A stretch of DNA of 64,000 bases from Candidatus Latescibacterota bacterium (GTDB taxonomy: Bacteria > Latescibacterota > UBA2968 > UBA8231), in assembly GCA_965208105.1 (NCBI GenBank), contig OZ242318.1, forward strand, positions 2,720,001 to 2,784,000. Reading direction: 5' to 3'. The translations under genes and the position numbers were made by a program. This document shows, piece after piece, positions 1 through 64,000 of the stretch. Position 1 is the first letter of the stretch, and each line of letters opens with the position of its first letter. Under the pieces are notes generated by a model. It saw only the letters and a list, made by a program, of their open reading frames with translations. It had not been told where the DNA came from and did not search any database.

Positions 1-1117
1 GTATGGGCAGGAGGTTGACCACCGCCAGGTTGACGCTGAGGATTGCCAGAAAGCTGATGAAGTGTTCCAGTCCCCTGGCCGCCGTCTGGCCGGCCAGCTG
101 GGCGATGCGCAGCGGTCCGGCCAATTCGCCGGGGGAGCGTTCTCCCTGGAAGAGCTCAGCCAGGAAACCGAGTATGAGCCACGAAAAGTTGTATGTGCTC
201 CTGGCTCCCATCACGAGGGCATCCGCCGTCCCGATGGAGGCGCGGGCAGCCGGAACGCCGATTCCGATCTGACCGATGGTTTCACCCCCGTCAACCCGGG
301 CGACCGGTGTGACCTTGGCGCGCATCATGCGGCCGCCGCGCTCCCAGACAAGCTCGATCTCCTCATCGGGATGGAGACGGATCGCCGTGCTCATCTGGCT
401 CCAGCTGTATACCGGCCTGCCGGCTACCATTGTGATGCGGTCCCCCTCCTGCAGGCCGATTTCGGCGGCCGGCATATCCATTATCACGCGGCCCACTACG
501 GAGGGCGGCACGACCTCAAAACCGTAGGCCTCGGATCCTGCGGCCGGCAGTTGGAAACTCAACACCTCGTCACTGCGTTCCACATCCACGAAAACTTCTC
601 CGGAAGACGCCGATTCAAGCGCTTTGAGAAGTTCGTACTCATTGCGGACCATTCTGTCGCCAACGCGAAGAACCCGGTCGCCTTCTTGAATGCCGGCCGC
701 CGCACTGGCTGATCCTGCGCGAGGCACGACAACCGTACTGTCGATCGTATCGATTCCGTACGCCAGGAAGAGGGCGATGAGGGCGACGAAGGCAAAGAGG
801 AAGTTCATGAAGGGGCCGGCGGCAATCACCGCCATGCGCACCCAGATCGGCTTGGAAGGGAACTCCCACGGCTCGCCCTTGGTTGTCTCGGAGCCCACGT
901 CGGCCATGCCCGCGACCTTGACGTAACCGCCGAAGGGAATCCAGGAAAGACAGTACTCGGTCTCACCTACCCGGACACCCACCATCTTCGGCGGAAATCC
1001 AAGGGAAAAGCGCTCGACCCGGATGCCGGCCTTTTTGGCCACCAGGAAATGGCCCAGCTCGTGGACGAAGACGAGGATCCCCAGAGCGACGATAAACCAG
1101 ATAATCGTTTCAATCAT
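1..1117 (-). CDS. rseP: RIP metalloprotease RseP (peptidase M50, PDZ domains); 3' end runs off the window
   Basis: Hand translation from ATG at 1117: MIETIIWFIVALGILVFVHELGHFLVAKKAGIRVERFSLGF...IPFGGYVKVAG...AAGPFMN...SVNLAVVNLLPI (HExxH and NLLPI motifs); lies downstream of cdsA. Missing from the ORF track because there is no stop in the window. Confidence 0.95.
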   Translation of the reverse strand, partial: MIETIIWFIVALGILVFVHELGHFLVAKKAGIRVERFSLGFPPKMVGVRVGETEYCLSWIPFGGYVKVAGMADVGSETTKGEPWEFPSKPIWVRMAVIAAGPFMNFLFAFVALIALFLAYGIDTIDSTVVVPRAGSASAAAGIQEGDRVLRVGDRMVRNEYELLKALESASSGEVFVDVERSDEVLSFQLPAAGSEAYGFEVVPPSVVGRVIMDMPAAEIGLQEGDRITMVAGRPVYSWSQMSTAIRLHPDEEIELVWERGGRMMRAKVTPVARVDGGETIGQIGIGVPAARASIGTADALVMGARSTYNFSWLILGFLAELFQGERSPGELAGPLRIAQLAGQTAARGLEHFISFLAILSVNLAVVNLLPI

Positions 1118-1123
1118 TTTTTG

Positions 1124-1963
1124 TCAGACCTCGAAAATGGCGAGGAGCTCTATGTACAAATACGCCAGCGGAAAGGCAAAGAAATAAGAATCGAACCGAT
1201 CGAGCATCCCCCCGTGACCCGGAATCAGCGGAGCCGTGTCTTTGACTCCCGCATCGCGTTTGATGGCCGATTCGACCAGATCCCCGAGCTGTCCGCCGAC
1301 GCTGGTCAGCAGGAGGAGACCTGCGAGTTGAACGGTCCCCGTCGAAGGCAGAAACTGGTGGAACAGCAGTGGAGTCAACCCGCCTGCGACCCCCGCGGCG
1401 AATCCGACCAGAGTCTTTCCCGGACTGATGGCCGGCGCCAGTTTTCTCCTGCCCCAGAGACGGCCGAAGATGTAGGCTGCCGTATCGGTGAGCCAGATAC
1501 AAATGAACAGGGCCATCACCAGATGTGTGGCCTCGGTGCGCTGTTCGGAACCGGCGGCGCTCATTATCAGGAGAGGAGCGCTTCCCAGAAATCCCGAGTA
1601 AATCGTACCTCCCAGGGTGAGCGAGGCGTTGCCGGCAAAGCCTTCGGTACCCTGCCGCAGGGAAACCACAAAGCAGACCAGGGCAATGGCCACCAGCACC
1701 AGCGCGAACTTTCCCGGGCCGGCGAAATAGATATAGGCGCACAGCCCCAGGGTCAGCAAGAGGCCCCCATACCTGGCCGGACGATGACCCCCTTTGGCGG
1801 CCAGCAGGGAAAACTCCCAGTTGCCGCGGCCGGCGATCAGCAGCACCAGCAGAAAGAGAGTCCAGTCCCGGAACCAGACGAGAAAGAGGATGCATGGCAC
1901 GAAGACGCAGATCGAAGCACAGCGCAACGCCATGTCGGGAACCCGCCCGCCGATGCCAGTCAC
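1124..1963 (-). CDS. cdsA: Phosphatidate cytidylyltransferase
   Basis: Hydrophobic protein with SPGKT...GDLVESAIKRDAGVKD...LIPGHGGMLDRFDS signature. Confidence 0.95.
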   Translation of the reverse strand: MTGIGGRVPDMALRCASICVFVPCILFLVWFRDWTLFLLVLLIAGRGNWEFSLLAAKGGHRPARYGGLLLTLGLCAYIYFAGPGKFALVLVAIALVCFVVSLRQGTEGFAGNASLTLGGTIYSGFLGSAPLLIMSAAGSEQRTEATHLVMALFICIWLTDTAAYIFGRLWGRRKLAPAISPGKTLVGFAAGVAGGLTPLLFHQFLPSTGTVQLAGLLLLTSVGGQLGDLVESAIKRDAGVKDTAPLIPGHGGMLDRFDSYFFAFPLAYLYIELLAIFEV

Positions 1964-1970
1964 GCCCGGA

Positions 1971-2729
1971 TCAGGCGCCCCCGAATCGCCGGTGGCGCCG
2001 CTGGTATGTCCTGATGGCCTCGTAGAGATGCTGGCGGCGGAAGTCGGGCCAGTACACGGGAGTAACCCAGATTTCCGTATAGACGGTCTGCCAGGTTAAA
2101 AAATTGCTCAGGCGCATCTCTCCACTGGAGCGGATAAGCAGATCCGGATCCGGGAGACCAGCCGTGTATAGCGCGCCGCTGATGGCCTCTTCATCTATAT
2201 CCTGCGCCCGAAGCCGTCCTTTTTCTACAGCGGCAACCAGGTGCTTGAAAGCGTCCACCAATTCGCTGCGGCCGCCGTAGTTGAGGGCAAGGTTGAGCAC
2301 CAGGCCCGTGTTGCCGGCGGTGTCTTCCAGGCTCCTCCTGAGGGCGGTCCGAACCGATTCAGGCAGGCCATCCAGGCGTCCTATGGCGTTCAGACGCACG
2401 TTGTTATTGTTGAGTTCCGGCACCTCGCTGCGCAAGGTCTCGCGAAGCAGTTGCATGAGGCTCTGGACCTCGGTTCGGGGTCGACTCCAGTTTTCGGTTG
2501 AAAACGAGTAGAGGGTCAGCACCTGGATGCCCAGTTCTCCACAGGCCCGGACGACATCGCGCACTGATTCGCGGGCACAGGGATGTCCCTCGGTTATGGG
2601 CAGGTTGTGCTCCACCGCCCAGCGCCGGTCGCCATCCATGATTATGGCGATGTGGCGCGGCAGGTTGCCCTGCTCTTTGAGCTTCCGTTGAATCAGAGTG
2701 TCTTCTTGGGGATCCAACTTCTCATCCAT
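1971..2729 (-). CDS. uppS: Undecaprenyl diphosphate synthase (cis-prenyltransferase)
   Basis: PRHIAIIMDG, FSTENWSRP, ALNYGGR, PDPDLLIRSSGEMRLSNFL motifs; synteny with cdsA-rseP. Confidence 0.95.
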   Translation of the reverse strand: MDEKLDPQEDTLIQRKLKEQGNLPRHIAIIMDGDRRWAVEHNLPITEGHPCARESVRDVVRACGELGIQVLTLYSFSTENWSRPRTEVQSLMQLLRETLRSEVPELNNNNVRLNAIGRLDGLPESVRTALRRSLEDTAGNTGLVLNLALNYGGRSELVDAFKHLVAAVEKGRLRAQDIDEEAISGALYTAGLPDPDLLIRSSGEMRLSNFLTWQTVYTEIWVTPVYWPDFRRQHLYEAIRTYQRRHRRFGGA

Positions 2730-2863
2730 TGCGAAGGTGGCCGGACTTCGGGACAGACAGGGCCAACCCTTGAGAACACGGTCAAATTATTGAATTTATG
2801 TACTCTGTGCGAAATAGTCAATCAAGGTCCGGAGAGCCGCGATACGGAGTTGCGGACCGCAAC

Positions 2864-2892
2864 TTGACATCCGAATTGCCCCCTTGTATTAT
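2864..2892 (+). promoter_or_regulatory. Sigma70-type promoter for the NIPSNAP/SDR genes
   Basis: TTGACA (2864-2869), 17 nt spacer, TATTAT (2887-2892), about 50 bp upstream of an AGGAGG RBS. Confidence 0.7.
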
Positions 2893-2944
2893 GCAATCTT
2901 CAGGGTTATCCAATGGATCCACCATCACGCCAGGAGGCCGTCAG

Positions 2945-3262
2945 GTGATTTACGAACTGAGGATATACCGCTTGCACAAAGGAAAGAAGAAGATCTTTTT
3001 GGAGGAGTTCCGGAAAGCCCGGCGCTTCATGAAGAAATACGGCGTCACCTTCGTTGCTGCATGGGAAAACCTGGACCGGGAAGACGAGTTCGTCTGGATG
3101 CGTTCTTTCACCTCCACCTCGGCCCGGGACAAAGCCATCGATGCCTACTACAGCAGCCCGGAGTGGATGAAAATCGTCAAGCGCATACGCTCGACCATCC
3201 GTCGGCGCGAAATCCGGATCATGAAGGCCTTGCCTCGTTCGGCCCCGGCAACTCGCAGGTGA
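2945..3262 (+). CDS. NIPSNAP family protein
   Basis: GTG start after AGGAGG; VIYELRIYRL...FVWMRSF...YYSSPEW pattern typical of NIPSNAP. Confidence 0.8.
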   Translation: MIYELRIYRLHKGKKKIFLEEFRKARRFMKKYGVTFVAAWENLDREDEFVWMRSFTSTSARDKAIDAYYSSPEWMKIVKRIRSTIRRREIRIMKALPRSAPATRR

Positions 3263-3294
3263 AACCTTTTTCCGGCACCTGAAGAGAGTCCGAG

Positions 3295-4011
3295 ATGTCC
3301 AGGACAGCGGTTATCTGTGGAGTCGGCCCCGGTTTGGGCGCAGCGCTGGTGCGGCGATTCGCGCGCGGAGAATATAATGTAGGTATGGTGGCCCGGTCCG
3401 CCGGCTATATCCAGAGTCTGGCGGCGGAGTTTGGGCAGGGAGGCGCCAGGGTCCTTCCCGTGACGGCGGATATCACCTCACCCAGCCAGGTTGCCCGGGC
3501 ATTTGCTCAGGTGCGCGAGGAGCTGGGTGCGGTCGACGTGTTGATAAACCACGCCGGCAACGCCGCCTGGAAGGGCTTCTTCGACCTGACACCCGAAGAC
3601 TTTGAGCTCTCCTGGCGGGTCTGCGCCTATGGCTCCCTGCTCTGCTGTAAAGAAGCCGCCGGCGACATGGTATCCAGGAACGGCGGCGCCATCCTCTTCA
3701 CCGGCGCTACCTCTGCCGTCCGCGGCCGGCCGGGGGCGCTCGCCTTCAGCAGCGCCAAGTTCGCCGTCCGCGGCCTTGCCTGGTCCCTCGCCCGCGAGTT
3801 GGGGCCTCGGGGCATCCACGTCGCCCATATCATCATCGACGGGGTCCTCGATACTCCCCGGGTGCGCGCGGGGGAATCCCTGGCGGAGGACGGTCCTCTT
3901 ATCGGGGTCGACGCCGCCGCCGGTGCATACTGGGACCTGGTGCAGCAGGACCGAAGCGCCTGGACCTTCGAGATCGACCTGCGTCCCCACGACGAGGACT
4001 TTTTCACCTAG
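3295..4011 (+). CDS. Short-chain dehydrogenase/reductase
   Basis: GVGPGLG Rossmann motif, NHAG, TGATSAVRG, FSSAKFAVRG, AWTFEIDLRP; the stop TAG coincides with the CTAG end of the MITE. Confidence 0.9.
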   Translation: MSRTAVICGVGPGLGAALVRRFARGEYNVGMVARSAGYIQSLAAEFGQGGARVLPVTADITSPSQVARAFAQVREELGAVDVLINHAGNAAWKGFFDLTPEDFELSWRVCAYGSLLCCKEAAGDMVSRNGGAILFTGATSAVRGRPGALAFSSAKFAVRGLAWSLARELGPRGIHVAHIIIDGVLDTPRVRAGESLAEDGPLIGVDAAAGAYWDLVQQDRSAWTFEIDLRPHDEDFFT

Positions 4012-4175
4012 TGTTCCGTCGCAGAGATAGGTTGACGAAATTGGGCCGCCGAGGCGCCCGGCTCACAAGGCGCCTGAGCGAGTCGTACCAGTGGTGTACG
4101 GCGAGTGAAGGCAAGGCCGTGAGCCGGGATGGATCGGCGGAAAAATGGCAACATATTTCTGCGACGGGACACTAG
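4008..4175. mobile_element. MITE-like non-autonomous element, copy 1 (CTAG-flanked, ~22-bp TIR)
   Basis: ctagtgttccgtcgcagagata ... tatttctgcgacgggacactag imperfect TIR; internal core homologous to 54387-54553 in reverse orientation. Confidence 0.75.
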
Positions 4176-4352
4176 CGCCTGCTGGCCCGATTTCACCTGA
4201 ATCTGGCCGCCGCCGCGTTGCCCTGGTTCGTATGCTAACTTTCTCGCGCAGGCAACAGCAGCCCTGATCCGCTTGCCGGAGCGTCCAGGTTTCCTGCCAG
4301 TCCCTGCTGAGCGAGTATTCGCCAAGGCCACACCTTCCACAATGGGGAAACA

Positions 4353-5354
4353 ATGCTCGAAATCGGCCCCGTGAAAGCAAATCCCGGCCTGCTGCTGGCC
4401 CCCATGGAAGATGTCTCCGGCCTTCCATTCAGGATGGTCTGCAAGAGCCTGGGAGCCGACATCGTCTACACCGAGTTCGTCAACGCCGAGGGCCTGGTCC
4501 GCGAGGACCCGGATGGGCCGCGCCGCACCTCCGCCAAGCTGAAGTTCCTCGAGGCCGAACGACCCATCGGAATACAGATCTACGGAGCTTCCGAGCTCTC
4601 GATGGAGAAGGCCGCCCGGATTGCCGGCTCGAGGGAACCGGACCTTATCGACATCAACTGCGGCTGCTGGGTGAAGAATGTGGCTCTGCGCGGGGCCGGA
4701 GCAGGCCTCCTCCGTGATTTGCCGCGCATGCGGGAGGTGGTTTCCAGGGTTGTGCGGGCAACCCGCCTGCCGGTTACGGTGAAAACCCGGTTGGGCTGGG
4801 ACGCGGAGAGCATCCGGATAGTCGAGGTGGCGCGCATGCTCGAAGGGGAAGGAGTGCGAGCCCTGGCCTTGCATTGCCGCACCCGGGCGCAGGGCCACAG
4901 GGGCGCGGCGGACTATTCATGGATCCCAAAGATCAAGGCCGCAGTCTCCATTCCCGTAATCCTGAACGGCGACGTCACCTCCCCCGAGGACGTCGGGGAT
5001 GCCTTCGCCGGCACCGGCTGCGACGCCGTGATGATCGGCCGCGGCGCCATACGCCACCCCTGGATCTTCCGCGAGGCGAGGCACTACCTGGATAGCGGCG
5101 AACGGCTGCCGCCGCCGACCCTCAGGGAACGCTCGGACCTCTGCCTGAATCACCTCGAGCTCGCCGTGGAGCACGAGGGCGAACGCGGGGCCCTGATCTC
5201 CATGCGGCGCCACTATGCCGGCTATTTCAGGGGATTGCACGGGGCCTCCCGGCTGCGCGCCGAGCTTGCAAACCTCCGCGACCTGGGGCAGCTGCGGGAT
5301 CGCCTCTGCCAACTGCGCGAGTCGGCTTCCGAGCGCGCCACGGCAGCCGCCTGA
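4353..5354 (+). CDS. dusB: tRNA-dihydrouridine synthase
   Basis: LAPMED, IDINCGC, GAGAGLL, PVTVKTRLGW, LHCRT, NGDV, VMIGRGAIRHPWIF. Confidence 0.9.
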   Translation: MLEIGPVKANPGLLLAPMEDVSGLPFRMVCKSLGADIVYTEFVNAEGLVREDPDGPRRTSAKLKFLEAERPIGIQIYGASELSMEKAARIAGSREPDLIDINCGCWVKNVALRGAGAGLLRDLPRMREVVSRVVRATRLPVTVKTRLGWDAESIRIVEVARMLEGEGVRALALHCRTRAQGHRGAADYSWIPKIKAAVSIPVILNGDVTSPEDVGDAFAGTGCDAVMIGRGAIRHPWIFREARHYLDSGERLPPPTLRERSDLCLNHLELAVEHEGERGALISMRRHYAGYFRGLHGASRLRAELANLRDLGQLRDRLCQLRESASERATAAA

Positions 5355-5441
5355 ATTGCCCGGACCGCGGCCATTCGAGTGACGCTTCCACCGCTTCGCA
5401 CCGACCTGCCAGGTTCCCGGACGGGGTTCGGTCGAGGAGCA

Positions 5442-6401
5442 TCAACGTGGCTCGGTATCGACCGGCTCTGCCGGTCCCCGCTCACCTGAGCTCATCAGGG
5501 CCCGCCATTCGCCCACCTTGCCGTGGGCCGAAAGAATCGCCTCCAGCAGGTGGCGCACGGCTGGACCGAAATAGCGCCCGCGGCGCCAGGCCACCCCGAT
5601 CTCGCGGGCGAAGCTCACTCCGTCCACGCCGACTGCAAGCAAGGCTCCCTTATCCAGCGACTCCGCCACGGTCGCATGCGGCAGAAAGGAAATACCCAGA
5701 CCGGCCTCGACCAGCTTGCGCATGGCCTCCGGACTGCGCATCTCCATGACGACGCGCGGGTTGAGTCCCGCTTCGGCGAAGCGGTTGTCGACGATCTTGC
5801 GCGAGACCGAATCGGCGTAAAAGAGTATCAGTCCTTCCCCTGCCACCTCCTCCAGGCTCACCGTGGAGCGCCCGGCAAAACGGTGCTCGCCCCCTACGAC
5901 CAGGGGCATGGCGTCCTGAAATATGGCGATGGTTTCGATGCGGGGATGGTGAAAAGGTTGCGAGATCAGGGCAAACTCCGAGCGGCTCATGAGAAGGTCT
6001 TCGACCAGGTATCGGGAGGGAGCTACCTGAATCGACAGCTCCAGCTCGGGAAATTCAGCCATGTAGGCTTTGAGAATTTCCGGCAGCAGATAGATCACCG
6101 CCGCGTCGATCGCTCCGAACTGAAATCCCTCCCCCGGCCTGGTGCCGCGGCGGCTCAGCCGGCCTTCCACCTCCACCAGCAGGTCTTCGACCTGCTGGGC
6201 GTAGGTCATCAAGGTCCGGCCCTCCATGGTGAGAACCACCTGACGGCTGCTGCGGTGGAAGAGTTTCACCCCCAGGCGGCGCTCGAGCTCAGCGATGCCA
6301 CTGCTCACCGTCGGCTGGGTCACGTTCAGGATTCGCGCGGCCTGGGTAAACCCCCCACTGCGCGCCACGGCCAGAAAGTAACGCAGGTGGTGGAGATTCA
6401 T
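5442..6401 (-). CDS. LysR family transcriptional regulator
   Basis: N-terminal HTH LRYFLAVARSGGFTQAARILNVTQPTVSSGIAELERRLGVKLFHR plus substrate-binding domain. Confidence 0.95.
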   Translation of the reverse strand: MNLHHLRYFLAVARSGGFTQAARILNVTQPTVSSGIAELERRLGVKLFHRSSRQVVLTMEGRTLMTYAQQVEDLLVEVEGRLSRRGTRPGEGFQFGAIDAAVIYLLPEILKAYMAEFPELELSIQVAPSRYLVEDLLMSRSEFALISQPFHHPRIETIAIFQDAMPLVVGGEHRFAGRSTVSLEEVAGEGLILFYADSVSRKIVDNRFAEAGLNPRVVMEMRSPEAMRKLVEAGLGISFLPHATVAESLDKGALLAVGVDGVSFAREIGVAWRRGRYFGPAVRHLLEAILSAHGKVGEWRALMSSGERGPAEPVDTEPR

Positions 6402-6422
6402 ATGACCGCCTTTCTTTGAACA

Positions 6423-6437
6423 ATAGAAATTTTTTAT
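6423..6437. promoter_or_regulatory. Putative LysR binding box (T-N11-A) in the AT-rich divergent promoter
   Basis: ATAGAAATTTTTTAT (ATA-N9-TAT) just upstream of the LysR start, in a very AT-rich spacer. Confidence 0.5.
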
Positions 6438-6534
6438 TTATAATATAATAATTATTGATTAGATCAATTCATTGAATCCCCTATCTTCTTCTTTCGGATC
6501 CCGACAACCGACAATCGAAGGAGAGATGGTCATC

Positions 6535-7848
6535 ATGAACCAGTCTGTAAACATCGAAAAAGCAGAAGGGAAACTCGGCGTACTCATCCCCGGCATGGGG
6601 GCCGTGGCCACCACTTTCATCGCCGGCGTCGAAGCCATCAAGGCAGGCCTGGGCGATCCGATCGGCTCGCTGACCCAGATGGGTACCATCCGGCTCGGCA
6701 AGCGCACGGAAAAACGCACGCCATTGATCAAGGACTTTGTCCCCCTGGCGGGACTGGACGACCTGGTCTTCGGCGGCTGGGACGTTTTCGCCGACAATGC
6801 TTACGAGGCCGCCAGCCACGCCGGGGTCCTGAGACAGGAGACCCTGGACCAGCTCAGGGACCCGCTCAGCAGCGTCGAGCCCTGGCCGGCGGTCTTCAAC
6901 AGCCAGTACGTGCGCCGGCTGCAGGGCCCTCATGTCAAGAGCGCCTCTACAAAGTGGGATCTGGCCCAGGAAGTCCGCCAGGACATCCGGCGCTTCAAGG
7001 ACGACGAAGGTCTGGAGCGGATGGTGATGATCTGGTGCGGGAGCACCGAGGTATTCCTCTCCGAGACCGACGTACATGCCGGGGTCGAGGCTTTCGAGCA
7101 GGGACTGAAGAGGAACGACGAGAGCATCGCCCCCAGCATGATCTATGCCTACGCCGCCCTTTCAGAGGGCGTGCCATTTCTCAACGGCGCTCCCAATCTC
7201 TCCGTGGACCTTCCCGCCATGGTGGAACTGGCGCGGGAAACCGGCACTCCCATAGGGGGTAAGGACTTCAAGACGGGCCAGACCCTGATGAAGACTCTCC
7301 TGGCGCCGGGGTTCAAGGCCCGCATGCTGGGATTGCGAGGCTGGTTTTCAACCAATATCCTGGGCAACCGGGACGGGGAGATTCTGGACGATCCCGACTC
7401 GTTCAAAACAAAGGAAGAGAGCAAGCTCGGGGTGCTCGAGCACATCCTGCAGCCCTACCTCTATCCCGAGCTCTACAGCGACATCTATCACAAAGTCCGC
7501 ATCAACTACTACCCCCCCAGGGGCGACGAAAAGGAAGGCTGGGACAACATCGACATCTTCGGCTGGCTGGGATACCCCATGCAGATCAAGGTGGATTTTC
7601 TCTGCCGCGACAGCATTCTGGCCGCCCCCCTGGTCCTCGACCTGGTCCTCTTTGCCGATCTGGCACAGCGCTCCGGCCTGCGCGGCATCCAGGAATGGCT
7701 GTCCTTCTACTTCAAGAGCCCCATGGCCGCTCCGGAGCTCTACCCCGAGCACGATCTGTTCATCCAGTTGATGAAACTCAAGAACACGCTGCGCTATCTC
7801 CGCGGAGAAGACCTGATTACCCACCTGGGACAGGAGTACTACGACTGA
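6535..7848 (+). CDS. ino1: myo-inositol-1-phosphate synthase
   Basis: GMGAVATT, FGGWD, GKDFKTGQT, STNILGNRDG, YYPPRGDEKEGWD, CRDSILAAPLVLDL; ATG 6535 follows AAGGAG. Confidence 0.93.
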   Translation: MNQSVNIEKAEGKLGVLIPGMGAVATTFIAGVEAIKAGLGDPIGSLTQMGTIRLGKRTEKRTPLIKDFVPLAGLDDLVFGGWDVFADNAYEAASHAGVLRQETLDQLRDPLSSVEPWPAVFNSQYVRRLQGPHVKSASTKWDLAQEVRQDIRRFKDDEGLERMVMIWCGSTEVFLSETDVHAGVEAFEQGLKRNDESIAPSMIYAYAALSEGVPFLNGAPNLSVDLPAMVELARETGTPIGGKDFKTGQTLMKTLLAPGFKARMLGLRGWFSTNILGNRDGEILDDPDSFKTKEESKLGVLEHILQPYLYPELYSDIYHKVRINYYPPRGDEKEGWDNIDIFGWLGYPMQIKVDFLCRDSILAAPLVLDLVLFADLAQRSGLRGIQEWLSFYFKSPMAAPELYPEHDLFIQLMKLKNTLRYLRGEDLITHLGQEYYD

Positions 7849-8031
7849 CGGCGGCGCGGCGCATCTCTTCCGATTCCTGCCACGATTGTAGTGGCCAGTG
7901 GCCCCTCGGCTATTAGGTCACGATCCCGCTGCAATTGCCGGCCGGATCGCGCCCTTGTTCCCGCCCCGAACCCCGCTGAACCTTTGCCCGCCGACGTCCG
8001 CCTTATCTTATGGAGAGAGGGCAGACGACAC

Positions 8032-9444
8032 ATGACCCGTCCGAGTGACCAACTGTTGGCAGAGCAAGTGCGCCAGGGCAGCGAGGCCGCCTTCGTGCGG
8101 CTGATCCGGCGCCACGAGCGCACCCTGGCGCGGCTGATTCGGTACCGCACCGGTTTCGGCGACCAAGTGCAGGACGTGCTGCAGGAGACCCTGGTCCACG
8201 CCTGGAGCGGCCTGCGCCGGGACACCCCCCGCGACGTGAAGCCCTGGCTGCTGCAGGTGGCCCGCAACCGCTGCCGCGATTACTTCCGCTCGACCCAGCG
8301 CCGCGAGCTCTTCGTCGAGACCGAGGCTCTGGCGTCCATGGTTAACCGCTTTGGCGTGGCCCAGACACGGCGGCGGAAAGCCGCCGCGGCCGTCGTCGAG
8401 GCCATGGAGGAGGTCCCCGAGCGCGAGCGGGCCGCCCTGCGCGCCTTTTACCTGGACGGTCTGAGCATTGCCGAAATAGCCGCCCGCCACCGCTGTCCCG
8501 TCGGCACTGTCAAGCGCCGCCTGTCCCACGGGCGCGAGCGGATCCGCACGGTGCTGGGCGTCACCCCCAAGACGAGGAGCAAGATCATGAGCACTGACCG
8601 AAAGCGGCCCTTCCCCCCGTACCGGCCCGAAATACGGATTGAACCGAGCCGGGAGGAACCTTTCCGCCTTGACCTCAAAGAGATGGCCTGGTGGTTCGTC
8701 GTGCCGCAAGTGGGAGACCGCGTCCGCTGGGCCGTCTACGAACCCCTCAAAGAAGGCGACGCGCCCTGGAGGCTGTCTGAAACCGTCTCACTGGCGGCCC
8801 AACGACCTGCGGTCATCCACGGCCGTTCTTGCGTCGAAGTCGAGGTGGAGAACCTGTTTTTCTTCCGGAAGGGAATGATGTGCTACAGGAACAAGACACC
8901 CCCGGAAGAAGACCGTATGACCAAGGTGTGGGGCTGTCTGGCCGAGAACGCGGTGGAATGGATCGCCGTGGAATCGCTGCGCCCCGACGGCACGCGGGAA
9001 CTGACGACTTTCCTCGACGAAGGATTCCACGACGACTGGGACCGTTCGCCACGGCTGGTCGAGGACCGCGGCTGCCTGCGGTCACAGGCGGACGGCTCGT
9101 TCGCCAGACAGCCCGGCACCTCCCAAATTACCGGGGCCGGGGTGTTCGACGTGCAGATCGGCGGGCAGCACTTTACCTGCCTGCGCGTCTTTGACGTCGA
9201 GAAGGAGGCCACCGAGCGCGATGTCATGATCGAAGCCTATATCACCCGCGCCGGACGCACAGTGCTGGACCGCCGCTACAACGGCAACCGCTGGGCTAAA
9301 AGAGGCGCCCCACCGCACAATAGGGGCGAGGCCATGACCTGGGAAGAGGACCTGCCCGCCAACGACCGCATAGTCATCGACGGAGTGACCTACGTGCATT
9401 TCTACGACAAACTGACGGACCTGGCCTGCGGCATCGCCGGATGA
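8032..9444 (+). CDS. ECF RNA polymerase sigma factor with ~285-aa C-terminal extension
   Basis: Sigma2 (DVLQETLVHAW, WLLQVARNRCRDYFR) and sigma4 (GLSIAEIAARHRCPVGTVKRRLSHGR) regions followed by a soluble domain; ATG 8032 after GGAGAGAGG. Confidence 0.85.
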   Translation: MTRPSDQLLAEQVRQGSEAAFVRLIRRHERTLARLIRYRTGFGDQVQDVLQETLVHAWSGLRRDTPRDVKPWLLQVARNRCRDYFRSTQRRELFVETEALASMVNRFGVAQTRRRKAAAAVVEAMEEVPERERAALRAFYLDGLSIAEIAARHRCPVGTVKRRLSHGRERIRTVLGVTPKTRSKIMSTDRKRPFPPYRPEIRIEPSREEPFRLDLKEMAWWFVVPQVGDRVRWAVYEPLKEGDAPWRLSETVSLAAQRPAVIHGRSCVEVEVENLFFFRKGMMCYRNKTPPEEDRMTKVWGCLAENAVEWIAVESLRPDGTRELTTFLDEGFHDDWDRSPRLVEDRGCLRSQADGSFARQPGTSQITGAGVFDVQIGGQHFTCLRVFDVEKEATERDVMIEAYITRAGRTVLDRRYNGNRWAKRGAPPHNRGEAMTWEEDLPANDRIVIDGVTYVHFYDKLTDLACGIAG

Positions 9445-9839
9445 AAAGGCAGGGCCTGGCCGGACTGGCATGGTGTATCCACCGCCTTCGTAGTTCGGTT
9501 ACATGGCCGGCCGACGGGTAGCCAGGAAATATGGTCATCCGAATCCCGGGAGAAAAACGGCCGGCAAAAACCGCTGACGCGCCCATTGCGCTTCATTTTT
9601 GCCCTGTCCTACTTGCCGCATGCGGCGGGATAAATCCAGGACCGCGGGCGCAATTTCCAGAGCTTGACAACTTCAACCTCGGCCGCGTCTTTTTGCTGGT
9701 GTCCGCGCCGATACCACCCTCTGTTCCGGTCGCCTGGGCGCTGGCCATTGCTCTTGTATGACGATCAGGTATCGAATATGACGATTGAGTGGCGCACAAG
9801 GGTCGGACGCCGCGGCTCTGCAACCCCGGGCTGGTCTGC

Positions 9840-10877
9840 ATGAAGTGGGTGTTGTGGATTGCGCTGCTCCTGGTCCTGGCGGTCCTGGCCGGACTGCCGA
9901 TCCGCATCCCCTACTCCATAGAGGCTCAGGGCAAGATCGTGCCGCAACGGGAGTGGACCCTGGTGCGCCAGCAGGAGGGCACCCTGGTGGCCACCCTGCG
10001 CAACAACCTGCGGGGAGCCGTGGAGCGCTACACAGTAATGGGATTCGACCGCGGGGACCGGGTGACTTTCCAGAAGAATCCGCTGGTGGTGGAAGGGGCC
10101 GCCATCGACCTGGGCGATACCCTGGGAGTCTATCGCTCCGAGGAGCTGCAGCGGCAGTGGATCCAGCTCAAAGGGGAGCTGGCCGACGAGCTGGCCCGGA
10201 CCGCGGTGGACGAGAGCGGCAGGAAGGAGCCCATCGTGTGGGCGGCTCGCATCGAGCTCGAGCGTAGTCGGACCCAACGAATTTGGCAAGAAAGGGAAGT
10301 CGATCGGCTCCGCAAGCTGTGGCAGCGCCAACTGATAAGCGACGCCGAACTGGATCAGGCGCGCAACGTCCTGGACCAGCAACGCCTGCAGGAAGAGTGG
10401 GCCGAGGCCCAGGTGCAGGTGGTCGAGAGCGGCTCGAAAGAGCAGGAGCTGGAGTGGCGGCGGAGCCGCATCCTGGCCATGCAGGAAGAGCTGGGCATTC
10501 TGGGCACGCGGCTCGAAAAAGCGGTGATCCGCGCTCCCATCGGCGGGCTGGTCTCCACCCTGGCCAGCGGAGACACCATCGCCGTGGTCTACGACACCAC
10601 CTCCTTCATCTCGCTGATGCCGGTGCCCTGGCAGGAGCGCGGCAACGTGGCGCGGCGGCAGCAGGTCGAGATTCCGCTGGCGGGCAAGGTGCTGCCGGCG
10701 ACGATCGTCCACCTGGGGCGGACGGCCCGCTCCGTCGGCGGCCAGCAGTACTTCGCCACCAAGGCCCTCATCAAGGGCGGCCGCGGCCTCCTGGCGCCCG
10801 GGCTGGTGGTCCCTTGCGCCATCGTCGCCGCGCCCCTGTCGCCGTGGCAATACCTCCTGCGTCTGCTCCGCTCCTGA
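9840..10877 (+). CDS. HlyD/membrane fusion protein-like periplasmic adaptor
   Basis: N-terminal TM anchor, coiled coil, LISDAELD, VIRAPIGGLV lipoyl-like half-motif. Confidence 0.7.
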   Translation: MKWVLWIALLLVLAVLAGLPIRIPYSIEAQGKIVPQREWTLVRQQEGTLVATLRNNLRGAVERYTVMGFDRGDRVTFQKNPLVVEGAAIDLGDTLGVYRSEELQRQWIQLKGELADELARTAVDESGRKEPIVWAARIELERSRTQRIWQEREVDRLRKLWQRQLISDAELDQARNVLDQQRLQEEWAEAQVQVVESGSKEQELEWRRSRILAMQEELGILGTRLEKAVIRAPIGGLVSTLASGDTIAVVYDTTSFISLMPVPWQERGNVARRQQVEIPLAGKVLPATIVHLGRTARSVGGQQYFATKALIKGGRGLLAPGLVVPCAIVAAPLSPWQYLLRLLRS

Positions 10878-10905
10878 GCCTGCTGGAGGACGCGGAGCCG
10901 GAGCC

Positions 10906-11730
10906 ATGACCCGCCTCGAATACAAATACCTGGTGCCGGAGGAAGCTCTGGCGGACGTGCGCCGCCGCATCTCACCCCACGTCGAACCCGACAGTCACGC
11001 CAGCACTGGGGAGGGCTACACCGTGCGCAGCGTCTACTTCGACACCGCCGACCTGGACTTCTACTACCAGAAGGAATCCGGCATTCAGCACCGACGCAAA
11101 CTCCGGGTCAGAGGCTACGGCGACGGGTCCGGCGACGCCCTGGTTTTCCTCGAAATCAAGCGCAAAAACGACATGTCCATCTCCAAGGCCAGGGCCCCGT
11201 TCTACTACCGCCACTGGCCTTCACTGTTCGCCAGCGGAGACCTCACTCGTTTCGTGCACAACCCGGGGGCCGACGCCCAGGTCCTGCGCGACGGCCACAG
11301 CTTCTTTTTCCACCTGCACCGCTACTCCCTGATGCCCACGGTGCTGGTGTGCTACGAGCGCGAAGCCTTCTTCGGCAAGTACAAACCGGGGCTGCGGGTG
11401 ACCCTGGACAAGAATCTGCGCAGCGCCCCGTACCCGGGTCTGCAGGACCTTTTCGCCAAAAACCACCAGAAACGCTCCCTGGAGGGACACTTCATCATCG
11501 AGGTGAAGTTCAACGAGGGCATGCCCGTCTGGCTGAAAAGCCTGCAGGAGCACCACCGCCTGCAGCGCCAGGCCCTGTCCAAGTACGTGATTGCTCTCGA
11601 CGAACAGGGCATACCGCGGCGCTCGGGAACATTCTCCACCTGGGCGCACCATCGCCACGGCAACGATGCGGGCAGCAGGAAAATCGGATCTTCTGCGACT
11701 GCCGGGCACCATTGGGGTGAGAGCGGATGA
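10906..11730 (+). CDS. VTC-domain (polyphosphate polymerase/CYTH-like) protein
   Basis: RLEYKY, VRSVYFDT, KLRVRGY, FLEIKRK, YEREAF, RVTLD, IIEVKF, LSKY. Confidence 0.9.
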   Translation: MTRLEYKYLVPEEALADVRRRISPHVEPDSHASTGEGYTVRSVYFDTADLDFYYQKESGIQHRRKLRVRGYGDGSGDALVFLEIKRKNDMSISKARAPFYYRHWPSLFASGDLTRFVHNPGADAQVLRDGHSFFFHLHRYSLMPTVLVCYEREAFFGKYKPGLRVTLDKNLRSAPYPGLQDLFAKNHQKRSLEGHFIIEVKFNEGMPVWLKSLQEHHRLQRQALSKYVIALDEQGIPRRSGTFSTWAHHRHGNDAGSRKIGSSATAGHHWGESG

Positions 11731-12407
11731 ACGGCTTCCCCGAATTCCAGTCCCTGCTTTCCTTCGATCTCACCCCGGGGCAGGTCGTACGCCATCTTGC
11801 GGTGGCTTTTCTCTGCGGGTTGCTGGTCTCCCGGTTCTACGCCTGGATCACCCGGCGCCCCGTCCACTCCCGCACCTTCACCAGCTCGCTGATCGCCCTG
11901 ACCATGGTCACCGCCATCGTCATCATGGTCATCGGCAACAACCTGGCGCGCGCCTTCGGCCTCGTGGGCGCCATGTCCATCATCCGCTTTCGCACCGCGG
12001 TCAAGGACATTCAGGACATCGTCTTCATCTTTTTCAGCCTGACCGTGGGCATGGCCGCGGGGGTGGGAATGTACGCCGTCGCTCTTCTCGGCAGCGGCCT
12101 CATCGGATCGATCATGCTCGGTCTGTCGCGGCTCGGCAGCTATGCCCAGCAAAAACGGGAGTACATGGTGCTCATGAGCTTCGAGCCCGACGGCAGCGAC
12201 GAGGCGCCCTACCTGCCTGTGCTCAAGGACCACTGCCGGCGCCATCAACTGGTGAACGTCAAATCGCAGGAGGAGAGCGACACCCTGGAACTGTCTTATT
12301 ACGTCCACCTGAAGGACGAGGACCGCAGCGACGATCTCATTCGGGAGCTGCGCGGTCTCCAGGGCATGAAGAACGCCAGCCTGTTTTTTGACGAAGAGTA
12401 CTACTGA
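11727..12407 (+). CDS. DUF4956 family membrane protein
   Basis: IGNNLARAFGLVGAMSIIRFRTAVKD...GMAAG; ATGA overlap with the VTC gene. Confidence 0.9.
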   Translation: MNGFPEFQSLLSFDLTPGQVVRHLAVAFLCGLLVSRFYAWITRRPVHSRTFTSSLIALTMVTAIVIMVIGNNLARAFGLVGAMSIIRFRTAVKDIQDIVFIFFSLTVGMAAGVGMYAVALLGSGLIGSIMLGLSRLGSYAQQKREYMVLMSFEPDGSDEAPYLPVLKDHCRRHQLVNVKSQEESDTLELSYYVHLKDEDRSDDLIRELRGLQGMKNASLFFDEEYY

Positions 12408-12556
12408 CGGTAAGTGCCGCAATCGAGAGGCCCCTGCGCTCCCGCATGCCGCCGCTTCGCCTGTCCCTTCCCGCGGAAATACCCTCCGAATGCTCCCGCC
12501 CCCTGGCTCTCCGCCGCACTCGGCCTCGCCTGCAGAACAACAATATCAACTGTCTG

Positions 12557-14245
12557 CTAGCGGACTACAACCAACTTGCGCGCCAGCGAACCCATCCCTG
12601 TCCGCAAGCGGTAGATGTAGACTCCCGAAGAAACCTCGGCGCCCTTCTCGTCGCGGCCGTACCAGCGCACCGTGTGCGTTCCCCTGGAATGGAACCCCTT
12701 GGCCAGGGTGGCGATTTTCTGGCCGGCCAGGTTGTAGAGGGACAGGTCCGCGCGAGCCTCCCGGGGCAGAGTGAAACGGATGGCGACGCTGCCGTTGAAG
12801 GGGTTGGGAAAGCCGGCGGACAAAGCGGGTAGAGCGGGATGGCCGGGGCTGGACGAGGAGACCGCCGTGTCGGGCCCGCGGACCAGCACCAGGTCCTCCG
12901 GGGCGATGTCGGCCACCCGGCGCGCCTGCTCGATGAAGTGGTCGTCGAGCCAGTCCAGGCGTTGTCCCAACCACTTTTTGAGATAGGCCACCTCCTCGGC
13001 GTGGGTGCGGCCAATGAAGTCGTTGGGCCAGACGTAGCGTCCCAGGATGGGCCAGCGCTCGAAGTTGCGCTCCTGGGCCTCCTGCAGAACCGCCGCCAGG
13101 CTGTCGATGTGGGAATCCAGTTCGTCCCCGCTCAAAACCCCTCTGCGGTGGGCATGCCAGCGATTCGCCAGGGTGTCGATGAAAGCCTCGTCCTGGAGCA
13201 GGCGGCGCCACCAGAACCAGAAGGGAGTTGAAATCCAGGTAGCCCCATTGGCGATTTGCAGGCGGTGGGTGGACGGCCGTTGCAGCTCCAGGCTGGGATG
13301 GACGTTGTAGTTGACGTTGCCCAGGGCAATGTTGAAATCCCACACCGGCCCCATGGTCAGCTTGCCTCCGGCGCTGTCCCTGTCCTTGTGCATGAAAAGG
13401 CTCAGGCGGTAGGCGTCGACGTTCTTGACTACTTCGTTGACGATGAGATAATCGGCAAAAGAGGCCAGGTCTAGATAGCGGCCATAGTCTCTCCGCGATC
13501 CTGCCAGGACCGCCTCCAAACTGTCGGTGTAGGCGCGAATATAGGCTTCCTGCTCGGGATTTATATTTTCCCCCGTGGGGTAGTAATACAGGTAAAAAAG
13601 GCGATTCCCCTTGAAGGCGTAGGCCGAGTACCATCCGGGGTCAACGCCTTCGATATAGCGGTCGACCCGGATGATATAGCCCCCGGTCACGTCGTCTCCG
13701 TCCACTTCGTCGGGGTCGAGGCGGGCGATGGCGACGCGGTCACCGTCGCGCTTGATTTTTTCAAGAAGCACATAGACGCCGAGATAGTCGCCGTCGATGA
13801 CCACTTCGCAGAAGCGGCTGCGGCTGGCATAGGCCCCCATCCGGCGCGCCATCCAGTACACAAGGGCGTTGCGAAGGAGTGATTTGTCGCTGTACGGTCC
13901 GTAGAGAATCCAGTCGTTTTCCTGGGGCAGCCCCAAAAGGGAGACGTTGCGGTTTTCGCCGTCAGCCTGCCGGGTTTCCAGCGCATAGGATTTCTTTGGG
14001 AAACTCTGGGTGCTGGCCCCCCTGACCTCAATGGCGATGGGTCCCTCGCCTCCGTCATAGGGGTCGCCCAGCCTGTTGCGCTGCCCCGGACCATTGTCGA
14101 TCACCCCCATCCAGGCGTCGATCTTGGGCTCGTCGGGAATGGACCGGCCGCCGGTGTCGATGACCACGATGGGCAGGTTGGAGGAGGTGAGGTCGGCCTC
14201 GGCGGCCGCGGGCAGGAGGACGATCAGCAAAAAGATCAAGGGCAT
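12557..14245 (-). CDS. Secreted CotH kinase family protein with FlgD-like C-terminal domain
   Basis: Signal peptide, IEVRGASTQSFPKKSY, ENDWIL..DKSLLRN, YLGVYVLLEKIK, MGPVWDFNIALGN, C-terminal FPNPFN...GVYIYRL. Confidence 0.88.
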   Translation of the reverse strand: MPLIFLLIVLLPAAAEADLTSSNLPIVVIDTGGRSIPDEPKIDAWMGVIDNGPGQRNRLGDPYDGGEGPIAIEVRGASTQSFPKKSYALETRQADGENRNVSLLGLPQENDWILYGPYSDKSLLRNALVYWMARRMGAYASRSRFCEVVIDGDYLGVYVLLEKIKRDGDRVAIARLDPDEVDGDDVTGGYIIRVDRYIEGVDPGWYSAYAFKGNRLFYLYYYPTGENINPEQEAYIRAYTDSLEAVLAGSRRDYGRYLDLASFADYLIVNEVVKNVDAYRLSLFMHKDRDSAGGKLTMGPVWDFNIALGNVNYNVHPSLELQRPSTHRLQIANGATWISTPFWFWWRRLLQDEAFIDTLANRWHAHRRGVLSGDELDSHIDSLAAVLQEAQERNFERWPILGRYVWPNDFIGRTHAEEVAYLKKWLGQRLDWLDDHFIEQARRVADIAPEDLVLVRGPDTAVSSSSPGHPALPALSAGFPNPFNGSVAIRFTLPREARADLSLYNLAGQKIATLAKGFHSRGTHTVRWYGRDEKGAEVSSGVYIYRLRTGMGSLARKLVVVR

Positions 14246-14264
14246 GGGACCCGGGGCATTCTCC

Positions 14265-17200
14265 TTACTTCACCAGCACCATTTTGCGCGTCTGCTGCAG
14301 CCTGCGGTGGCTCCCGTGGTCGAGGCGGAGCCGATAGAAGTAGACGCCGCCAGGCCAATGGGAAGCGTTCAGGACAAAGCGGTGGAATCCGGCTCCCTGT
14401 GGCGTGTTCTCGTGCAGATCGGCCACTCTCTGGCCCAGCAGGTTGAAGACGCTCAGGCTGACCCGGCCTGCGCGGGGCAAGATGTATTCGATGCGGGTGC
14501 TGGGATTGAAGGGATTGGGATAGTTCTGCTCCAGCACAAAGCGGCACGGCAGCCCGGGGCCGGCGGCCGGCTCGAGTACCGAATTTGCCGCCACGATGAC
14601 GGTGGAATCTGCCCGCCCCAGGGGCACCCCGCCCACGCCGGCGCTGAAGCCGGGGGAATCGGGCAGCAGGAAATAGCGGGCGTCGAAGCGGGGGATCCCC
14701 GCGATGTTGCCGTCGCGCCCGTCGAACTCGGGATCGTTGGTGAGCGAATGGGAAATATCCAAGGCCCCCTCCAGGGGGCCGTCGATAAGGTGGACGAAGT
14801 TGAGAACATTGTCCCCGTTGCCGTAGAGCACGCTGTTGGTCACGGTCATTTTGTCGCGATAGGTCCATCCGTCCCAGTTATAATCGTCGCCGATGCGTAG
14901 TCCCACGTTGTTGCCCACGGCCACCGAGTGGTCGATGAATACGTGCGGGCCGTCGTCGTACTCGTATTCGGTGTATCCGGCTTCGAAGCCCTGGTCGTTG
15001 TTGAGGGCAACGGTGTTGAAAATCCGCAAGGTATCGCCACCGGAGGCGGCAATGCCCTCGTGGGCAAAGTCCTCGATCCAGCAGTTGGACACCTGCAGGC
15101 GGGCGCCGTGGTGGTCGATGCCGTCGTCCTTGCCGGTGACGAAGTAGCAGTTGTCGATCACCGAGTAGCGGGGGAAGCGGGCGTTGACGTAGTCGACGTG
15201 CAACCCGTCCGTGTCGATGTCCTCCTCGTAGATCCCGTCGTCGTTGGGCAGGTTCATGAAGTGGCTGTCGCGGTAGGACAGGAGAGTGAGGACGAATTCG
15301 CCACCGTGGTGGACGAAGGAGGAGACGGAGTTGGAAATGGAGGCCACGGAGTTGGAGCAGCCGAAGACCTTGCCCGGCGAGTTGAGGAAGAAGCACTGGT
15401 CGAACTCGAAGGTGGAATTGAGCTTGCCGAAAAAGATGTGCTGACGGCCGGTGTGCCACATTCCACGGGTATGGTCGCCGCCGCCGTTGAGCACCATGCA
15501 GTAGCGGAAGTCGGCCTCCGCTCCGGTGAACTCCATGCCTCCCCAGGGCTCGGGCCAGTCGGCGGAGGTGAGGACCACCGGCGCCGCGGCAGTGCCTCTG
15601 GCAGAGACCCGGCCGCGGACGAAGAAGTTGACCCGCGCTCCCACGGCCACCCAGGCGCCCGCCTCCAGAATCAGGTGGGTGTTATCAGGCACGGTGATAT
15701 CGCCGGTGACCAGGTGGTCGGCCCCCGCGTCCCAGACCACCTCTCCGACGGGCAGTCTGCCGGCGTGAACCTTCACCGGACGCGCGGAGACGGCGATATC
15801 CCTGGAGGCGGAGGCCACTGCTTCGTTTCCCACCTCCAGTACGAAACCCCTTTCTGCCATCAGTCCCACGCCGGTGCCGGCGCCGCGCTTGATGGCGATG
15901 GCGGTATCTGCCCTTACCCCGGAAAAACGCACCTGCATGGGGCTTTGCTCGGTGGGCTCAATGCCTCCGTCCGGGCCGCGCAGGCGCACCACATAGGGAA
16001 ATTGCCGGCCGGCGGGGACGCTTTGCGGAGCAACGAGTTCCGCGCTGATGCCGGCCGCCACCGCGGGAAGGAAAAGGGCCTTCACCTTCAGGTCTGCCGC
16101 CGGGGTCAAGGTGATGGCGGGCTGGTCCGGCAACTGTGGGTCGGACCAGCCGGCGAAGCGGTGGCCCGGCGCCGGCCGTGCCTGCAACGGCAGGGGGACC
16201 TGGAGAAAGTAGGTCCCCGACCAGGGATAGGCGCTGGGTACGACCGTGTTCACCTGCACCTCTCCGGGGCCTTCCACTTCCACGGTCAACAGGGCTTGTC
16301 CGTCGAGCTCGAAGAATTCCTCCATTTGGCGACGCACCACGACAGGCCGACGGTGGACGAAGTCCTCCATGAGCCCCACGTTTCGTTCCCAGGTTGCCAC
16401 GCTGCTGTCCCAGCGCTCGACCTCCGCGGGAATTTCCGCGGCTATGGTCTGCGCCAGCGAATCGATCAAGACTTGCACCTGGGGTCCGGAAAAGGTCGTG
16501 TTGAATAGGTCGGCAAAGCGGTTGATGAACCTGGTCCGGAAGGACTGGTTGGCCAGCAGCCTCTTCGTGAGCAGGCGGTCCAACTCGCGGTTGAGAGGAT
16601 TGAACAGGGTGGTGAAGCCGTTCCAGTCGGCATTGTCGAATGTCCGGTCCGCGTCCCAAATAGTCCACTGCCACGGGCGGTCCGGATCCTTTTCCCTGAA
16701 GGCGTACACCCCGTAGGCCCAATTGCGGTAGTGGATGGCGTGGACGAGGGCCTGCAGGTCGATGAAATTGTCCAGATCGAGGTAGCAGCTGGCCGATGCC
16801 AGCAGATCATCGTCCACCAGGCTGTGGTCGGCGAAAAACCGCAGCATTGCGTCCCATTTGTCCTTGTCGCCGTGGACCAGTTCGGTCGAGTCCCAGCGGG
16901 TGCGCACCAGGTCGATGGCCTCGTAGCCCAGATGGTCCTGGACGAAATCCTCGTCCACGTTCTGCTTGAGGTCGTAAATTCCCGTGAACTCCGCGTTGAG
17001 GTAGAGCACGGCAAAACGGCTCCGCGGAGTCAGGCCGCCGGTCCGGGACCACAGCTCTGAGGCCAGCGGATCGTGCAGCAGGGTCCCCCCGCGGTTGGTG
17101 AATCTCTCGGTGGGCTCCAGGCTGTCGTCGTAGCCCGAGCGCAGAACCAGGCGGTTGAACCGGGTTACCCAGTCCCCGGGATGTAGAGGGTACTCCAGGT

Positions 17201-18200
17201 CGTCGGCCCCGTAACCGCCGCGAAAATAGGCGCGGAAGGATTTCTTGCGGTATTCCCTGGGCCCGGTGTTGCCCTGCAGGCGGAGACCGGCCGGCACCTG
17301 GAAACCGAGTCCTCCTTCCTCGAAAAAGGCCAGTTCGACAAAGCGCTCCCAGGCCCGTCCGGGCCGGTCGTTCACCAGGATTCCGCGTTCGGGGTCGTGC
17401 AGATTGGCCGGATCGGTGAGAACGGCCATGACCGGCAGGGCGTGCTCGGCGCCGACAAGGAATATCCGCGCCACCACGGTGCTGGGCAGGGCCCCGGCGG
17501 CAAAGGAACGTGCCTTGAAAACCACCGTCCGGGTTATGGAGACCGGTCCGCTGTAGAGGGGAGAAGAGGCGGTGGGATCGGAGCCGTCCAGGGTATAGCG
17601 CACTTGATCGCCGGAGTCTGCCGGCTGCGCCGAGACCGCCGCTGCATCGTCGAACATGCCGCTGGCCGGGGCTATTGCGGGGGGACGCACAAAAGTGCTG
17701 AAGCCACGGCTGTTCGCCGCCCCGGGAGTGGGCTCGGGCATGTAGCCCCGGGAGATATCATTGGAAGGACGGCCATAGGAGACATCCCGCAGTTGCTGCG
17801 GAAAAGAGAGGCTGTCCACCAGGCTCGTCCCGTCAGCGGCGATGAGGACGACCTGCTCGCCGTCTTTGCTGAGGCGAAAGGGGAGATGGTCGGCTCCGGC
17901 CTCGGGCTCGCCGTCGGCGTAGAGCAGGCGGTAACCCCCCGCCGGTACGGTGGTGCGGTGGGCCTGGCCCGCGGGGATCTGCCAGAGGGCTTTGTCGGGC
18001 CAGTCGTCGACAATGAAGTATCCGGCCAGATCCACCTCGGCCTCGCCGCGGTTGTGGATCTCGATCCAATCCTCGTATTGGCCGCGGGGGCCGGCGTGAG
18101 CGGTCACGTTCGAAGCCATGATCTCGTTGAGGGACAGGCTCGACCGGGCCGCACCGGGAAGCAGCAGGAAGAACAGGATGAAGGTGTTTCGCCCGTACAT
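14265..18200 (-). CDS. Large secreted protein: lamin-tail domain, Fn3-associated domain, CotH kinase, beta-helix, FlgD-like CTD
   Basis: LNEIMASN...DWIEIHN (LTD), RYTLDGSDPT, GLRLQGN...KKSFR (CotH), WTIWDAD, DTDG/DDGID beta-helix repeats, QNYPNPFNPST. Confidence 0.85.
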   Translation of the reverse strand: MYGRNTFILFFLLLPGAARSSLSLNEIMASNVTAHAGPRGQYEDWIEIHNRGEAEVDLAGYFIVDDWPDKALWQIPAGQAHRTTVPAGGYRLLYADGEPEAGADHLPFRLSKDGEQVVLIAADGTSLVDSLSFPQQLRDVSYGRPSNDISRGYMPEPTPGAANSRGFSTFVRPPAIAPASGMFDDAAAVSAQPADSGDQVRYTLDGSDPTASSPLYSGPVSITRTVVFKARSFAAGALPSTVVARIFLVGAEHALPVMAVLTDPANLHDPERGILVNDRPGRAWERFVELAFFEEGGLGFQVPAGLRLQGNTGPREYRKKSFRAYFRGGYGADDLEYPLHPGDWVTRFNRLVLRSGYDDSLEPTERFTNRGGTLLHDPLASELWSRTGGLTPRSRFAVLYLNAEFTGIYDLKQNVDEDFVQDHLGYEAIDLVRTRWDSTELVHGDKDKWDAMLRFFADHSLVDDDLLASASCYLDLDNFIDLQALVHAIHYRNWAYGVYAFREKDPDRPWQWTIWDADRTFDNADWNGFTTLFNPLNRELDRLLTKRLLANQSFRTRFINRFADLFNTTFSGPQVQVLIDSLAQTIAAEIPAEVERWDSSVATWERNVGLMEDFVHRRPVVVRRQMEEFFELDGQALLTVEVEGPGEVQVNTVVPSAYPWSGTYFLQVPLPLQARPAPGHRFAGWSDPQLPDQPAITLTPAADLKVKALFLPAVAAGISAELVAPQSVPAGRQFPYVVRLRGPDGGIEPTEQSPMQVRFSGVRADTAIAIKRGAGTGVGLMAERGFVLEVGNEAVASASRDIAVSARPVKVHAGRLPVGEVVWDAGADHLVTGDITVPDNTHLILEAGAWVAVGARVNFFVRGRVSARGTAAAPVVLTSADWPEPWGGMEFTGAEADFRYCMVLNGGGDHTRGMWHTGRQHIFFGKLNSTFEFDQCFFLNSPGKVFGCSNSVASISNSVSSFVHHGGEFVLTLLSYRDSHFMNLPNDDGIYEEDIDTDGLHVDYVNARFPRYSVIDNCYFVTGKDDGIDHHGARLQVSNCWIEDFAHEGIAASGGDTLRIFNTVALNNDQGFEAGYTEYEYDDGPHVFIDHSVAVGNNVGLRIGDDYNWDGWTYRDKMTVTNSVLYGNGDNVLNFVHLIDGPLEGALDISHSLTNDPEFDGRDGNIAGIPRFDARYFLLPDSPGFSAGVGGVPLGRADSTVIVAANSVLEPAAGPGLPCRFVLEQNYPNPFNPSTRIEYILPRAGRVSLSVFNLLGQRVADLHENTPQGAGFHRFVLNASHWPGGVYFYRLRLDHGSHRRLQQTRKMVLVK

Positions 18201-18399
18201 TTTGGCCTGGACTTCGAAGCGGCAGCCGCTTCCCGGCGGAAATTTCAGGACCGCTTTTCAGGGAGAAAAGGAGATTTTTCGTACTTCGAGTGAAGCGGGC
18301 ACAGCTCTTCCCGCCGGAGTGGCGGCTCACCTTCGAACAACTGCCACGAACCTAGCAACAACAAACATGGCAGTCAAGAAAGGAAGCACATGGCATGGC

Positions 18400-18489
18400 T
18401 CATAACGTCTTGCCGATTTGCCAACCGCCAAGCGGTTGCTGAAGGCCAAGGCGCGATCGGCGCCGCAGCGCAACCCCGATGTGTTACAT
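18400..18489 (-). repeat. attC site A (distal)
   Basis: + strand TCATAAC...aaccgccaagcggtt...GTTACAT. Confidence 0.8.
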
Positions 18490-18509
18490 GATATGCTCAA
18501 CCAATTCAA

Positions 18510-18860
18510 TCAATTGTCTTCATCTACGGCGAGATCTACAAGGAGTTCCAACTCTGTCGTCGATCCACGCACCCAGGTATCCTTCTTGAACTGTTGATGA
18601 AAGGCATCAATCTCATGCTTTGACTGCTTGACCACATGGCGGGCGCGCTGCAGGTCTTCGGACCGCATGTACGAGAGGAGATATACCTCGTCATTTAACG
18701 TCAGCAAGAACCAGGATTCGACTTTCACTCCTTCTTCGCGTAATGTAGCCAACGCTTCGTCCTTGCGCTCGTTTATGGTGCTTGCCCATGCTACCACCCC
18801 ATCCTCAGAATTCTCCTTAAGCCTTCTCAATGTTGCCTTTACGTCCACGTCAACCTCCAT
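18510..18860 (-). CDS. Cassette 1: DUF6176-like protein
   Basis: Single ORF between attC A and B; EALATLREEGVKVESWFL...HEIDAFHQQFKK pattern recalled from DUF6176. Confidence 0.6.
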   Translation of the reverse strand: MEVDVDVKATLRRLKENSEDGVVAWASTINERKDEALATLREEGVKVESWFLLTLNDEVYLLSYMRSEDLQRARHVVKQSKHEIDAFHQQFKKDTWVRGSTTELELLVDLAVDEDN

Positions 18861-18874
18861 GTTTTCGGCATTTC

Positions 18875-18970
18875 AAGTAACGTTCCCGCCGCTTGTGAAG
18901 CTGCCGGAGCGAAGCGGAGGCAGTTTGGTCCGGAGTGCCGCAGGCACGGAGCACAAGCGGCGTGTTACAC
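18875..18970 (-). repeat. attC site B
   Basis: AAGTAAC..cgccgcttgtg...cacaagcggcg..GTTACAC (perfect 11-bp inner stem). Confidence 0.88.
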
Positions 18971-19085
18971 GTTGCCGTGGCCGGGGGAGGGAAGGTTCTG
19001 CCCAAACAGTAAGGGCGCTGCCTCTATCAAAACAAGAAGACTTCCATAGAGATTCTTGCCAAATGAGCCATTCAGCGGGCACCTT

Positions 19086-19980
19086 TTATCCTATCTGCTG
19101 ACGCACTGCAGAGATGATGTTTTTCATCAACATGACGTTGGTCATTGGGCCAGTGCCTCCAGGTACGGGAGTGATCATGCCTGCAACCTGCACAGCCTCA
19201 TCGAAGTCCACATCGCCGCACATCTGACCGTCCACGAAATTGACACCGAAATCGATCACCACTGCGCCAGACTTGATCCACCCACCCTTGATCATCCTGG
19301 CTTGACCTACGGCCGCACACAGGATATCGGCCGTGCTGCACACCGTAGCCAGGTCCTCAGTACGTGAATGGCATATTGTCACTGTGGCGTTTTCTCTTAA
19401 AAGCAGAAGAGCCATCGGCTTGCCCACGATGTTCGAGCGACCTACAACTACCACCAGCTTACCTTGGAGTTCCACATCGTACCGCTTAAGGATCTCTAAC
19501 CCTCCGGCGGGCGTGGCCGGTACAATAAATGGTCCGACCATAGGTGGCCGACCCACAGGCGCCACTTGGGCCAGTCCTCCAGTGTTCTCTGGATGCACAC
19601 CGTCTACGTCCTTGCCTGGAGACAACGCATCTTTGACAGCTGCCTCGTCGATTCCCTTGGGCAGGGGCTCTTGAATCAAAATGCCATGTACGGCCGGGTC
19701 GGTGTTTAACTTGGCAACCACGGTCACAATGTCATCTTGGGTAGAAGTATCTGGTAAGGCGTGGAGTTGGAAACCCAATCCTTGATTGCCAAAAGACTTC
19801 CCCAGAACATTGGCATAGCTGACCGAGGGCATAGCTGACCGAGGCCCGATCCTCCCCGGCACGCAAGACCGCCAGCGTTGGCTTATCTCCGTGCTGCTCT
19901 GCGAAGGCGGAAACCTCCGCTTCGATCTCCCTACGCATTGATTTTGCCAGCTTGCGGCCATCCAGGATCTTTGCAGCCAT
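19086..19980 (-). pseudogene. folD: Cassette 2: bifunctional methylene-THF dehydrogenase/cyclohydrolase, frameshifted by a 16-bp tandem duplication
   Basis: MAAKILDGRKLA...ASVSYA in one frame, then VHGILIQEPLP, KDVDG, VGRSNIVGKP, ITPVPGGTGPMT in another; ggcatagctgaccgag repeated at 19812-19827 and 19828-19843. Confidence 0.88.
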
Positions 19981-20035
19981 CTTAACCCTCTCCTTCCCCC
20001 CTCTCAGGTTAATCTCTGTAAACGTTTTGGCAGCC

Positions 20036-20668
20036 CTACAGTTTGCTTACCACGAACTCGTAAACCTCGTCGCTCAGAGCTGGTTTGCTTTCCAGCAAAG
20101 CGTCCAGCTTGGTCTGATTCTCCTTGACGAAAGCTTCGTCGTTGATCCAGCTCAGGTTGATGAGAACATTAAGAGCAGCACTGCGCAGCCCAATCTCGGC
20201 CATCAACACGGCTACCCCAGCGTCGCTGACTACGTTCGTGTTGCCCTTCTCGGCCGCGGGACGACACAAGTCCATCACCCGGATGCATGCCTCAGCTACC
20301 TGCATTGGAACGTCAGCAGCAGCCTTTAGGGCTTCCTCCATCGCCGCAGCACGGGCTGCCTTCTGCTCATTGGTTTCGCCTGGCATCTTCATCGCTTGGG
20401 AGACTTGGGTATAGGCATGGATGTCGGCCTCCAGCAGATCTGTGAGCAGACGGCGTAGTTCTTCCGACTGCTCCAGCAGGCCTGCGATGTCCTCTTGGAC
20501 ACCGGCGTACTGCTTCTTACCGGTGGTCAGATTGCAGACCATGCTGATCAGGGCAGCGCCCAGAGCTCCTGATAGAGCAGCCACGCTGCCCCCACCTGGA
20601 GTTGGTGCGGAACTTGACAGTTCATCCAGGAAGATCCTCACGGGCTTGTCGATCAATCTTTCAGTCAT
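20036..20668 (-). CDS. Cassette 2: formiminotetrahydrofolate cyclodeaminase/cyclohydrolase family protein
   Basis: LSSSAPTPGGGSVAALSGALGAALISMVCNLT, KGNTNVVSDAGV, ALNVLINL (FTCD_C family). Confidence 0.9.
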   Translation of the reverse strand: MTERLIDKPVRIFLDELSSSAPTPGGGSVAALSGALGAALISMVCNLTTGKKQYAGVQEDIAGLLEQSEELRRLLTDLLEADIHAYTQVSQAMKMPGETNEQKAARAAAMEEALKAAADVPMQVAEACIRVMDLCRPAAEKGNTNVVSDAGVAVLMAEIGLRSAALNVLINLSWINDEAFVKENQTKLDALLESKPALSDEVYEFVVSKL

Positions 20669-20732
20669 TGTGTACTCCTTCTGGCCACCTCATCAGTCTA
20701 TGATCATCGAGGGGGTAGTAGGCCACGGTTTC

Positions 20733-20822
20733 GTATAACGTCTCACAATTCACGAGGTCGCGGATGCGACTTGCCGAAGGCCAAGTGCCGAATGGCGCGC
20801 AGGGTGAATTGCTGTGTTATCG
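20733..20822 (-). repeat. attC site C
   Basis: GTATAAC..caattcac...gtgaattg..GTTATCG. Confidence 0.88.
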
Positions 20823-20890
20823 GTTGTGGATATCTGAGTACATGGTTGATACCTCTTGGCCACTGTGACATGTGGACCGCAGCGATGGCA

Positions 20891-21415
20891 CTACTTAGAT
20901 TCGGCGTCTTCAATGAGACGAAAGCCCATCTTAAGGTTCATGGATTGGGACGCACAATTCTTCGAACTAAAGCCAGTACGTATAAACCTATAACCCTGTG
21001 AGAGCGCGTAGCTTATACCCTTCCACTTCAACGTAGTGGCGATACCTTGCCGCCTATTTTGGGGTCGTACCCCGGTCATGCACTGACAGATTTCGCATGA
21101 AATCCCCTGTGATTTGATCATGTAGCTGTATCCAACATAGTTACTCTCACTTTTTGCTATGAAAATGGTGTTCCAATCATCAAATCGTTCCAGGTATTCT
21201 TCTAAGGTCCAATCAGGTTTCACATGGACGACCAGAGCAAGATCGTAGAGACAGAGAAGATGATCAGGATTCCTGCTAGCCTCCTCGGCCAAAGAGGTAA
21301 ATGAAATACCTTGGGCAAGAACTCGTTGGATAGCCGATTCGCCTTGTGACAGATCGACCGTACCCAGGTCAAGCACAGCCTCGAGTTTTGTGGGCTCAGA
21401 GTTGGTAGTGGTCAT
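20891..21415 (-). CDS. Cassette 3: GNAT acetyltransferase
   Basis: MTGVRPQNRRQGIATTLK acetyl-CoA motif; SMNLKMGF. Confidence 0.8.
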   Translation of the reverse strand: MTTTNSEPTKLEAVLDLGTVDLSQGESAIQRVLAQGISFTSLAEEASRNPDHLLCLYDLALVVHVKPDWTLEEYLERFDDWNTIFIAKSESNYVGYSYMIKSQGISCEICQCMTGVRPQNRRQGIATTLKWKGISYALSQGYRFIRTGFSSKNCASQSMNLKMGFRLIEDAESK

Positions 21416-21445
21416 ATGCTATGGTCCTCTATCCATATCCATTGC

Positions 21446-21513
21446 CGATAACGTTTTCCGTGGCCTCGAACCGCGAAGCGGTTGCGCGAAGGCCGGGCAC
21501 GGACGTGTTATGT
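21446..21513 (-). repeat. attC site D (short, 68 bp)
   Basis: CGATAAC..ccgtg...aaccgcgaagcggtt...cacgg..GTTATGT. Confidence 0.85.
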
Positions 21514-22089
21514 GACGTGGGACAACACTTTTCGCGATTTCAATGCTGCAAGTACTTGGGCCATGAGCTCCTCCAAGCTACACCACCCATCCAAAATGAG
21601 ATCGCTGTTGGCCTTGTCTCGGTAGGTATCCAAGTACGGATACCGAGCTCGCTCCAAATAGTTCGACATGTCGTCACGCAGTTTCCTCAGTTTCTCGTTG
21701 GCGGATTGGCTGCTGCTGGAACCGTAGTCCCGCAAGATGCGCCGAGCCATAGCGACGTCAAGAGGCGTGTCGACAAATACCGCTAAATCAATGAGATCAC
21801 GGAAACGAGTGTGACCGCGGCCGAATGGAAAATCCAGAACAATCTGTTTCGCAATTCCTCTTTGCACCTCAGCGACAACTGCTGCGTGCATGCCAGGACA
21901 GTCGAACTCTTCGACGTCACCACCACGTCGGCCCCACTCGTAAAAATCGTCTGGATACACGTTGGATTCGTCGAACTCATCAAACTGAAAGAGAACCGAG
22001 TCCGGCAATTCATCGTGGAGGGCAATCGACAGAGCCGTTTTGCCACCACCAGAGACAGAGTTAACCGAGATAATAAATGGCTTCGTCAT
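21508..22089 (-). CDS. Cassette 4: P-loop kinase (uridine/nucleoside kinase-like)
   Basis: SVSGGGKT Walker A, FVDTPLDVAMARRILRD; TAA stop lies within the R'' box. Confidence 0.75.
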   Translation of the reverse strand: MTKPFIISVNSVSGGGKTALSIALHDELPDSVLFQFDEFDESNVYPDDFYEWGRRGGDVEEFDCPGMHAAVVAEVQRGIAKQIVLDFPFGRGHTRFRDLIDLAVFVDTPLDVAMARRILRDYGSSSSQSANEKLRKLRDDMSNYLERARYPYLDTYRDKANSDLILDGWCSLEELMAQVLAALKSRKVLSHVT

Positions 22090-22125
22090 CGGCGGTCTAG
22101 ACAGGAAGTATTCTCAACTCATGTC

Positions 22126-22209
22126 ACATAATTTTTTCGCCGTGCCCGAACCGCGAATGCGGCTGCGCGAAGGCGCGTCAGCGCCGAAGCCGGGCATGGA
22201 CGTGTTAAC
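22126..22209 (-). repeat. attC site E (R' degenerate: ATT instead of GTT)
   Basis: ACATAAT..cgccgtgcccgaaccgcgaatgcgg...gccgggcatggacgt GTTAACT; same family as G, J, M. Confidence 0.82.
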
Positions 22210-23131
22210 TGCCGTTGCTAAGGTCCATCGACATAGCTCGGCGGATTGCAGTGGATCGAGCTGTATGACTACCACGTCCCAATTCCGTTTGGTGGAATGG
22301 TTTGGGACGAGATCCATCTATGTCTACAAAACCGTATTCCTTGGCTAATTCACCAACAATCAAGATCTGTCCGGTTTTGTTCAGGATCTCGGGATCAGCT
22401 GCCAATGCACGTATCGCTCGCCCCGTGTACTGTGGCGACTCTGTAAACAGCAACTTTTCTTTAAAGATGTACTTCATCACACCCTCGGTTCGCACATAGC
22501 CAGGCCAAAGCGAAACGCATGCTACACCATACTCCTTAAACGTAACTGCCATCTCAATCGCCAATTTATCTGTTGCCAACTTTGAAGCGAGATAGTAGAC
22601 GTCGCCCGGGCCTTCTTGTGAACTATAATTGGAAATATTGACGATCAATCCACTACCTGTATGTATCATGAGCGGTGCGGCATAGGTACTGGCGACGTAA
22701 TGTGAGCGAAGTCCTACATCGTGCGTGGCATCCCATTGTTCGATAGGGTGCTCCCAGAATGGACCTGAGTAGTACACGTCTCTGTGGGCATTCTCATACC
22801 CCGACCAAACGTTGTTCACGAGGATGTCTATATGACCTTGCTCGTCCTCAATCCGTTTGAATACGGCCTTCACCTGATCGTCTTTTCGGTGGTCGCACCG
22901 GCAGGGAATCCCCTTTCCTCCCAAACGCGATACTTCACGGGCCGTGGCGGTCAGAGACCCTTCCACAGGAACGGTCTGGTCGCCTGATTTCATGGTGCGA
23001 CCGGTGATATAGACGGTGGCTCCGGCTTCCCCCAAGGCCAAGGCCACTCCTTTGCCAACGCCTCGACTGGCCCCGGTCACTACGGCGATCTTGCCTGCTA
23101 GTGGCAGGCCGCCTGTCTGACTTTTCGGCAC
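22205..23131 (-). CDS. Cassette 5: SDR oxidoreductase (DHRS1-like)
   Basis: VTGASRGVGKG, ILVNNVW, YLASK, SLWPGYVRTE, ESPQYTGRA; stop lies in the R'' box. Confidence 0.9.
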   Translation of the reverse strand: MPKSQTGGLPLAGKIAVVTGASRGVGKGVALALGEAGATVYITGRTMKSGDQTVPVEGSLTATAREVSRLGGKGIPCRCDHRKDDQVKAVFKRIEDEQGHIDILVNNVWSGYENAHRDVYYSGPFWEHPIEQWDATHDVGLRSHYVASTYAAPLMIHTGSGLIVNISNYSSQEGPGDVYYLASKLATDKLAIEMAVTFKEYGVACVSLWPGYVRTEGVMKYIFKEKLLFTESPQYTGRAIRALAADPEILNKTGQILIVGELAKEYGFVDIDGSRPKPFHQTELGRGSHTARSTAIRRAMSMDLSNGS

Positions 23132-23207
23132 GGCTTTGCCTCCTGCTTATCAGCGTAGTGAAGTGAGAGGAGGAAGCAATAAGATTGTTTTCTCCCCATG
23201 CAATGGC

Positions 23208-23348
23208 CGTTAACGTTGTGCCGGTTTGCGAACCTGGCGCGTCCCGAAGGGCTGGCGCGAGCTTTGCCCTGCAAAGCGAGTGACAGAAGCCAGGTTGCCG
23301 AAGGCCAAGACGGCGAAGGCCGCCGCAGCGCGAAACGTGCTGTCACCC
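23208..23348 (-). repeat. attC site F (long, 141 bp; R'' degenerate GAC)
   Basis: CGTTAAC..ccggtttgcgaacctggc...gccaggttgccgaaggccaag...cgcgaaacgtgct GTCACCC. Confidence 0.75.
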
Positions 23349-23382
23349 GCTGTGCGGATAGGCTCTCCTACCAAGGTCCGGT

Positions 23383-23859
23383 TCATGGCCTTGAATGAGC
23401 AAGAGCTTGATTAGTAATTGTCTGCTGATTCCGAAGTATGAGATCCCGCTGCTCAGGCCAGAGAAAAGCTGGCAGATTCTGAATCGGGTGCCACCACATA
23501 CCAGTGTGCCATTCGCTATCCGTTGGAATGCCGTCGATCTGTTCAGTTAAAAAGAGGAAATAGTGAATGATCAACCATAAGTCTCGATTGTAGGAAAGCC
23601 GCTCAAGGACGTCTAGCCTGCCCAGGAGCCTAACCTCATCCAAGCCGGTTTCCTCATGAATCTCGCGGATCGCGGCGTCGACAACGTCCTCTCCTGACTC
23701 CACACCGCCTTTGGGTAGGACGAACTCCTCGATGGACTTCTCGCGTGCTAACGCAACAAGCACATCACCTTCGTCGATGCGGACGACAACCCCTCCGCTC
23801 GTCTGGCGCTCAGGGATTCCGGCGGGTCTTCGATACCAGGAATCGTCGATTACTGTCAT
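23383..23859 (-). CDS. Cassette 6: NUDIX hydrolase
   Basis: Nudix box LPKGGVESGEDVVDAAIREIHEETG. Confidence 0.9.
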   Translation of the reverse strand: MTVIDDSWYRRPAGIPERQTSGGVVVRIDEGDVLVALAREKSIEEFVLPKGGVESGEDVVDAAIREIHEETGLDEVRLLGRLDVLERLSYNRDLWLIIHYFLFLTEQIDGIPTDSEWHTGMWWHPIQNLPAFLWPEQRDLILRNQQTITNQALAHSRP

Positions 23860-23913
23860 CTAGTGGCTCGTTCGGAATCTCAGGAATGTTTCGATTTCCA
23901 CAGAACGCATTGC

Positions 23914-23995
23914 GGGCAACGTTCTCGCCGTGCCCGAACCGCGAATGCGGTTGCGCGAAGGGCATAGCCCGAAGCCGGGCATGGACGTGTTATAG
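23914..23995 (-). repeat. attC site G
   Basis: GGGCAAC gttctcgccgtgcccg...gccgggcatggacgt GTTATAG. Confidence 0.88.
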
Positions 23996-24039
23996 GAAAT
24001 GCCAGCTGATGCGCCGAAGTAATTCTCAGAGGATTAAGC

Positions 24040-24612
24040 CTAACCCCTAATCTGGATTTCCCAGTTCGATCTGTCCATAACATAGATCGCGCCCTCCCAC
24101 CACTTATCAGACCGGAGTAGGCACTTCTCCCTGATTTCGGCCAGCCTGAATCCAAGACGTTCAGGTGTTGCCCGACTTGCCTGGTTGACAGTCGCAGCGC
24201 AGACCGTCACTGTGCCCAAACGTAGCTCCGTAAATGCAATATCAAGTAGTGACTTGCAGCACTTGGTTATGATCCCCTTTCCTCTGTAGGATTTAAAGAG
24301 CCAGTAGCCAAGGTCCCCAGTATCTCCGACTTTGATTCCAGAAATCCGACATGTTCCAGCGACTTTCCCTCCTAGTTCGACCGCCCCTCCGAGCCGGGTG
24401 GAGGCCTTCAGGGCTTCGTTCACACGATCAATCTCCGCATGGAGGTCCGCAATGTTTTCCATCGTGTTGATCGAATGAATCCAAAATAAGTCATCTTTCT
24501 CATTTTCGATCAGGTTATATAACTTGGCAACATCAGTCTTGGAATAGGGCCTGATGCACAGCCCATCCTCGACCTGAATGGTTTGCGTGCAATCGTATGT
24601 AGTTGCGGCCAT
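24040..24612 (-). CDS. Cassette 7: RimJ/RimL-type GNAT acetyltransferase
   Basis: LGYWLFKSYRGKGIIT, NQASRATPERLGF. Confidence 0.88.
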   Translation of the reverse strand: MAATTYDCTQTIQVEDGLCIRPYSKTDVAKLYNLIENEKDDLFWIHSINTMENIADLHAEIDRVNEALKASTRLGGAVELGGKVAGTCRISGIKVGDTGDLGYWLFKSYRGKGIITKCCKSLLDIAFTELRLGTVTVCAATVNQASRATPERLGFRLAEIREKCLLRSDKWWEGAIYVMDRSNWEIQIRG

Positions 24613-24669
24613 GAGATCCCCTCAGTCAGGAGGTTTTAAAAGATCGCATATGTCCAAAATTTGGCTTTC

Positions 24670-24755
24670 CTATAACGTTTGGCCGGTTTGCGAACTTGCC
24701 GAAGGCAAGTTGGGCGAAGGGGCGAACGCCCCGAGCCGCAGACGGCCTGTTATGC
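24670..24755 (-). repeat. attC site H
   Basis: CTATAAC..ggccggtttgcg...cgcagacggcc..GTTATGC. Confidence 0.88.
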
Positions 24756-24812
24756 GGTCGTAGGGGTTCGAGGTCTCCAACCAGACGCGGGCGGCCACAT
24801 AGCATCAGTTCT

Positions 24813-25631
24813 TCACTTGTTCTTGCCCACTGTCAGGAGATGCAGGCTCACGCCCAGAAGTACTGACTCTTCTTCTATCAAGCGGAGGGCTTCCAGAATG
24901 ATCTCTTGCCGTTCTGGGTCTAACCAACGCTCGTCGAAATCCCCCAAGAGCCACGCTGGCCCTTCTAGCCCGACGGTTCTCAAATGATTAAATCCCGCTT
25001 CTTCGATTTCCTCTTGTAGTTCCTCTGGCCTGTGGAAGTATGCTGTCGTGAAATAATGGGGGTCTTCCTTCGGATTAAGGTGTTTTCCATCTCTCAAGTC
25101 TCTTTCCACAATTTCACGAAACTCTGGATCAGATAAAAAACCCCGTTTCAATCCGTCGAGAAGGGATGCGAACCGTGAAATGGCAGCACAACAAACCAAG
25201 CCACCCTTCTTTAGGACTCGGCGAGCTTCCTTGAGCGCCTGGATCCGATCCGATCGATCTGGAAGGTGATACAGCGGTCCAAGCAGGAGCACTACATCCA
25301 TCGATTCAGACTCGAAGTCAAGCTCTCTGGCGTCTCCCTGGCTGATGCTGGCAAGAAGTGGTCCGCCTTCCCGGGTCTTGGCCTGCTCCACGTGGAGGGG
25401 CACAATGTCAATCAGATGGACTTTGTACGATTCTTCTGCCAGCCAAAAGGAGTAAGCACCTGGCCCTCCTCCGACGTCCAGGATTTGAGCCGGTGGAGGC
25501 GGTAAATATCTCAGCAGAACTTCCTTCGTCCTTTCGAACTCCACACGGGAAGTTCCCTCGGCCAGGCGAGTCGCCTCGTCTTTGACAGTCTCGTAATGTC
25601 TGACCACCTTCGGATCCATCAGTTGCTCCAA
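24813..25631 (-). CDS. Cassette 8: class I SAM-dependent methyltransferase
   Basis: ILDVGGGPG motif I, GDARELDF, LLLGPLYHL, RVLKKGG. Confidence 0.9.
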   Translation of the reverse strand: MEQLMDPKVVRHYETVKDEATRLAEGTSRVEFERTKEVLLRYLPPPPAQILDVGGGPGAYSFWLAEESYKVHLIDIVPLHVEQAKTREGGPLLASISQGDARELDFESESMDVVLLLGPLYHLPDRSDRIQALKEARRVLKKGGLVCCAAISRFASLLDGLKRGFLSDPEFREIVERDLRDGKHLNPKEDPHYFTTAYFHRPEELQEEIEEAGFNHLRTVGLEGPAWLLGDFDERWLDPERQEIILEALRLIEEESVLLGVSLHLLTVGKNK

Positions 25632-25688
25632 TACTGGGCGTCTGCCCGCTACGACGATAAATTAAATGACCCTTCGAACCCCTATGCC

Positions 25689-25778
25689 GCCTAACGGTTT
25701 ACCGGTTGCCGAACCCGCGTAGCGTGTTGCCGAAGGCCAAGCGCCGAATGGCGCGCAGCGTGAATTGCTGTGTTATAC
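25689..25778 (-). repeat. attC site I (apparently chimeric)
   Basis: GCCTAAC...ttgccgaaggccaag...gtgaattgctgt GTTATAC; right half like site C, left half like site K. Confidence 0.8.
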
Positions 25779-26350
25779 GACGGCATCTTCACCAAGACCC
25801 TCGACAATGTCGGTCACAGCGAAATCTGGATGTGTCAATACAATCCACGATGGTAAACCCAATCGCTTCCATAGCGCGAAGGGATCCAAGTCTGAAATTC
25901 GGCTCACGAAAAGTGAAATCACGGTTCCATGGGCAACCGCCACCACGTTCCTTTGTGCGAATTTGCGTAGTACTTCCTCAATGGCCTGGGAAAATCTAGT
26001 GTGAGCAGCGTCCGCGGTCTCGTTGCCTAGAACCAGCTCAGTCGGCCGCGAGAAGAGATCGGCGATCGATCGAAGGTCGATTTCTCCAGAAAATCAACGC
26101 CCCGACGGTCGTGCTCATGTAACCCGTCGACCTCGTGAAGCGGCACTTCGAGAAAGGAGGCTATGATCTCCCCAGTTTGGGTGGCCTTTGGCTCGGGACT
26201 AGTGACAACTACATCTGGGTCGCATTGTGACAATCTTTTCGCAAGCGACTGAGCACGATCTCTCCCCTCGGGTGAAAGTTGCCACTCACGAGCAGGAACT
26301 GCAGATTCAATCTGAGGCAGCGAATGCTTTACCAGGGTAAGACGACTCAT
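25773..26350 (-). pseudogene. Cassette 9: histidine phosphatase family protein, frameshifted
   Basis: LVKHS..SPEPKATQT..LHEHDR in one frame; IADLF..GNETAD..VAHGTVI..GEDAVV* in another, ending TAA in the R'' box; shift at the GATC repeat ~26063-26072. Confidence 0.82.
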
Positions 26351-26381
26351 ATGTTGAAGTTCGTCTTCTCAAAAGGCTGTC

Positions 26382-26464
26382 GTATAACGTTCTCGCCGTG
26401 CCCGAACCGCGAATGCGGTTGCGCGGAGGGCGAACGCCCGAAGCCGGGCACGGACGTGTTAGCG
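26382..26464 (-). repeat. attC site J
   Basis: GTATAAC gttctcgccgtgcccg...gccgggcacggacgt GTTAGCG. Confidence 0.88.
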
Positions 26465-26526
26465 GATGGCTGCTCCGAAGTGGCCTGCCGGGATGGCAGG
26501 CCACAACACCGCTAATTCGGTGGTTC

Positions 26527-27402
26527 CTACCACCGCCTTCTGGTACGTGCCAATCCTCTCTTGGTAATACCAATACTCCCAGTCCATTCTTCTCTGTGCA
26601 GGGCGGCCAAGCTGTCTACTTCCAGTATGAGTTCCTCCAGCGCCTTGAGACCTTGATCCGGTGCATCCAGAAGGATTCGCTTTAGCCGATGAGCGAAATC
26701 AGGAGGTTTCAGATCCATCTCATCGACGATTTCGTCCAGCCTCTTGATGGGTTCCGGGACCGGCAAGTAAATCCGGTTGAGGCCCAACATCGCGCGGACC
26801 AAGCGCTTCTCAGCATCTACAATCGCGTCGTAGAGTCCGAGGATATCACCTCTTGCAAGCAGCATATCCACGTTGCTGAATAGCCGCCCAAAGTCCAAGT
26901 TTCGTTCCAGCATGACCAGAGTGAGTCCATCAGGGTATGCGTCTGCCCGTGACTTCCAATCGAAAGCCAAGCTTTGCCCTGCAACTGGGACAGAATGTTG
27001 GACGGAATACAACCTCAGCTGTGCGTCCTCGTCTGGGTCGCAACGGTTGATCACCCGATCCAGAAAGTCCTCCATTGTTGAGACCAGGAACGTGCTTGTA
27101 TGTGCGGGAAACCCCGAGAACTCCATCTGCTCTTCCCACTCAATATCGTCCTCATCCAGGCACTTGAGCTCCGCGCCACAGCTCCGGACAGAACTCACTC
27201 GCTCTTCCTCGGTAGGTGCCGCAGAGTAGTACACGTCAATCTCAATATCTGAAAACTCGTCTGCGGTACCTCTACCAACGGAACCAGCAACCATCACAAC
27301 TTCTGTCTTGGGGTTGTTCGAGTAGGCGTAGGCAATCTTCTTAGCAAGATCAAAGCGCCACTTCGTGGCAGGGTTCATGGTCGACAATATCTCGTGTGCC
27401 AT
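26527..27402 (-). CDS. Cassette 10: Pol-beta-type nucleotidyltransferase domain protein (DUF4037-like)
   Basis: GSVGRGTADEFSDIEI motif followed by a helical C-terminal domain (LNRIYLP). Confidence 0.72.
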   Translation of the reverse strand: MAHEILSTMNPATKWRFDLAKKIAYAYSNNPKTEVVMVAGSVGRGTADEFSDIEIDVYYSAAPTEEERVSSVRSCGAELKCLDEDDIEWEEQMEFSGFPAHTSTFLVSTMEDFLDRVINRCDPDEDAQLRLYSVQHSVPVAGQSLAFDWKSRADAYPDGLTLVMLERNLDFGRLFSNVDMLLARGDILGLYDAIVDAEKRLVRAMLGLNRIYLPVPEPIKRLDEIVDEMDLKPPDFAHRLKRILLDAPDQGLKALEELILEVDSLAALHREEWTGSIGITKRGLARTRRRW

Positions 27403-27446
27403 GGGCGACCAGGACGGTCGCCCGTACTCTTAGCGAGCAGCATTTC

Positions 27447-27537
27447 CGCTAACGTTTCGCCGGTTTGCGAACCCGCACAGCGGGTTGCCGAAGGCCAAGG
27501 CGCGACCAGCGCCGCAGCGCAAAACGTGCTGTTAAAC
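27447..27537 (-). repeat. attC site K
   Basis: CGCTAAC..ccggtttgcgaacccgc..gcgggttgccgaaggccaaggcgc...cgcaaaacgtgct GTTAAAC. Confidence 0.88.
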
Positions 27538-27547
27538 GACGTGCTAC

Positions 27548-28246
27548 TCACTCCCCGCAAGAAATCCCATGTTCGCCGAGGATCAAAGAGGAAACGACAC
27601 CATTGGTGCTCTTGCTTCGTTTTCGGAGCAACTTGACGTGATCCCGGTGTGGATCTTCACACTGTCCTCTATCCCATTCCACTTGGAACCTGTACCGACC
27701 TGTTTCTTTGACGAGGAAGGCTTCATGAGGTCTATGCCAAGGAAAAGGAGCTGTGGTAAGACTCTCCCTTGTGAAATTGGGTTGCGCAGCAAGCTCGACT
27801 ACGGTCCAATCTTTCACGTCTGGTGCCAGGACCAGTCTTGCTGCAGATCGCAGTGACTTAAAAGTGAAGCCATCCGCATCTCGTCGTATGCCGCTGTGTC
27901 CAGACAGGCGACCTCGATCGGCAAGGTGATACCAACGGGCGATTTTGGGTCTGCGCGGATTTCGCAGATCGTAAATAGTGATTTGGTCCATCATAAAGAC
28001 TATCAAGTAATGTCCGTAATGAGCATAGCCGTCTACGTTGAAGCCGATCTCCGTTTTTACGCTGCCAGCGACATGCAGGTCCGTAGAGTCATTGAGGATC
28101 ACGACGTTGAACTGTCTTCTAACAGGTTCGGGACCGGCGAAGGTGTCGAAAATGAAAAGATCGTCGAATGCGTAGATATCCAGATCATGATCTGCATGGA
28201 TGATACTGGGCAGGACTAGATAACCGACAAAAACCCAGCGTTTCAT
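27548..28246 (-). CDS. Cassette 11: hypothetical secreted protein
   Basis: Fills the cassette; N-terminal MKRWVFVGYLVLPSIIHA resembles a signal peptide; no family recognised. Confidence 0.65.
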   Translation of the reverse strand: MKRWVFVGYLVLPSIIHADHDLDIYAFDDLFIFDTFAGPEPVRRQFNVVILNDSTDLHVAGSVKTEIGFNVDGYAHYGHYLIVFMMDQITIYDLRNPRRPKIARWYHLADRGRLSGHSGIRRDADGFTFKSLRSAARLVLAPDVKDWTVVELAAQPNFTRESLTTAPFPWHRPHEAFLVKETGRYRFQVEWDRGQCEDPHRDHVKLLRKRSKSTNGVVSSLILGEHGISCGE

Positions 28247-28278
28247 TCACAGTCCCTTATAGTCATGTCTTGCATGTC

Positions 28279-28368
28279 GTTTAACGTTTCACGGTTTGTG
28301 AACCCGCGAAGCGGGTTGCCGAAGGCCAAGGCGCGATTGCGCCGCAGCGCAACACCGTGCTGTTGTGC
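28279..28368 (-). repeat. attC site L
   Basis: GTTTAAC..cacggtttgtgaacccgcgaagcgggtt...cgcaacaccgtg..GTTGTGC. Confidence 0.88.
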
Positions 28369-29055
28369 GACGTGAAACCATCTCTCACGCAACTGCGTTT
28401 TTCGCTATCCGAAAGATCTGACTGGAATTTTCGATGAAGAACTCGCTGAAATCGACGACGGCACGTGAACGTTCGAAACCCTCGTCGTGGAGGTAGAAAC
28501 GCACCACCTGCTGGGGCCAAAGCGCGACGACCGTCCAGGGCAGAAGCTCGCATTCTTGCGAGCATAGCCGACCACCTCCTGTTGCGTAGCATCGCAACAA
28601 ATTTTCCAAGTACTGCAGTTCAGGGACTCTTGTTGCGGACCACCGAAAATCTTCATAGTGGTCAATTGGGACTGGCCAACCGCACGCGACTCCAAGAAAA
28701 TGTGCAAGATCAAGAGTTCGCGGCGCCAATCGGGCATGGTCCCAGTCAACAATGCTTGCGACGATGTCGCCAGCAAAGCGGCAATTGAAATGGCAGTAAT
28801 CGCCGTGAATAGGCTCAGAAGATAGACCCTCCCACCGTAGCCGACTCATCTCTCGCCAAGCGATTTTCAGATGTTCTTCGAGCATGTTGATTGTTTCTAG
28901 AAGATCGGACCCGATTTGCCCTTGAGCTTCCTCTAGCCGGGTGGCGGACAACTCAAATGGATCATTCTTCCATCGTTTTCCGCCAATTTGCAAGGTTTTC
29001 GTAATTCGGTGAAGTGCACCCAGGCTCTTCGCGCAGCTGCTCACTTGTGCTGCCG

Positions 29056-30217
29056 CTAGTGCTCTGTTAAGGATTCAGGCTTGTACTTTTTCGTACATGT
29101 TGGTATCATGGGGACATATGTCCATTTTTCTGGGAGGGTCCTGCCATGTGCCTCCATGCTCGAACACCGGATGCTGCCGAATCGAAAGAACTGGGCCGAT
29201 GGCTGAAGCGGCCACGCAATGCCGTACAGATGCGACGAGGGCAATTGATCTCCCTCAGTGCCCAGGGTATGCGGGTCCAGGAGCTGTCGGCGACGCTGCA
29301 TCTGCACGAGGAATACATCCGCTCCCTGGTCCGACGATACAACGAGGAAGGGCTGGCGTCGCTTCGCACGCGAGCCCACCCGGGGCGCACCCCAGCGCTG
29401 ACGCCCGAAGACGAGTCCGTGGTGGTGGAGATCGCCAAGATGCCCCCTCGGGCTTTCGGCCAACCCTTCAACCAGTGGTCGCTGCGCAAGCTGACCGACT
29501 GTCTGGTCGGGCGCAAGATGATCCCCAAGGTCTCGCACGTGACCATCGCCAAGGTCTTGGACCGGCATAAGGTCACCTACCAACGTACCCGCACCTGGAA
29601 GGAGTCGAAGGATCCGGATTTCTCCTCGAAAAAAAACGCATCGACCGCCTCTACCGGCGTGCGCCGAAGGACTCGGTCGTAGTCTGCTTCGACGAAATGG
29701 GGCCCGTGCAGATCAAGCCCCATGCCGGCTCCTCCTGGGCGCCGCAGAAGCACCCGGTGCGGCACCGAGCCACCTACACCCGGCACGCCGGGGTCAGCTA
29801 TTTCTTCGGCGCCTACAACGTCCACGAGGACGTCCTGTGGATGCATCACAAGCGAAAGAAGCACGCCTCGGAGGTGCTCACTTTCCTCAAGGCCATCCGG
29901 CACCGCTACCGCAAGGCCCAACGCATCTACCTCGTTCTGGACAATTTGTCGACGCACGCGACCCCAAAGATTCGGCAATGGTGTCGGCAGCATCGAGTCT
30001 CCCTCGTCTTCACCGCTACCAACGCCTCCTGGATGAACCGTCTCGAATGCCATCTGACCGCCGCCCACTACTTCGTCATCAAGAACAGCGACCCAAGGGA
30101 CCATCGAGACATCGGCCAGCGCATGCAGGAATACCTCGTATGGAGAAATCGAAACCAGGACGATGCCAAGCTCGCCAAAATACAAAATTCAATGCCCACT
30201 CTTTAACAGCGCACTAG
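29056..30217 (+). mobile_element. IS630-family insertion sequence in a CTAG site (TA duplication)
   Basis: TIR ctagtgctctgttaa / ttaacagcgcactag; two-ORF DDE transposase. Confidence 0.93.
29146..30206 (+). CDS. IS630 transposase (ORFA HTH plus ORFB DDE, joined by a probable -1 frameshift)
   Basis: WSLRKL, RTWKESKDPDF, A8 run at 29629-29636, then CFDEMGP, VLDNLSTH, SWMNRLE. Confidence 0.9.
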
Positions 30218-30622
30218 CTGAGGCGAATATCCGCGTCCGACATAGTCGAACAGCGTGAAATGGCGATCGGCGTGCCGACAAACGCGCTGACCATCTGTTG
30301 TCTGGTGAATCTTCGGAGTTGGCGAAAATTCCCCACGACAAGATTCCTGAAGGTCCAGACAGAAATTGCGCTCTTCCGCGGATTCGACGAACTGAGGCCA
30401 TTCCTTGAGGAAGAACCTACCTTGCGCCGTTGAGAACTCTACGACGAGACGGTTGCCCCATACAACTAGCTGAGTCACCCTCTTATTTGTGTCGCCCAGC
30501 CCGTACTCGCTTAGAACACGACTGAGAACGTCAAGGTCACTATAGGAAAGGTCGTAGTTGAATTTCTGCGGCAAATTGTAGGAGTCCCCTTGGACTTGAA
30601 GCTTGTCCTAAGATTTCATGTC

Positions 30623-30705
30623 GCACAACGTTCTCGCCGTGCCCGAACCGCGAACGCGGTTGCGCGAAGGGCGCATGCCCGAAGCCGGGCACGGACGTGT
30701 TATGC
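30623..30705 (-). repeat. attC site M (proximal)
   Basis: GCACAAC gttctcgccgtgcccg...gccgggcacggacgt GTTATGC. Confidence 0.88.
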
Positions 30706-30723
30706 GATACTGGCGTGCGACGT

Positions 30724-31236
30724 CTATTCCTCACCACTCCAGTAGTTTCCCGTCAGACCTTCTTTGACCTGTGTCCACACTGTCAGACCCTCACGTTCTT
30801 CACTCAAAGGTCCCTTATCAACCGCCAATGTACCACTCAGCGAAACCTTATCGCTGTCTGGATAATAACACGTGTCGAACTCAGGATTGTTTGATATTAC
30901 CAGATACTCGAAGTCGCTGTCGCCGACGTTTGTCAGCTGGTGCGCAACGCCAGGTTGACATTGAACTGCGTCGCCAGCTGCGAGATCGAGTGTCCCTTCC
31001 GCGAATCGCATCGTGGCTGATCCCCTGATCACGAGATAAAACTCCCACTGTGTCCCGTGCGCATGATAGGTGAAAGCCTTCTTCCCAGGTGGGACAATGT
31101 AGTTGTCTACTTCGAAGGGCCTCTTTGCTTCCAGGTCACCAATAGCCTTGCTCAAGCTCCTCTCGATTTTGCAATAGCGACTCTTGGGAGACTCGAGTCT
31201 CCTCTTTTCAATTTCCTCTATGTTGATCTTCTTCAT
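30724..31236 (-). CDS. Cassette 13 (first): cupin domain protein
   Basis: PPGKKAFTYHAHGTQWEFYLVIRG...GVAHQLTN, CYYPDSDK. Confidence 0.88.
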   Translation of the reverse strand: MKKINIEEIEKRRLESPKSRYCKIERSLSKAIGDLEAKRPFEVDNYIVPPGKKAFTYHAHGTQWEFYLVIRGSATMRFAEGTLDLAAGDAVQCQPGVAHQLTNVGDSDFEYLVISNNPEFDTCYYPDSDKVSLSGTLAVDKGPLSEEREGLTVWTQVKEGLTGNYWSGEE

Positions 31237-31288
31237 ACCTGTTCCAACCTCTGTTGATCTTGAAGGTTACCTTCCGTGCCATCCGCCA

Positions 31289-31332
31289 GTTCGCATAACT
31301 ACTTTTAATATGCGAACTATTGGTTCGCATAT
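31289..31332 (-). promoter_or_regulatory. attI-like recombination site at the head of the array
   Basis: Minus strand ...catattaaaagta GTTATGC; no attC-family body behind the core; palindrome ATATGCGAAC-N5-GTTCGCATAT (31308-31332). Confidence 0.6.
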
Positions 31333-31641
31333 ATGCCATCGCGAGTTACTTATGTGACAAAAAGGTACCTGGTAGCGCAAACAGTCGCAATCAAAATCCC
31401 CAAGGCGTATGCTTTACGTAATTCTTTGAAGTAGTTTGGATAGCACGACTTTCCCGAGGTCCAGCACACTTGGCACGCATTTCATTGGCGAGGGTCACAT
31501 CCGTTTGGCCTGGGAAAACGCACGATGCGGAGCGGATGGAGCACATAAAGGGCGTTACTAGGGAGTCGGTCTGGGGACAGGCCGTGGGGCGCTACGGGGT
31601 GTGAGTGCCTGGCACAGGATCGAAGCGGCTACTGCTATGCT

Positions 31642-33045
31642 TCATTCCAGTTGCGCCGCCAGCTCTTCTGCCGGATAGGTGAGGATTTCGGCGAGGGTCG
31701 GGTGGTAGTGGGGCATGCGGGCAAGATCCTCGACCGTGCCGCGGAAGTAGAGGAGGGCGACCAGTTCGTGAATCAGCTCCGCAGCCTGGGGACCGACGAC
31801 ATGGGCGCCGAGCACTTCGCCGCCGCGCGGCCGGCAAAGCAGTTTGACGTGGCCGTGGGTTTCACCCAGGCACATGGACTTGCCGTGGTCGTCGAAGGGA
31901 TAAGAGGCCACCAGGTAGGGAATTCCGCTCTCCCGGCACTGCTTTTCGCCGAGACCGACGCTGGCAACCGCTGGATCGGTGAAGATCACCGAGATATTGA
32001 GGCGGTCGTCGACGCGACGGGCGGGGCCCTCGGGATGGACCGCGTTGTAGGCGGCGACCTCGCCCTGCTGGATGGCGATGTGGACGATTTCGTGAAGTCC
32101 GTTGACATCGCCGGCGGCGAAGATGTGGGACTGGCTGGTGCGCATTTCCGGATCGACCAGGATGCGACCGCGCCGGGTCTCCACTCCGGCCGCCTGGAGG
32201 CCCAGAGCATCGATGTTGGGCCGACGGCCCAGGGCTTGCAGAACCTGGCTGGCGGCGGCGGTCCTCTCCTCGCCCTGGTGGGAAAAGTGGGCGGTCACGA
32301 GCCCGTTTTCAGCAGTGAAGCGGTGCAGCCTGGTCCCGGTGTAGACTTTCATGCCCTCGGCGCGAAAGCGCTCTTCCACCGGCCTGGCTAGATCTTCGTC
32401 CCCCTTGGAGAGAATGTGGCCACTGCGCTGCAGAAGCGTGACGCGGGTGCCGATGCGCGCAAAGAACTGGGCCAGTTCCACCGCCACCGGACCGCCGCCG
32501 AGAACGAGCAGGGACTCGGGTTGCCGCCGCAGGTCCAGGGCCTCGTCGCTGGTGATATAGCCGGCCTCGTCGAGACCGGCAATGGAGACCCGGGAAGACA
32601 CGGAGCCGGTGCATATGACTGTGCTGTCAGCCCGGAGAACCTCCTTCCCCACCCGGATCCGGTGCGGGGACAGAAAGGACGCGCTTTCTTCGTAGAGGGT
32701 GAAGCCGGGGTCCCGCAGTTGGGCGATGCGGTGTGCGGCGAAGTCCTCGACCAGGCGGTCCTTGCGGGCGATGATCGCGGCCAGGTCCGCCTGCGGCTGC
32801 ACCGGAAGAAGGCCGAACTCGGGTGCCCGCAGCATCAGGGCCATGACCTCCGAAGAGCGCAGGATGGCCTTGCTGGGCATGCAGCCGCGCAGGATGCAGA
32901 GTCCGCCCAGGGGGCCGGGATCGACGATGGCGACATTCGCTCCGGCGTCGCGGGCGGTGCGCGCTGCAGCGTAGCCGGCGGACCCACCTCCGATGATCGC
33001 GATGTCGTGGCGCAAGTGCAGGTTCCTCGTTGAAATTTTCTGCAA
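31642..33045 (-). CDS. Class I pyridine nucleotide-disulfide oxidoreductase (dihydrolipoamide dehydrogenase family)
   Basis: IIGGGSAG, GGLCILRGCMPSK, LGGGPVAVE, AAGDV, C-terminal HYHPTLAE. Confidence 0.88.
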   Translation of the reverse strand: MQKISTRNLHLRHDIAIIGGGSAGYAAARTARDAGANVAIVDPGPLGGLCILRGCMPSKAILRSSEVMALMLRAPEFGLLPVQPQADLAAIIARKDRLVEDFAAHRIAQLRDPGFTLYEESASFLSPHRIRVGKEVLRADSTVICTGSVSSRVSIAGLDEAGYITSDEALDLRRQPESLLVLGGGPVAVELAQFFARIGTRVTLLQRSGHILSKGDEDLARPVEERFRAEGMKVYTGTRLHRFTAENGLVTAHFSHQGEERTAAASQVLQALGRRPNIDALGLQAAGVETRRGRILVDPEMRTSQSHIFAAGDVNGLHEIVHIAIQQGEVAAYNAVHPEGPARRVDDRLNISVIFTDPAVASVGLGEKQCRESGIPYLVASYPFDDHGKSMCLGETHGHVKLLCRPRGGEVLGAHVVGPQAAELIHELVALLYFRGTVEDLARMPHYHPTLAEILTYPAEELAAQLE

Positions 33046-33086
33046 TTCTGTCGATTATAACCTTTTCCCTCTGCCCCAACAACGCC

Positions 33087-34274
33087 ATGCGACTCAATCT
33101 CAAAAAATCCCTTTTCCCCATGCTTTTCGTCCTTGCTCCCGGTGCCTTGTGGGCGCGGGAGGACTCCGCCGCGCAGGAGGTCTACACCCTCAGGACCTAT
33201 GACGCGCGGATCCAGCAGGGCATCGATCTGATCTACAGTCTCAAATTCGAGGAGGCAGACCGCTATTTCGAGGGAATAATCGCCGCCGACCAGGCAAACC
33301 CCCTGGGCCACTTCTTCCTCGCCATGGTCACCTGGTGGCGGGTTCTCATCGACCTGGAAAGCCGCGATCACGACAAGGCCTTCTACTCCCTGCTCGAGCG
33401 CTGCATCGAGGTTTGCGACCGCCGCCTGGAGCAGGATCCGATGGACTTCGATGCCGTGCTCTTCAAGGCGGGAGCCATCGGCTTTCGCGGACGTCTGCGC
33501 GGAGACCGGAACCAGTACTTGCGCGCGGCGGGCGACGGATTGAAATCCCTGCCGCTGCTCGAAACCAGCCGCAAGCTGGAGCCTGCGAACAAGGACATCC
33601 TCTTCGGCCAGGGAATCTACAACTACTTCGCCGAGGTCGTACCGCGGGAGTACCCGGTGGTTCGCCCGATCATGTGGCTGCTGCCCGACGGCGACCGCAA
33701 AACGGGCCTGCGACAGCTGCAGCAAGTGGCGCGGGAAGGCCGCTACTCGCGCACGGAGGCCATTTACTTTCTCGCCCAGATCTACCGCATTTTCGAAAAG
33801 GACAAGCACGCGGCGCTCAAATACCTCGAGCAGCTCTACCGGCGCTATCCCGACAACGCGCTGTTCCACCGCTACCTTGCCCGGACCTTGATCGACGTGG
33901 GACAGTGGAACAGGGGGACCGCCCTCTACGAGGAAGCCATCCGCCGCAGTCTGGAGGGCCGCGCGGGCTATCACCGGCGCGGGCACGTGGAGGCGCTCTA
34001 CTACGTGGGGAGGTCGGCCCTGTACTGGCGCCGCCTGGAGGAGGCTAAAACCGCGCTGGCGGCTGCGGACAGCCTGGGGCCTGAAGCCGACGGCAAGCGC
34101 ACCCGCCGATTCATGGTCCTGGCGAACCTCATGCTGGGCAAGATCCACGATGTCCAGGGTGAGCGCGGCAGGGCGGTGGAGCGCTATGAACGGGTGCTGG
34201 GACTGCCCGATTTCAGCAATTGTCACGAGCAGGCCCGCGAGTACCTCAAGGAGCCCTACAGGGCTCCCCCCTGA
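33087..34274 (+). CDS. Secreted tetratricopeptide repeat protein
   Basis: Signal peptide MRLNLKK..ALWA; helical TPR-like repeats; FGQGIYNYFAE. Confidence 0.75.
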   Translation: MRLNLKKSLFPMLFVLAPGALWAREDSAAQEVYTLRTYDARIQQGIDLIYSLKFEEADRYFEGIIAADQANPLGHFFLAMVTWWRVLIDLESRDHDKAFYSLLERCIEVCDRRLEQDPMDFDAVLFKAGAIGFRGRLRGDRNQYLRAAGDGLKSLPLLETSRKLEPANKDILFGQGIYNYFAEVVPREYPVVRPIMWLLPDGDRKTGLRQLQQVAREGRYSRTEAIYFLAQIYRIFEKDKHAALKYLEQLYRRYPDNALFHRYLARTLIDVGQWNRGTALYEEAIRRSLEGRAGYHRRGHVEALYYVGRSALYWRRLEEAKTALAAADSLGPEADGKRTRRFMVLANLMLGKIHDVQGERGRAVERYERVLGLPDFSNCHEQAREYLKEPYRAPP

Positions 34275-34799
34275 TCATTCTGGTTCCCCCAGCTGCTCCT
34301 TGTAGCGCTTGAAGTTCCGCACGTAGTGGTCGGCGGATTCCCTTAGGCCGGCGATCTCCTCCTCGGTGAGCCGGCGCTTGACCTGGCCGGGGCTGCCTAA
34401 AACCAGGGATCCATCGGGAATCTCCTTGCCTTCGGTGATGAGAGTATTGGCCCCCACGAGGCAGTTGCGCCCGATCCTGGCATTGTTGAGAATCACCGAC
34501 TTGATTCCGATCAGGCTGTGGTCGCCGATTGTGCAGCCGTGCAGCATGGCCATGTGGCCCACGGTGACCCCGCGGCCGACGTCGAGAGGAATGCCCTCGT
34601 CGGTGTGCAGCACGGCGCCGTCCTGAATGTTGGTGCCGGGGCCGATGGTGATGAGATCGTTGTCGCCTCGGATAACCGCGTTGAACCAGACGCCCACCTC
34701 GTCGTGAAGGACTATGGAGCCTACGAGGGTGGCGTTGGCGGCGACGAAGTAATCGTCGCCGCGGATTTCCACCTTGCGCTCTCCCAGGGCATGGATCAT
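34275..34799 (-). CDS. Gamma carbonic anhydrase family (YrdA-like) protein
   Basis: WFNAVIRGD, TNIQDGAVLH, TVGHMAMLHGC hexapeptide repeats; ATG 34799 after GGAGG. Confidence 0.92.
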   Translation of the reverse strand: MIHALGERKVEIRGDDYFVAANATLVGSIVLHDEVGVWFNAVIRGDNDLITIGPGTNIQDGAVLHTDEGIPLDVGRGVTVGHMAMLHGCTIGDHSLIGIKSVILNNARIGRNCLVGANTLITEGKEIPDGSLVLGSPGQVKRRLTEEEIAGLRESADHYVRNFKRYKEQLGEPE

Positions 34800-34960
34800 T
34801 CCAACCTCCTTTCCTCGCGTGGAGGACCACTCCATCTATTGAAAGCCAAGTTTTGAAATCTAAATAAACTACAACCTGTCCGCGCACTCTGGTATTGGAA
34901 GCGGGCCATACTTACTTTATCCTGCCGTTTTTTGAGAACTGAAGACGAGTGGCGTCCTAT

Positions 34961-35778
34961 ATGCAAAGTTGGGTGATTGCGCGCACGACGCCGGCCTTCC
35001 GGGTCGCATTGATGGCGGCGATCAGTGCCGCGGCGGCCGGAGCTGTTTTCCTTTTGCCGCCCATTCCCCAGGATCCATCCTATCACAACTTTGCCGACCA
35101 GCGCCGGCTGGCAGGCATCGCAAATGCCCTGGACGTGCTCTCGAACATCCCCTTCGCACTTGTGGGGGGAATGGGACTGCTGTTTGTTTGCAACGCACGC
35201 AAGGCCCTGGCCGGCCACCGGGAGCGCCTGCCCTATGCCGCCTTCTTTCTCGGCGTTCTGCTGACGGGTGCGGGATCGGCTTTTTACCACCTGGCACCCG
35301 ACAGCGGGCGGCTGGTGTGGGACCGGCTGCCCATGGCCCTGGCCTTCACGGCATTGCTGGCGGCCGTCCTGACGGAGCGCGTCAGCCTGCGGGCAGGGCC
35401 CTGGCTGCTGGCTCCGCTGGCGCTTCTGGGCATGGGGAGCGTGGCATACTGGCACTGGACGGAACTTCTGGGAAGGGGCGATCTTCGGCCCTATATTCTT
35501 GTTCAATACTACTCTCTTCTTGCCCTGGCGATGACCCTGGTCCTGTTTCCGCCCCGCTACAGCCGCGCCCCAGGCTTCGCCGTGGCTCTTTTTCTCTACG
35601 GGTTGGCCAAGGTTTTCGAGCTGCTGGACGCACCGATCTACAACCTGGCCGGCCTGGCCAGCGGCCACACCTTGAAGCACCTCACCGCCGCCGCCGCGGT
35701 CTACGTGCTGCTGCACATGCTGCAGCACCGAAAAATACTGGCAGACGCAAACCCTCATAAGGAGCAAGGAAGCGAACC

Positions 35779-35782
<4 letters not shown>
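34961..35782 (+). CDS. Ceramidase-like (CREST superfamily) membrane protein
   Basis: YHNFADQR, VLSNIPF, GSAFYH, WDRLPM, SGHTLKH; start uncertain (34949/34961). Confidence 0.82.
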
Positions 35783-38958
<3,176 letters not shown>

Positions 38959-39079
38959 TGTCCTGCAAATAACTTCAATAATTGGAGGGCGCTGAAAGCG
39001 TCCATTCTCTCTAGAATTTCAAAAATTCGGCGCCGCGAACTAATGCAAGGAATTTCCAGGACGCAACACTAGAGCCGAG

Positions 39080-40288
39080 ATGCAGCGCTCCCTCAACCTC
39101 GTCAAGATCACCCTGACGGACTTCATCGTGCGCTCTGCCTACCAGATGGGCAAGACCCCTCTCCTGCCCATCTTTGCGGCCTCACTGGGCGCCAACTCCG
39201 CATTCCTGGGCTTCATTGTCTCGGTATCTACCCTGACCGGAATGGTGTTGAAGCCGTTGATCGGCCTTCTTTCCGACCGCTGGGGCCGGCGCTGGTGGCT
39301 GGTGGCCGGCACCCTTTTTTTCGCGGGCATGCCCTTTTTCTACCACCTCGTCCACACCCCGGAGCAACTGTTCTGCGTACGCATCGTCCACGGCCTGGCC
39401 ACGGCCATCTACGGCCCGGTGACGCTGGCTTTCGTGGCCGAGCAGGCCATGCAGCGCCGGGCCGAGCGCCTGGGGTGGTTCGGAATGGCGCGCAACGGCA
39501 GCTATATAGTCGGACCTGCGGCGGCCGGGTGGCTCCTGCTGACACTGGACCCGGTCGATGTCTTCACCCTCATCGGGCTCCTGAGCTGCCTTGCCTTCGT
39601 CCCCGTATTCCTGCTTTCCGAAACGGGTGTCCGCAACGGGAGCAGCCGCCTCCCCGTCCGCCGCCACATTTCAGCGGCGCTTGGAGCGGGCATCCGCACC
39701 CCTTCGGTCTGGCTCTCGGGAAGCCTGGAGCTGACCGTGTTTTTGGCCCTCTATGCTGTCAGGGCTTTCCTCCCCCTGTACGCCCTTTCCCTGGGAGTCA
39801 GCGTCGCCCTGGTGGGAGTATTTTTCTCGGTCCAGGAAGCCGCGCACCTTGTACTGCGGCCCCTTGGAGGGCGCCTCGGCGACCGCATGGGCTATTTGGA
39901 GGCCGTCATCCTGGGCATGATTGCCATGGGACTGCCCCTGTCCCTGCTCTCCATGACCCATGGCCCCATCGGCCTTCTGTCACTGGCGGTGCTCGTCGGC
40001 GGGGCACAGGCTCTGGTCTTCCCGTCCACGGTGGCACTGGTGTCCGAGCAGATCGAGGCGGAGCACATCGGCGCAGGCATGGGATTGATCGGCACCTTCA
40101 AGAACATCGGCAAGGTAGCCGGGCCCATCCTGGGAGGAGGGCTGGTCCACTGGCTCGACTTCGCCTCCATGTTCCGCAGCATGGCCGCCCTCCTCCTTTT
40201 CGGGGCGGTGGCCATGTGGTACTGGAATTGTCGCCGCCAGGAGGGATCGCTGCATCATCCCGGCGTTTCCGGCAGAACCACAGGATGA
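39080..40288 (+). CDS. MFS transporter
   Basis: About 12 TM segments; GLLSDRWGRR and GRLGDRMG motif A. Confidence 0.9.
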   Translation: MQRSLNLVKITLTDFIVRSAYQMGKTPLLPIFAASLGANSAFLGFIVSVSTLTGMVLKPLIGLLSDRWGRRWWLVAGTLFFAGMPFFYHLVHTPEQLFCVRIVHGLATAIYGPVTLAFVAEQAMQRRAERLGWFGMARNGSYIVGPAAAGWLLLTLDPVDVFTLIGLLSCLAFVPVFLLSETGVRNGSSRLPVRRHISAALGAGIRTPSVWLSGSLELTVFLALYAVRAFLPLYALSLGVSVALVGVFFSVQEAAHLVLRPLGGRLGDRMGYLEAVILGMIAMGLPLSLLSMTHGPIGLLSLAVLVGGAQALVFPSTVALVSEQIEAEHIGAGMGLIGTFKNIGKVAGPILGGGLVHWLDFASMFRSMAALLLFGAVAMWYWNCRRQEGSLHHPGVSGRTTG

Positions 40289-40399
40289 CCGCTTCCTCCA
40301 ATCCAGGCCGCCCGATGCCGCTTCACCTGTGAAGACCGGTGTCCGGGCGGTCCCATCGGTCCTGCGGCCCGGCTCCTGAGCCCAGGGACCCGGGCACGG

Positions 40400-41296
40400 C
40401 TACACCACCAGCACCACGCCTCCCGTGCACAGGCCCATACCCAAAACGATCCGGGTATTCAGCTTTTCCTGCAGGAAAATCGCCGCCATAATCACCGCAA
40501 AAACCGGTGAGAATGAGGTCAGAGTCACGACCTTGCCGGCGCTTGCGTCCTTGAGGGCGACCAGGTACATCAGGGAACCGACGAACATGCCCAGGATGCC
40601 GCTGAAGGCGACGACGAGAAACGTGCGCAGATCGATCCCGCGGAGCCTCTCCTCTTTGTCGGGCAGCACCTTGGTCAGAAAGAGCAGCAGAGCGACGAGC
40701 GGCATGCGGACGGCACTGGCGTGGACGGCGCTGATGTGGGTGAGGGCGGGCTTCAGGAGCACGGTGCTCAGGCCCCAAAGAACAGCCGCCGAAAGGGCGA
40801 GAAAGACGCCGAGCTTCAACTGCCGCGGGCTGGTGCCGCTTGAATCTGGCCGCCCTCCCCAACTGGTGGAGATGAGTATCACCCCTGCGACCACGAGGCA
40901 GGTGCCCAGGAGCAGGTTGTAACCGGCGGGTTGCTGCAGCAGGAGCCATTCGAAGAACAGGGTGGTCAGCGGATAGGTGCCCACCAGCGGCATGGTTCGC
41001 GCCACGCCGACCTCCCTGAGGGCGCTCAGGTACAGGGTGTCGCCGATGACCACCCCGATGACTACGGAACCGCCGAGCAGGAGCCATTCGTGCAGGGCAA
41101 CCTGGCCGAGGTTGGAGAGGGGGTCTCCGAATGGAAGCAGGATCCAGAAGCAGCATCCGCCGACCCCGCAACGGGTCATGTTCATGGCCGCGGGGGAAAT
41201 TTTGTGGGACTGGGTGCGCAGGATCAGGCCGTTGAGCGCCCAGACGAAAGCACAGCTCAGGGCCAGGACTTCACCGGAAGAAAGGGAAAGGTCCAT
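40400..41296 (-). CDS. DMT/EamA family transporter
   Basis: Two 5-TM repeats; SPVFAVIMAAIFLQEKL. Confidence 0.87.
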   Translation of the reverse strand: MDLSLSSGEVLALSCAFVWALNGLILRTQSHKISPAAMNMTRCGVGGCCFWILLPFGDPLSNLGQVALHEWLLLGGSVVIGVVIGDTLYLSALREVGVARTMPLVGTYPLTTLFFEWLLLQQPAGYNLLLGTCLVVAGVILISTSWGGRPDSSGTSPRQLKLGVFLALSAAVLWGLSTVLLKPALTHISAVHASAVRMPLVALLLFLTKVLPDKEERLRGIDLRTFLVVAFSGILGMFVGSLMYLVALKDASAGKVVTLTSFSPVFAVIMAAIFLQEKLNTRIVLGMGLCTGGVVLVV

Positions 41297-41304
41297 CGCC
41301 GGTA

Positions 41305-42498
41305 TCAGGTGCGGGCATGCTGCGATTGGGCGGGGGCTTGGTACTTCACCTGCAGATGAGGAGTCTCCAGGCGCTGGTGGTTCTGCATGCGCGAGGTCAG
41401 GCAACTCTCCAGGATGCCACTGACGAGGAGGGTGCGGTCCGCGGGATACGGCGCCCGGCCCGAAGTGATCATGGCCTCGATCTGGGCCACCAGGCAGGCC
41501 GAGAAAGAAACGTTGGGGCCGGGAGGGAGAAAGAACTGGGTCGACAAAGGCCCCGAAACGCCCTTGAGGCGAGCCGCGAAGCAGTAGTCCTTGACGGCCC
41601 CGTCGATCATGAGCAAGGTGGCCCGGAGGCCGTCGCTGTATTCGACGAGGTAGGTGGCCGAATTCTTTGCAAGCCGGAACAACTCGCCGCTACCCAGCAG
41701 ATTCTGGACGCGGCCGTCGGTTTCGGTGAGGCCCCGCGGGGTGTCGCTGCGCGACAAGGCCGCTTCGAGAAGCTCTTCGGACCAGCGGCCCCGTGCTCCC
41801 TCCTCCCATACTGCATCGCCCTCGATCAGCTGGACGGCGCTCACCCCGGTCTCGCCGCCCAGGCGCCGCTCCACCATGCACTGCATCGCCTCGAGAGCGT
41901 GGTAATCCATGGGGTCCGAGGGCCCTACTCCAATCATGAGGGCGCCCTCCACCTCACAGGCCAGAGGCAGTTCGATATCGGGCAGCCGCCAGGTCACCGG
42001 CAGCGACGAGCCGGCGAGAAGGGGGAAATTCAGACGCCTCGCGCTGTCTACCATCTCGCGGGCCTTGGCAAAGCTGTAGGAGAGGTGCTTGTCGTTGAAG
42101 ACGGGGACACTGCGGCCGTCCGCCTCGAAAACCTCGACGCACTCCATGAAGAACTCGTAGCGCGGGTATAGAATCTGCCCCTTTTCGTTCCTTGGGTAAT
42201 CTCCGTGCTCGGCGATGATGACCACCGCGTCCACGGCCAGTTGGTCGCCGCCGCAGCGAAGAGCCCCGGCAATGGTCGGATATACCTCAAAGCCGAACTC
42301 ACGCGCCCGGTCCGCACTCTGATCATCCGCCGGCTTCTGGTCGACGTAAAGGGAGACGATCCGGGCAGGGGGGCGGTGCCAGCGCCCGGCGCGGGGGTAG
42401 CCGACCAGGAACCGGTCGATGAAGTGCTGGGCGTGAGATTGGTAGCGGTAGACCGTGGCGATGACGGCTATCCGCCGGGGAAGGCAATCCGCCGTCAC
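41305..42498 (-). CDS. Conserved hypothetical protein (Gfo/Idh/MocA-like), paralog B
   Basis: SHAQH, SLYVDQ, EHGDYP..YPR, VFNDKHLS, AGSSLPVTWR, YHALE..QCMVERR. Confidence 0.75.
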   Translation of the reverse strand: MTADCLPRRIAVIATVYRYQSHAQHFIDRFLVGYPRAGRWHRPPARIVSLYVDQKPADDQSADRAREFGFEVYPTIAGALRCGGDQLAVDAVVIIAEHGDYPRNEKGQILYPRYEFFMECVEVFEADGRSVPVFNDKHLSYSFAKAREMVDSARRLNFPLLAGSSLPVTWRLPDIELPLACEVEGALMIGVGPSDPMDYHALEAMQCMVERRLGGETGVSAVQLIEGDAVWEEGARGRWSEELLEAALSRSDTPRGLTETDGRVQNLLGSGELFRLAKNSATYLVEYSDGLRATLLMIDGAVKDYCFAARLKGVSGPLSTQFFLPPGPNVSFSACLVAQIEAMITSGRAPYPADRTLLVSGILESCLTSRMQNHQRLETPHLQVKYQAPAQSQHART

Positions 42499-43689
42499 TC
42501 AGGTCCTCCAGAAGGTCGATGCCGCCGGAGGGCGGTAGCGGATTTCCAGGTGGGGCGTAAGCTGGAGAGCCTGGTCCCGGAAGAGACTTTCCACCCCTGC
42601 CTCGACCAGGCCTGTGGTCAGCAAGGTGCGCTCCACCGGGTAGGATGCCTGTCCGCTGAGAAACATCCTTTCGATATGGTTCACCTGGGGTGAGAAAAAG
42701 TTGGCCAGGGTAGTGCGCACGGGAGGCATGGGCAGGTACATTTGCGTGGACAGAGGCTCGTCGCGGCCCTCCACCCATGCGGCGAAGTTGAAGTCCTGCA
42801 CCAGTCCATTGAGCAGGATCATGGTCGAAACGAGTCCATCCAGGTGCTCGTAGTGGTAGGCAACGGGATCGGCGGCCACGACCTTCATCTCGTCCAGCGT
42901 AGGGAAGATATGGTTGAATCCAGGCCGCGAGGGAGTGAGGGTATGGCTGCGGCAGAGCGCCGCCTCGAACAACCCTGGCGACCACAGTCCCCGGGCGTGC
43001 GCCTCCCAGAACGCATCGCCGCGATAGGCCTGCAGCCAGCGGACGCCCTTCTCTCCTCCGCAACGGCGCTCGACCATGCACTGCAGGGTCTCTAAGGCGT
43101 GAAAATCATAGGAGTCGACGCCGCCGTAGCCTATGCACAGGGCCTCGCGCAGGCGGGCCCCGAACGGAAGGTCGAGGGACGGCGTGCGCCAGGTGACGGG
43201 CAGGGACGACCCGGCCATGAAGGCAAAGCCCATCTCGCGGGAGGTATCGTACATGCGCCTTGCCCGGTCCCAGTTCCACGACAGGTGCTTGTCGTTGAAC
43301 ACGGGCACCGAGCGCCCGCTGGAACGGAAAACAGCGACGATCTGCTCGAAGAGTTCATAGCGCGGATAGAGGGTCTGGCCCTTGTCGTTCTTTGGATAGT
43401 CGCCGTGTTCGCCGATCAGCAGAATCCCGTCGACGGCCAGGTCGCTGCCTCCCTGAGTGAGGGCTTCGGCGACCGTGGGGAATACCTTCATGGAGGGAAA
43501 GCGGCTGGCGCGCTCTGCGCTCAGGTCGTCCTCGCGCACCTGGTCCACATACAGGGATACCAGGTCCATGGGCGGATAATGATAGCGCCCGTTCCAGCCA
43601 TAGCCATCGAGGAAGCGGTCGACGATGTGCTGGGCGTGGGACATTGAGTGATAGATCGTCGCCACGGCGGCGATGCGGGGCCGGGCCAC
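42499..43689 (-). CDS. Conserved hypothetical protein (Gfo/Idh/MocA-like), paralog A
   Basis: Same motif set as 41305-42498; directly abutting. Confidence 0.75.
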   Translation of the reverse strand: MARPRIAAVATIYHSMSHAQHIVDRFLDGYGWNGRYHYPPMDLVSLYVDQVREDDLSAERASRFPSMKVFPTVAEALTQGGSDLAVDGILLIGEHGDYPKNDKGQTLYPRYELFEQIVAVFRSSGRSVPVFNDKHLSWNWDRARRMYDTSREMGFAFMAGSSLPVTWRTPSLDLPFGARLREALCIGYGGVDSYDFHALETLQCMVERRCGGEKGVRWLQAYRGDAFWEAHARGLWSPGLFEAALCRSHTLTPSRPGFNHIFPTLDEMKVVAADPVAYHYEHLDGLVSTMILLNGLVQDFNFAAWVEGRDEPLSTQMYLPMPPVRTTLANFFSPQVNHIERMFLSGQASYPVERTLLTTGLVEAGVESLFRDQALQLTPHLEIRYRPPAASTFWRT

Positions 43690-43690
43690 T

Positions 43691-44257
43691 CTACAGACCG
43701 ATCTCGGGGGCGACCTCGCGCATGGCCGCGATCACGTCCTCGGTGAGCTCGTCGAGCCCGACCCCCAGCATCCGGGCTCCCCTGGCAATGACCTGCCGGT
43801 CGGCGCCGGCGGCAAAACTCTTCTGCTTCCACTTCTTCTTCACCGACTTGAGGGTCAGGTCCCGGACGCTCCTGGAAGGCCGCACCAGGGCGCAGGCCGT
43901 GACCAGGCCCGCCAGTTCGTCGACCGCGTAGAGGGTCTTCTCCAACTCGCTCCGGGGTTCGACATCGGTGCATATTTCCCACCCATGTGAAAGGACGGCG
44001 CGGATGTACTCCCCGGGCCAGTTGTTCTCTCTCAGGATCTCCCCTGTTTTGTGGCAATGCACCTCGGGGAACCTTTCGTAGTCGAGATCGTGAACCAGGC
44101 CGACGATTCCCCATTTTTCCTCGTCCTCGCCGCGCTTGCGCGCCATGTAGCGCATGACCGCCTCGACCGCTTTGGCGTGATTGATCAGGGAGATGTTCCC
44201 GTTGTATTTTTCGAGCAGCTCGAGAGCCTGTTCGCGGGTGGGCGGGAGCTCTTCCAT
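43691..44257 (-). CDS. HD-domain (HDIG) hydrolase
   Basis: LINHAKAVE, GLVHDLDYE, AVLSH, VDELAG, KSFAAG. Confidence 0.88.
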   Translation of the reverse strand: MEELPPTREQALELLEKYNGNISLINHAKAVEAVMRYMARKRGEDEEKWGIVGLVHDLDYERFPEVHCHKTGEILRENNWPGEYIRAVLSHGWEICTDVEPRSELEKTLYAVDELAGLVTACALVRPSRSVRDLTLKSVKKKWKQKSFAAGADRQVIARGARMLGVGLDELTEDVIAAMREVAPEIGL

Positions 44258-44681
44258 GCCGGGCTCCAATTTGTTGGCTTCGATTGGGCGAATTGTTAAC
44301 TTTGTCGAAAGGGCATTCGGGTACAGGACAGATACCGGCCTATTAATTAGGCCGGTTCTCTTTTCATGTCAACAAGGCGCAGGGCCCTCCAACCAGGGGG
44401 TATGATTCCCCCAGGTGGAGGCATGGTGAATGGAATTCATCAAGCGACTATCGCCCGCGATTTTTTTGGAGGAAGGGTGCTGCGGTTTCACATCGCGTCC
44501 CCGGCAATTTTGCTCTCGTTGACATCGGTGGCCTGATCCTCCCGCTGCCCGGTATCCAGGTGATTTCGCACTGAGCCGCCATTTGCCGGTCCATCAGGGA
44601 GGGGAAAACCATAGCCTTGCTACAAAATTTCCCCTGTAATATCATAGCCAACTCCACCCACCATCGGCGAGGGAGCCGATC

Positions 44682-46955
44682 ATGAGCACGGTCATGGAAA
44701 GAGAATTCGCCGGGCAACGGGAACGCAATGATTCTCTCCTGGCCGCCACCCGCTACCTGAATGACAGGGTCTCCTCCGAGGTGCTGGCGCTGCACCTCGA
44801 TATACGCAGTCAGGAGAAGCTCGAGGATGAGCAGGTTCAGGCCCTGGAATCCATGCAGATCGAGGCGGCCCGCACCGCAATCCGCTCCCTGGCCGCACTG
44901 GCCAGGATCAACGAGGTGGACCACCTCGGCGGCGGCCTCGAGCTGATTCCCGCGTTGCTGCTCACCCTGGCGGTGACCGACTACGACCGCATCGAGTACA
45001 CCATCGAACACGCACACACCAGCGTCGGCTACTATGCCGCGCTGAGCGCCCTGGGTTTTATCGATCCCGGGGAGGTCGTCGGCAAGTTCCGCCAGGGGCT
45101 GGACCTGCCAGGCCACGTTTCCTGGGTGCCGGGCGGCACCCAGCTAAACGGCGGACGCCTGGGCGTGATAATCCCCGTGGCCGCCGGCCAGGCGTTGGGC
45201 AAGCGAGCCGCCTGCGGCGAGGGCGCCTGGGTGCTCACTCACTGCGGCGACGCGGGCTGGATTTCCGGCCAGGCCCTCAACGGCTTCAACGGTGCCGCCG
45301 TTCACGGCGCCCCGGCTACATTCGTGATGCACCGCAACGGCATTCAGCTTTCGGGCAGCACCCGGAGCATCATGGACAAGGATCCCCGTGAGGTCATTGC
45401 GTCGCTGGGGATCGAAATTCTCGAAATTCCCACACTGCACGACGCCGCCGCTCTCTACCAGGCCTACCGGCATGGCTACGGCCTGGCGCAGGAAGGCCGT
45501 GCAAACCTGATCTATCCGGTGGGATTCCGCTCAGCCGGCGGCAAGCCGGTCACCCTCGAGAGCTTCGCCGCCGATTGCGGAATCGCCGCGCAGATGAAGA
45601 CCCTCGCCACCCGGAACGGCACATCCCTCGATACGGAAGTCTGGGTCCCGGGATCGTTGATGAGCTACAGGGACCCGGAGTCCATGCTGGAGTGCCTCTT
45701 TCTGGTCAACGGTCTGCCGGGTGGGAAAGGCCACCACGACGGCCACATGAAGGACCGCGAAGAGGCCGAGGTCCTGGGCAATCCAATGCTCCAGGAATCG
45801 GCGGCGCAGAGACGGGCCCTGGACAAACTGCGCCGGCAGCCGCGAAGAACGGTGGTCACAAGGAAGCGGCCCGCGCCGGGCAGCCCCAACCTGGTGCTCC
45901 CGACGGAGCACCTCCAGTCGGTGGAGTTGCCCGCCGCGGGAGCAGTGGAGAGCCCCCGGGCCGGCTCCGAGGCCGCATACGCCGCCGTGGCCAGGGCCTT
46001 CCCCGACAAAGTGTTCGTGGTCAGCTGCGACTTGGATCCGTCGACCAAGCTGGCCAAGGCGCGCAGCTTTCTACCCGCCGGCCAACAATTCGAGATGAGC
46101 ATCGAGGAACAGGCCGCAGTCCTCATCGCCGACGGCCTGGCCACCAGCACGCCTGAGCCCCAACTGAACGTGGTGTCGACTTTTGCCGCCTTCTTCGAAG
46201 GGATTGCGCGGGAAGGCTTCGACCTGTGGCGCTACCAGCGCAATCTCAACGGAATCAACGAGGGTCTGAACGTCACCTTTCACCTCTCCCACGTGGGAGC
46301 ATGCACCGGGCGCGACCACTTTTCCGGCTGGGGATTGGACTGGATCAACGTGGGGATTACATACCTCCCCTATCTGCACCGGTTCTACGCACCCGCCGAT
46401 GCCCGGGCGGCTTTCGTGGCAGTCCGCGACCTGGCTGCCCACTACGGCGGCCACATTATCGGCATTCCCAGGGACAATCTTCCCATCCTGGAGAGAGAGG
46501 ACGGCTCCGGGGCACTGTGGGACCCCAACTCGGAGTGGGAACCGGTGACCGCCTGCCGCAGCTTTGAAGGGTCCCGGCAAGCCATACTCGCATTCGGGGC
46601 GCCGGCTTTTCTCGGCGTCGAAGCCGCCAGGTCCCTTGCCGGCCAGGGCGAGCCCACGGACGTTCATATCGTCAATGGCCTTCCCCTGCCCCCGGGGAGC
46701 CTGGAAGAGCTGCTCCAGCGCTATCCCGGGGGAGTGGTGACGGTGGAGGACGGATTCATCGGCACACCTGACACCGGGGTTCGCGGCTTCGCGGGTCTGG
46801 TGGCGAGCGCGGCCTTCGGCAAAGGATTGCCCCTGTCGCACCTGGGCATTACCGATCCGCGCATAGCACCGTCGGCCGGCCACATGGAGACCTGGACCCA
46901 TTTCGGAATCACGGCCGAGGCCCTGGTGCAGGCGGTGAGGGGGCTGCAAGGTTGA
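44682..46955 (+). CDS. Transketolase-like ThDP-dependent enzyme
   Basis: DHLGGGLE, LPGH, GDAG...HRNGIQLS ThDP motif variant, DLDPSTK, MSIEEQ, STFAAF, VTVED. Confidence 0.8.
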   Translation: MSTVMEREFAGQRERNDSLLAATRYLNDRVSSEVLALHLDIRSQEKLEDEQVQALESMQIEAARTAIRSLAALARINEVDHLGGGLELIPALLLTLAVTDYDRIEYTIEHAHTSVGYYAALSALGFIDPGEVVGKFRQGLDLPGHVSWVPGGTQLNGGRLGVIIPVAAGQALGKRAACGEGAWVLTHCGDAGWISGQALNGFNGAAVHGAPATFVMHRNGIQLSGSTRSIMDKDPREVIASLGIEILEIPTLHDAAALYQAYRHGYGLAQEGRANLIYPVGFRSAGGKPVTLESFAADCGIAAQMKTLATRNGTSLDTEVWVPGSLMSYRDPESMLECLFLVNGLPGGKGHHDGHMKDREEAEVLGNPMLQESAAQRRALDKLRRQPRRTVVTRKRPAPGSPNLVLPTEHLQSVELPAAGAVESPRAGSEAAYAAVARAFPDKVFVVSCDLDPSTKLAKARSFLPAGQQFEMSIEEQAAVLIADGLATSTPEPQLNVVSTFAAFFEGIAREGFDLWRYQRNLNGINEGLNVTFHLSHVGACTGRDHFSGWGLDWINVGITYLPYLHRFYAPADARAAFVAVRDLAAHYGGHIIGIPRDNLPILEREDGSGALWDPNSEWEPVTACRSFEGSRQAILAFGAPAFLGVEAARSLAGQGEPTDVHIVNGLPLPPGSLEELLQRYPGGVVTVEDGFIGTPDTGVRGFAGLVASAAFGKGLPLSHLGITDPRIAPSAGHMETWTHFGITAEALVQAVRGLQG

Positions 46956-47022
46956 TCCCCACCTCGCCCGCTGTAGTCGGACCTCGAGATCTCGGTGTGA
47001 ATCTACGAATAAAAAAAGGGGG

Positions 47023-47676
47023 ATGTATCAGATGGCGCGCTGTTTTGCATTGCTGTTGGCTGCGGCATTTGCGCTCTCGAACTGTGCCGGCGAGCAGGGA
47101 GGAGGCCTGGACGAGGAGGCTCTGGCCGACCCGCAGAGCGCGAAGATGAAGCGGAAGGCACCCGACCGATTCAAGGTTGGGTTCGAGACCAGCGCCGGGC
47201 ACTTTGTGATCGCCGTCGAGCGCGACGCGGCACCTCGCGGGGCGGATCGATTCTACAACCTCGTAATGAACGGGTTCTACGACGGGCAGCGCTTTTTCCG
47301 GGTAGTCCCGGGTTTCGTCGTGCAGTTCGGCATCCACGGCGACCCCGGGATCGCAGCCAGGTGGAAGGGCGCGAAAATAAAGGACGATGCGGTAAAAATC
47401 GGCAATGGACGTGGAACGATTGCCTTTGCAAAGTCAAGCCTGCCTCACAGTCGCACCACTCAGGTCTTCATCAACTACAAGGACAATTTTCGCCTGGACG
47501 CCATGGGGTTTGCAACCTTCGGCAGGGTGGTCGAAGGGATGGATGTGGTGGATTCGATCAACAGCCAGTACGGCCAGGATCCCGATCAGGGCCAGATCCA
47601 GAGCCGGGGGAACGCCTACCTCATCGAGAATTTCCCCGACCTCGATTTTATTCTGCAAGCCCGCGTAGTCGATTAG
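47023..47676 (+). CDS. Cyclophilin-type peptidyl-prolyl isomerase (probable lipoprotein)
   Basis: Lipobox-like LSNC, FFRVVPGFVVQFG, RTTQVFIN, FGRVVEGMDVVD. Confidence 0.92.
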   Translation: MYQMARCFALLLAAAFALSNCAGEQGGGLDEEALADPQSAKMKRKAPDRFKVGFETSAGHFVIAVERDAAPRGADRFYNLVMNGFYDGQRFFRVVPGFVVQFGIHGDPGIAARWKGAKIKDDAVKIGNGRGTIAFAKSSLPHSRTTQVFINYKDNFRLDAMGFATFGRVVEGMDVVDSINSQYGQDPDQGQIQSRGNAYLIENFPDLDFILQARVVD

Positions 47677-47747
47677 CCCGCACTGATCAGGATTGCCGGA
47701 GGGCAGTCTCGACCCCGCGCTTCCGGCCGTATTCCGCCTTCTTCATC

Positions 47748-48788
47748 TCAGGCGCCTTCCTCCGGCCGGACGACCACCTTCAGTCCACTGCGCTCCGAAG
47801 CACAGCTAAAAGCCCTCTGCCAGTCTGTCAAGGTGAAGACGTCGGAAACGAGCTTGCCCGTATCCACCTGGCCACTGGAGGTCAGGCTCAGGGCGCGTCG
47901 CCAGGACTCGAGACTCGAGGTGAAGGAACCCAGCACCGTCATGTCCTTGTAGACGATCAGGTCCAGGTCCGCCTGGACCGGCCTGCCGAACAGACCTACC
48001 TGAACCATTCGCCCGCCCGCCCTGGCCAGCTGCAGACCGGTGCCGAATGCCGCAGCGCCGCCCGAGCACTCGAAGACGACATCCACTCCATCCCCTTTCA
48101 GCACCTCGTTCAAGCGGGCAGACAGGTCGGGCGCCTCGGCCTCGAATACCTCTTCGGCCCCCAGATCCCTGCCCAGACTCAAGCGGGCAGCGTCGCTTTT
48201 CAGGCCGACCAGGAACACGCGGGCGCCGGTGGCCATCGCCACCTGGGTACACAGCAACCCGATTGCACCCGGCCCCAGCACGGCGACGCTCTCGCCAGCC
48301 TGCAGGCCGCCGATGTCGAAGGCCGCCTTGGCGACGCAGGCCAGGGGCTCGGTCAGGCATCCCGCGACAAAATCCTGGTGATCGGGAAGGCGGTAGAGAT
48401 TGGCGGTTTTGGCCACCATGTAGTGGGCGAAGGCGCCGTTGACGTGGCTGCCATAGGATCGGCGGGCGGTGCACAGGCCGAACTGGCCGACCCGGCAGTG
48501 GGAGCATTGGCCGCAGGTAGACGCAAATGGGTGGGAGGTGACGCGGTCGCCGACGTTCCACCCCTCCGCATCGCTTCCCAATTCGACGATGGTGCCGGCC
48601 AGTTCATGGCCGATGGTAACGGGGGGACGGCACGAGGGGTACTCTCCCGCGAGGATGTGAAGGTCGGTCCCACAGATGCCTACAGCCCCGACCCTGAGGA
48701 GGACCTCATCGGGTCCAGGTTGCGGCCGGGCGGCACTGCGCAGCTCGAGATTTCCCGGTCCCTCGTCAAATTTGATCAGAGCTTCCAT
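47748..48788 (-). CDS. Zinc-dependent alcohol/polyol dehydrogenase (MDR)
   Basis: GICGTD, GHE, CGQCSHC..C, GPGAIG. Confidence 0.92.
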   Translation of the reverse strand: MEALIKFDEGPGNLELRSAARPQPGPDEVLLRVGAVGICGTDLHILAGEYPSCRPPVTIGHELAGTIVELGSDAEGWNVGDRVTSHPFASTCGQCSHCRVGQFGLCTARRSYGSHVNGAFAHYMVAKTANLYRLPDHQDFVAGCLTEPLACVAKAAFDIGGLQAGESVAVLGPGAIGLLCTQVAMATGARVFLVGLKSDAARLSLGRDLGAEEVFEAEAPDLSARLNEVLKGDGVDVVFECSGGAAAFGTGLQLARAGGRMVQVGLFGRPVQADLDLIVYKDMTVLGSFTSSLESWRRALSLTSSGQVDTGKLVSDVFTLTDWQRAFSCASERSGLKVVVRPEEGA

Positions 48789-49063
48789 CTGAGCCCGTTT
48801 CCATCAACTCCCATGCCTGTCCAACTCGCCGTTGCCCGGGGCCTTGCCGCCAGGATCCAGGGAACTTCCCGCACACCCGCATCTTCGCGTCACTTTCACT
48901 CCGGGTTTCATAATGAAAGCATAGAATCGCCGTAAGGCCAGATCAACCGTGGAGCATGTTGAAGGCGGACCCGGCAAGTGGTATTTTAGGGAGAATGTTG
49001 CCCTGAGAGCCGCGGCGCTTCCGGCGCTTCCGCCGCTTCCGATTCTGAAGGAAGGATACGACC

Positions 49064-49903
49064 ATGACCATGAAGCTATCGCTGTCGGTGCGGGTGGCCG
49101 AGAAGTTCAACGCCAAGCGCGAAGCCTCCATTCCGCTTGAAGAACTTGCCGACCTGGCGGCGGCAGAACACTACCACGCCGTCTGCATGCGGGCCTCCCA
49201 GGTGGGCACCCACACACCGATTGAGACGGTGAAGGAGAAACGCAGGCAACTGGACCAACGCGGCCTCGCGGTTTCCATGGTGACCGGAGATTTCCCCATA
49301 CCCGAAAATACCCCGGAAGGCACTCAGGCCCTGCGCAACATCACCCCTTATCTCGACCTGGCCGATACCCTGGGGGCGGACTTGCTGCGAATCTGCATGA
49401 AAGAGGAGGCGGACATCAGGTGGGCCCAACGCGCCGCGGACGAGGCCGGGGAGCGCGGCAAGAGACTGGCCCACCAATGCCACACCGGCAGTCTGTTCGA
49501 GCGCGTGGAGGACTCTGTGCTGGTCCTGGAGCGGGTTGGCAGGGAGAATTTCGGCATCATCTACGAGCCCGCCAACCTGGAGTTGTGCGGCGAGGAATAT
49601 GGAGCTGAGGTCATCAAGCGCTTCGAGCCGTATCTCTTCAATGTCTATCTGCAGAACCAGCAGATCAAGCCCGACGGCGAGGTGTCGATCAACACCTGGT
49701 CCAAGGGGGAGATCCGCTTCGACCAGATTCCAATCTGGGAGGACGGAGGAATAAGCCTGCCCCCGATCATGTCCGCCCTCGAGGAAATCGGCTATGCGGG
49801 TTACGTGACCGTTCACCAGGCCTTCGGCGGTCTCAAAGGTCCGCAGGAAGCCGCGGCCCGGAGCGCCCGCTACCTCAAGTCCCTGGCGCAATTCGAGCAG
49901 TAG
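49064..49903 (+). CDS. Sugar phosphate isomerase/epimerase (xylose isomerase-like TIM barrel)
   Basis: LAHQCH, FGIIYEPANL, LEEIGYAGYVTVHQ; AGGA RBS. Confidence 0.78.
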   Translation: MTMKLSLSVRVAEKFNAKREASIPLEELADLAAAEHYHAVCMRASQVGTHTPIETVKEKRRQLDQRGLAVSMVTGDFPIPENTPEGTQALRNITPYLDLADTLGADLLRICMKEEADIRWAQRAADEAGERGKRLAHQCHTGSLFERVEDSVLVLERVGRENFGIIYEPANLELCGEEYGAEVIKRFEPYLFNVYLQNQQIKPDGEVSINTWSKGEIRFDQIPIWEDGGISLPPIMSALEEIGYAGYVTVHQAFGGLKGPQEAAARSARYLKSLAQFEQ

Positions 49904-50013
49904 ACCCCCCAGGGATCGACTCCGGTCCTGGGCAGAATGCCCATTTTTCTTGACCCCGGGCAAATTTTTGCTACCCTAAATGGCGTCGAGCCCACGTCCC
50001 AATGGAGAACATC

Positions 50014-50814
50014 ATGAGGAAAAGACTGCTGATTTTTTGCGCCGGATTGGCCTTTCTCGGCTGCGCTGCGGACAATGGAGTAGCTCCGGCAGGTTCGCCG
50101 GAGGGCGCCGCGGCAGGCAATGATTCTGCAACCGACCTCAACCCACCTGGCGGACAGGCCGAGGTGGAGCCCAGGGTGCTTTCCCTGGAAACACATTACG
50201 TCAGGGACGTCGAGGGCCGAATTGTCGAGCAATACCAATTCTACCGCGAAGGCGCGGATATTATCAAGCACGGATACTACAAATCGTTCTGGCAAAATGG
50301 GAACAGGAAGGAAGAGGGGGCATTCAAGGAAGGGAAAAAAGATGGAACCTGGACCTTTTTTGCCGATTCCGGGACTGAAAAGATCAGCGAGGAGGTGTGG
50401 GAGGAAGGGCGCCTCCTGCACCATGCGACCTATTACCCCAATGGAAACCCGCGCAGCGAGTCGACCTATTCGGACCGGGGAGAGGCCACTATTTACTACT
50501 ACGAAAATGGGAACAAGGAAAGGGAGGGCGCCTACAAAAGCGGCCTGGAGGATGGGCTGTGGATCTGGTATTACGAGAACGGCAACAAGAAGGAAGAAGG
50601 CTTTTTCAGAGACGGAAAGTGGGACGGAACCTGGACCTGGTACCGCGAAGATGGGACCATGCAGTATGAGAGAGCATACCTGAACGGGGTTGAACGGGGG
50701 GTTTGGACCTGGTGGGATGAGCACGGGAACAAAACCAGGCAGGAGATCTGGCAGGACGGCTACAGGGTGGAAGCGGTAGACTGCAGCCAGAATCCCCAGG
50801 GTTGCGCCGGATAG
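50014..50814 (+). CDS. MORN-variant repeat (YwqK-like) lipoprotein
   Basis: Lipobox FLGC; repeats YYENGNKxxEGxxKxGxxDGxW; start 50002 or 50014. Confidence 0.82.
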   Translation: MRKRLLIFCAGLAFLGCAADNGVAPAGSPEGAAAGNDSATDLNPPGGQAEVEPRVLSLETHYVRDVEGRIVEQYQFYREGADIIKHGYYKSFWQNGNRKEEGAFKEGKKDGTWTFFADSGTEKISEEVWEEGRLLHHATYYPNGNPRSESTYSDRGEATIYYYENGNKEREGAYKSGLEDGLWIWYYENGNKKEEGFFRDGKWDGTWTWYREDGTMQYERAYLNGVERGVWTWWDEHGNKTRQEIWQDGYRVEAVDCSQNPQGCAG

Positions 50815-50838
50815 CCGGGACAATCGACTTTTTCATTG

Positions 50839-50876
50839 AAGGGCCTGTGGGAAGTTCATCCCGCAGGCCCTTTTTC
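50839..50876 (+). terminator. Rho-independent terminator
   Basis: aagggcctgtggga-agttca-tcccgcaggccc followed by TTTTT, 25 bp after the stop. Confidence 0.75.
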
Positions 50877-51119
50877 TGTGCCCTGCGGCAGGGCTCGGGA
50901 TGGGCGAATCCGGCGGCTTTCGCGCACTCGCTCGAGCCCCCCTGGCCGCGGCAGGCAGGCAAGCTCACCCGGTGGTGAAAGGCATGCCGCAATCCGGCCG
51001 AGGTCGTGTTGTGCCTGCCGCGGCGAAATGCTATACTGAGGCTCGAACCGGGGAGACGCCTCCTCCTCCCGGCCGCGGCAATTCCTGCAGGTACCCGCCC
51101 TTCTTCTACCGGAGATTCC

Positions 51120-54100
51120 ATGCGCTTCGCAATCGACGTGCATCTCCACTCGCGCTATGCCCGGGCCACCAGCCGTGACCTGAATCCGGAGAACCTGCAC
51201 AAGTGGTCGGCGCTCAAGGGGATCACCGTGGTAGGGACCGGGGATTACACCCATCCCGCGTGGTTCGCCGAGCTGCGGGAAAAGCTGGAGCCGGCCGAGG
51301 AGGGGCTTTTCAGACTCAAGCCGGAACTGAGCAGGTCCGTCGACGCCGGGTTGCCCCGCTCCTGCCGCGGGGAAGTGCGATTCATGCTCTCGGTGGAAAT
51401 CAGCTCGATCTACAAGAAAAACGGCCGCACCCGGAAGGTTCACAACGTGGTCATACTGCCTGGCTTCGAGGATGTGGAGAGGCTCAATGCCCGCCTCGGA
51501 GCCATCGGCAATCTCAACGCCGACGGACGCCCCATTCTGGGGCTGGACAGCCGCGACCTGCTCGAGATCTGCCTCGAGGTATGCCCCGGATTGCTCTTTA
51601 TCCCCGCCCACATCTGGACTCCGCATTTCGCAGCCCTGGGGGCAAGCTCGGGCTTCGACAGCCTGGAAGAGTGTTTCGAGGATCTGCTTCCTCACATCAT
51701 TGCCGTGGAAACCGGCCTTTCCTCCGATCCCCCCATGAACTGGCGGCTGTCGGCCCTGGATTCCTTTGCCATCGTATCCAACTCCGATGCCCACTCCCCG
51801 CAAAAACTGGGGCGCGAGGCCACCTGCTTCGACACCGAGCTCTCCTACCCGGCCATTCTCGCCGCCTTGAAATATCGCCACCTCCAGCGTTTCACCGGCA
51901 CCCTGGAATTCTACCCGGAAGAGGGAAAATACCACTACGACGGCCATCGCAACTGCTCGGTCCGCTGGAAACCTGCCCAGACCCTCGCCGCCGGAGGAAT
52001 CTGTCCCGGCTGCGGCCGCCGGTTGACCGTGGGGGTGCTGCACCGGGTCGAGCTGTTGGCCGATCGCCCCGAAGGCGCCCGCCCCGAGGGTGCCCGGGCT
52101 TGTGAGTATTTGATCCCCCTGGCCGAGGTCATCGGCGCAGCGGTGGGTGTGGGACCCCAGAGCAAGAAGGTAAGGGGCATCTACGAAAAACTCCTCGCGG
52201 CTCTGGGCCCGGAGCTGGAGATCCTGCGCTCGAGGCCGGTCGAGGCGATTGCCCGCTGTGACGAACCACTGGTGGCCGAGGGAGTGCGCCGCATGCGAAC
52301 CGGGGAGTTGGAGATTCTTCCCGGATACGACGGGGAGTACGGCACTATCCGGATTTTCAGCGACGATGAGCGCGGGCAGCTCAGTGGCCAGACCTTCCTG
52401 TTCGACCTTCCCGCGCCTTCCGCGGCGGAACCAGGCGAAGAAAAAAGCCCGGAGGCTCAAGTTGACGGGCAGAGTCCTGAAGCAGTATCGGTATCCCCGG
52501 GCAGAAATGAGCTCGACCACGGCCAGCAACTCGCCGTCGAGGCCGAGTGGGGCCCTCTGGTGGTGGCTGCGGGCCCCGGCTCCGGGAAGACCCTTACCCT
52601 GACCCGGCGCATCGCTCATTTGATCCGGGTAAGAGGAGTGAGTCCGGCACGGATCCTGGCCGTCACCTTTACCAGGCGGGCCGCAGCCGAGATGCGGGAA
52701 CGCCTCGCGGCTCTGCTGCCCGCCGCCCAGGACCTGGACCCTCTTTGCGTTGGAACCTTTCACAGGGTTGCCCTGGATCTGTTGAACGCCCATGGAAAAG
52801 GAGAGGAGAAGACCGTTGTGGACACCGTGGAGGCGCGCCGCATTCTCGCCACCGTCCTCGAGGATGAAGGTCTCAAGATGCGTCCCCGTGCGGCTCAGGA
52901 GGCCATCTCCCTGGCCAAGGCGGCGGGAGAGCTGCCGGCTGACGGCAGCCCGCGATTGCGCCGCGCATACAGTGCCTACCAGGAGCGATTGCGGGCCTAC
53001 CGGGCGCGGGACTACGACGATATCCTACTCGATCTCCTGGAATTGCTCGAGGCGGACAAACAGGTTCTGGAGGCGGTCCGGGACCGGTTCGTCCACCTTC
53101 TGGTCGACGAGTTTCAGGACGTCAACGCGGTCCAGTACAGGCTGGTACAGCTTCTGGCCGGCAGGGGTCAAAACCTGTTCGTCATCGGCGATCCGGACCA
53201 GGCCATATACGGATTCAGAGGCGCCGAGCCCCGCTACTTCGGTCGGTTGGAGGCCGACTTTTCCGCAGCCCGCTGCATCCATCTGAAATGCAACTACCGT
53301 CGTCCGGCTCCATCGTGAAAGCCGCCTCCGCCCTGCTCCGGCGTCCCGCCGCGCCTGTCCCCGGGCGCGGGGAAGGGATGCCGCTCCGCCTGATCTCCGT
53401 CCCCAGCGAGGTCGCCGAAGGCATTGCGGTCGTGCGCGAAATCGGCCGCATGGTGGGCGGCGCCGACATGGTGCAGTCCGACCGTCAGCAGGCGGCTGCC
53501 TCGCGGGCGCGCAGCTTCGGCGATTTCGGCGTGCTCCTGCGCACCGGACGCCAGGCCGAGGTGGTGGAGGAGTGCTTCCTTCAGGAGGGACTGCCATACC
53601 GGCTGGCCGGGCAAAAGAGCTTTCTCGAAGGCGAGAGCGTGCGCGCCGCTTTGGCCTTCAGCCGCTATGTCCTGCAGCCCCGGGCAGGACTGCGCCTGTT
53701 GCACGCCCTGGAGTGGCCGGCCTTTCACCCCGGAGCGGCGGCTTTGTCCGCACTGCGCCGGCAGGTGGGAGTGGTTTCAGCCTCGGAGCTGCTCCGCCAT
53801 CTGCAGGGTCCCGCGGAGAAAAAACGACGACTGCTGGAAGCCGCCGCGGCGCGCTTTCGCCCGATTGCCGCATCCGGAAGCCCTGCGGCATTCCTGCGGC
53901 GCTGGCAGGAGGAGTATGGTCCCGATGATGACGCCGACCTGGAACGGCTTATCCGAATCGCTGAAAACGCCCCGTCCCTGGAGCAGTTGCTGGACACGGT
54001 CCTGCTGGGGCTGGAGGCGGACTACGAGCGCAGCAGCGGACCCGATGCCCGCGGCGAGGCGGTGCAGCTGATGACCCTGCACGCGGCCAAAGGCCTGGAA

Positions 54101-54379
54101 TTTCCCGTAGTCTTCATCTGCGGGGTCGAGGACGGCCTCATTCCCTTCCGGGACAGGGAGGCGGATCTGGAAGAGGAGCGCCGGCTGTTCTACGTGGGGA
54201 TGACCAGGGCCCGGGAGGAAGTGGTGCTGCTGAAGACGCGCCGCCGAAAGCACCACGGCAGGACCCTGCAGCCCGAGGCCTCGCCGTTTCTGCAGCGGAT
54301 CCCCTCCCACCTGCTGAAAAAAGAGCAGGTGGAGTTTACCAGCCGACCGGACCGGGCTGAACAGTTGTCCCTGTTTTGA
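51120..54379 (+). pseudogene. Endonuclease Q (PHP domain)-UvrD/PcrA helicase fusion, frameshifted at ~53300 (real lesion or sequencing error)
   Basis: DVHLHSRYA, PAHIWTP, NSDAHS, GKYHYDGHR, CPGC; AGPGSGKT, VDEFQD, GDPDQAIYGFRG, NYR|S, TLHAAKGLEF, EERRLFYVGMTRA; adding one T (cgt-tcg) fuses the two ORFs. Confidence 0.82.
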
Positions 54380-54386
54380 CTGTTGT

Positions 54387-54553
54387 CTAGTGCCTGCTTG
54401 CGCAATTCCGCGTGAATTCGGCCGCCGCTGCATCCCGGCTCGCGGCGTTGCCCTCCCTCGCCGTACACTCCAGGTACGACTCGCTCAGGCGCCTTGCGAG
54501 CCGGGCGCTTCTGCGCCCTCGTTCGTACGCTTACTTACGCAAGCAGGCACTAG
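54387..54553. mobile_element. MITE-like non-autonomous element, copy 2
   Basis: TIR ctagtgcctgcttgcg / cgcaagcaggcactag; core homologous to 4008-4175. Confidence 0.75.
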
Positions 54554-54598
54554 TCCGACCCCCCGCCCGGACATTGCCAGCGCATGGTCCAATTGCCT

Positions 54599-56548
54599 TT
54601 ACCCCGCGGGCCCGGGGTTCAGCAAATTGGCGATATGCACCGCCTGGAACAGGGTGGCCGGCTCCAACTGGGTGCGCAGGGCCCGCTTCCTGGGCAGCAG
54701 GGTGGTCTCGGCCAGCATGGGAGGACAGACCACGACCTCGACCAGACCGGGATTGATGTTCTTGTTGCCCCGGGGGCATTTGGGCCACAGCGAATGGATA
54801 CCGCGGAAAACTATCGGGATGATTACCACATCCTGGGGCAGGTAGGCGAAAAGGGCGTGCTGCATGGGCAGGCACTGGAGCTCAAAGGCGGAGGTGGTCC
54901 CGGCTCCGTAGATCACCCCCGGCCGTTCATCCAGCAATCGCGCAAAGCGCTGGATGGGGTTGCCGGCGTCCGAGGAGCGGTCCGCGATTACATAGCCGTC
55001 CACCTCCTCAAGAAGGCGATCGGCCATTTCAGGAGGAACGCCGATGAGGGAGAACTGCCTTGAACCAATCTTGAAGCTGGTCGGGTCCATCAGCCGGGAA
55101 CGGGAAAAAAACACGCAAGGAACCGGTTGTTCCCAGCCCATGGCCGCCAACATCTCCCGGGATTGCATGACATGGTACATGACCGGGTGGTCCAGGAGGC
55201 TCTGGTGGGTAGGAAGAAAGATGATTTTGCGTTTCGTCCCCCGCAGGTCCAATTCCGCGGCAATGGAGGAGAAGAGAGGATCGACGAGGGTCTTCACCTG
55301 GATGCCGAAAATTTCCAGGGTTCGCAGGCCCCACTCGGTGTTGTTCTCCCACGCTGCCTGCAGGCGTCGTTCCTTGTCGAGTCCGGCGCGGTGCAGCTGT
55401 GTCTTGCGCTGGCCGGTCCTGCGGAACAGCTGGACCCAGCGAAGCAGCCTGAGCCTCCGCTGCCAGGAAGAAAACCGCCTGCTACGGCCCACGTGCGGAT
55501 ACTCCACGAACCGCCCTTTGAACCCTCCACGCAGAAGAGCAGGCACTTCGACCAACTGCACCTCGTCGCCGTCGATCCCCCGGGCGCGGCGGCGCAGCGC
55601 ATTGGCGCGATCGATGAGCTTCAAGGTCAAATCGATCATGTCCCGGGTCAGATAGCTGTACTCCTGTCCGTACCAGTAGTCCTTGGGCCTGATCTGGGCG
55701 GGATCTTCAAGATGGGCCTGGAAGAACTTGAGCAGCATTGCCTGGTCCAGGCGCAGGTACCGTAGCAGGGTGTCGTGCCAGCGGCGGCGCATCCGGCCGC
55801 GCAGCTGGGCCAGAAGGAGCTCTATCTCGGTGACCGCCTTCCAGATAGAAATGCCGAACCAGATGAAGTTGTTGAAAGTATTGTAGCGAATGGCGAGGTG
55901 TTCACCGGCGGAGAGAAAGTCCACGACGCGTTCGGCCTGCCGGCTGAGGATTTGGCGCAGCGGCTCCGAGCGGGGACGTCCATCGCCGGAGCAGGTATAG
56001 ACCTGATCCCAGCAGGGATCGTCGTCCTCCGGATCCCTGCGGATCTTCCCTGCTACGGACTGGGCGTGTGACAAGGGGACCCGGGCGACCCGCAGTTGTA
56101 CGAGGGCGGCCTCGCCGGCATCGAGAGCGTAGGGTTCCTCCCGGCCCAGGGCGTCGAGATAGACCTTCTGGTACAACTGCAAGAAATCCTCTTCGCAGCC
56201 TGCCCCCCGTTCAAGAAACTGGGCGCGAACCTGCAGATAGCCGCGGTTGGCCTCGTGGTAGGCGGAAACGGTGCGGGAGTAGCCGGCGTAGGCCTCCTGC
56301 AGCCGGCTGTCGCGACGCGCCGGGATTCCCTGGTAGATATGCCCGATCAGCTCGGCGCGTTTGCCGAGCTCCGCCGCATCGAGAACGGACCCGTCTCGAT
56401 TGCTGGCAGGCCAATCCAGTGCCCCCCCCTCCCAGCCTTCGAAGTGTCCGTCCTTGCCCGCCACCTCGAGCAGTTGGCCGGCAGCCTCGTCGTACCTGGT
56501 CAACAACTCATTTAAATCAACGCCGTCCAGCAACTCGTCGATATTCAA
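54599..56548 (-). CDS. Hypothetical protein with a C-terminal PlsC-like acyltransferase domain
   Basis: PTHQSLLDH (HxxxxD), IYGAGT, VIIPIVFRG, VEVVVCPP; long helical N-terminus unrecognised; TTG start after GAGG. Confidence 0.65.
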   Translation of the reverse strand: MNIDELLDGVDLNELLTRYDEAAGQLLEVAGKDGHFEGWEGGALDWPASNRDGSVLDAAELGKRAELIGHIYQGIPARRDSRLQEAYAGYSRTVSAYHEANRGYLQVRAQFLERGAGCEEDFLQLYQKVYLDALGREEPYALDAGEAALVQLRVARVPLSHAQSVAGKIRRDPEDDDPCWDQVYTCSGDGRPRSEPLRQILSRQAERVVDFLSAGEHLAIRYNTFNNFIWFGISIWKAVTEIELLLAQLRGRMRRRWHDTLLRYLRLDQAMLLKFFQAHLEDPAQIRPKDYWYGQEYSYLTRDMIDLTLKLIDRANALRRRARGIDGDEVQLVEVPALLRGGFKGRFVEYPHVGRSRRFSSWQRRLRLLRWVQLFRRTGQRKTQLHRAGLDKERRLQAAWENNTEWGLRTLEIFGIQVKTLVDPLFSSIAAELDLRGTKRKIIFLPTHQSLLDHPVMYHVMQSREMLAAMGWEQPVPCVFFSRSRLMDPTSFKIGSRQFSLIGVPPEMADRLLEEVDGYVIADRSSDAGNPIQRFARLLDERPGVIYGAGTTSAFELQCLPMQHALFAYLPQDVVIIPIVFRGIHSLWPKCPRGNKNINPGLVEVVVCPPMLAETTLLPRKRALRTQLEPATLFQAVHIANLLNPGPAG

Positions 56549-56568
56549 TTAAGCCTCAGGTGGATTTG

Positions 56569-56937
56569 TCAGGATCGGCTGCGCCGGGCGAGGACGAAGG
56601 AGCGGATGCTCAGGGCAATGAAGATGGCGCACAAGAGGGCCATGAGGGCCTGGACGACGGTGGCGGCGGGACGCTCCACGGCGCCGCCGCCAAGCAGGAC
56701 AAAGGCATCATACAGTCCCGAGGCCGTGCCCAGAAACCCGATCAGGGCGAGCACGGCGGCGACATGCATGGAATGTTTGCGCAGATGGTCCTTGTGCCCC
56801 AGGAACCCCAACACCAGAAGGGGAATGCCGAAGAATGCAGGAATGAGGGCGGTCGCGCTGCTGCGCCCGGTGCCGAAATAGGCAGCCAGCCCCAGGAGGA
56901 TGAGCAAAATGCCGAGGGCCGCGGTAGTTCTGGGCAT
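56569..56937 (-). CDS. Small 4-TM membrane protein
   Basis: TALIPAFFG, KHSMHVAAVLALIG, IRSFVLARR. Confidence 0.72.
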   Translation of the reverse strand: MPRTTAALGILLILLGLAAYFGTGRSSATALIPAFFGIPLLVLGFLGHKDHLRKHSMHVAAVLALIGFLGTASGLYDAFVLLGGGAVERPAATVVQALMALLCAIFIALSIRSFVLARRSRS

Positions 56938-57315
56938 GGGCAGGAAACTCCAGTTGGAATGAGTTGTAGACGAAAGGACCCGGTTGGGATGAATATGATG
57001 TGGCTGAATGTTAGGGGCAAGCCCGCTGAGTGCCTGTCCCCGCCGTCTATCCTGCAGCGACGCTCTCCATTTTCTTCTCCCCGATTCGGTGCGCCGACTG
57101 CGGCCGCAGGCTCGAGAGGAACCCCATGGCGGGCACTTGCGCAACTTCCCTGCATTTGCGCAATTTTAATTCATCCCGTTCGCTGGTCGGGGGCCCTTCT
57201 GCCCCGACTGCGGGGTGCCTGCCCTGCCCCAAACCGAAACCCGGGACCGGCTTCCGGCGGTTGTCCCGGCCTTCGAACCGCCGGCACCTTCCCTTCACCT
57301 GACTTGCAGGCTCCC

Positions 57316-57684
57316 ATGGAGCTCAGACAGCAGATCGAGAAATGGCGCGAGAAGTTGCGCGCCGGTACCCTAACCGACAGTGACTTCCGGGAGTACCTGC
57401 AAGCCCTGAACCGCGACTGCTCCAGTGCCCGGCAACGACTGCTCTACCTGCAGACCGGCACAACCGGCGTCGACTCCGAAGTGCTCGGCATGTCCATGGT
57501 GGAGGACGGCCAGGTGATAGAGGGGCCGGCCGATGCCGGGGAGTGGCCCTACAAGTCGGTGATGGAGGCCATGCAGGACGGCTGGCGCGTGGTCAAGTTT
57601 CCGGAGATGGCCCTGCTTCTCCAGGAAAACGCCACCATCGGATTCGGCTGTGAGTTCATCCTCGAGAAGTGGGTGCCGATATGA
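57316..57684 (+). CDS. Hypothetical protein
   Basis: MELRQQ..RQRLLYL..WPYKSVMEAMQDGWRVVKFP..EFILEK; ATGA overlap with the PhyH gene. Confidence 0.7.
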   Translation: MELRQQIEKWREKLRAGTLTDSDFREYLQALNRDCSSARQRLLYLQTGTTGVDSEVLGMSMVEDGQVIEGPADAGEWPYKSVMEAMQDGWRVVKFPEMALLLQENATIGFGCEFILEKWVPI

Positions 57685-58574
57685 CGAAAACTGCCCTGAC
57701 CTCATCCAGGTACGGCCCGACCTACGACTGCGAACCCATCCTGAACGACGAGCAGGTCCTCGAATTCTGCCGTCAGGGGTATCTGGTGCTGGAAGGCGTG
57801 GTGGAGAAGGAGATCAACGACCGCATGATGGCCTTCATCGACGGGCACCCGGGGCACCAACCGCTGGAGATACTGGACGAGGAGTGGTTCGTGGAGGGTA
57901 TCATCAAGAATCCACAAGCTGCCGGGGCGGTTCGCAGTCTCCTCGGCAGGAACTTCGCCCTCCCCACCAACATGTGCAACCACCGGGTCCAGTGCCCGGC
58001 CCCGGCGCAGGGATGGCACCGGGACGGCGGCTCCATATACACGCCGCGGCTGGACTACCTGCAGGTCTTCTACTATCCCCAGGATACCCCGCTCGAACTC
58101 GGGCCCACCGAGCTGATCCCCGGATCCCACTTCATGCGCGGCAAATCCAACTACATGGGACACGTTCGCAACGTCAAAGTGGCGGTGTCCTCCGCCGCCC
58201 CGGCCGGATCCATCTTCGTCACCGTCTACTCCATCTGGCACCGCAAAGGCAAGAGCACCGCCTCCGGCTATCGCAACCTCATCAAGTACAACTACTGGCG
58301 CACCACCGACCCGCGCCGCGACTGGATCGTCGATCCCGACTACAGCTTCTCCTGGCCCGGCATGTCCCACCATCCCCACTTCGAGCAATTCAGGTGCGGC
58401 ATCGCTGCGGCGGAGATGTTCTGCTGGTTGAGCGGCGAGACCTACGAACACGTGGGGGGGCAGTGCTGGCCATGCGAATCCCCGGCCAGGCCCCGCTGCG
58501 AGCAGGAGGGGCTGCCGCCGGGGTTGAGCCGGTCGAACTCCCCTGCCGCGAGGAGCCGCCCGGCGGCGAAATGA
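57681..58574 (+). CDS. Phytanoyl-CoA dioxygenase (PhyH) family protein
   Basis: QGYLVLEGV, WHRD, GPTELIPGSH, AGS..IWH. Confidence 0.87.
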   Translation: MTKTALTSSRYGPTYDCEPILNDEQVLEFCRQGYLVLEGVVEKEINDRMMAFIDGHPGHQPLEILDEEWFVEGIIKNPQAAGAVRSLLGRNFALPTNMCNHRVQCPAPAQGWHRDGGSIYTPRLDYLQVFYYPQDTPLELGPTELIPGSHFMRGKSNYMGHVRNVKVAVSSAAPAGSIFVTVYSIWHRKGKSTASGYRNLIKYNYWRTTDPRRDWIVDPDYSFSWPGMSHHPHFEQFRCGIAAAEMFCWLSGETYEHVGGQCWPCESPARPRCEQEGLPPGLSRSNSPAARSRPAAK

Positions 58575-58930
58575 ATCGAAAAAGCGAAACCTGCTACGGA
58601 AAGAAGACGAACAGGCCCCTTGCCGAGTACGATTCGCGGTCCGATGCGCTCGAAGGCGCTGAGTACGCCAGGAGGAACTACCGCCAGAACCTCGTTCCCT
58701 ACCAATGCGGCGAGTGTGGGTTCTGGCACCTGTCTCCGTCGGACCGGCAGACCCCCAGCACGAAGTGTCCCCACTGCATCGGCGCCGATGGCCGGGCCAA
58801 GGACTCCTACCGGACCGAGGGACAGGCGCGGCGGCGGGCAGACATTCTGCAACGGGAGCAGGACGTGGCCTTGAAGGTCTACCCCTGTCAGTACGGCAAC
58901 GGCTGGCACCTGACGCGAAGCTACCGTTGA
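58571..58930 (+). CDS. Small Cys/His-rich protein with two internal repeats (putative tandem zinc fingers)
   Basis: YQCGECGFWHLS and YPCQYGNGWHLT, each preceded by C..K..Y...A; ATGA overlap. Confidence 0.65.
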   Translation: MNRKSETCYGKKTNRPLAEYDSRSDALEGAEYARRNYRQNLVPYQCGECGFWHLSPSDRQTPSTKCPHCIGADGRAKDSYRTEGQARRRADILQREQDVALKVYPCQYGNGWHLTRSYR

Positions 58931-58990
58931 CGGCGTTTTTTTCGATCAGTCCCTCTCAATCCCACCTTTCATTTGCTGCCTGCCGTTCCC

Positions 58991-59770
58991 CTATCTTCCT
59001 CCGATGTCCGCAGGTAAATCCACTTTCTCGCCCTTCTTCAGAAAGGGATCGGCAAATCCTCTGAGGTCCCTGCCGTCCTCGGTCATGATGGGGTAGGACG
59101 AATACTGCGCCAGGTAGACGCGGCGCATGCGCTCCGATGTGTTGGTGCCGCTGCGGTGGAAGTTGACGCTGGAAAAGACCACTATGCTGCCGGCCGGCAC
59201 GACGGCCGCCACTCCGGGATCATCGCCTTCGTATCCCACGAGGTCGCCGCTGGCTTCTTCAGGAGCGTGGGGCTGGCGCCGGCGCGTTCCCGCCCGGGAA
59301 TACGGCAGGATGTAGACGGTGCCGTTCTCCTCGCTCATATCGTCCAGGGCGCACCAGCAGCTCAGGTAAGGCTCGTGGTCGTATCCCAGGTAGCCCGAGT
59401 CCTGATGCCAGGCGAAGGGCATGCCGACTTCGGCGCCCTTTACGACGAACTGCTCGTAGAACAGGTAGACCTCGTCTCCGAGAATTGCCCGGGCGATGGC
59501 GGCCATCAGATCGCTGAAGAGAAACTCGTGCAGGCGCCTGCTCTCCTTGTAGCGCCGCGAGACGAAGTAGCGCTTGTTGCGGTGGCTGAGGTTGAGCTTC
59601 TCGGCGCCTTCCCGGCCCATTTCCCGCTCCAGCAAATCGATGAAGTACTTGCACTCGTCGCGCAGGAGCCGCAGGTGATCGTCGGAGATCACACTCTCGA
59701 GGAAGAAAAATCCTTCGGTTCGGTACTGCTCCTTCTGGGATTCGCTGATCTGAACCTGCCCATTGGTCAT
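58991..59770 (-). CDS. Phytanoyl-CoA dioxygenase (PhyH) family protein
   Basis: FAWHQDSGY, WCALDD..ENG, PAGSIVVFSS..FHRSGTN..RR; ATG 59770 after AGGAG. Confidence 0.9.
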   Translation of the reverse strand: MTNGQVQISESQKEQYRTEGFFFLESVISDDHLRLLRDECKYFIDLLEREMGREGAEKLNLSHRNKRYFVSRRYKESRRLHEFLFSDLMAAIARAILGDEVYLFYEQFVVKGAEVGMPFAWHQDSGYLGYDHEPYLSCWCALDDMSEENGTVYILPYSRAGTRRRQPHAPEEASGDLVGYEGDDPGVAAVVPAGSIVVFSSVNFHRSGTNTSERMRRVYLAQYSSYPIMTEDGRDLRGFADPFLKKGEKVDLPADIGGR

Positions 59771-60052
59771 CTTTGCTTCTCCTCCTGCTCTCCCTGGCGG
59801 CATCCGCTCCCCCGGGAACCAATTCCTGCCTTTGGCGTCTGGCGATTGTCCTAAGTTACTAAACCATTCAGCCCACTCAAAACGGCAAGACTCCCGCGCG
59901 ACCGATCCCTCCCGGGCGCGGCAGGCGGGCGATGAATCCGCAGTCCTGCTTGTCGAACCGGGCGGCAAAGGCGTTTTTTCTATCGTGGTGGATGCAACAT
60001 TGATCGGGTACGGCCTGCGCAGAGTCCGGTCTACTTCCGGACGGTTTCGGCG

Positions 60053-60955
60053 ATGCGCATAGGAATCAGGTGGCTGTGTGCATCGCTGGTGGTGCTCGCG
60101 GCGGCGGTCTACGCCTTCCTGGCCATCCGCTCCGAGCCCCTCCCTTCTCATCCTTTTTTCTCCGAGGACGAGGTATTGGTCATGGCGCATCGGGGAGGCC
60201 AGGGTCTGTGGCCGGAAAACACCCTGTTCGCCTTCGAGCGCGCCGCGGAGCTTGGAGCGGACGTGCTGGACATGGACGTGCGCAGCACCGCGGACGGCGT
60301 CCTGGTGGCAATCCACGACAGCAGGGTTGATCGCACCACCAATGGAAGAGGGGATGTCGGGGAGTTGACCCTCGCCCAGCTGAAGACCCTCGACGCAGGC
60401 AGCAGGTGGACCGCGGACCGGGGGGAAAGTTTCCCTTTCCGCGGACGGGGAATCACCGTGCCTGCGCTGGAAGAGGTGTTCAGGTCATTCCCGCAGTTGC
60501 GCCTGAGCATGGAGATCAAGCAGAAGGAGCCCTCCATCGCCGCTTCCCTTTGCTCCCTGGTGCGCGCATATGACCTGAGCGACCGGGTACTGGTGAGTTC
60601 CTTCAGCGCCGAGGCCATGGAGGTTTTCCGCGCGGCCTGTCCGGAGGTCGCCACGTCCGCCGCGGCAAGCGAAGCCCTGTTGTTCTGGGTGCTGAGCCGC
60701 CTGTTCCTGGACGCGACCTATCAGCCTGCAGCCCAGGTCCTTCAGGTCCCCGAGCACCTGGGATGGCTGGACGTGGTCGACAGGCGCTTCATCAGCATGG
60801 CCCGCGCCCACAACATGAAGGTCTGCGTCTGGACCGTAGACGAGACCGAGGATATGCGGCGCCTCCTGCGCCTGGGCGTGGACGGGGTGAATACCTCACA
60901 TCCCGACCGCCTGCTGGGCATGCTCGGAGCTATGCATGGCCGAAACGATGAATGA
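60053..60955 (+). CDS. Glycerophosphodiester phosphodiesterase
   Basis: AHRGG..PENTLFAF, DVRSTADG..IHD..VDRTT, MEIK, VWTVD, GVDG. Confidence 0.92.
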   Translation: MRIGIRWLCASLVVLAAAVYAFLAIRSEPLPSHPFFSEDEVLVMAHRGGQGLWPENTLFAFERAAELGADVLDMDVRSTADGVLVAIHDSRVDRTTNGRGDVGELTLAQLKTLDAGSRWTADRGESFPFRGRGITVPALEEVFRSFPQLRLSMEIKQKEPSIAASLCSLVRAYDLSDRVLVSSFSAEAMEVFRAACPEVATSAAASEALLFWVLSRLFLDATYQPAAQVLQVPEHLGWLDVVDRRFISMARAHNMKVCVWTVDETEDMRRLLRLGVDGVNTSHPDRLLGMLGAMHGRNDE

Positions 60956-61646
60956 GATAATCCTGGACGTGCACAATCTATCGAAGACTTACCGCAGCGG
61001 TGAGCTCTCTCTGACCGTTCTGAATGGGGTGAGCTTTGCGGTCGAGGAGGGCACTACCTGCGCAATAATCGGCCCCTCCGGCAGCGGCAAGACCACCCTC
61101 CTGGGCCTATGCGCCGGCCTCGATCAGGCCACCTCGGGATCGGTGGTGCTCGGCGGCACCTGCCTGAACGCCCTCGGCGAAGATGAACGCGCTGAAGTTC
61201 GCAACCGGCAGGTCGGGTTCGTCTTTCAGAACTTTCAGCTAATTCCCACCCTGAGCGCCCTGGAAAACGCGATGGTCCCTCTCGAGCTGCGCGGAGACGG
61301 GAATCCGCGCGGCATGGCGGTTGAGTTCCTGGAGAGGGTCGGTCTGGGGGACCGCCTGCACCACTATCCGATACAGCTCTCGGGAGGCGAACAGCAGCGC
61401 GTGGCCCTGGCCCGTGCTTTCGTCAACCGGCCCCGGATACTGTTCGTCGACGAGCCCACCGGCAACCTGGATGCCGCTACCAGCAGCCGGGTGGAGGACC
61501 TCCTCTTCTCCCTGAACAAGGAGGCGGGAACCACACTGCTTCTGGTGACCCACAATCTCGAGCTTGCCCGCCGGACCCGGCGCATCATTCGACTCCGGGC
61601 GGGAAAGGTCGAGGAAGATGTCCTTCAGGCAGGCCAGGGAGGTTGA
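60948..61646 (+). CDS. ABC transporter ATP-binding protein (YbbA/LolD-like)
   Basis: GPSGSGKT, LSGGEQQRVALARA, DEPTGNLD; start 60936 or 60948. Confidence 0.93.
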   Translation: MNEIILDVHNLSKTYRSGELSLTVLNGVSFAVEEGTTCAIIGPSGSGKTTLLGLCAGLDQATSGSVVLGGTCLNALGEDERAEVRNRQVGFVFQNFQLIPTLSALENAMVPLELRGDGNPRGMAVEFLERVGLGDRLHHYPIQLSGGEQQRVALARAFVNRPRILFVDEPTGNLDAATSSRVEDLLFSLNKEAGTTLLLVTHNLELARRTRRIIRLRAGKVEEDVLQAGQGG

Positions 61647-61713
61647 TCGTGCAGGTCCTGCGCTCGACGGGAATGAGCAAGAGGGGTCCCTCCGGTGAAT
61701 GGGAGTCCATAGG

Positions 61714-64000
61714 TTGAAAACAGGGCGAAGAGGAAGCGGGATCGGCCTGCTCTGGGTACTCGGGATGGCCTGGCGCGACAGCCGCAGCCATCGCAAACGC
61801 CTGCTCCTGTTCACCTCCTCTATTGCAGTCGGGACGGGGGCCCTGGTTGCGACTGCAAACCTGGAGGCCAATATGGAGGAGGCCGCAGACGAGCAGGCCA
61901 GAAGCCTTCTCGGAGCCGACCTGGCTCTCGTGGGAAGGCGGCCCTTTCCGGCGGAAGTGGAAGCGGTTATCGACTCGATCGGCGGCTCACAGTCCAGGCA
62001 GATCGATTTTTCATCCATGGTCCACTTCCCCAAAAGCGGAGGGACCCGGCTTGCCCGCGTCCGTGCCCTGGAGGGAGCCTTCCCCTACTACGGAGAGTTC
62101 GAGACGGTGCCGCGGCAAGCGGCCGCCAGCTTCCAAAGCGGTCGGAACGCCCTCGTCGACCAGAGTATGATGCTGCAGTTCGAAGCCCAGGTCGGCGACT
62201 CGGTCAGGGTGGGAAAACTGAAGTTTCGCATTGCCGGAAATCTGAAGAGGATACCGGGCGAAGTGGGGGCTATCGGACTGGTGGCTCCGCGTGTCTACAT
62301 ACCCTTGCGCTTCCTTCCCCGGACCGGCCTGGTCCAGCGCGGCAGCCAGGTCACCTACCGCGTCTATTTCAGGCTGGAAGAGGATGTAGACGCAGGCCAG
62401 CTGGCGCGGGAGCTGCAGCCGCAATTGACCAAACACAACCTTTCGGCCGAAACGGCCGCCCGGCGCCGGGACCGGACCGGACGCACCCTGGCCAACCTCT
62501 ACTACTTTCTCAATCTGGCTGGCTTTACCGCTCTGGTCCTCGGCAGTATGGGAATTGCCAGCTCCATACACACCTATGTGAAGCAGAAGGCAAACACTGT
62601 CGCCATTCTGCGCTGTCTTGGGGCCGGTGCCTGGCGGAGCATGGCGGTCTACCTTGTCCAGGCCGCCGCCATGGGGCTGCTTGGTGCCGCTTGTGGCTCC
62701 CTGATCGGGACCGGGGTGCTGTTCCTGCTTCCCGGTGTTCTGGGGGATTTTCTTCCGCTCGACATTGGGCTCAAGCCGTCCGCCTTGTCGATTGTCCAGG
62801 GGGTCGCCATCGGTCTTGGGATGTCTGTTCTCTTTGCCTTGCTCCCTTTGCTGGCGCTGCGCAGGGTCTCGCCGCTGCGGGCCCTGCGCTCTTCCTACGA
62901 GGAAAGCGAGCCCCCGTCCAGGGACCCTCTGCGCTGGCTGGTCTGCCTTGCCCTCGGCGCAGGTGTGGTTCTGCTCGCCCTGCTCCAGACCGGGAGCTGG
63001 ATACACGGGCTGAGCTTTGCCGCCTCCATAGCCGTCTCTTTTTCCTTGCTGGCTCTCCTGGGAAGGATCACAGCCCGCGGGGCGAAGAGATTTTTGCCCT
63101 CTTCCTTGAGCTATGTCTGGCGCCAGGGGCTGGCCAACCTCCACCGCCCGAACAACCAGACGGTAATGCTGATCGTAGTCCTGGGTCTTGTGACCTTTCT
63201 GATTTCCACATTCTATCTTGCCCGGTCCTCCCTCCTGGAGCGCATCTCCTTCGTCAGCGGTGGAGACCAGCCCAATCTGGTGCTTTTCGACATCCAGCCC
63301 GACCAGAAAAGGCAAGTCGCCGGTCTGCTCGACCATTTCGGCCTTCCACTCATGCAGCAAGTCCCCATCGTCACCATGCGCCTGGAGGAGATCAACGGCA
63401 GGCGGGTCGAAGAAATCCGCAACGACTCTTCCTCCACCCTTTCCAGGTGGGCGCTACGCTGGGAGTACCGTTCCACCTACAGAGACCGGCTGGTGGATAC
63501 CGAGACTCTCGTGGGGGGAGAGTGGAGGGGGCGTGTGGCCGGGGCCTCGGATACGGTGTTTGTATCGCTGGAGGAAGGGGTGGCGCTGGATCTGCAGGTG
63601 GAGGTGGGGGACGAGCTTGTCTTCGATGTGCAGGGACTTCCCATCCCCGTCGTCATCGGCAGTCTGCGCAAGGTCGAATGGCAGCGAATCAGCCCCAACT
63701 TCCTGGTGCTGTTTCCCGCAGGGGTGCTGGAAGAAGCCCCGCAGTTCTACGTAATGGTCACCCGCAGCAACTCCGAGGCGGAGGCCGCCGCCTTGCAGCG
63801 GGAAGCGGCGGAACTCCTTCCCAATGTTTCGATCATCGACTTGAAGCTCATTCTCGATACGGCGAACGCGGTCCTGGACGGCGCATCCCGGATCATCCGC
63901 TTAATGGCCTCGTTCAGTCTGGCGACAGGATTGATCGTCCTGGTTGCCGTGATCGTCAACGGCCGCTACCAGCGCCTCCAGGAAAGCGTGCTGCTGCAAA
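61714..64000 (+). CDS. ABC transporter permease (YbbP/FtsX-like), 3' truncated by the window; start uncertain (61699-61765)
   Basis: Hand translation MAWRDSRSHRKRLLLF..LLGADL..FPYYG..AILRCLGA..LANLHRPNNQT..PNLVLFDIQPDQ..RKVEW..PNF; open to the window end. Confidence 0.88.
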   Translation, partial: MKTGRRGSGIGLLWVLGMAWRDSRSHRKRLLLFTSSIAVGTGALVATANLEANMEEAADEQARSLLGADLALVGRRPFPAEVEAVIDSIGGSQSRQIDFSSMVHFPKSGGTRLARVRALEGAFPYYGEFETVPRQAAASFQSGRNALVDQSMMLQFEAQVGDSVRVGKLKFRIAGNLKRIPGEVGAIGLVAPRVYIPLRFLPRTGLVQRGSQVTYRVYFRLEEDVDAGQLARELQPQLTKHNLSAETAARRRDRTGRTLANLYYFLNLAGFTALVLGSMGIASSIHTYVKQKANTVAILRCLGAGAWRSMAVYLVQAAAMGLLGAACGSLIGTGVLFLLPGVLGDFLPLDIGLKPSALSIVQGVAIGLGMSVLFALLPLLALRRVSPLRALRSSYEESEPPSRDPLRWLVCLALGAGVVLLALLQTGSWIHGLSFAASIAVSFSLLALLGRITARGAKRFLPSSLSYVWRQGLANLHRPNNQTVMLIVVLGLVTFLISTFYLARSSLLERISFVSGGDQPNLVLFDIQPDQKRQVAGLLDHFGLPLMQQVPIVTMRLEEINGRRVEEIRNDSSSTLSRWALRWEYRSTYRDRLVDTETLVGGEWRGRVAGASDTVFVSLEEGVALDLQVEVGDELVFDVQGLPIPVVIGSLRKVEWQRISPNFLVLFPAGVLEEAPQFYVMVTRSNSEAEAAALQREAAELLPNVSIIDLKLILDTANAVLDGASRIIRLMASFSLATGLIVLVAVIVNGRYQRLQESVLLQ

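Follow-up and report, generated by a model that had tools for sequence, protein, structure and literature searches.

Long cassette-specific attC arms in a chromosomal integron-type array of a Latescibacterota bacterium and their association with an IntI-like recombinase without the I2 domain

An array of genes in a Candidatus Latescibacterota genome, in which every unit is closed by an inverted repeat of its own, raises the question of what these repeats are and which recombinase reads them. The array lies at 18400-31299 of the window, the whole 64,000-nucleotide stretch of contig OZ242318.1 that was analysed, and comprises 13 gene cassettes. It is chromosomal and of the integron type, but its integrase gene has been lost. 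Thirteen attC sites and one attI-like end were mapped across it, with attC boundaries placed by a sequence-only model of our own and not by the standard attC model. The co-oriented, promoterless cassettes have their genes on the − strand, are separated by attC sites, and carry cargo typical for integrons (GNAT, NUDIX, methyltransferase, etc.). Each attC is an imperfect hairpin with inner L stems between AAC and GTT triplets (each in 12/13 sites), and has R' and R'' arms 54-129 nt apart. The sites share a 9-bp inner stem, conserved with compensatory changes, and a branched centre. With 13 attC sites and the nearest IntI-like gene ~660 kb off, the array has the make-up of a CALIN (at least two attC sites, no integron integrase nearby).

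The attC sites are given here on the + strand, which is their bottom strand, and the cassettes on the − strand. The last site of the array, attC 1 (18400..18489, R' box to R'' box), is joined to cassette 1 (DUF6176, 18483..18881; terminal repeats 18483-18497 and 18867-18881, 15 nt). After attC 2 (18875..18970) comes the two-gene cassette 2 (FolD-like and FTCD_C, 18964..20739; repeats 18964-18982 and 20721-20739, 19 nt), and after attC 3 (20733..20822) cassette 3 (GNAT, 20816..21452; 20816-20833 and 21435-21452, 18 nt). The kinase-like cassette 4 (21507..22132; 21507-21521 and 22118-22132, 15 nt), which has AAT instead of AAC as its R' triplet, follows attC 4 (21446..21513), and a short-chain dehydrogenase is carried by cassette 5 (22204..23214; 22204-22218 and 23200-23214, 15 nt) behind attC 5 (22126..22210). 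The long attC 6 (141 nt, 23208..23348) has GTC as its R'' triplet and precedes the NUDIX cassette 6 (23342..23920), whose 15-nt repeats (23342-23356 and 23906-23920) are mismatched at positions 3-4. Another GNAT gene occupies cassette 7 (23989..24676; 23989-24005 and 24661-24676) next to attC 7 (23914..23995), and the longest repeats, 25 nt with one bulge (24749-24773 and 25672-25695), bound the methyltransferase cassette 8 (24749..25695) next to attC 8 (24670..24755). Further along lie attC 9 (25689..25778) with the histidine-phosphatase-like cassette 9 (25772..26388; 25772-25784 and 26376-26388, 13 nt), attC 10 (26382..26464) with the Pol-beta-type nucleotidyltransferase cassette 10 (26458..27453; 26458-26475 and 27435-27453), and attC 11 (27447..27537) with cassette 11, which has no Pfam match (27531..28285; 27531-27544 and 28272-28285, 14 nt). 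Cassette 12 (28362..30629; 28362-28377 and 30614-30629, 16 nt), behind attC 12 (28279..28368), holds an APH-family phosphotransferase gene that is interrupted by an insertion sequence (29055..30217, + strand) with HTH and DDE_3 transposase ORFs. This insertion sequence has at least eight near-identical copies elsewhere in the genome. The cupin cassette 13 (30699..31299; 30699-30715 and 31284-31299), behind attC 13 (30623..30705), adjoins the attI-like site.

The attI-like site (31288..31331) is made of three arms of TTCGCATA type, namely the R arm AGTTCGCATAAC at 31288-31299, where crossover would follow AA, a second, inverted arm (31307-31318) and a third (31323-31331). The window, the main integron of this genome and G107, a genome of the same genus, all have this three-arm site at the head of the array, and it is a putative attI. 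From 31300 to 31532 (+ strand) the window retains a remnant homologous to the attI-to-integrase region as far as about the fifth integrase codon, and a profile search found no integrase match within the window. The integrase gene is deleted after about 5 codons, the rest being absent.

The genome as a whole carries about 95 attC hits in large arrays that include a main array of 50 kb, and several of its arrays are without an integrase. Window positions 23921-24680 (attC 7 and cassette 7) recur in the main array at 98.6% identity, and one cassette is common to genomes of two families at 96.9% identity over 706 nt, with homology that stops at the cassette ends. Both copy pairs stop at the R boxes, which suggests that cassettes move as units bounded at the crossover between AA and C.

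The earlier note on this locus had claimed that the ends of every cassette pair over 13-27 nt, well beyond the 7-bp R boxes. By anchored scoring with bulges allowed, terminal repeats were found in 13/13 cassettes and measure 13-25 nt (median 16), so that the claim stands with an upper bound of 25 instead of 27, and the three end pairs given there as examples occur in the sequence as quoted. The cassette specificity of the pairs was borne out as well: non-cognate end pairs reach a median of 5, with 27/156 reaching at least 12 owing to the consensus common to the ends, and none of 5000 partner permutations reached the observed pairing sum. Ungapped x-drop scoring gave 15, 8, 18, 15, 15, 2, 11, 10, 13, 9, 14, 16, and 9 nt for the 13 cognate end pairs, against a non-cognate mode of 4. 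As the note had also proposed, the end halves close in the excised circle; they form the outer arm of the attC of each cassette and meet only there. For 13/13 cassettes, the predicted fold of the circle junction is 7 kcal/mol more stable than that of array or non-cognate junctions; circle junctions average −35.1 kcal/mol on the + strand and −32.3 on the − strand, compared to −28.2 in array context. In the array itself, the hybrid R arms pair over only 2-6 nt at 11/13 sites. Pairing this short is hard to reconcile with excision by an enzyme dependent on long paired arms.

Long pairing of cognate ends recurs on other arrays of the genome and in its relatives, as the note had suggested checking. 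Among 64 putative cassettes genome-wide, 46 pair over at least 12 nt; the other 18 probably represent missed attC sites or hybrid cassettes. Twenty-nine cassettes from 5 relatives conform to the pattern of long cognate pairing as well. Two canonical arrays, which served as controls, also pair cassette-specifically, one over about 12 nt in 24/29 cassettes and the other over a median of 11 nt in 30 cassettes, and class 1 cassettes pair over 7-12 nt by eye. Pairing of about 11-12 nt is consequently a general integron property, and pairing past the 7-bp R box is not special to this array, a point on which the note had gone too far. What is special is the extra length, together with an invariant G at position 8 (G8) and a wobble pair at position 11, both of which are absent by eye from the canonical array L137. 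The excess in length is modest (about 16 vs 12 nt, not vs 7; Mann-Whitney p about 2e-7), and pairs matching at least 14/16 positions number 23 vs 22 in the null for canonical loci, 17 vs 1 for the relatives, and 24 vs 2 for the genome's own arrays. The canonical, cassette-specific arm of ~12 nt itself points to a functional R arm that exceeds the 7 bp given in textbooks.

The arm has a distinct pattern: GTTA, three free positions, G8, an imperfection of 1-3 nt at positions 9-11 with a G.T pair at position 11 on the bottom strand only, and then T12 and G13. The base counts of the note were all reproduced. G8 occurs at 26/26 window ends, and at 62/64 and 60/64 ends genome-wide. Positions 5-7 accept any base, and only 2/13 gene-strand R' cores (GTTAGGC and GTTAAAC) fit the R-box consensus RYYYAAC / GTTRRRY; across the 64 putative cassettes, cognate ends agree at positions 5-7 with a frequency of 0.77-0.86, vs 0.33 for non-cognate ends. 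At position 11, the R' side has A on the gene strand (T on the + strand) in 12/13 cassettes and faces G in 9 of them; this wobble can pair on the + strand alone, which is antisense to the ORFs. Genome-wide, G occupies position 11 at 50/64 ends and A at 55/64, G faces T in 36/64 cassettes, and position 10 has T.T. The preference of the wobble for the antisense strand also held: G.T pairs of the bottom and top strand number 13 vs 3 in the window, 58 vs 8 genome-wide, and 27 vs 3 among the relatives, and the + strand fold is the more stable in 12/13 cassettes. The fixed imperfection at positions 9-11 is found in the genome, in relatives, and in other phyla; G8 is clade-specific because it is not conserved in Flavobacterial arrays.

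The note had further proposed that a recombinase of Xer-like specificity serves the array. The main 50-kb array adjoins an IntI-like recombinase gene (P0001) without the ~42-aa IntI-specific domain that contains the I2 helix, and this recombinase, Xer-like in its lack of that domain, is likely the cognate enzyme of these sites, which agrees with that part of the proposal. The pairing beyond 7 bp and the cassette specificity are not unusual. A TIGR02249 search of the genome gave no match above the cut-off: P0001 scores 234.9 bits (cut-off 265) and leaves model positions 180-234 unmatched. Its domain region is 18 aa long, compared to 60 in VchIntIA (2a3v), and 43 IntI1 residues are absent from it in alignment. 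An IntI integrase with the I2 domain, as the definition of an integron has it, is found neither at the main array nor in the window. P0001 also stays below the curated cut-off of the XerA-type model NF040815 (220 bits) at 211.9, as does its G107 orthologue at 213.1; three Flavobacterial or Bacteroidales relatives pass it (244.3, 228.4, and 220.0). In this genome the gene is broken by an in-frame TAA at codon 58, and with the window's own copy deleted as well, the window array may be frozen. The G107 orthologue has no stop and is 91% identical, and the domain-less gene is conserved at 76-91% across genera and two families. In a quick tree, rooted on long Xer branches and with many deep forks open, domain-bearing IntI form one clade (support 100) and the domain-less clade falls outside it; this topology would also accommodate a secondary loss of the domain long ago.

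The family of attC sites described here adjoins the domain-less gene in 5/5 relatives checked and gave no hits at four canonical IntI genes of the same phylum, in which canonical IntI is present in 17/168 genomes. The signature also recurs with more distant domain-less relatives, among others in Bacteroidota and Ignavibacteriota: 85 hits vs 12 in the null, in 38/80 loci, belong to arrays that begin directly after the recombinase gene. Beside recombinases without I2, cassettes are common to different arrays and to different families.

We therefore favor, with a probability of roughly 0.6, a separate integron lineage with long cassette-specific arms, in which an IntI-like or XerA-like integrase without I2 reads long Xer-type R arms; the longer and differently patterned arms would be attributable to this lineage. 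The terminal inverted repeat is the outer (R) arm of the attC of its cassette. Crossover on the bottom (+) strand after AA of AAC splits this arm, so that each end of the integrated cassette keeps one half. Only excision as a circle brings the halves together again, and the folded bottom-strand hairpin is then predicted to gain a duplex of 13-25 bp. An enzyme without I2 presumably cannot depend on extrahelical bases and may instead read a Xer-type arm, about 11-13 bp long and paired for the most part. The conserved positions 1-4, 8, and 11-13 may hold hybrid arms zipped in the array, and the position-11 wobble may help to favor the bottom strand.

Alternatively, the stems could be by-products, either palindromes corrected or extended outward (template switching, mismatch correction) or relics of cassette making, a possibility that the note had raised, with an enzyme that needs the inner arm only. 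Stem length varies widely, whereas pairing in L137 stops sharply at 12 nt, and the stems extend into 5' leader sequence that differs between cassettes, both of which speak for this origin. Blind correction would, however, erase the imperfection that is fixed at positions 9-11 across phyla, and the mismatches lean to bottom-strand wobbles, so we regard this explanation as unlikely. It is a good deal less plausible that the array shows only the ordinary relation between attC and cassette ends, that the domain-less gene is a decayed integrase, and that a canonical IntI, since lost or acting in trans, built the arrays. The 11-12 nt of cassette-specific pairing in canonical arrays, the stop codon in P0001, and the canonical IntI elsewhere in the phylum speak for it; against it stand the intact, conserved orthologues in a clade of their own, the position of this attC family beside the domain-less gene in 5/5 relatives and its absence beside four canonical IntI genes, and the longer, differently patterned stems. 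That the conserved GAAATG (positions 8-13) and the sequence it pairs with control translation on the mRNA, through a short upstream ORF or a hidden start codon, and play no part in recombination is very improbable: attC hairpins affect translation in class 1 integrons and ATG occupies positions 11-13 in 29/64 cassettes, but it starts the main ORF in 2/64 only, the partner is 0.4-2.3 kb away on the mRNA, and the antisense strand pairs better in 12/13 cassettes because position 11 is a C.A mismatch on the mRNA strand.

A broader reading of the separate lineage is put forward tentatively, at odds short of even. Integron-like cassette platforms whose recombinases have been without I2 from the start might be widespread (this phylum, Flavobacteriaceae, Bacteroidales, Ignavibacteriota, Spirochaetota, and others) but overlooked, since integron finders demand I2; a long Xer-type arm would be read on folded attC with the bottom-strand-only G.T at position 11 as strand selector, and the platforms would be either a living Xer-to-IntI stage or a parallel invention. 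According to current accounts, gain of the I2 helix is what let integron integrases recombine single-stranded folded attC (PMC7790495, PMC8138268), and the IntegronFinder 2 preprint describes Bacteroidetes as nearly devoid of integrons. Should the domain-less enzymes prove active, cassette recombination would not require I2, living intermediates would make the origin of integrons testable, and integron surveys would be undercounting whole phyla.

Among known systems, the XerA-like or 'integron-like' simple tyrosine recombinases (NF040815; Smyshlyaev et al., 2021) resemble P0001 and its relatives, whose best scores are to TIGR02249 and NF040815. For members without the insertion, the available portion of that study reports no cassette arrays, whereas here such enzymes adjoin arrays. 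The arms are XerC-like (xxTTCGyATAA), with cleavage expected right after ATAA, and as in Xer/dif the recombinase is without an extra domain. In Neisseria meningitidis, dif has a XerC arm identical to AGTTCGCATAA (31288-31298), and that of Nitrosomonas europaea agrees with GTTTCGTATAA at 10/11 positions (PMC2731167); the resemblance to XerC arms proposed in the note is real but confined to a subset of arms because positions 5-7 vary. A Xer/dif site or pdif module (11-bp XerC arm, 6-bp spacer, 11-bp XerD arm) was rejected on account of the 54-129 nt between the arms, and no dif-like site composed of these arms turned up in a pattern search. The XerC-only integration of CTX phage shows that folded single-stranded DNA can serve as substrate of a Xer enzyme (PMC7790495). 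Unlike Xer/dif, CTX phage, and the pdif modules of Acinetobacter plasmids, the array has no 28-bp arm-spacer-arm site and no XerD-type arm; its two arms can meet only by folding, and elements of this kind form cassette arrays at a putative attI next to a dedicated recombinase gene. The array shares most with sedentary chromosomal integrons and CALIN, namely imperfect-palindrome attC sites bounded by AAC and GTT, bottom-strand crossover after AA, a putative attI at the integrase end, and cargo, and differs from them in an integrase without I2, R boxes off the RYYYAAC/GTTRRRY consensus, an outer arm of 13-25 nt instead of about 12, the invariant G8, and the bottom-strand wobble at position 11.

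The window contains an integron-type cassette array at 18400-31299, in which every sizeable open reading frame (ORF) lies on the - strand and the ORFs are set apart by 13 imperfect palindromes of 68-141 nt each. On the + strand, the palindromes start with ..TAAC and finish with GTTA.., which makes the + strand the bottom strand of attC. Common to the attC sites are a branched centre and a 9-bp inner stem in which compensatory changes occur. Each cassette was defined from the GTT of one attC up to the AAC of the next, with the last cassette extending to 31299. The cargo is typical of integron cassettes, including DUF6176, a FolD-like and FTCD_C pair, two GNAT acetyltransferases, a kinase-like protein, a short-chain dehydrogenase, NUDIX, a methyltransferase, a histidine-phosphatase-like protein, a Pol-beta nucleotidyltransferase, an APH-family gene, and a cupin. 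An insertion sequence (29055-30217; HTH and DDE_3 ORFs) interrupts the APH-family gene; at least eight near-identical copies of this element lie elsewhere in the genome, one of them within the main integron array (2041413-2042574). Next to the cassette array, a gene at 14265-18200 (- strand) codes for a CotH-domain protein of 1311 aa that ends in a type IX secretion sorting tail (Por_Secre_tail).

The region 17800-31900 is also present in sequencing runs X1-X15, labelled as sponge and marine metagenomes from several studies; many of the run contigs covering it match at 99% or more, and they break at attC repeats. Contig joints in four runs have sides of 20-45 nt that are mostly inside attC sequence, which makes them possible repeat artefacts. 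In both X1 and X2, 27471 is linked to 28339 by a contig (side of 22, 28 intervening letters) and cassette 11 is uncovered there, a weak hint of a cassette-level difference that was not counted as evidence. At 19812 (about 19810-19845), the FolD-like gene of cassette 2 contains a tandem duplication, one 16-nt copy of which is missing from the contigs of all four runs compared; the difference is a frameshift specific to the strain or an error of assembly.

The terminal repeats of each cassette are the split outer arm of its attC. The cognate ends (the two ends of one cassette) are complementary over 13-25 nt in all 13 cassettes, with a median of 16 nt when one bulge is allowed, and none of 5000 partner permutations attained the observed pairing sum, which bears out the claim of the earlier note that both ends of every cassette pair in a cassette-specific manner. 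Ungapped scoring is shorter where there is an inner mismatch or bulge (8, 2, 10, 9, and 9). Non-cognate combinations have a median of 5 nt, and 27 of 156 reach at least 12 nt because the ends have a common consensus. The described composition of the ends, numbered from GTT, was likewise recovered: G8 is found at 26 of 26 ends, two of 13 cores match GTTRRRY, and the + strand carries T at position 11 on 12 of 13 R' sides (R' and R'' being the outer attC ends), this position facing G in nine cassettes.

The same pattern extends across the genome, where approximately 95 matches to the attC model include the main array (50 kb at 2.01-2.06 Mb) and several smaller clusters. Among 64 putative cassettes genome-wide, positions 1-4 are GTTA, G8 occurs at 62/64 and 60/64 ends, and at position 11 the R'' side has G in 50/64 and the R' side, read on the gene strand, has A in 55/64. 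Positions 5-7 are variable, with cognate ends agreeing in 0.77-0.86 and non-cognate ends in 0.33, and cognate identity stays above background out to about position 17-19. Short pairs (<12 nt; 18 of 64) probably reflect attC sites that were missed or cassettes that are hybrids. Mismatches within the stems are mostly wobbles that pair only on the bottom strand (bottom versus top: 13 versus 3 in the window, 58 versus 8 genome-wide, and 27 versus 3 in relatives).

The split arms close only in the circle, where there is a predicted gain in stability that is larger on the bottom strand. With DNA parameters, reconstituted circle junctions fold at a mean of -35.1 kcal/mol on the + strand and -32.3 kcal/mol on the - strand, while the array context and non-cognate junctions each average -28.2 kcal/mol. 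In this predicted folding, run on both strands as the earlier note had proposed, the circle has the lower energy in 13/13 cassettes, and the + strand folds more stably than the - strand in 12/13.

Pairing beyond the R box is not itself unusual. The R boxes are given as 7 nt in the available text of two sources (PMC5027507; PMC3053210). By eye, five cassettes of a class 1 plasmid array pair over 7, 8, 8-10, 12, and 12 nt, and two cassettes next to a canonical IntI gene from the phylum (L124) pair over 8 nt each; direct-repeat scans of three further loci beside canonical IntI genes of the phylum (L121-L123) revealed no array. In two large canonical arrays of Pseudomonadota, with boundaries set by the conserved attC ends, 24 of 29 cassettes pair over exactly 12 nt with an abrupt stop (L137; range 11-18), and 30 cassettes pair over a median of 11 nt (L133; range 6-14). 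Cassette-specific pairing well past the 7-nt R box is thus an ordinary integron property, as canonical arrays have it, and ordinary integrons may work with an R arm of approximately 12 bp rather than 7. The suggestion that pairing beyond 7 bp is non-canonical was therefore overstated, although the stems of the window are indeed longer (median 16 versus 12 and 11; Mann-Whitney p of about 2e-7 and 1e-7). Positions 8-12 are variable and covarying in L137, where neither G8 nor the position-11 wobble is present by eye; in L133, a bottom-strand T.G recurs at position 10 (by eye). Pairs with at least 14/16 matches number 24 versus 2 in the reversed-sequence null for the arrays of this genome and 17 versus 1 for those of its relatives; in 16 regions beside canonical IntI genes, such pairs are not above the null (23 versus 22).

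The main array lies beside an IntI-like recombinase without the IntI-specific domain (I2 helix). The integron-integrase model is the best match to this gene (234.9 bits; cut-off 265), and positions 180-234 of the model have no counterpart in it. Compared to the VchIntIA structure, 18 residues replace 60, and compared to IntI1, a 43-residue block is absent; the catalytic residues align, as does the C-terminal SPLDAL. The gene has an in-frame TAA at codon 58. However, orthologues are intact in a genome of the same genus (G107, 91% identity) and in another genome (G040, 76%), with more copies in other genera, which shows that the lack of the domain is not simple decay. The same attC family directly adjoins the domain-less recombinase gene in 5/5 relatives examined, and has no matches beside four canonical IntI genes of the phylum, in which 17 of 168 genomes carry a canonical IntI. 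In a 56-row tree, built by a quick method with long outgroup branches and many deep forks open, domain-bearing IntI form one clade (support 100), and the clade of the main-array recombinase (seven rows, support 100) is placed apart from it, alongside other domain-less relatives. The recombinase gives real support to the Xer-like enzyme proposed in the earlier note.

Adjacent canonical IntI genes and domain-less paralogues occur in several copies in one genome of the phylum (G042:C1, about 2493564-2495718 and 2158606-2160403), as well as in a Planctomycetota MAG (L068, 7385-10830). Elsewhere in the source genome (399555-399834, L005), a CATAA-N6-TTATG motif adjoins another tyrosine recombinase gene (349 aa) and may be the site of that enzyme itself.

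A profile search found no integrase gene in the window. To the right of the last cassette, a three-arm site (31288-31331) consists of AGTTCGCATAAC, a second copy in inverted orientation, and a third copy. The ~230 nt after it align with the region from attI to the integrase start in the main integron and in the same-genus genome, and homology to the integrase gene stops about five codons in; the window array is therefore a second integron with a deleted integrase gene.

The end pattern is conserved wherever the domain-less recombinase occurs. A scan of the collection retrieved 80 loci with recombinase relatives at 35-60% identity, most of which equal the query in length and thus also lack the domain. 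RNAalifold gave no consensus structure on the first attC alignment, so our home-built attC model (R1) scores sequence only, and its two weak matches in 80 loci of other phyla imply that it detects only the attC family of the window. An Rfam gathering scan of the window gave no matches. Of three home-made structural attC finders, the energy-based one was discarded as too noisy and the local-alignment and zipper-type ones because they recovered few of the 13 known sites; no count rests on them. The 80 loci were instead scanned for GTT...AAC inverted ends 150-4000 bp apart with at least 13/16 matches and an A/G difference at position 11, which gave 85 matches versus 12 in reversed sequence, with 38 loci positive. 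The matches are nearly all of one polarity, and the series begin directly after the recombinase gene. In AT-rich loci, plain inverted-repeat pairs showed no excess (55 versus 53 in the reversed-sequence null), and only the position-11 signature told real from null.

Arrays in Flavobacteriaceae, Bacteroidales, and Ignavibacteriota are co-oriented with, and directly downstream of, a domain-less IntI/XerA-like recombinase; L015, L018, L029, L058, L072, L078, and L016 are among the array-bearing loci. As the ORFs lie on the strand of the recombinase, the G.T is again on the bottom strand. In Winogradskyella, Seonamhaeicola, and a Gilvibacter MAG, cassettes of 0.3-3 kb lie between conserved palindromes of 115-190 nt and have ends of the form GTTGGCAATA(A/G)TTA; by eye, position 11 (A/G) and T12 are conserved and G8 is not. 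Three recombinases from other phyla exceed the cut-off of NF040815, named by NCBI ‘site-specific tyrosine recombinase/integron integrase’. Very few integrons are reported in Bacteroidetes in the available part of the IntegronFinder 2 preprint.

Two cassettes suggest past mobility. Together, attC 7 and cassette 7 (23921-24680) have a 98.6% identical copy in the main array, and one cassette occurs in genomes from two families (L127:6626-7305 and L126, 3584-4262 on the reverse strand), where 706 nt are 96.9% identical, homology ends at the cassette ends, and the flanks are unrelated. Both copies fit exchange at the point between AA and C, which speaks indirectly for past activity.

Like Xer enzymes, the recombinase may read an arm that is long and mostly paired, with the conserved positions keeping hybrid arms together in the array and the position-11 wobble biasing strand choice in the absence of I2. 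Hybrid arms in the array pair over only 2-6 nt at 11 of 13 sites, such that excision may be inefficient or work otherwise. A rival reading takes the terminal stems as a by-product of correction or a relic of cassette birth. Another invokes ordinary integron decay; the stop codon in the main-array gene speaks for it and the intact orthologues against it. Control of translation by the terminal pairing is least likely: ATG is frequent at positions 11-13 (29 of 64 cassettes) and opens the main ORF in only two, and is therefore a site component or at most starts a short upstream ORF.

According to the available text of one study, IntI shifted to single-strand recombination through gain of the I2 helix, which its closest relatives, Xer, lack (PMC7790495). 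A domain-less recombinase beside arrays speaks to the question of whether cassette recombination requires I2. In the open-access texts searched, we found no description of cassette arrays served by a domain-less integrase or of pairing past the R box.

In the dif table as available from PMC2731167, the XerC-side arms are AGTTCGCATAA in Neisseria meningitidis, ATTTCGTATAA in Nitrosomonas europaea, and ATTTCGCATAA in Haemophilus influenzae. The reported resemblance of the cassette ends to XerC arms holds for the R arm of the window attI, which is identical to the N. meningitidis arm, and for the cassette 2 end, which agrees with that of N. europaea at 10 of 11 positions; only some of the arms are similar, because positions 5-7 vary. 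XerC cuts after ATAA, which is the expected cleavage point of the window arms. A search for the dif site of the genome itself found nothing convincing. By pattern search, the array has no 28-bp dif-type site.
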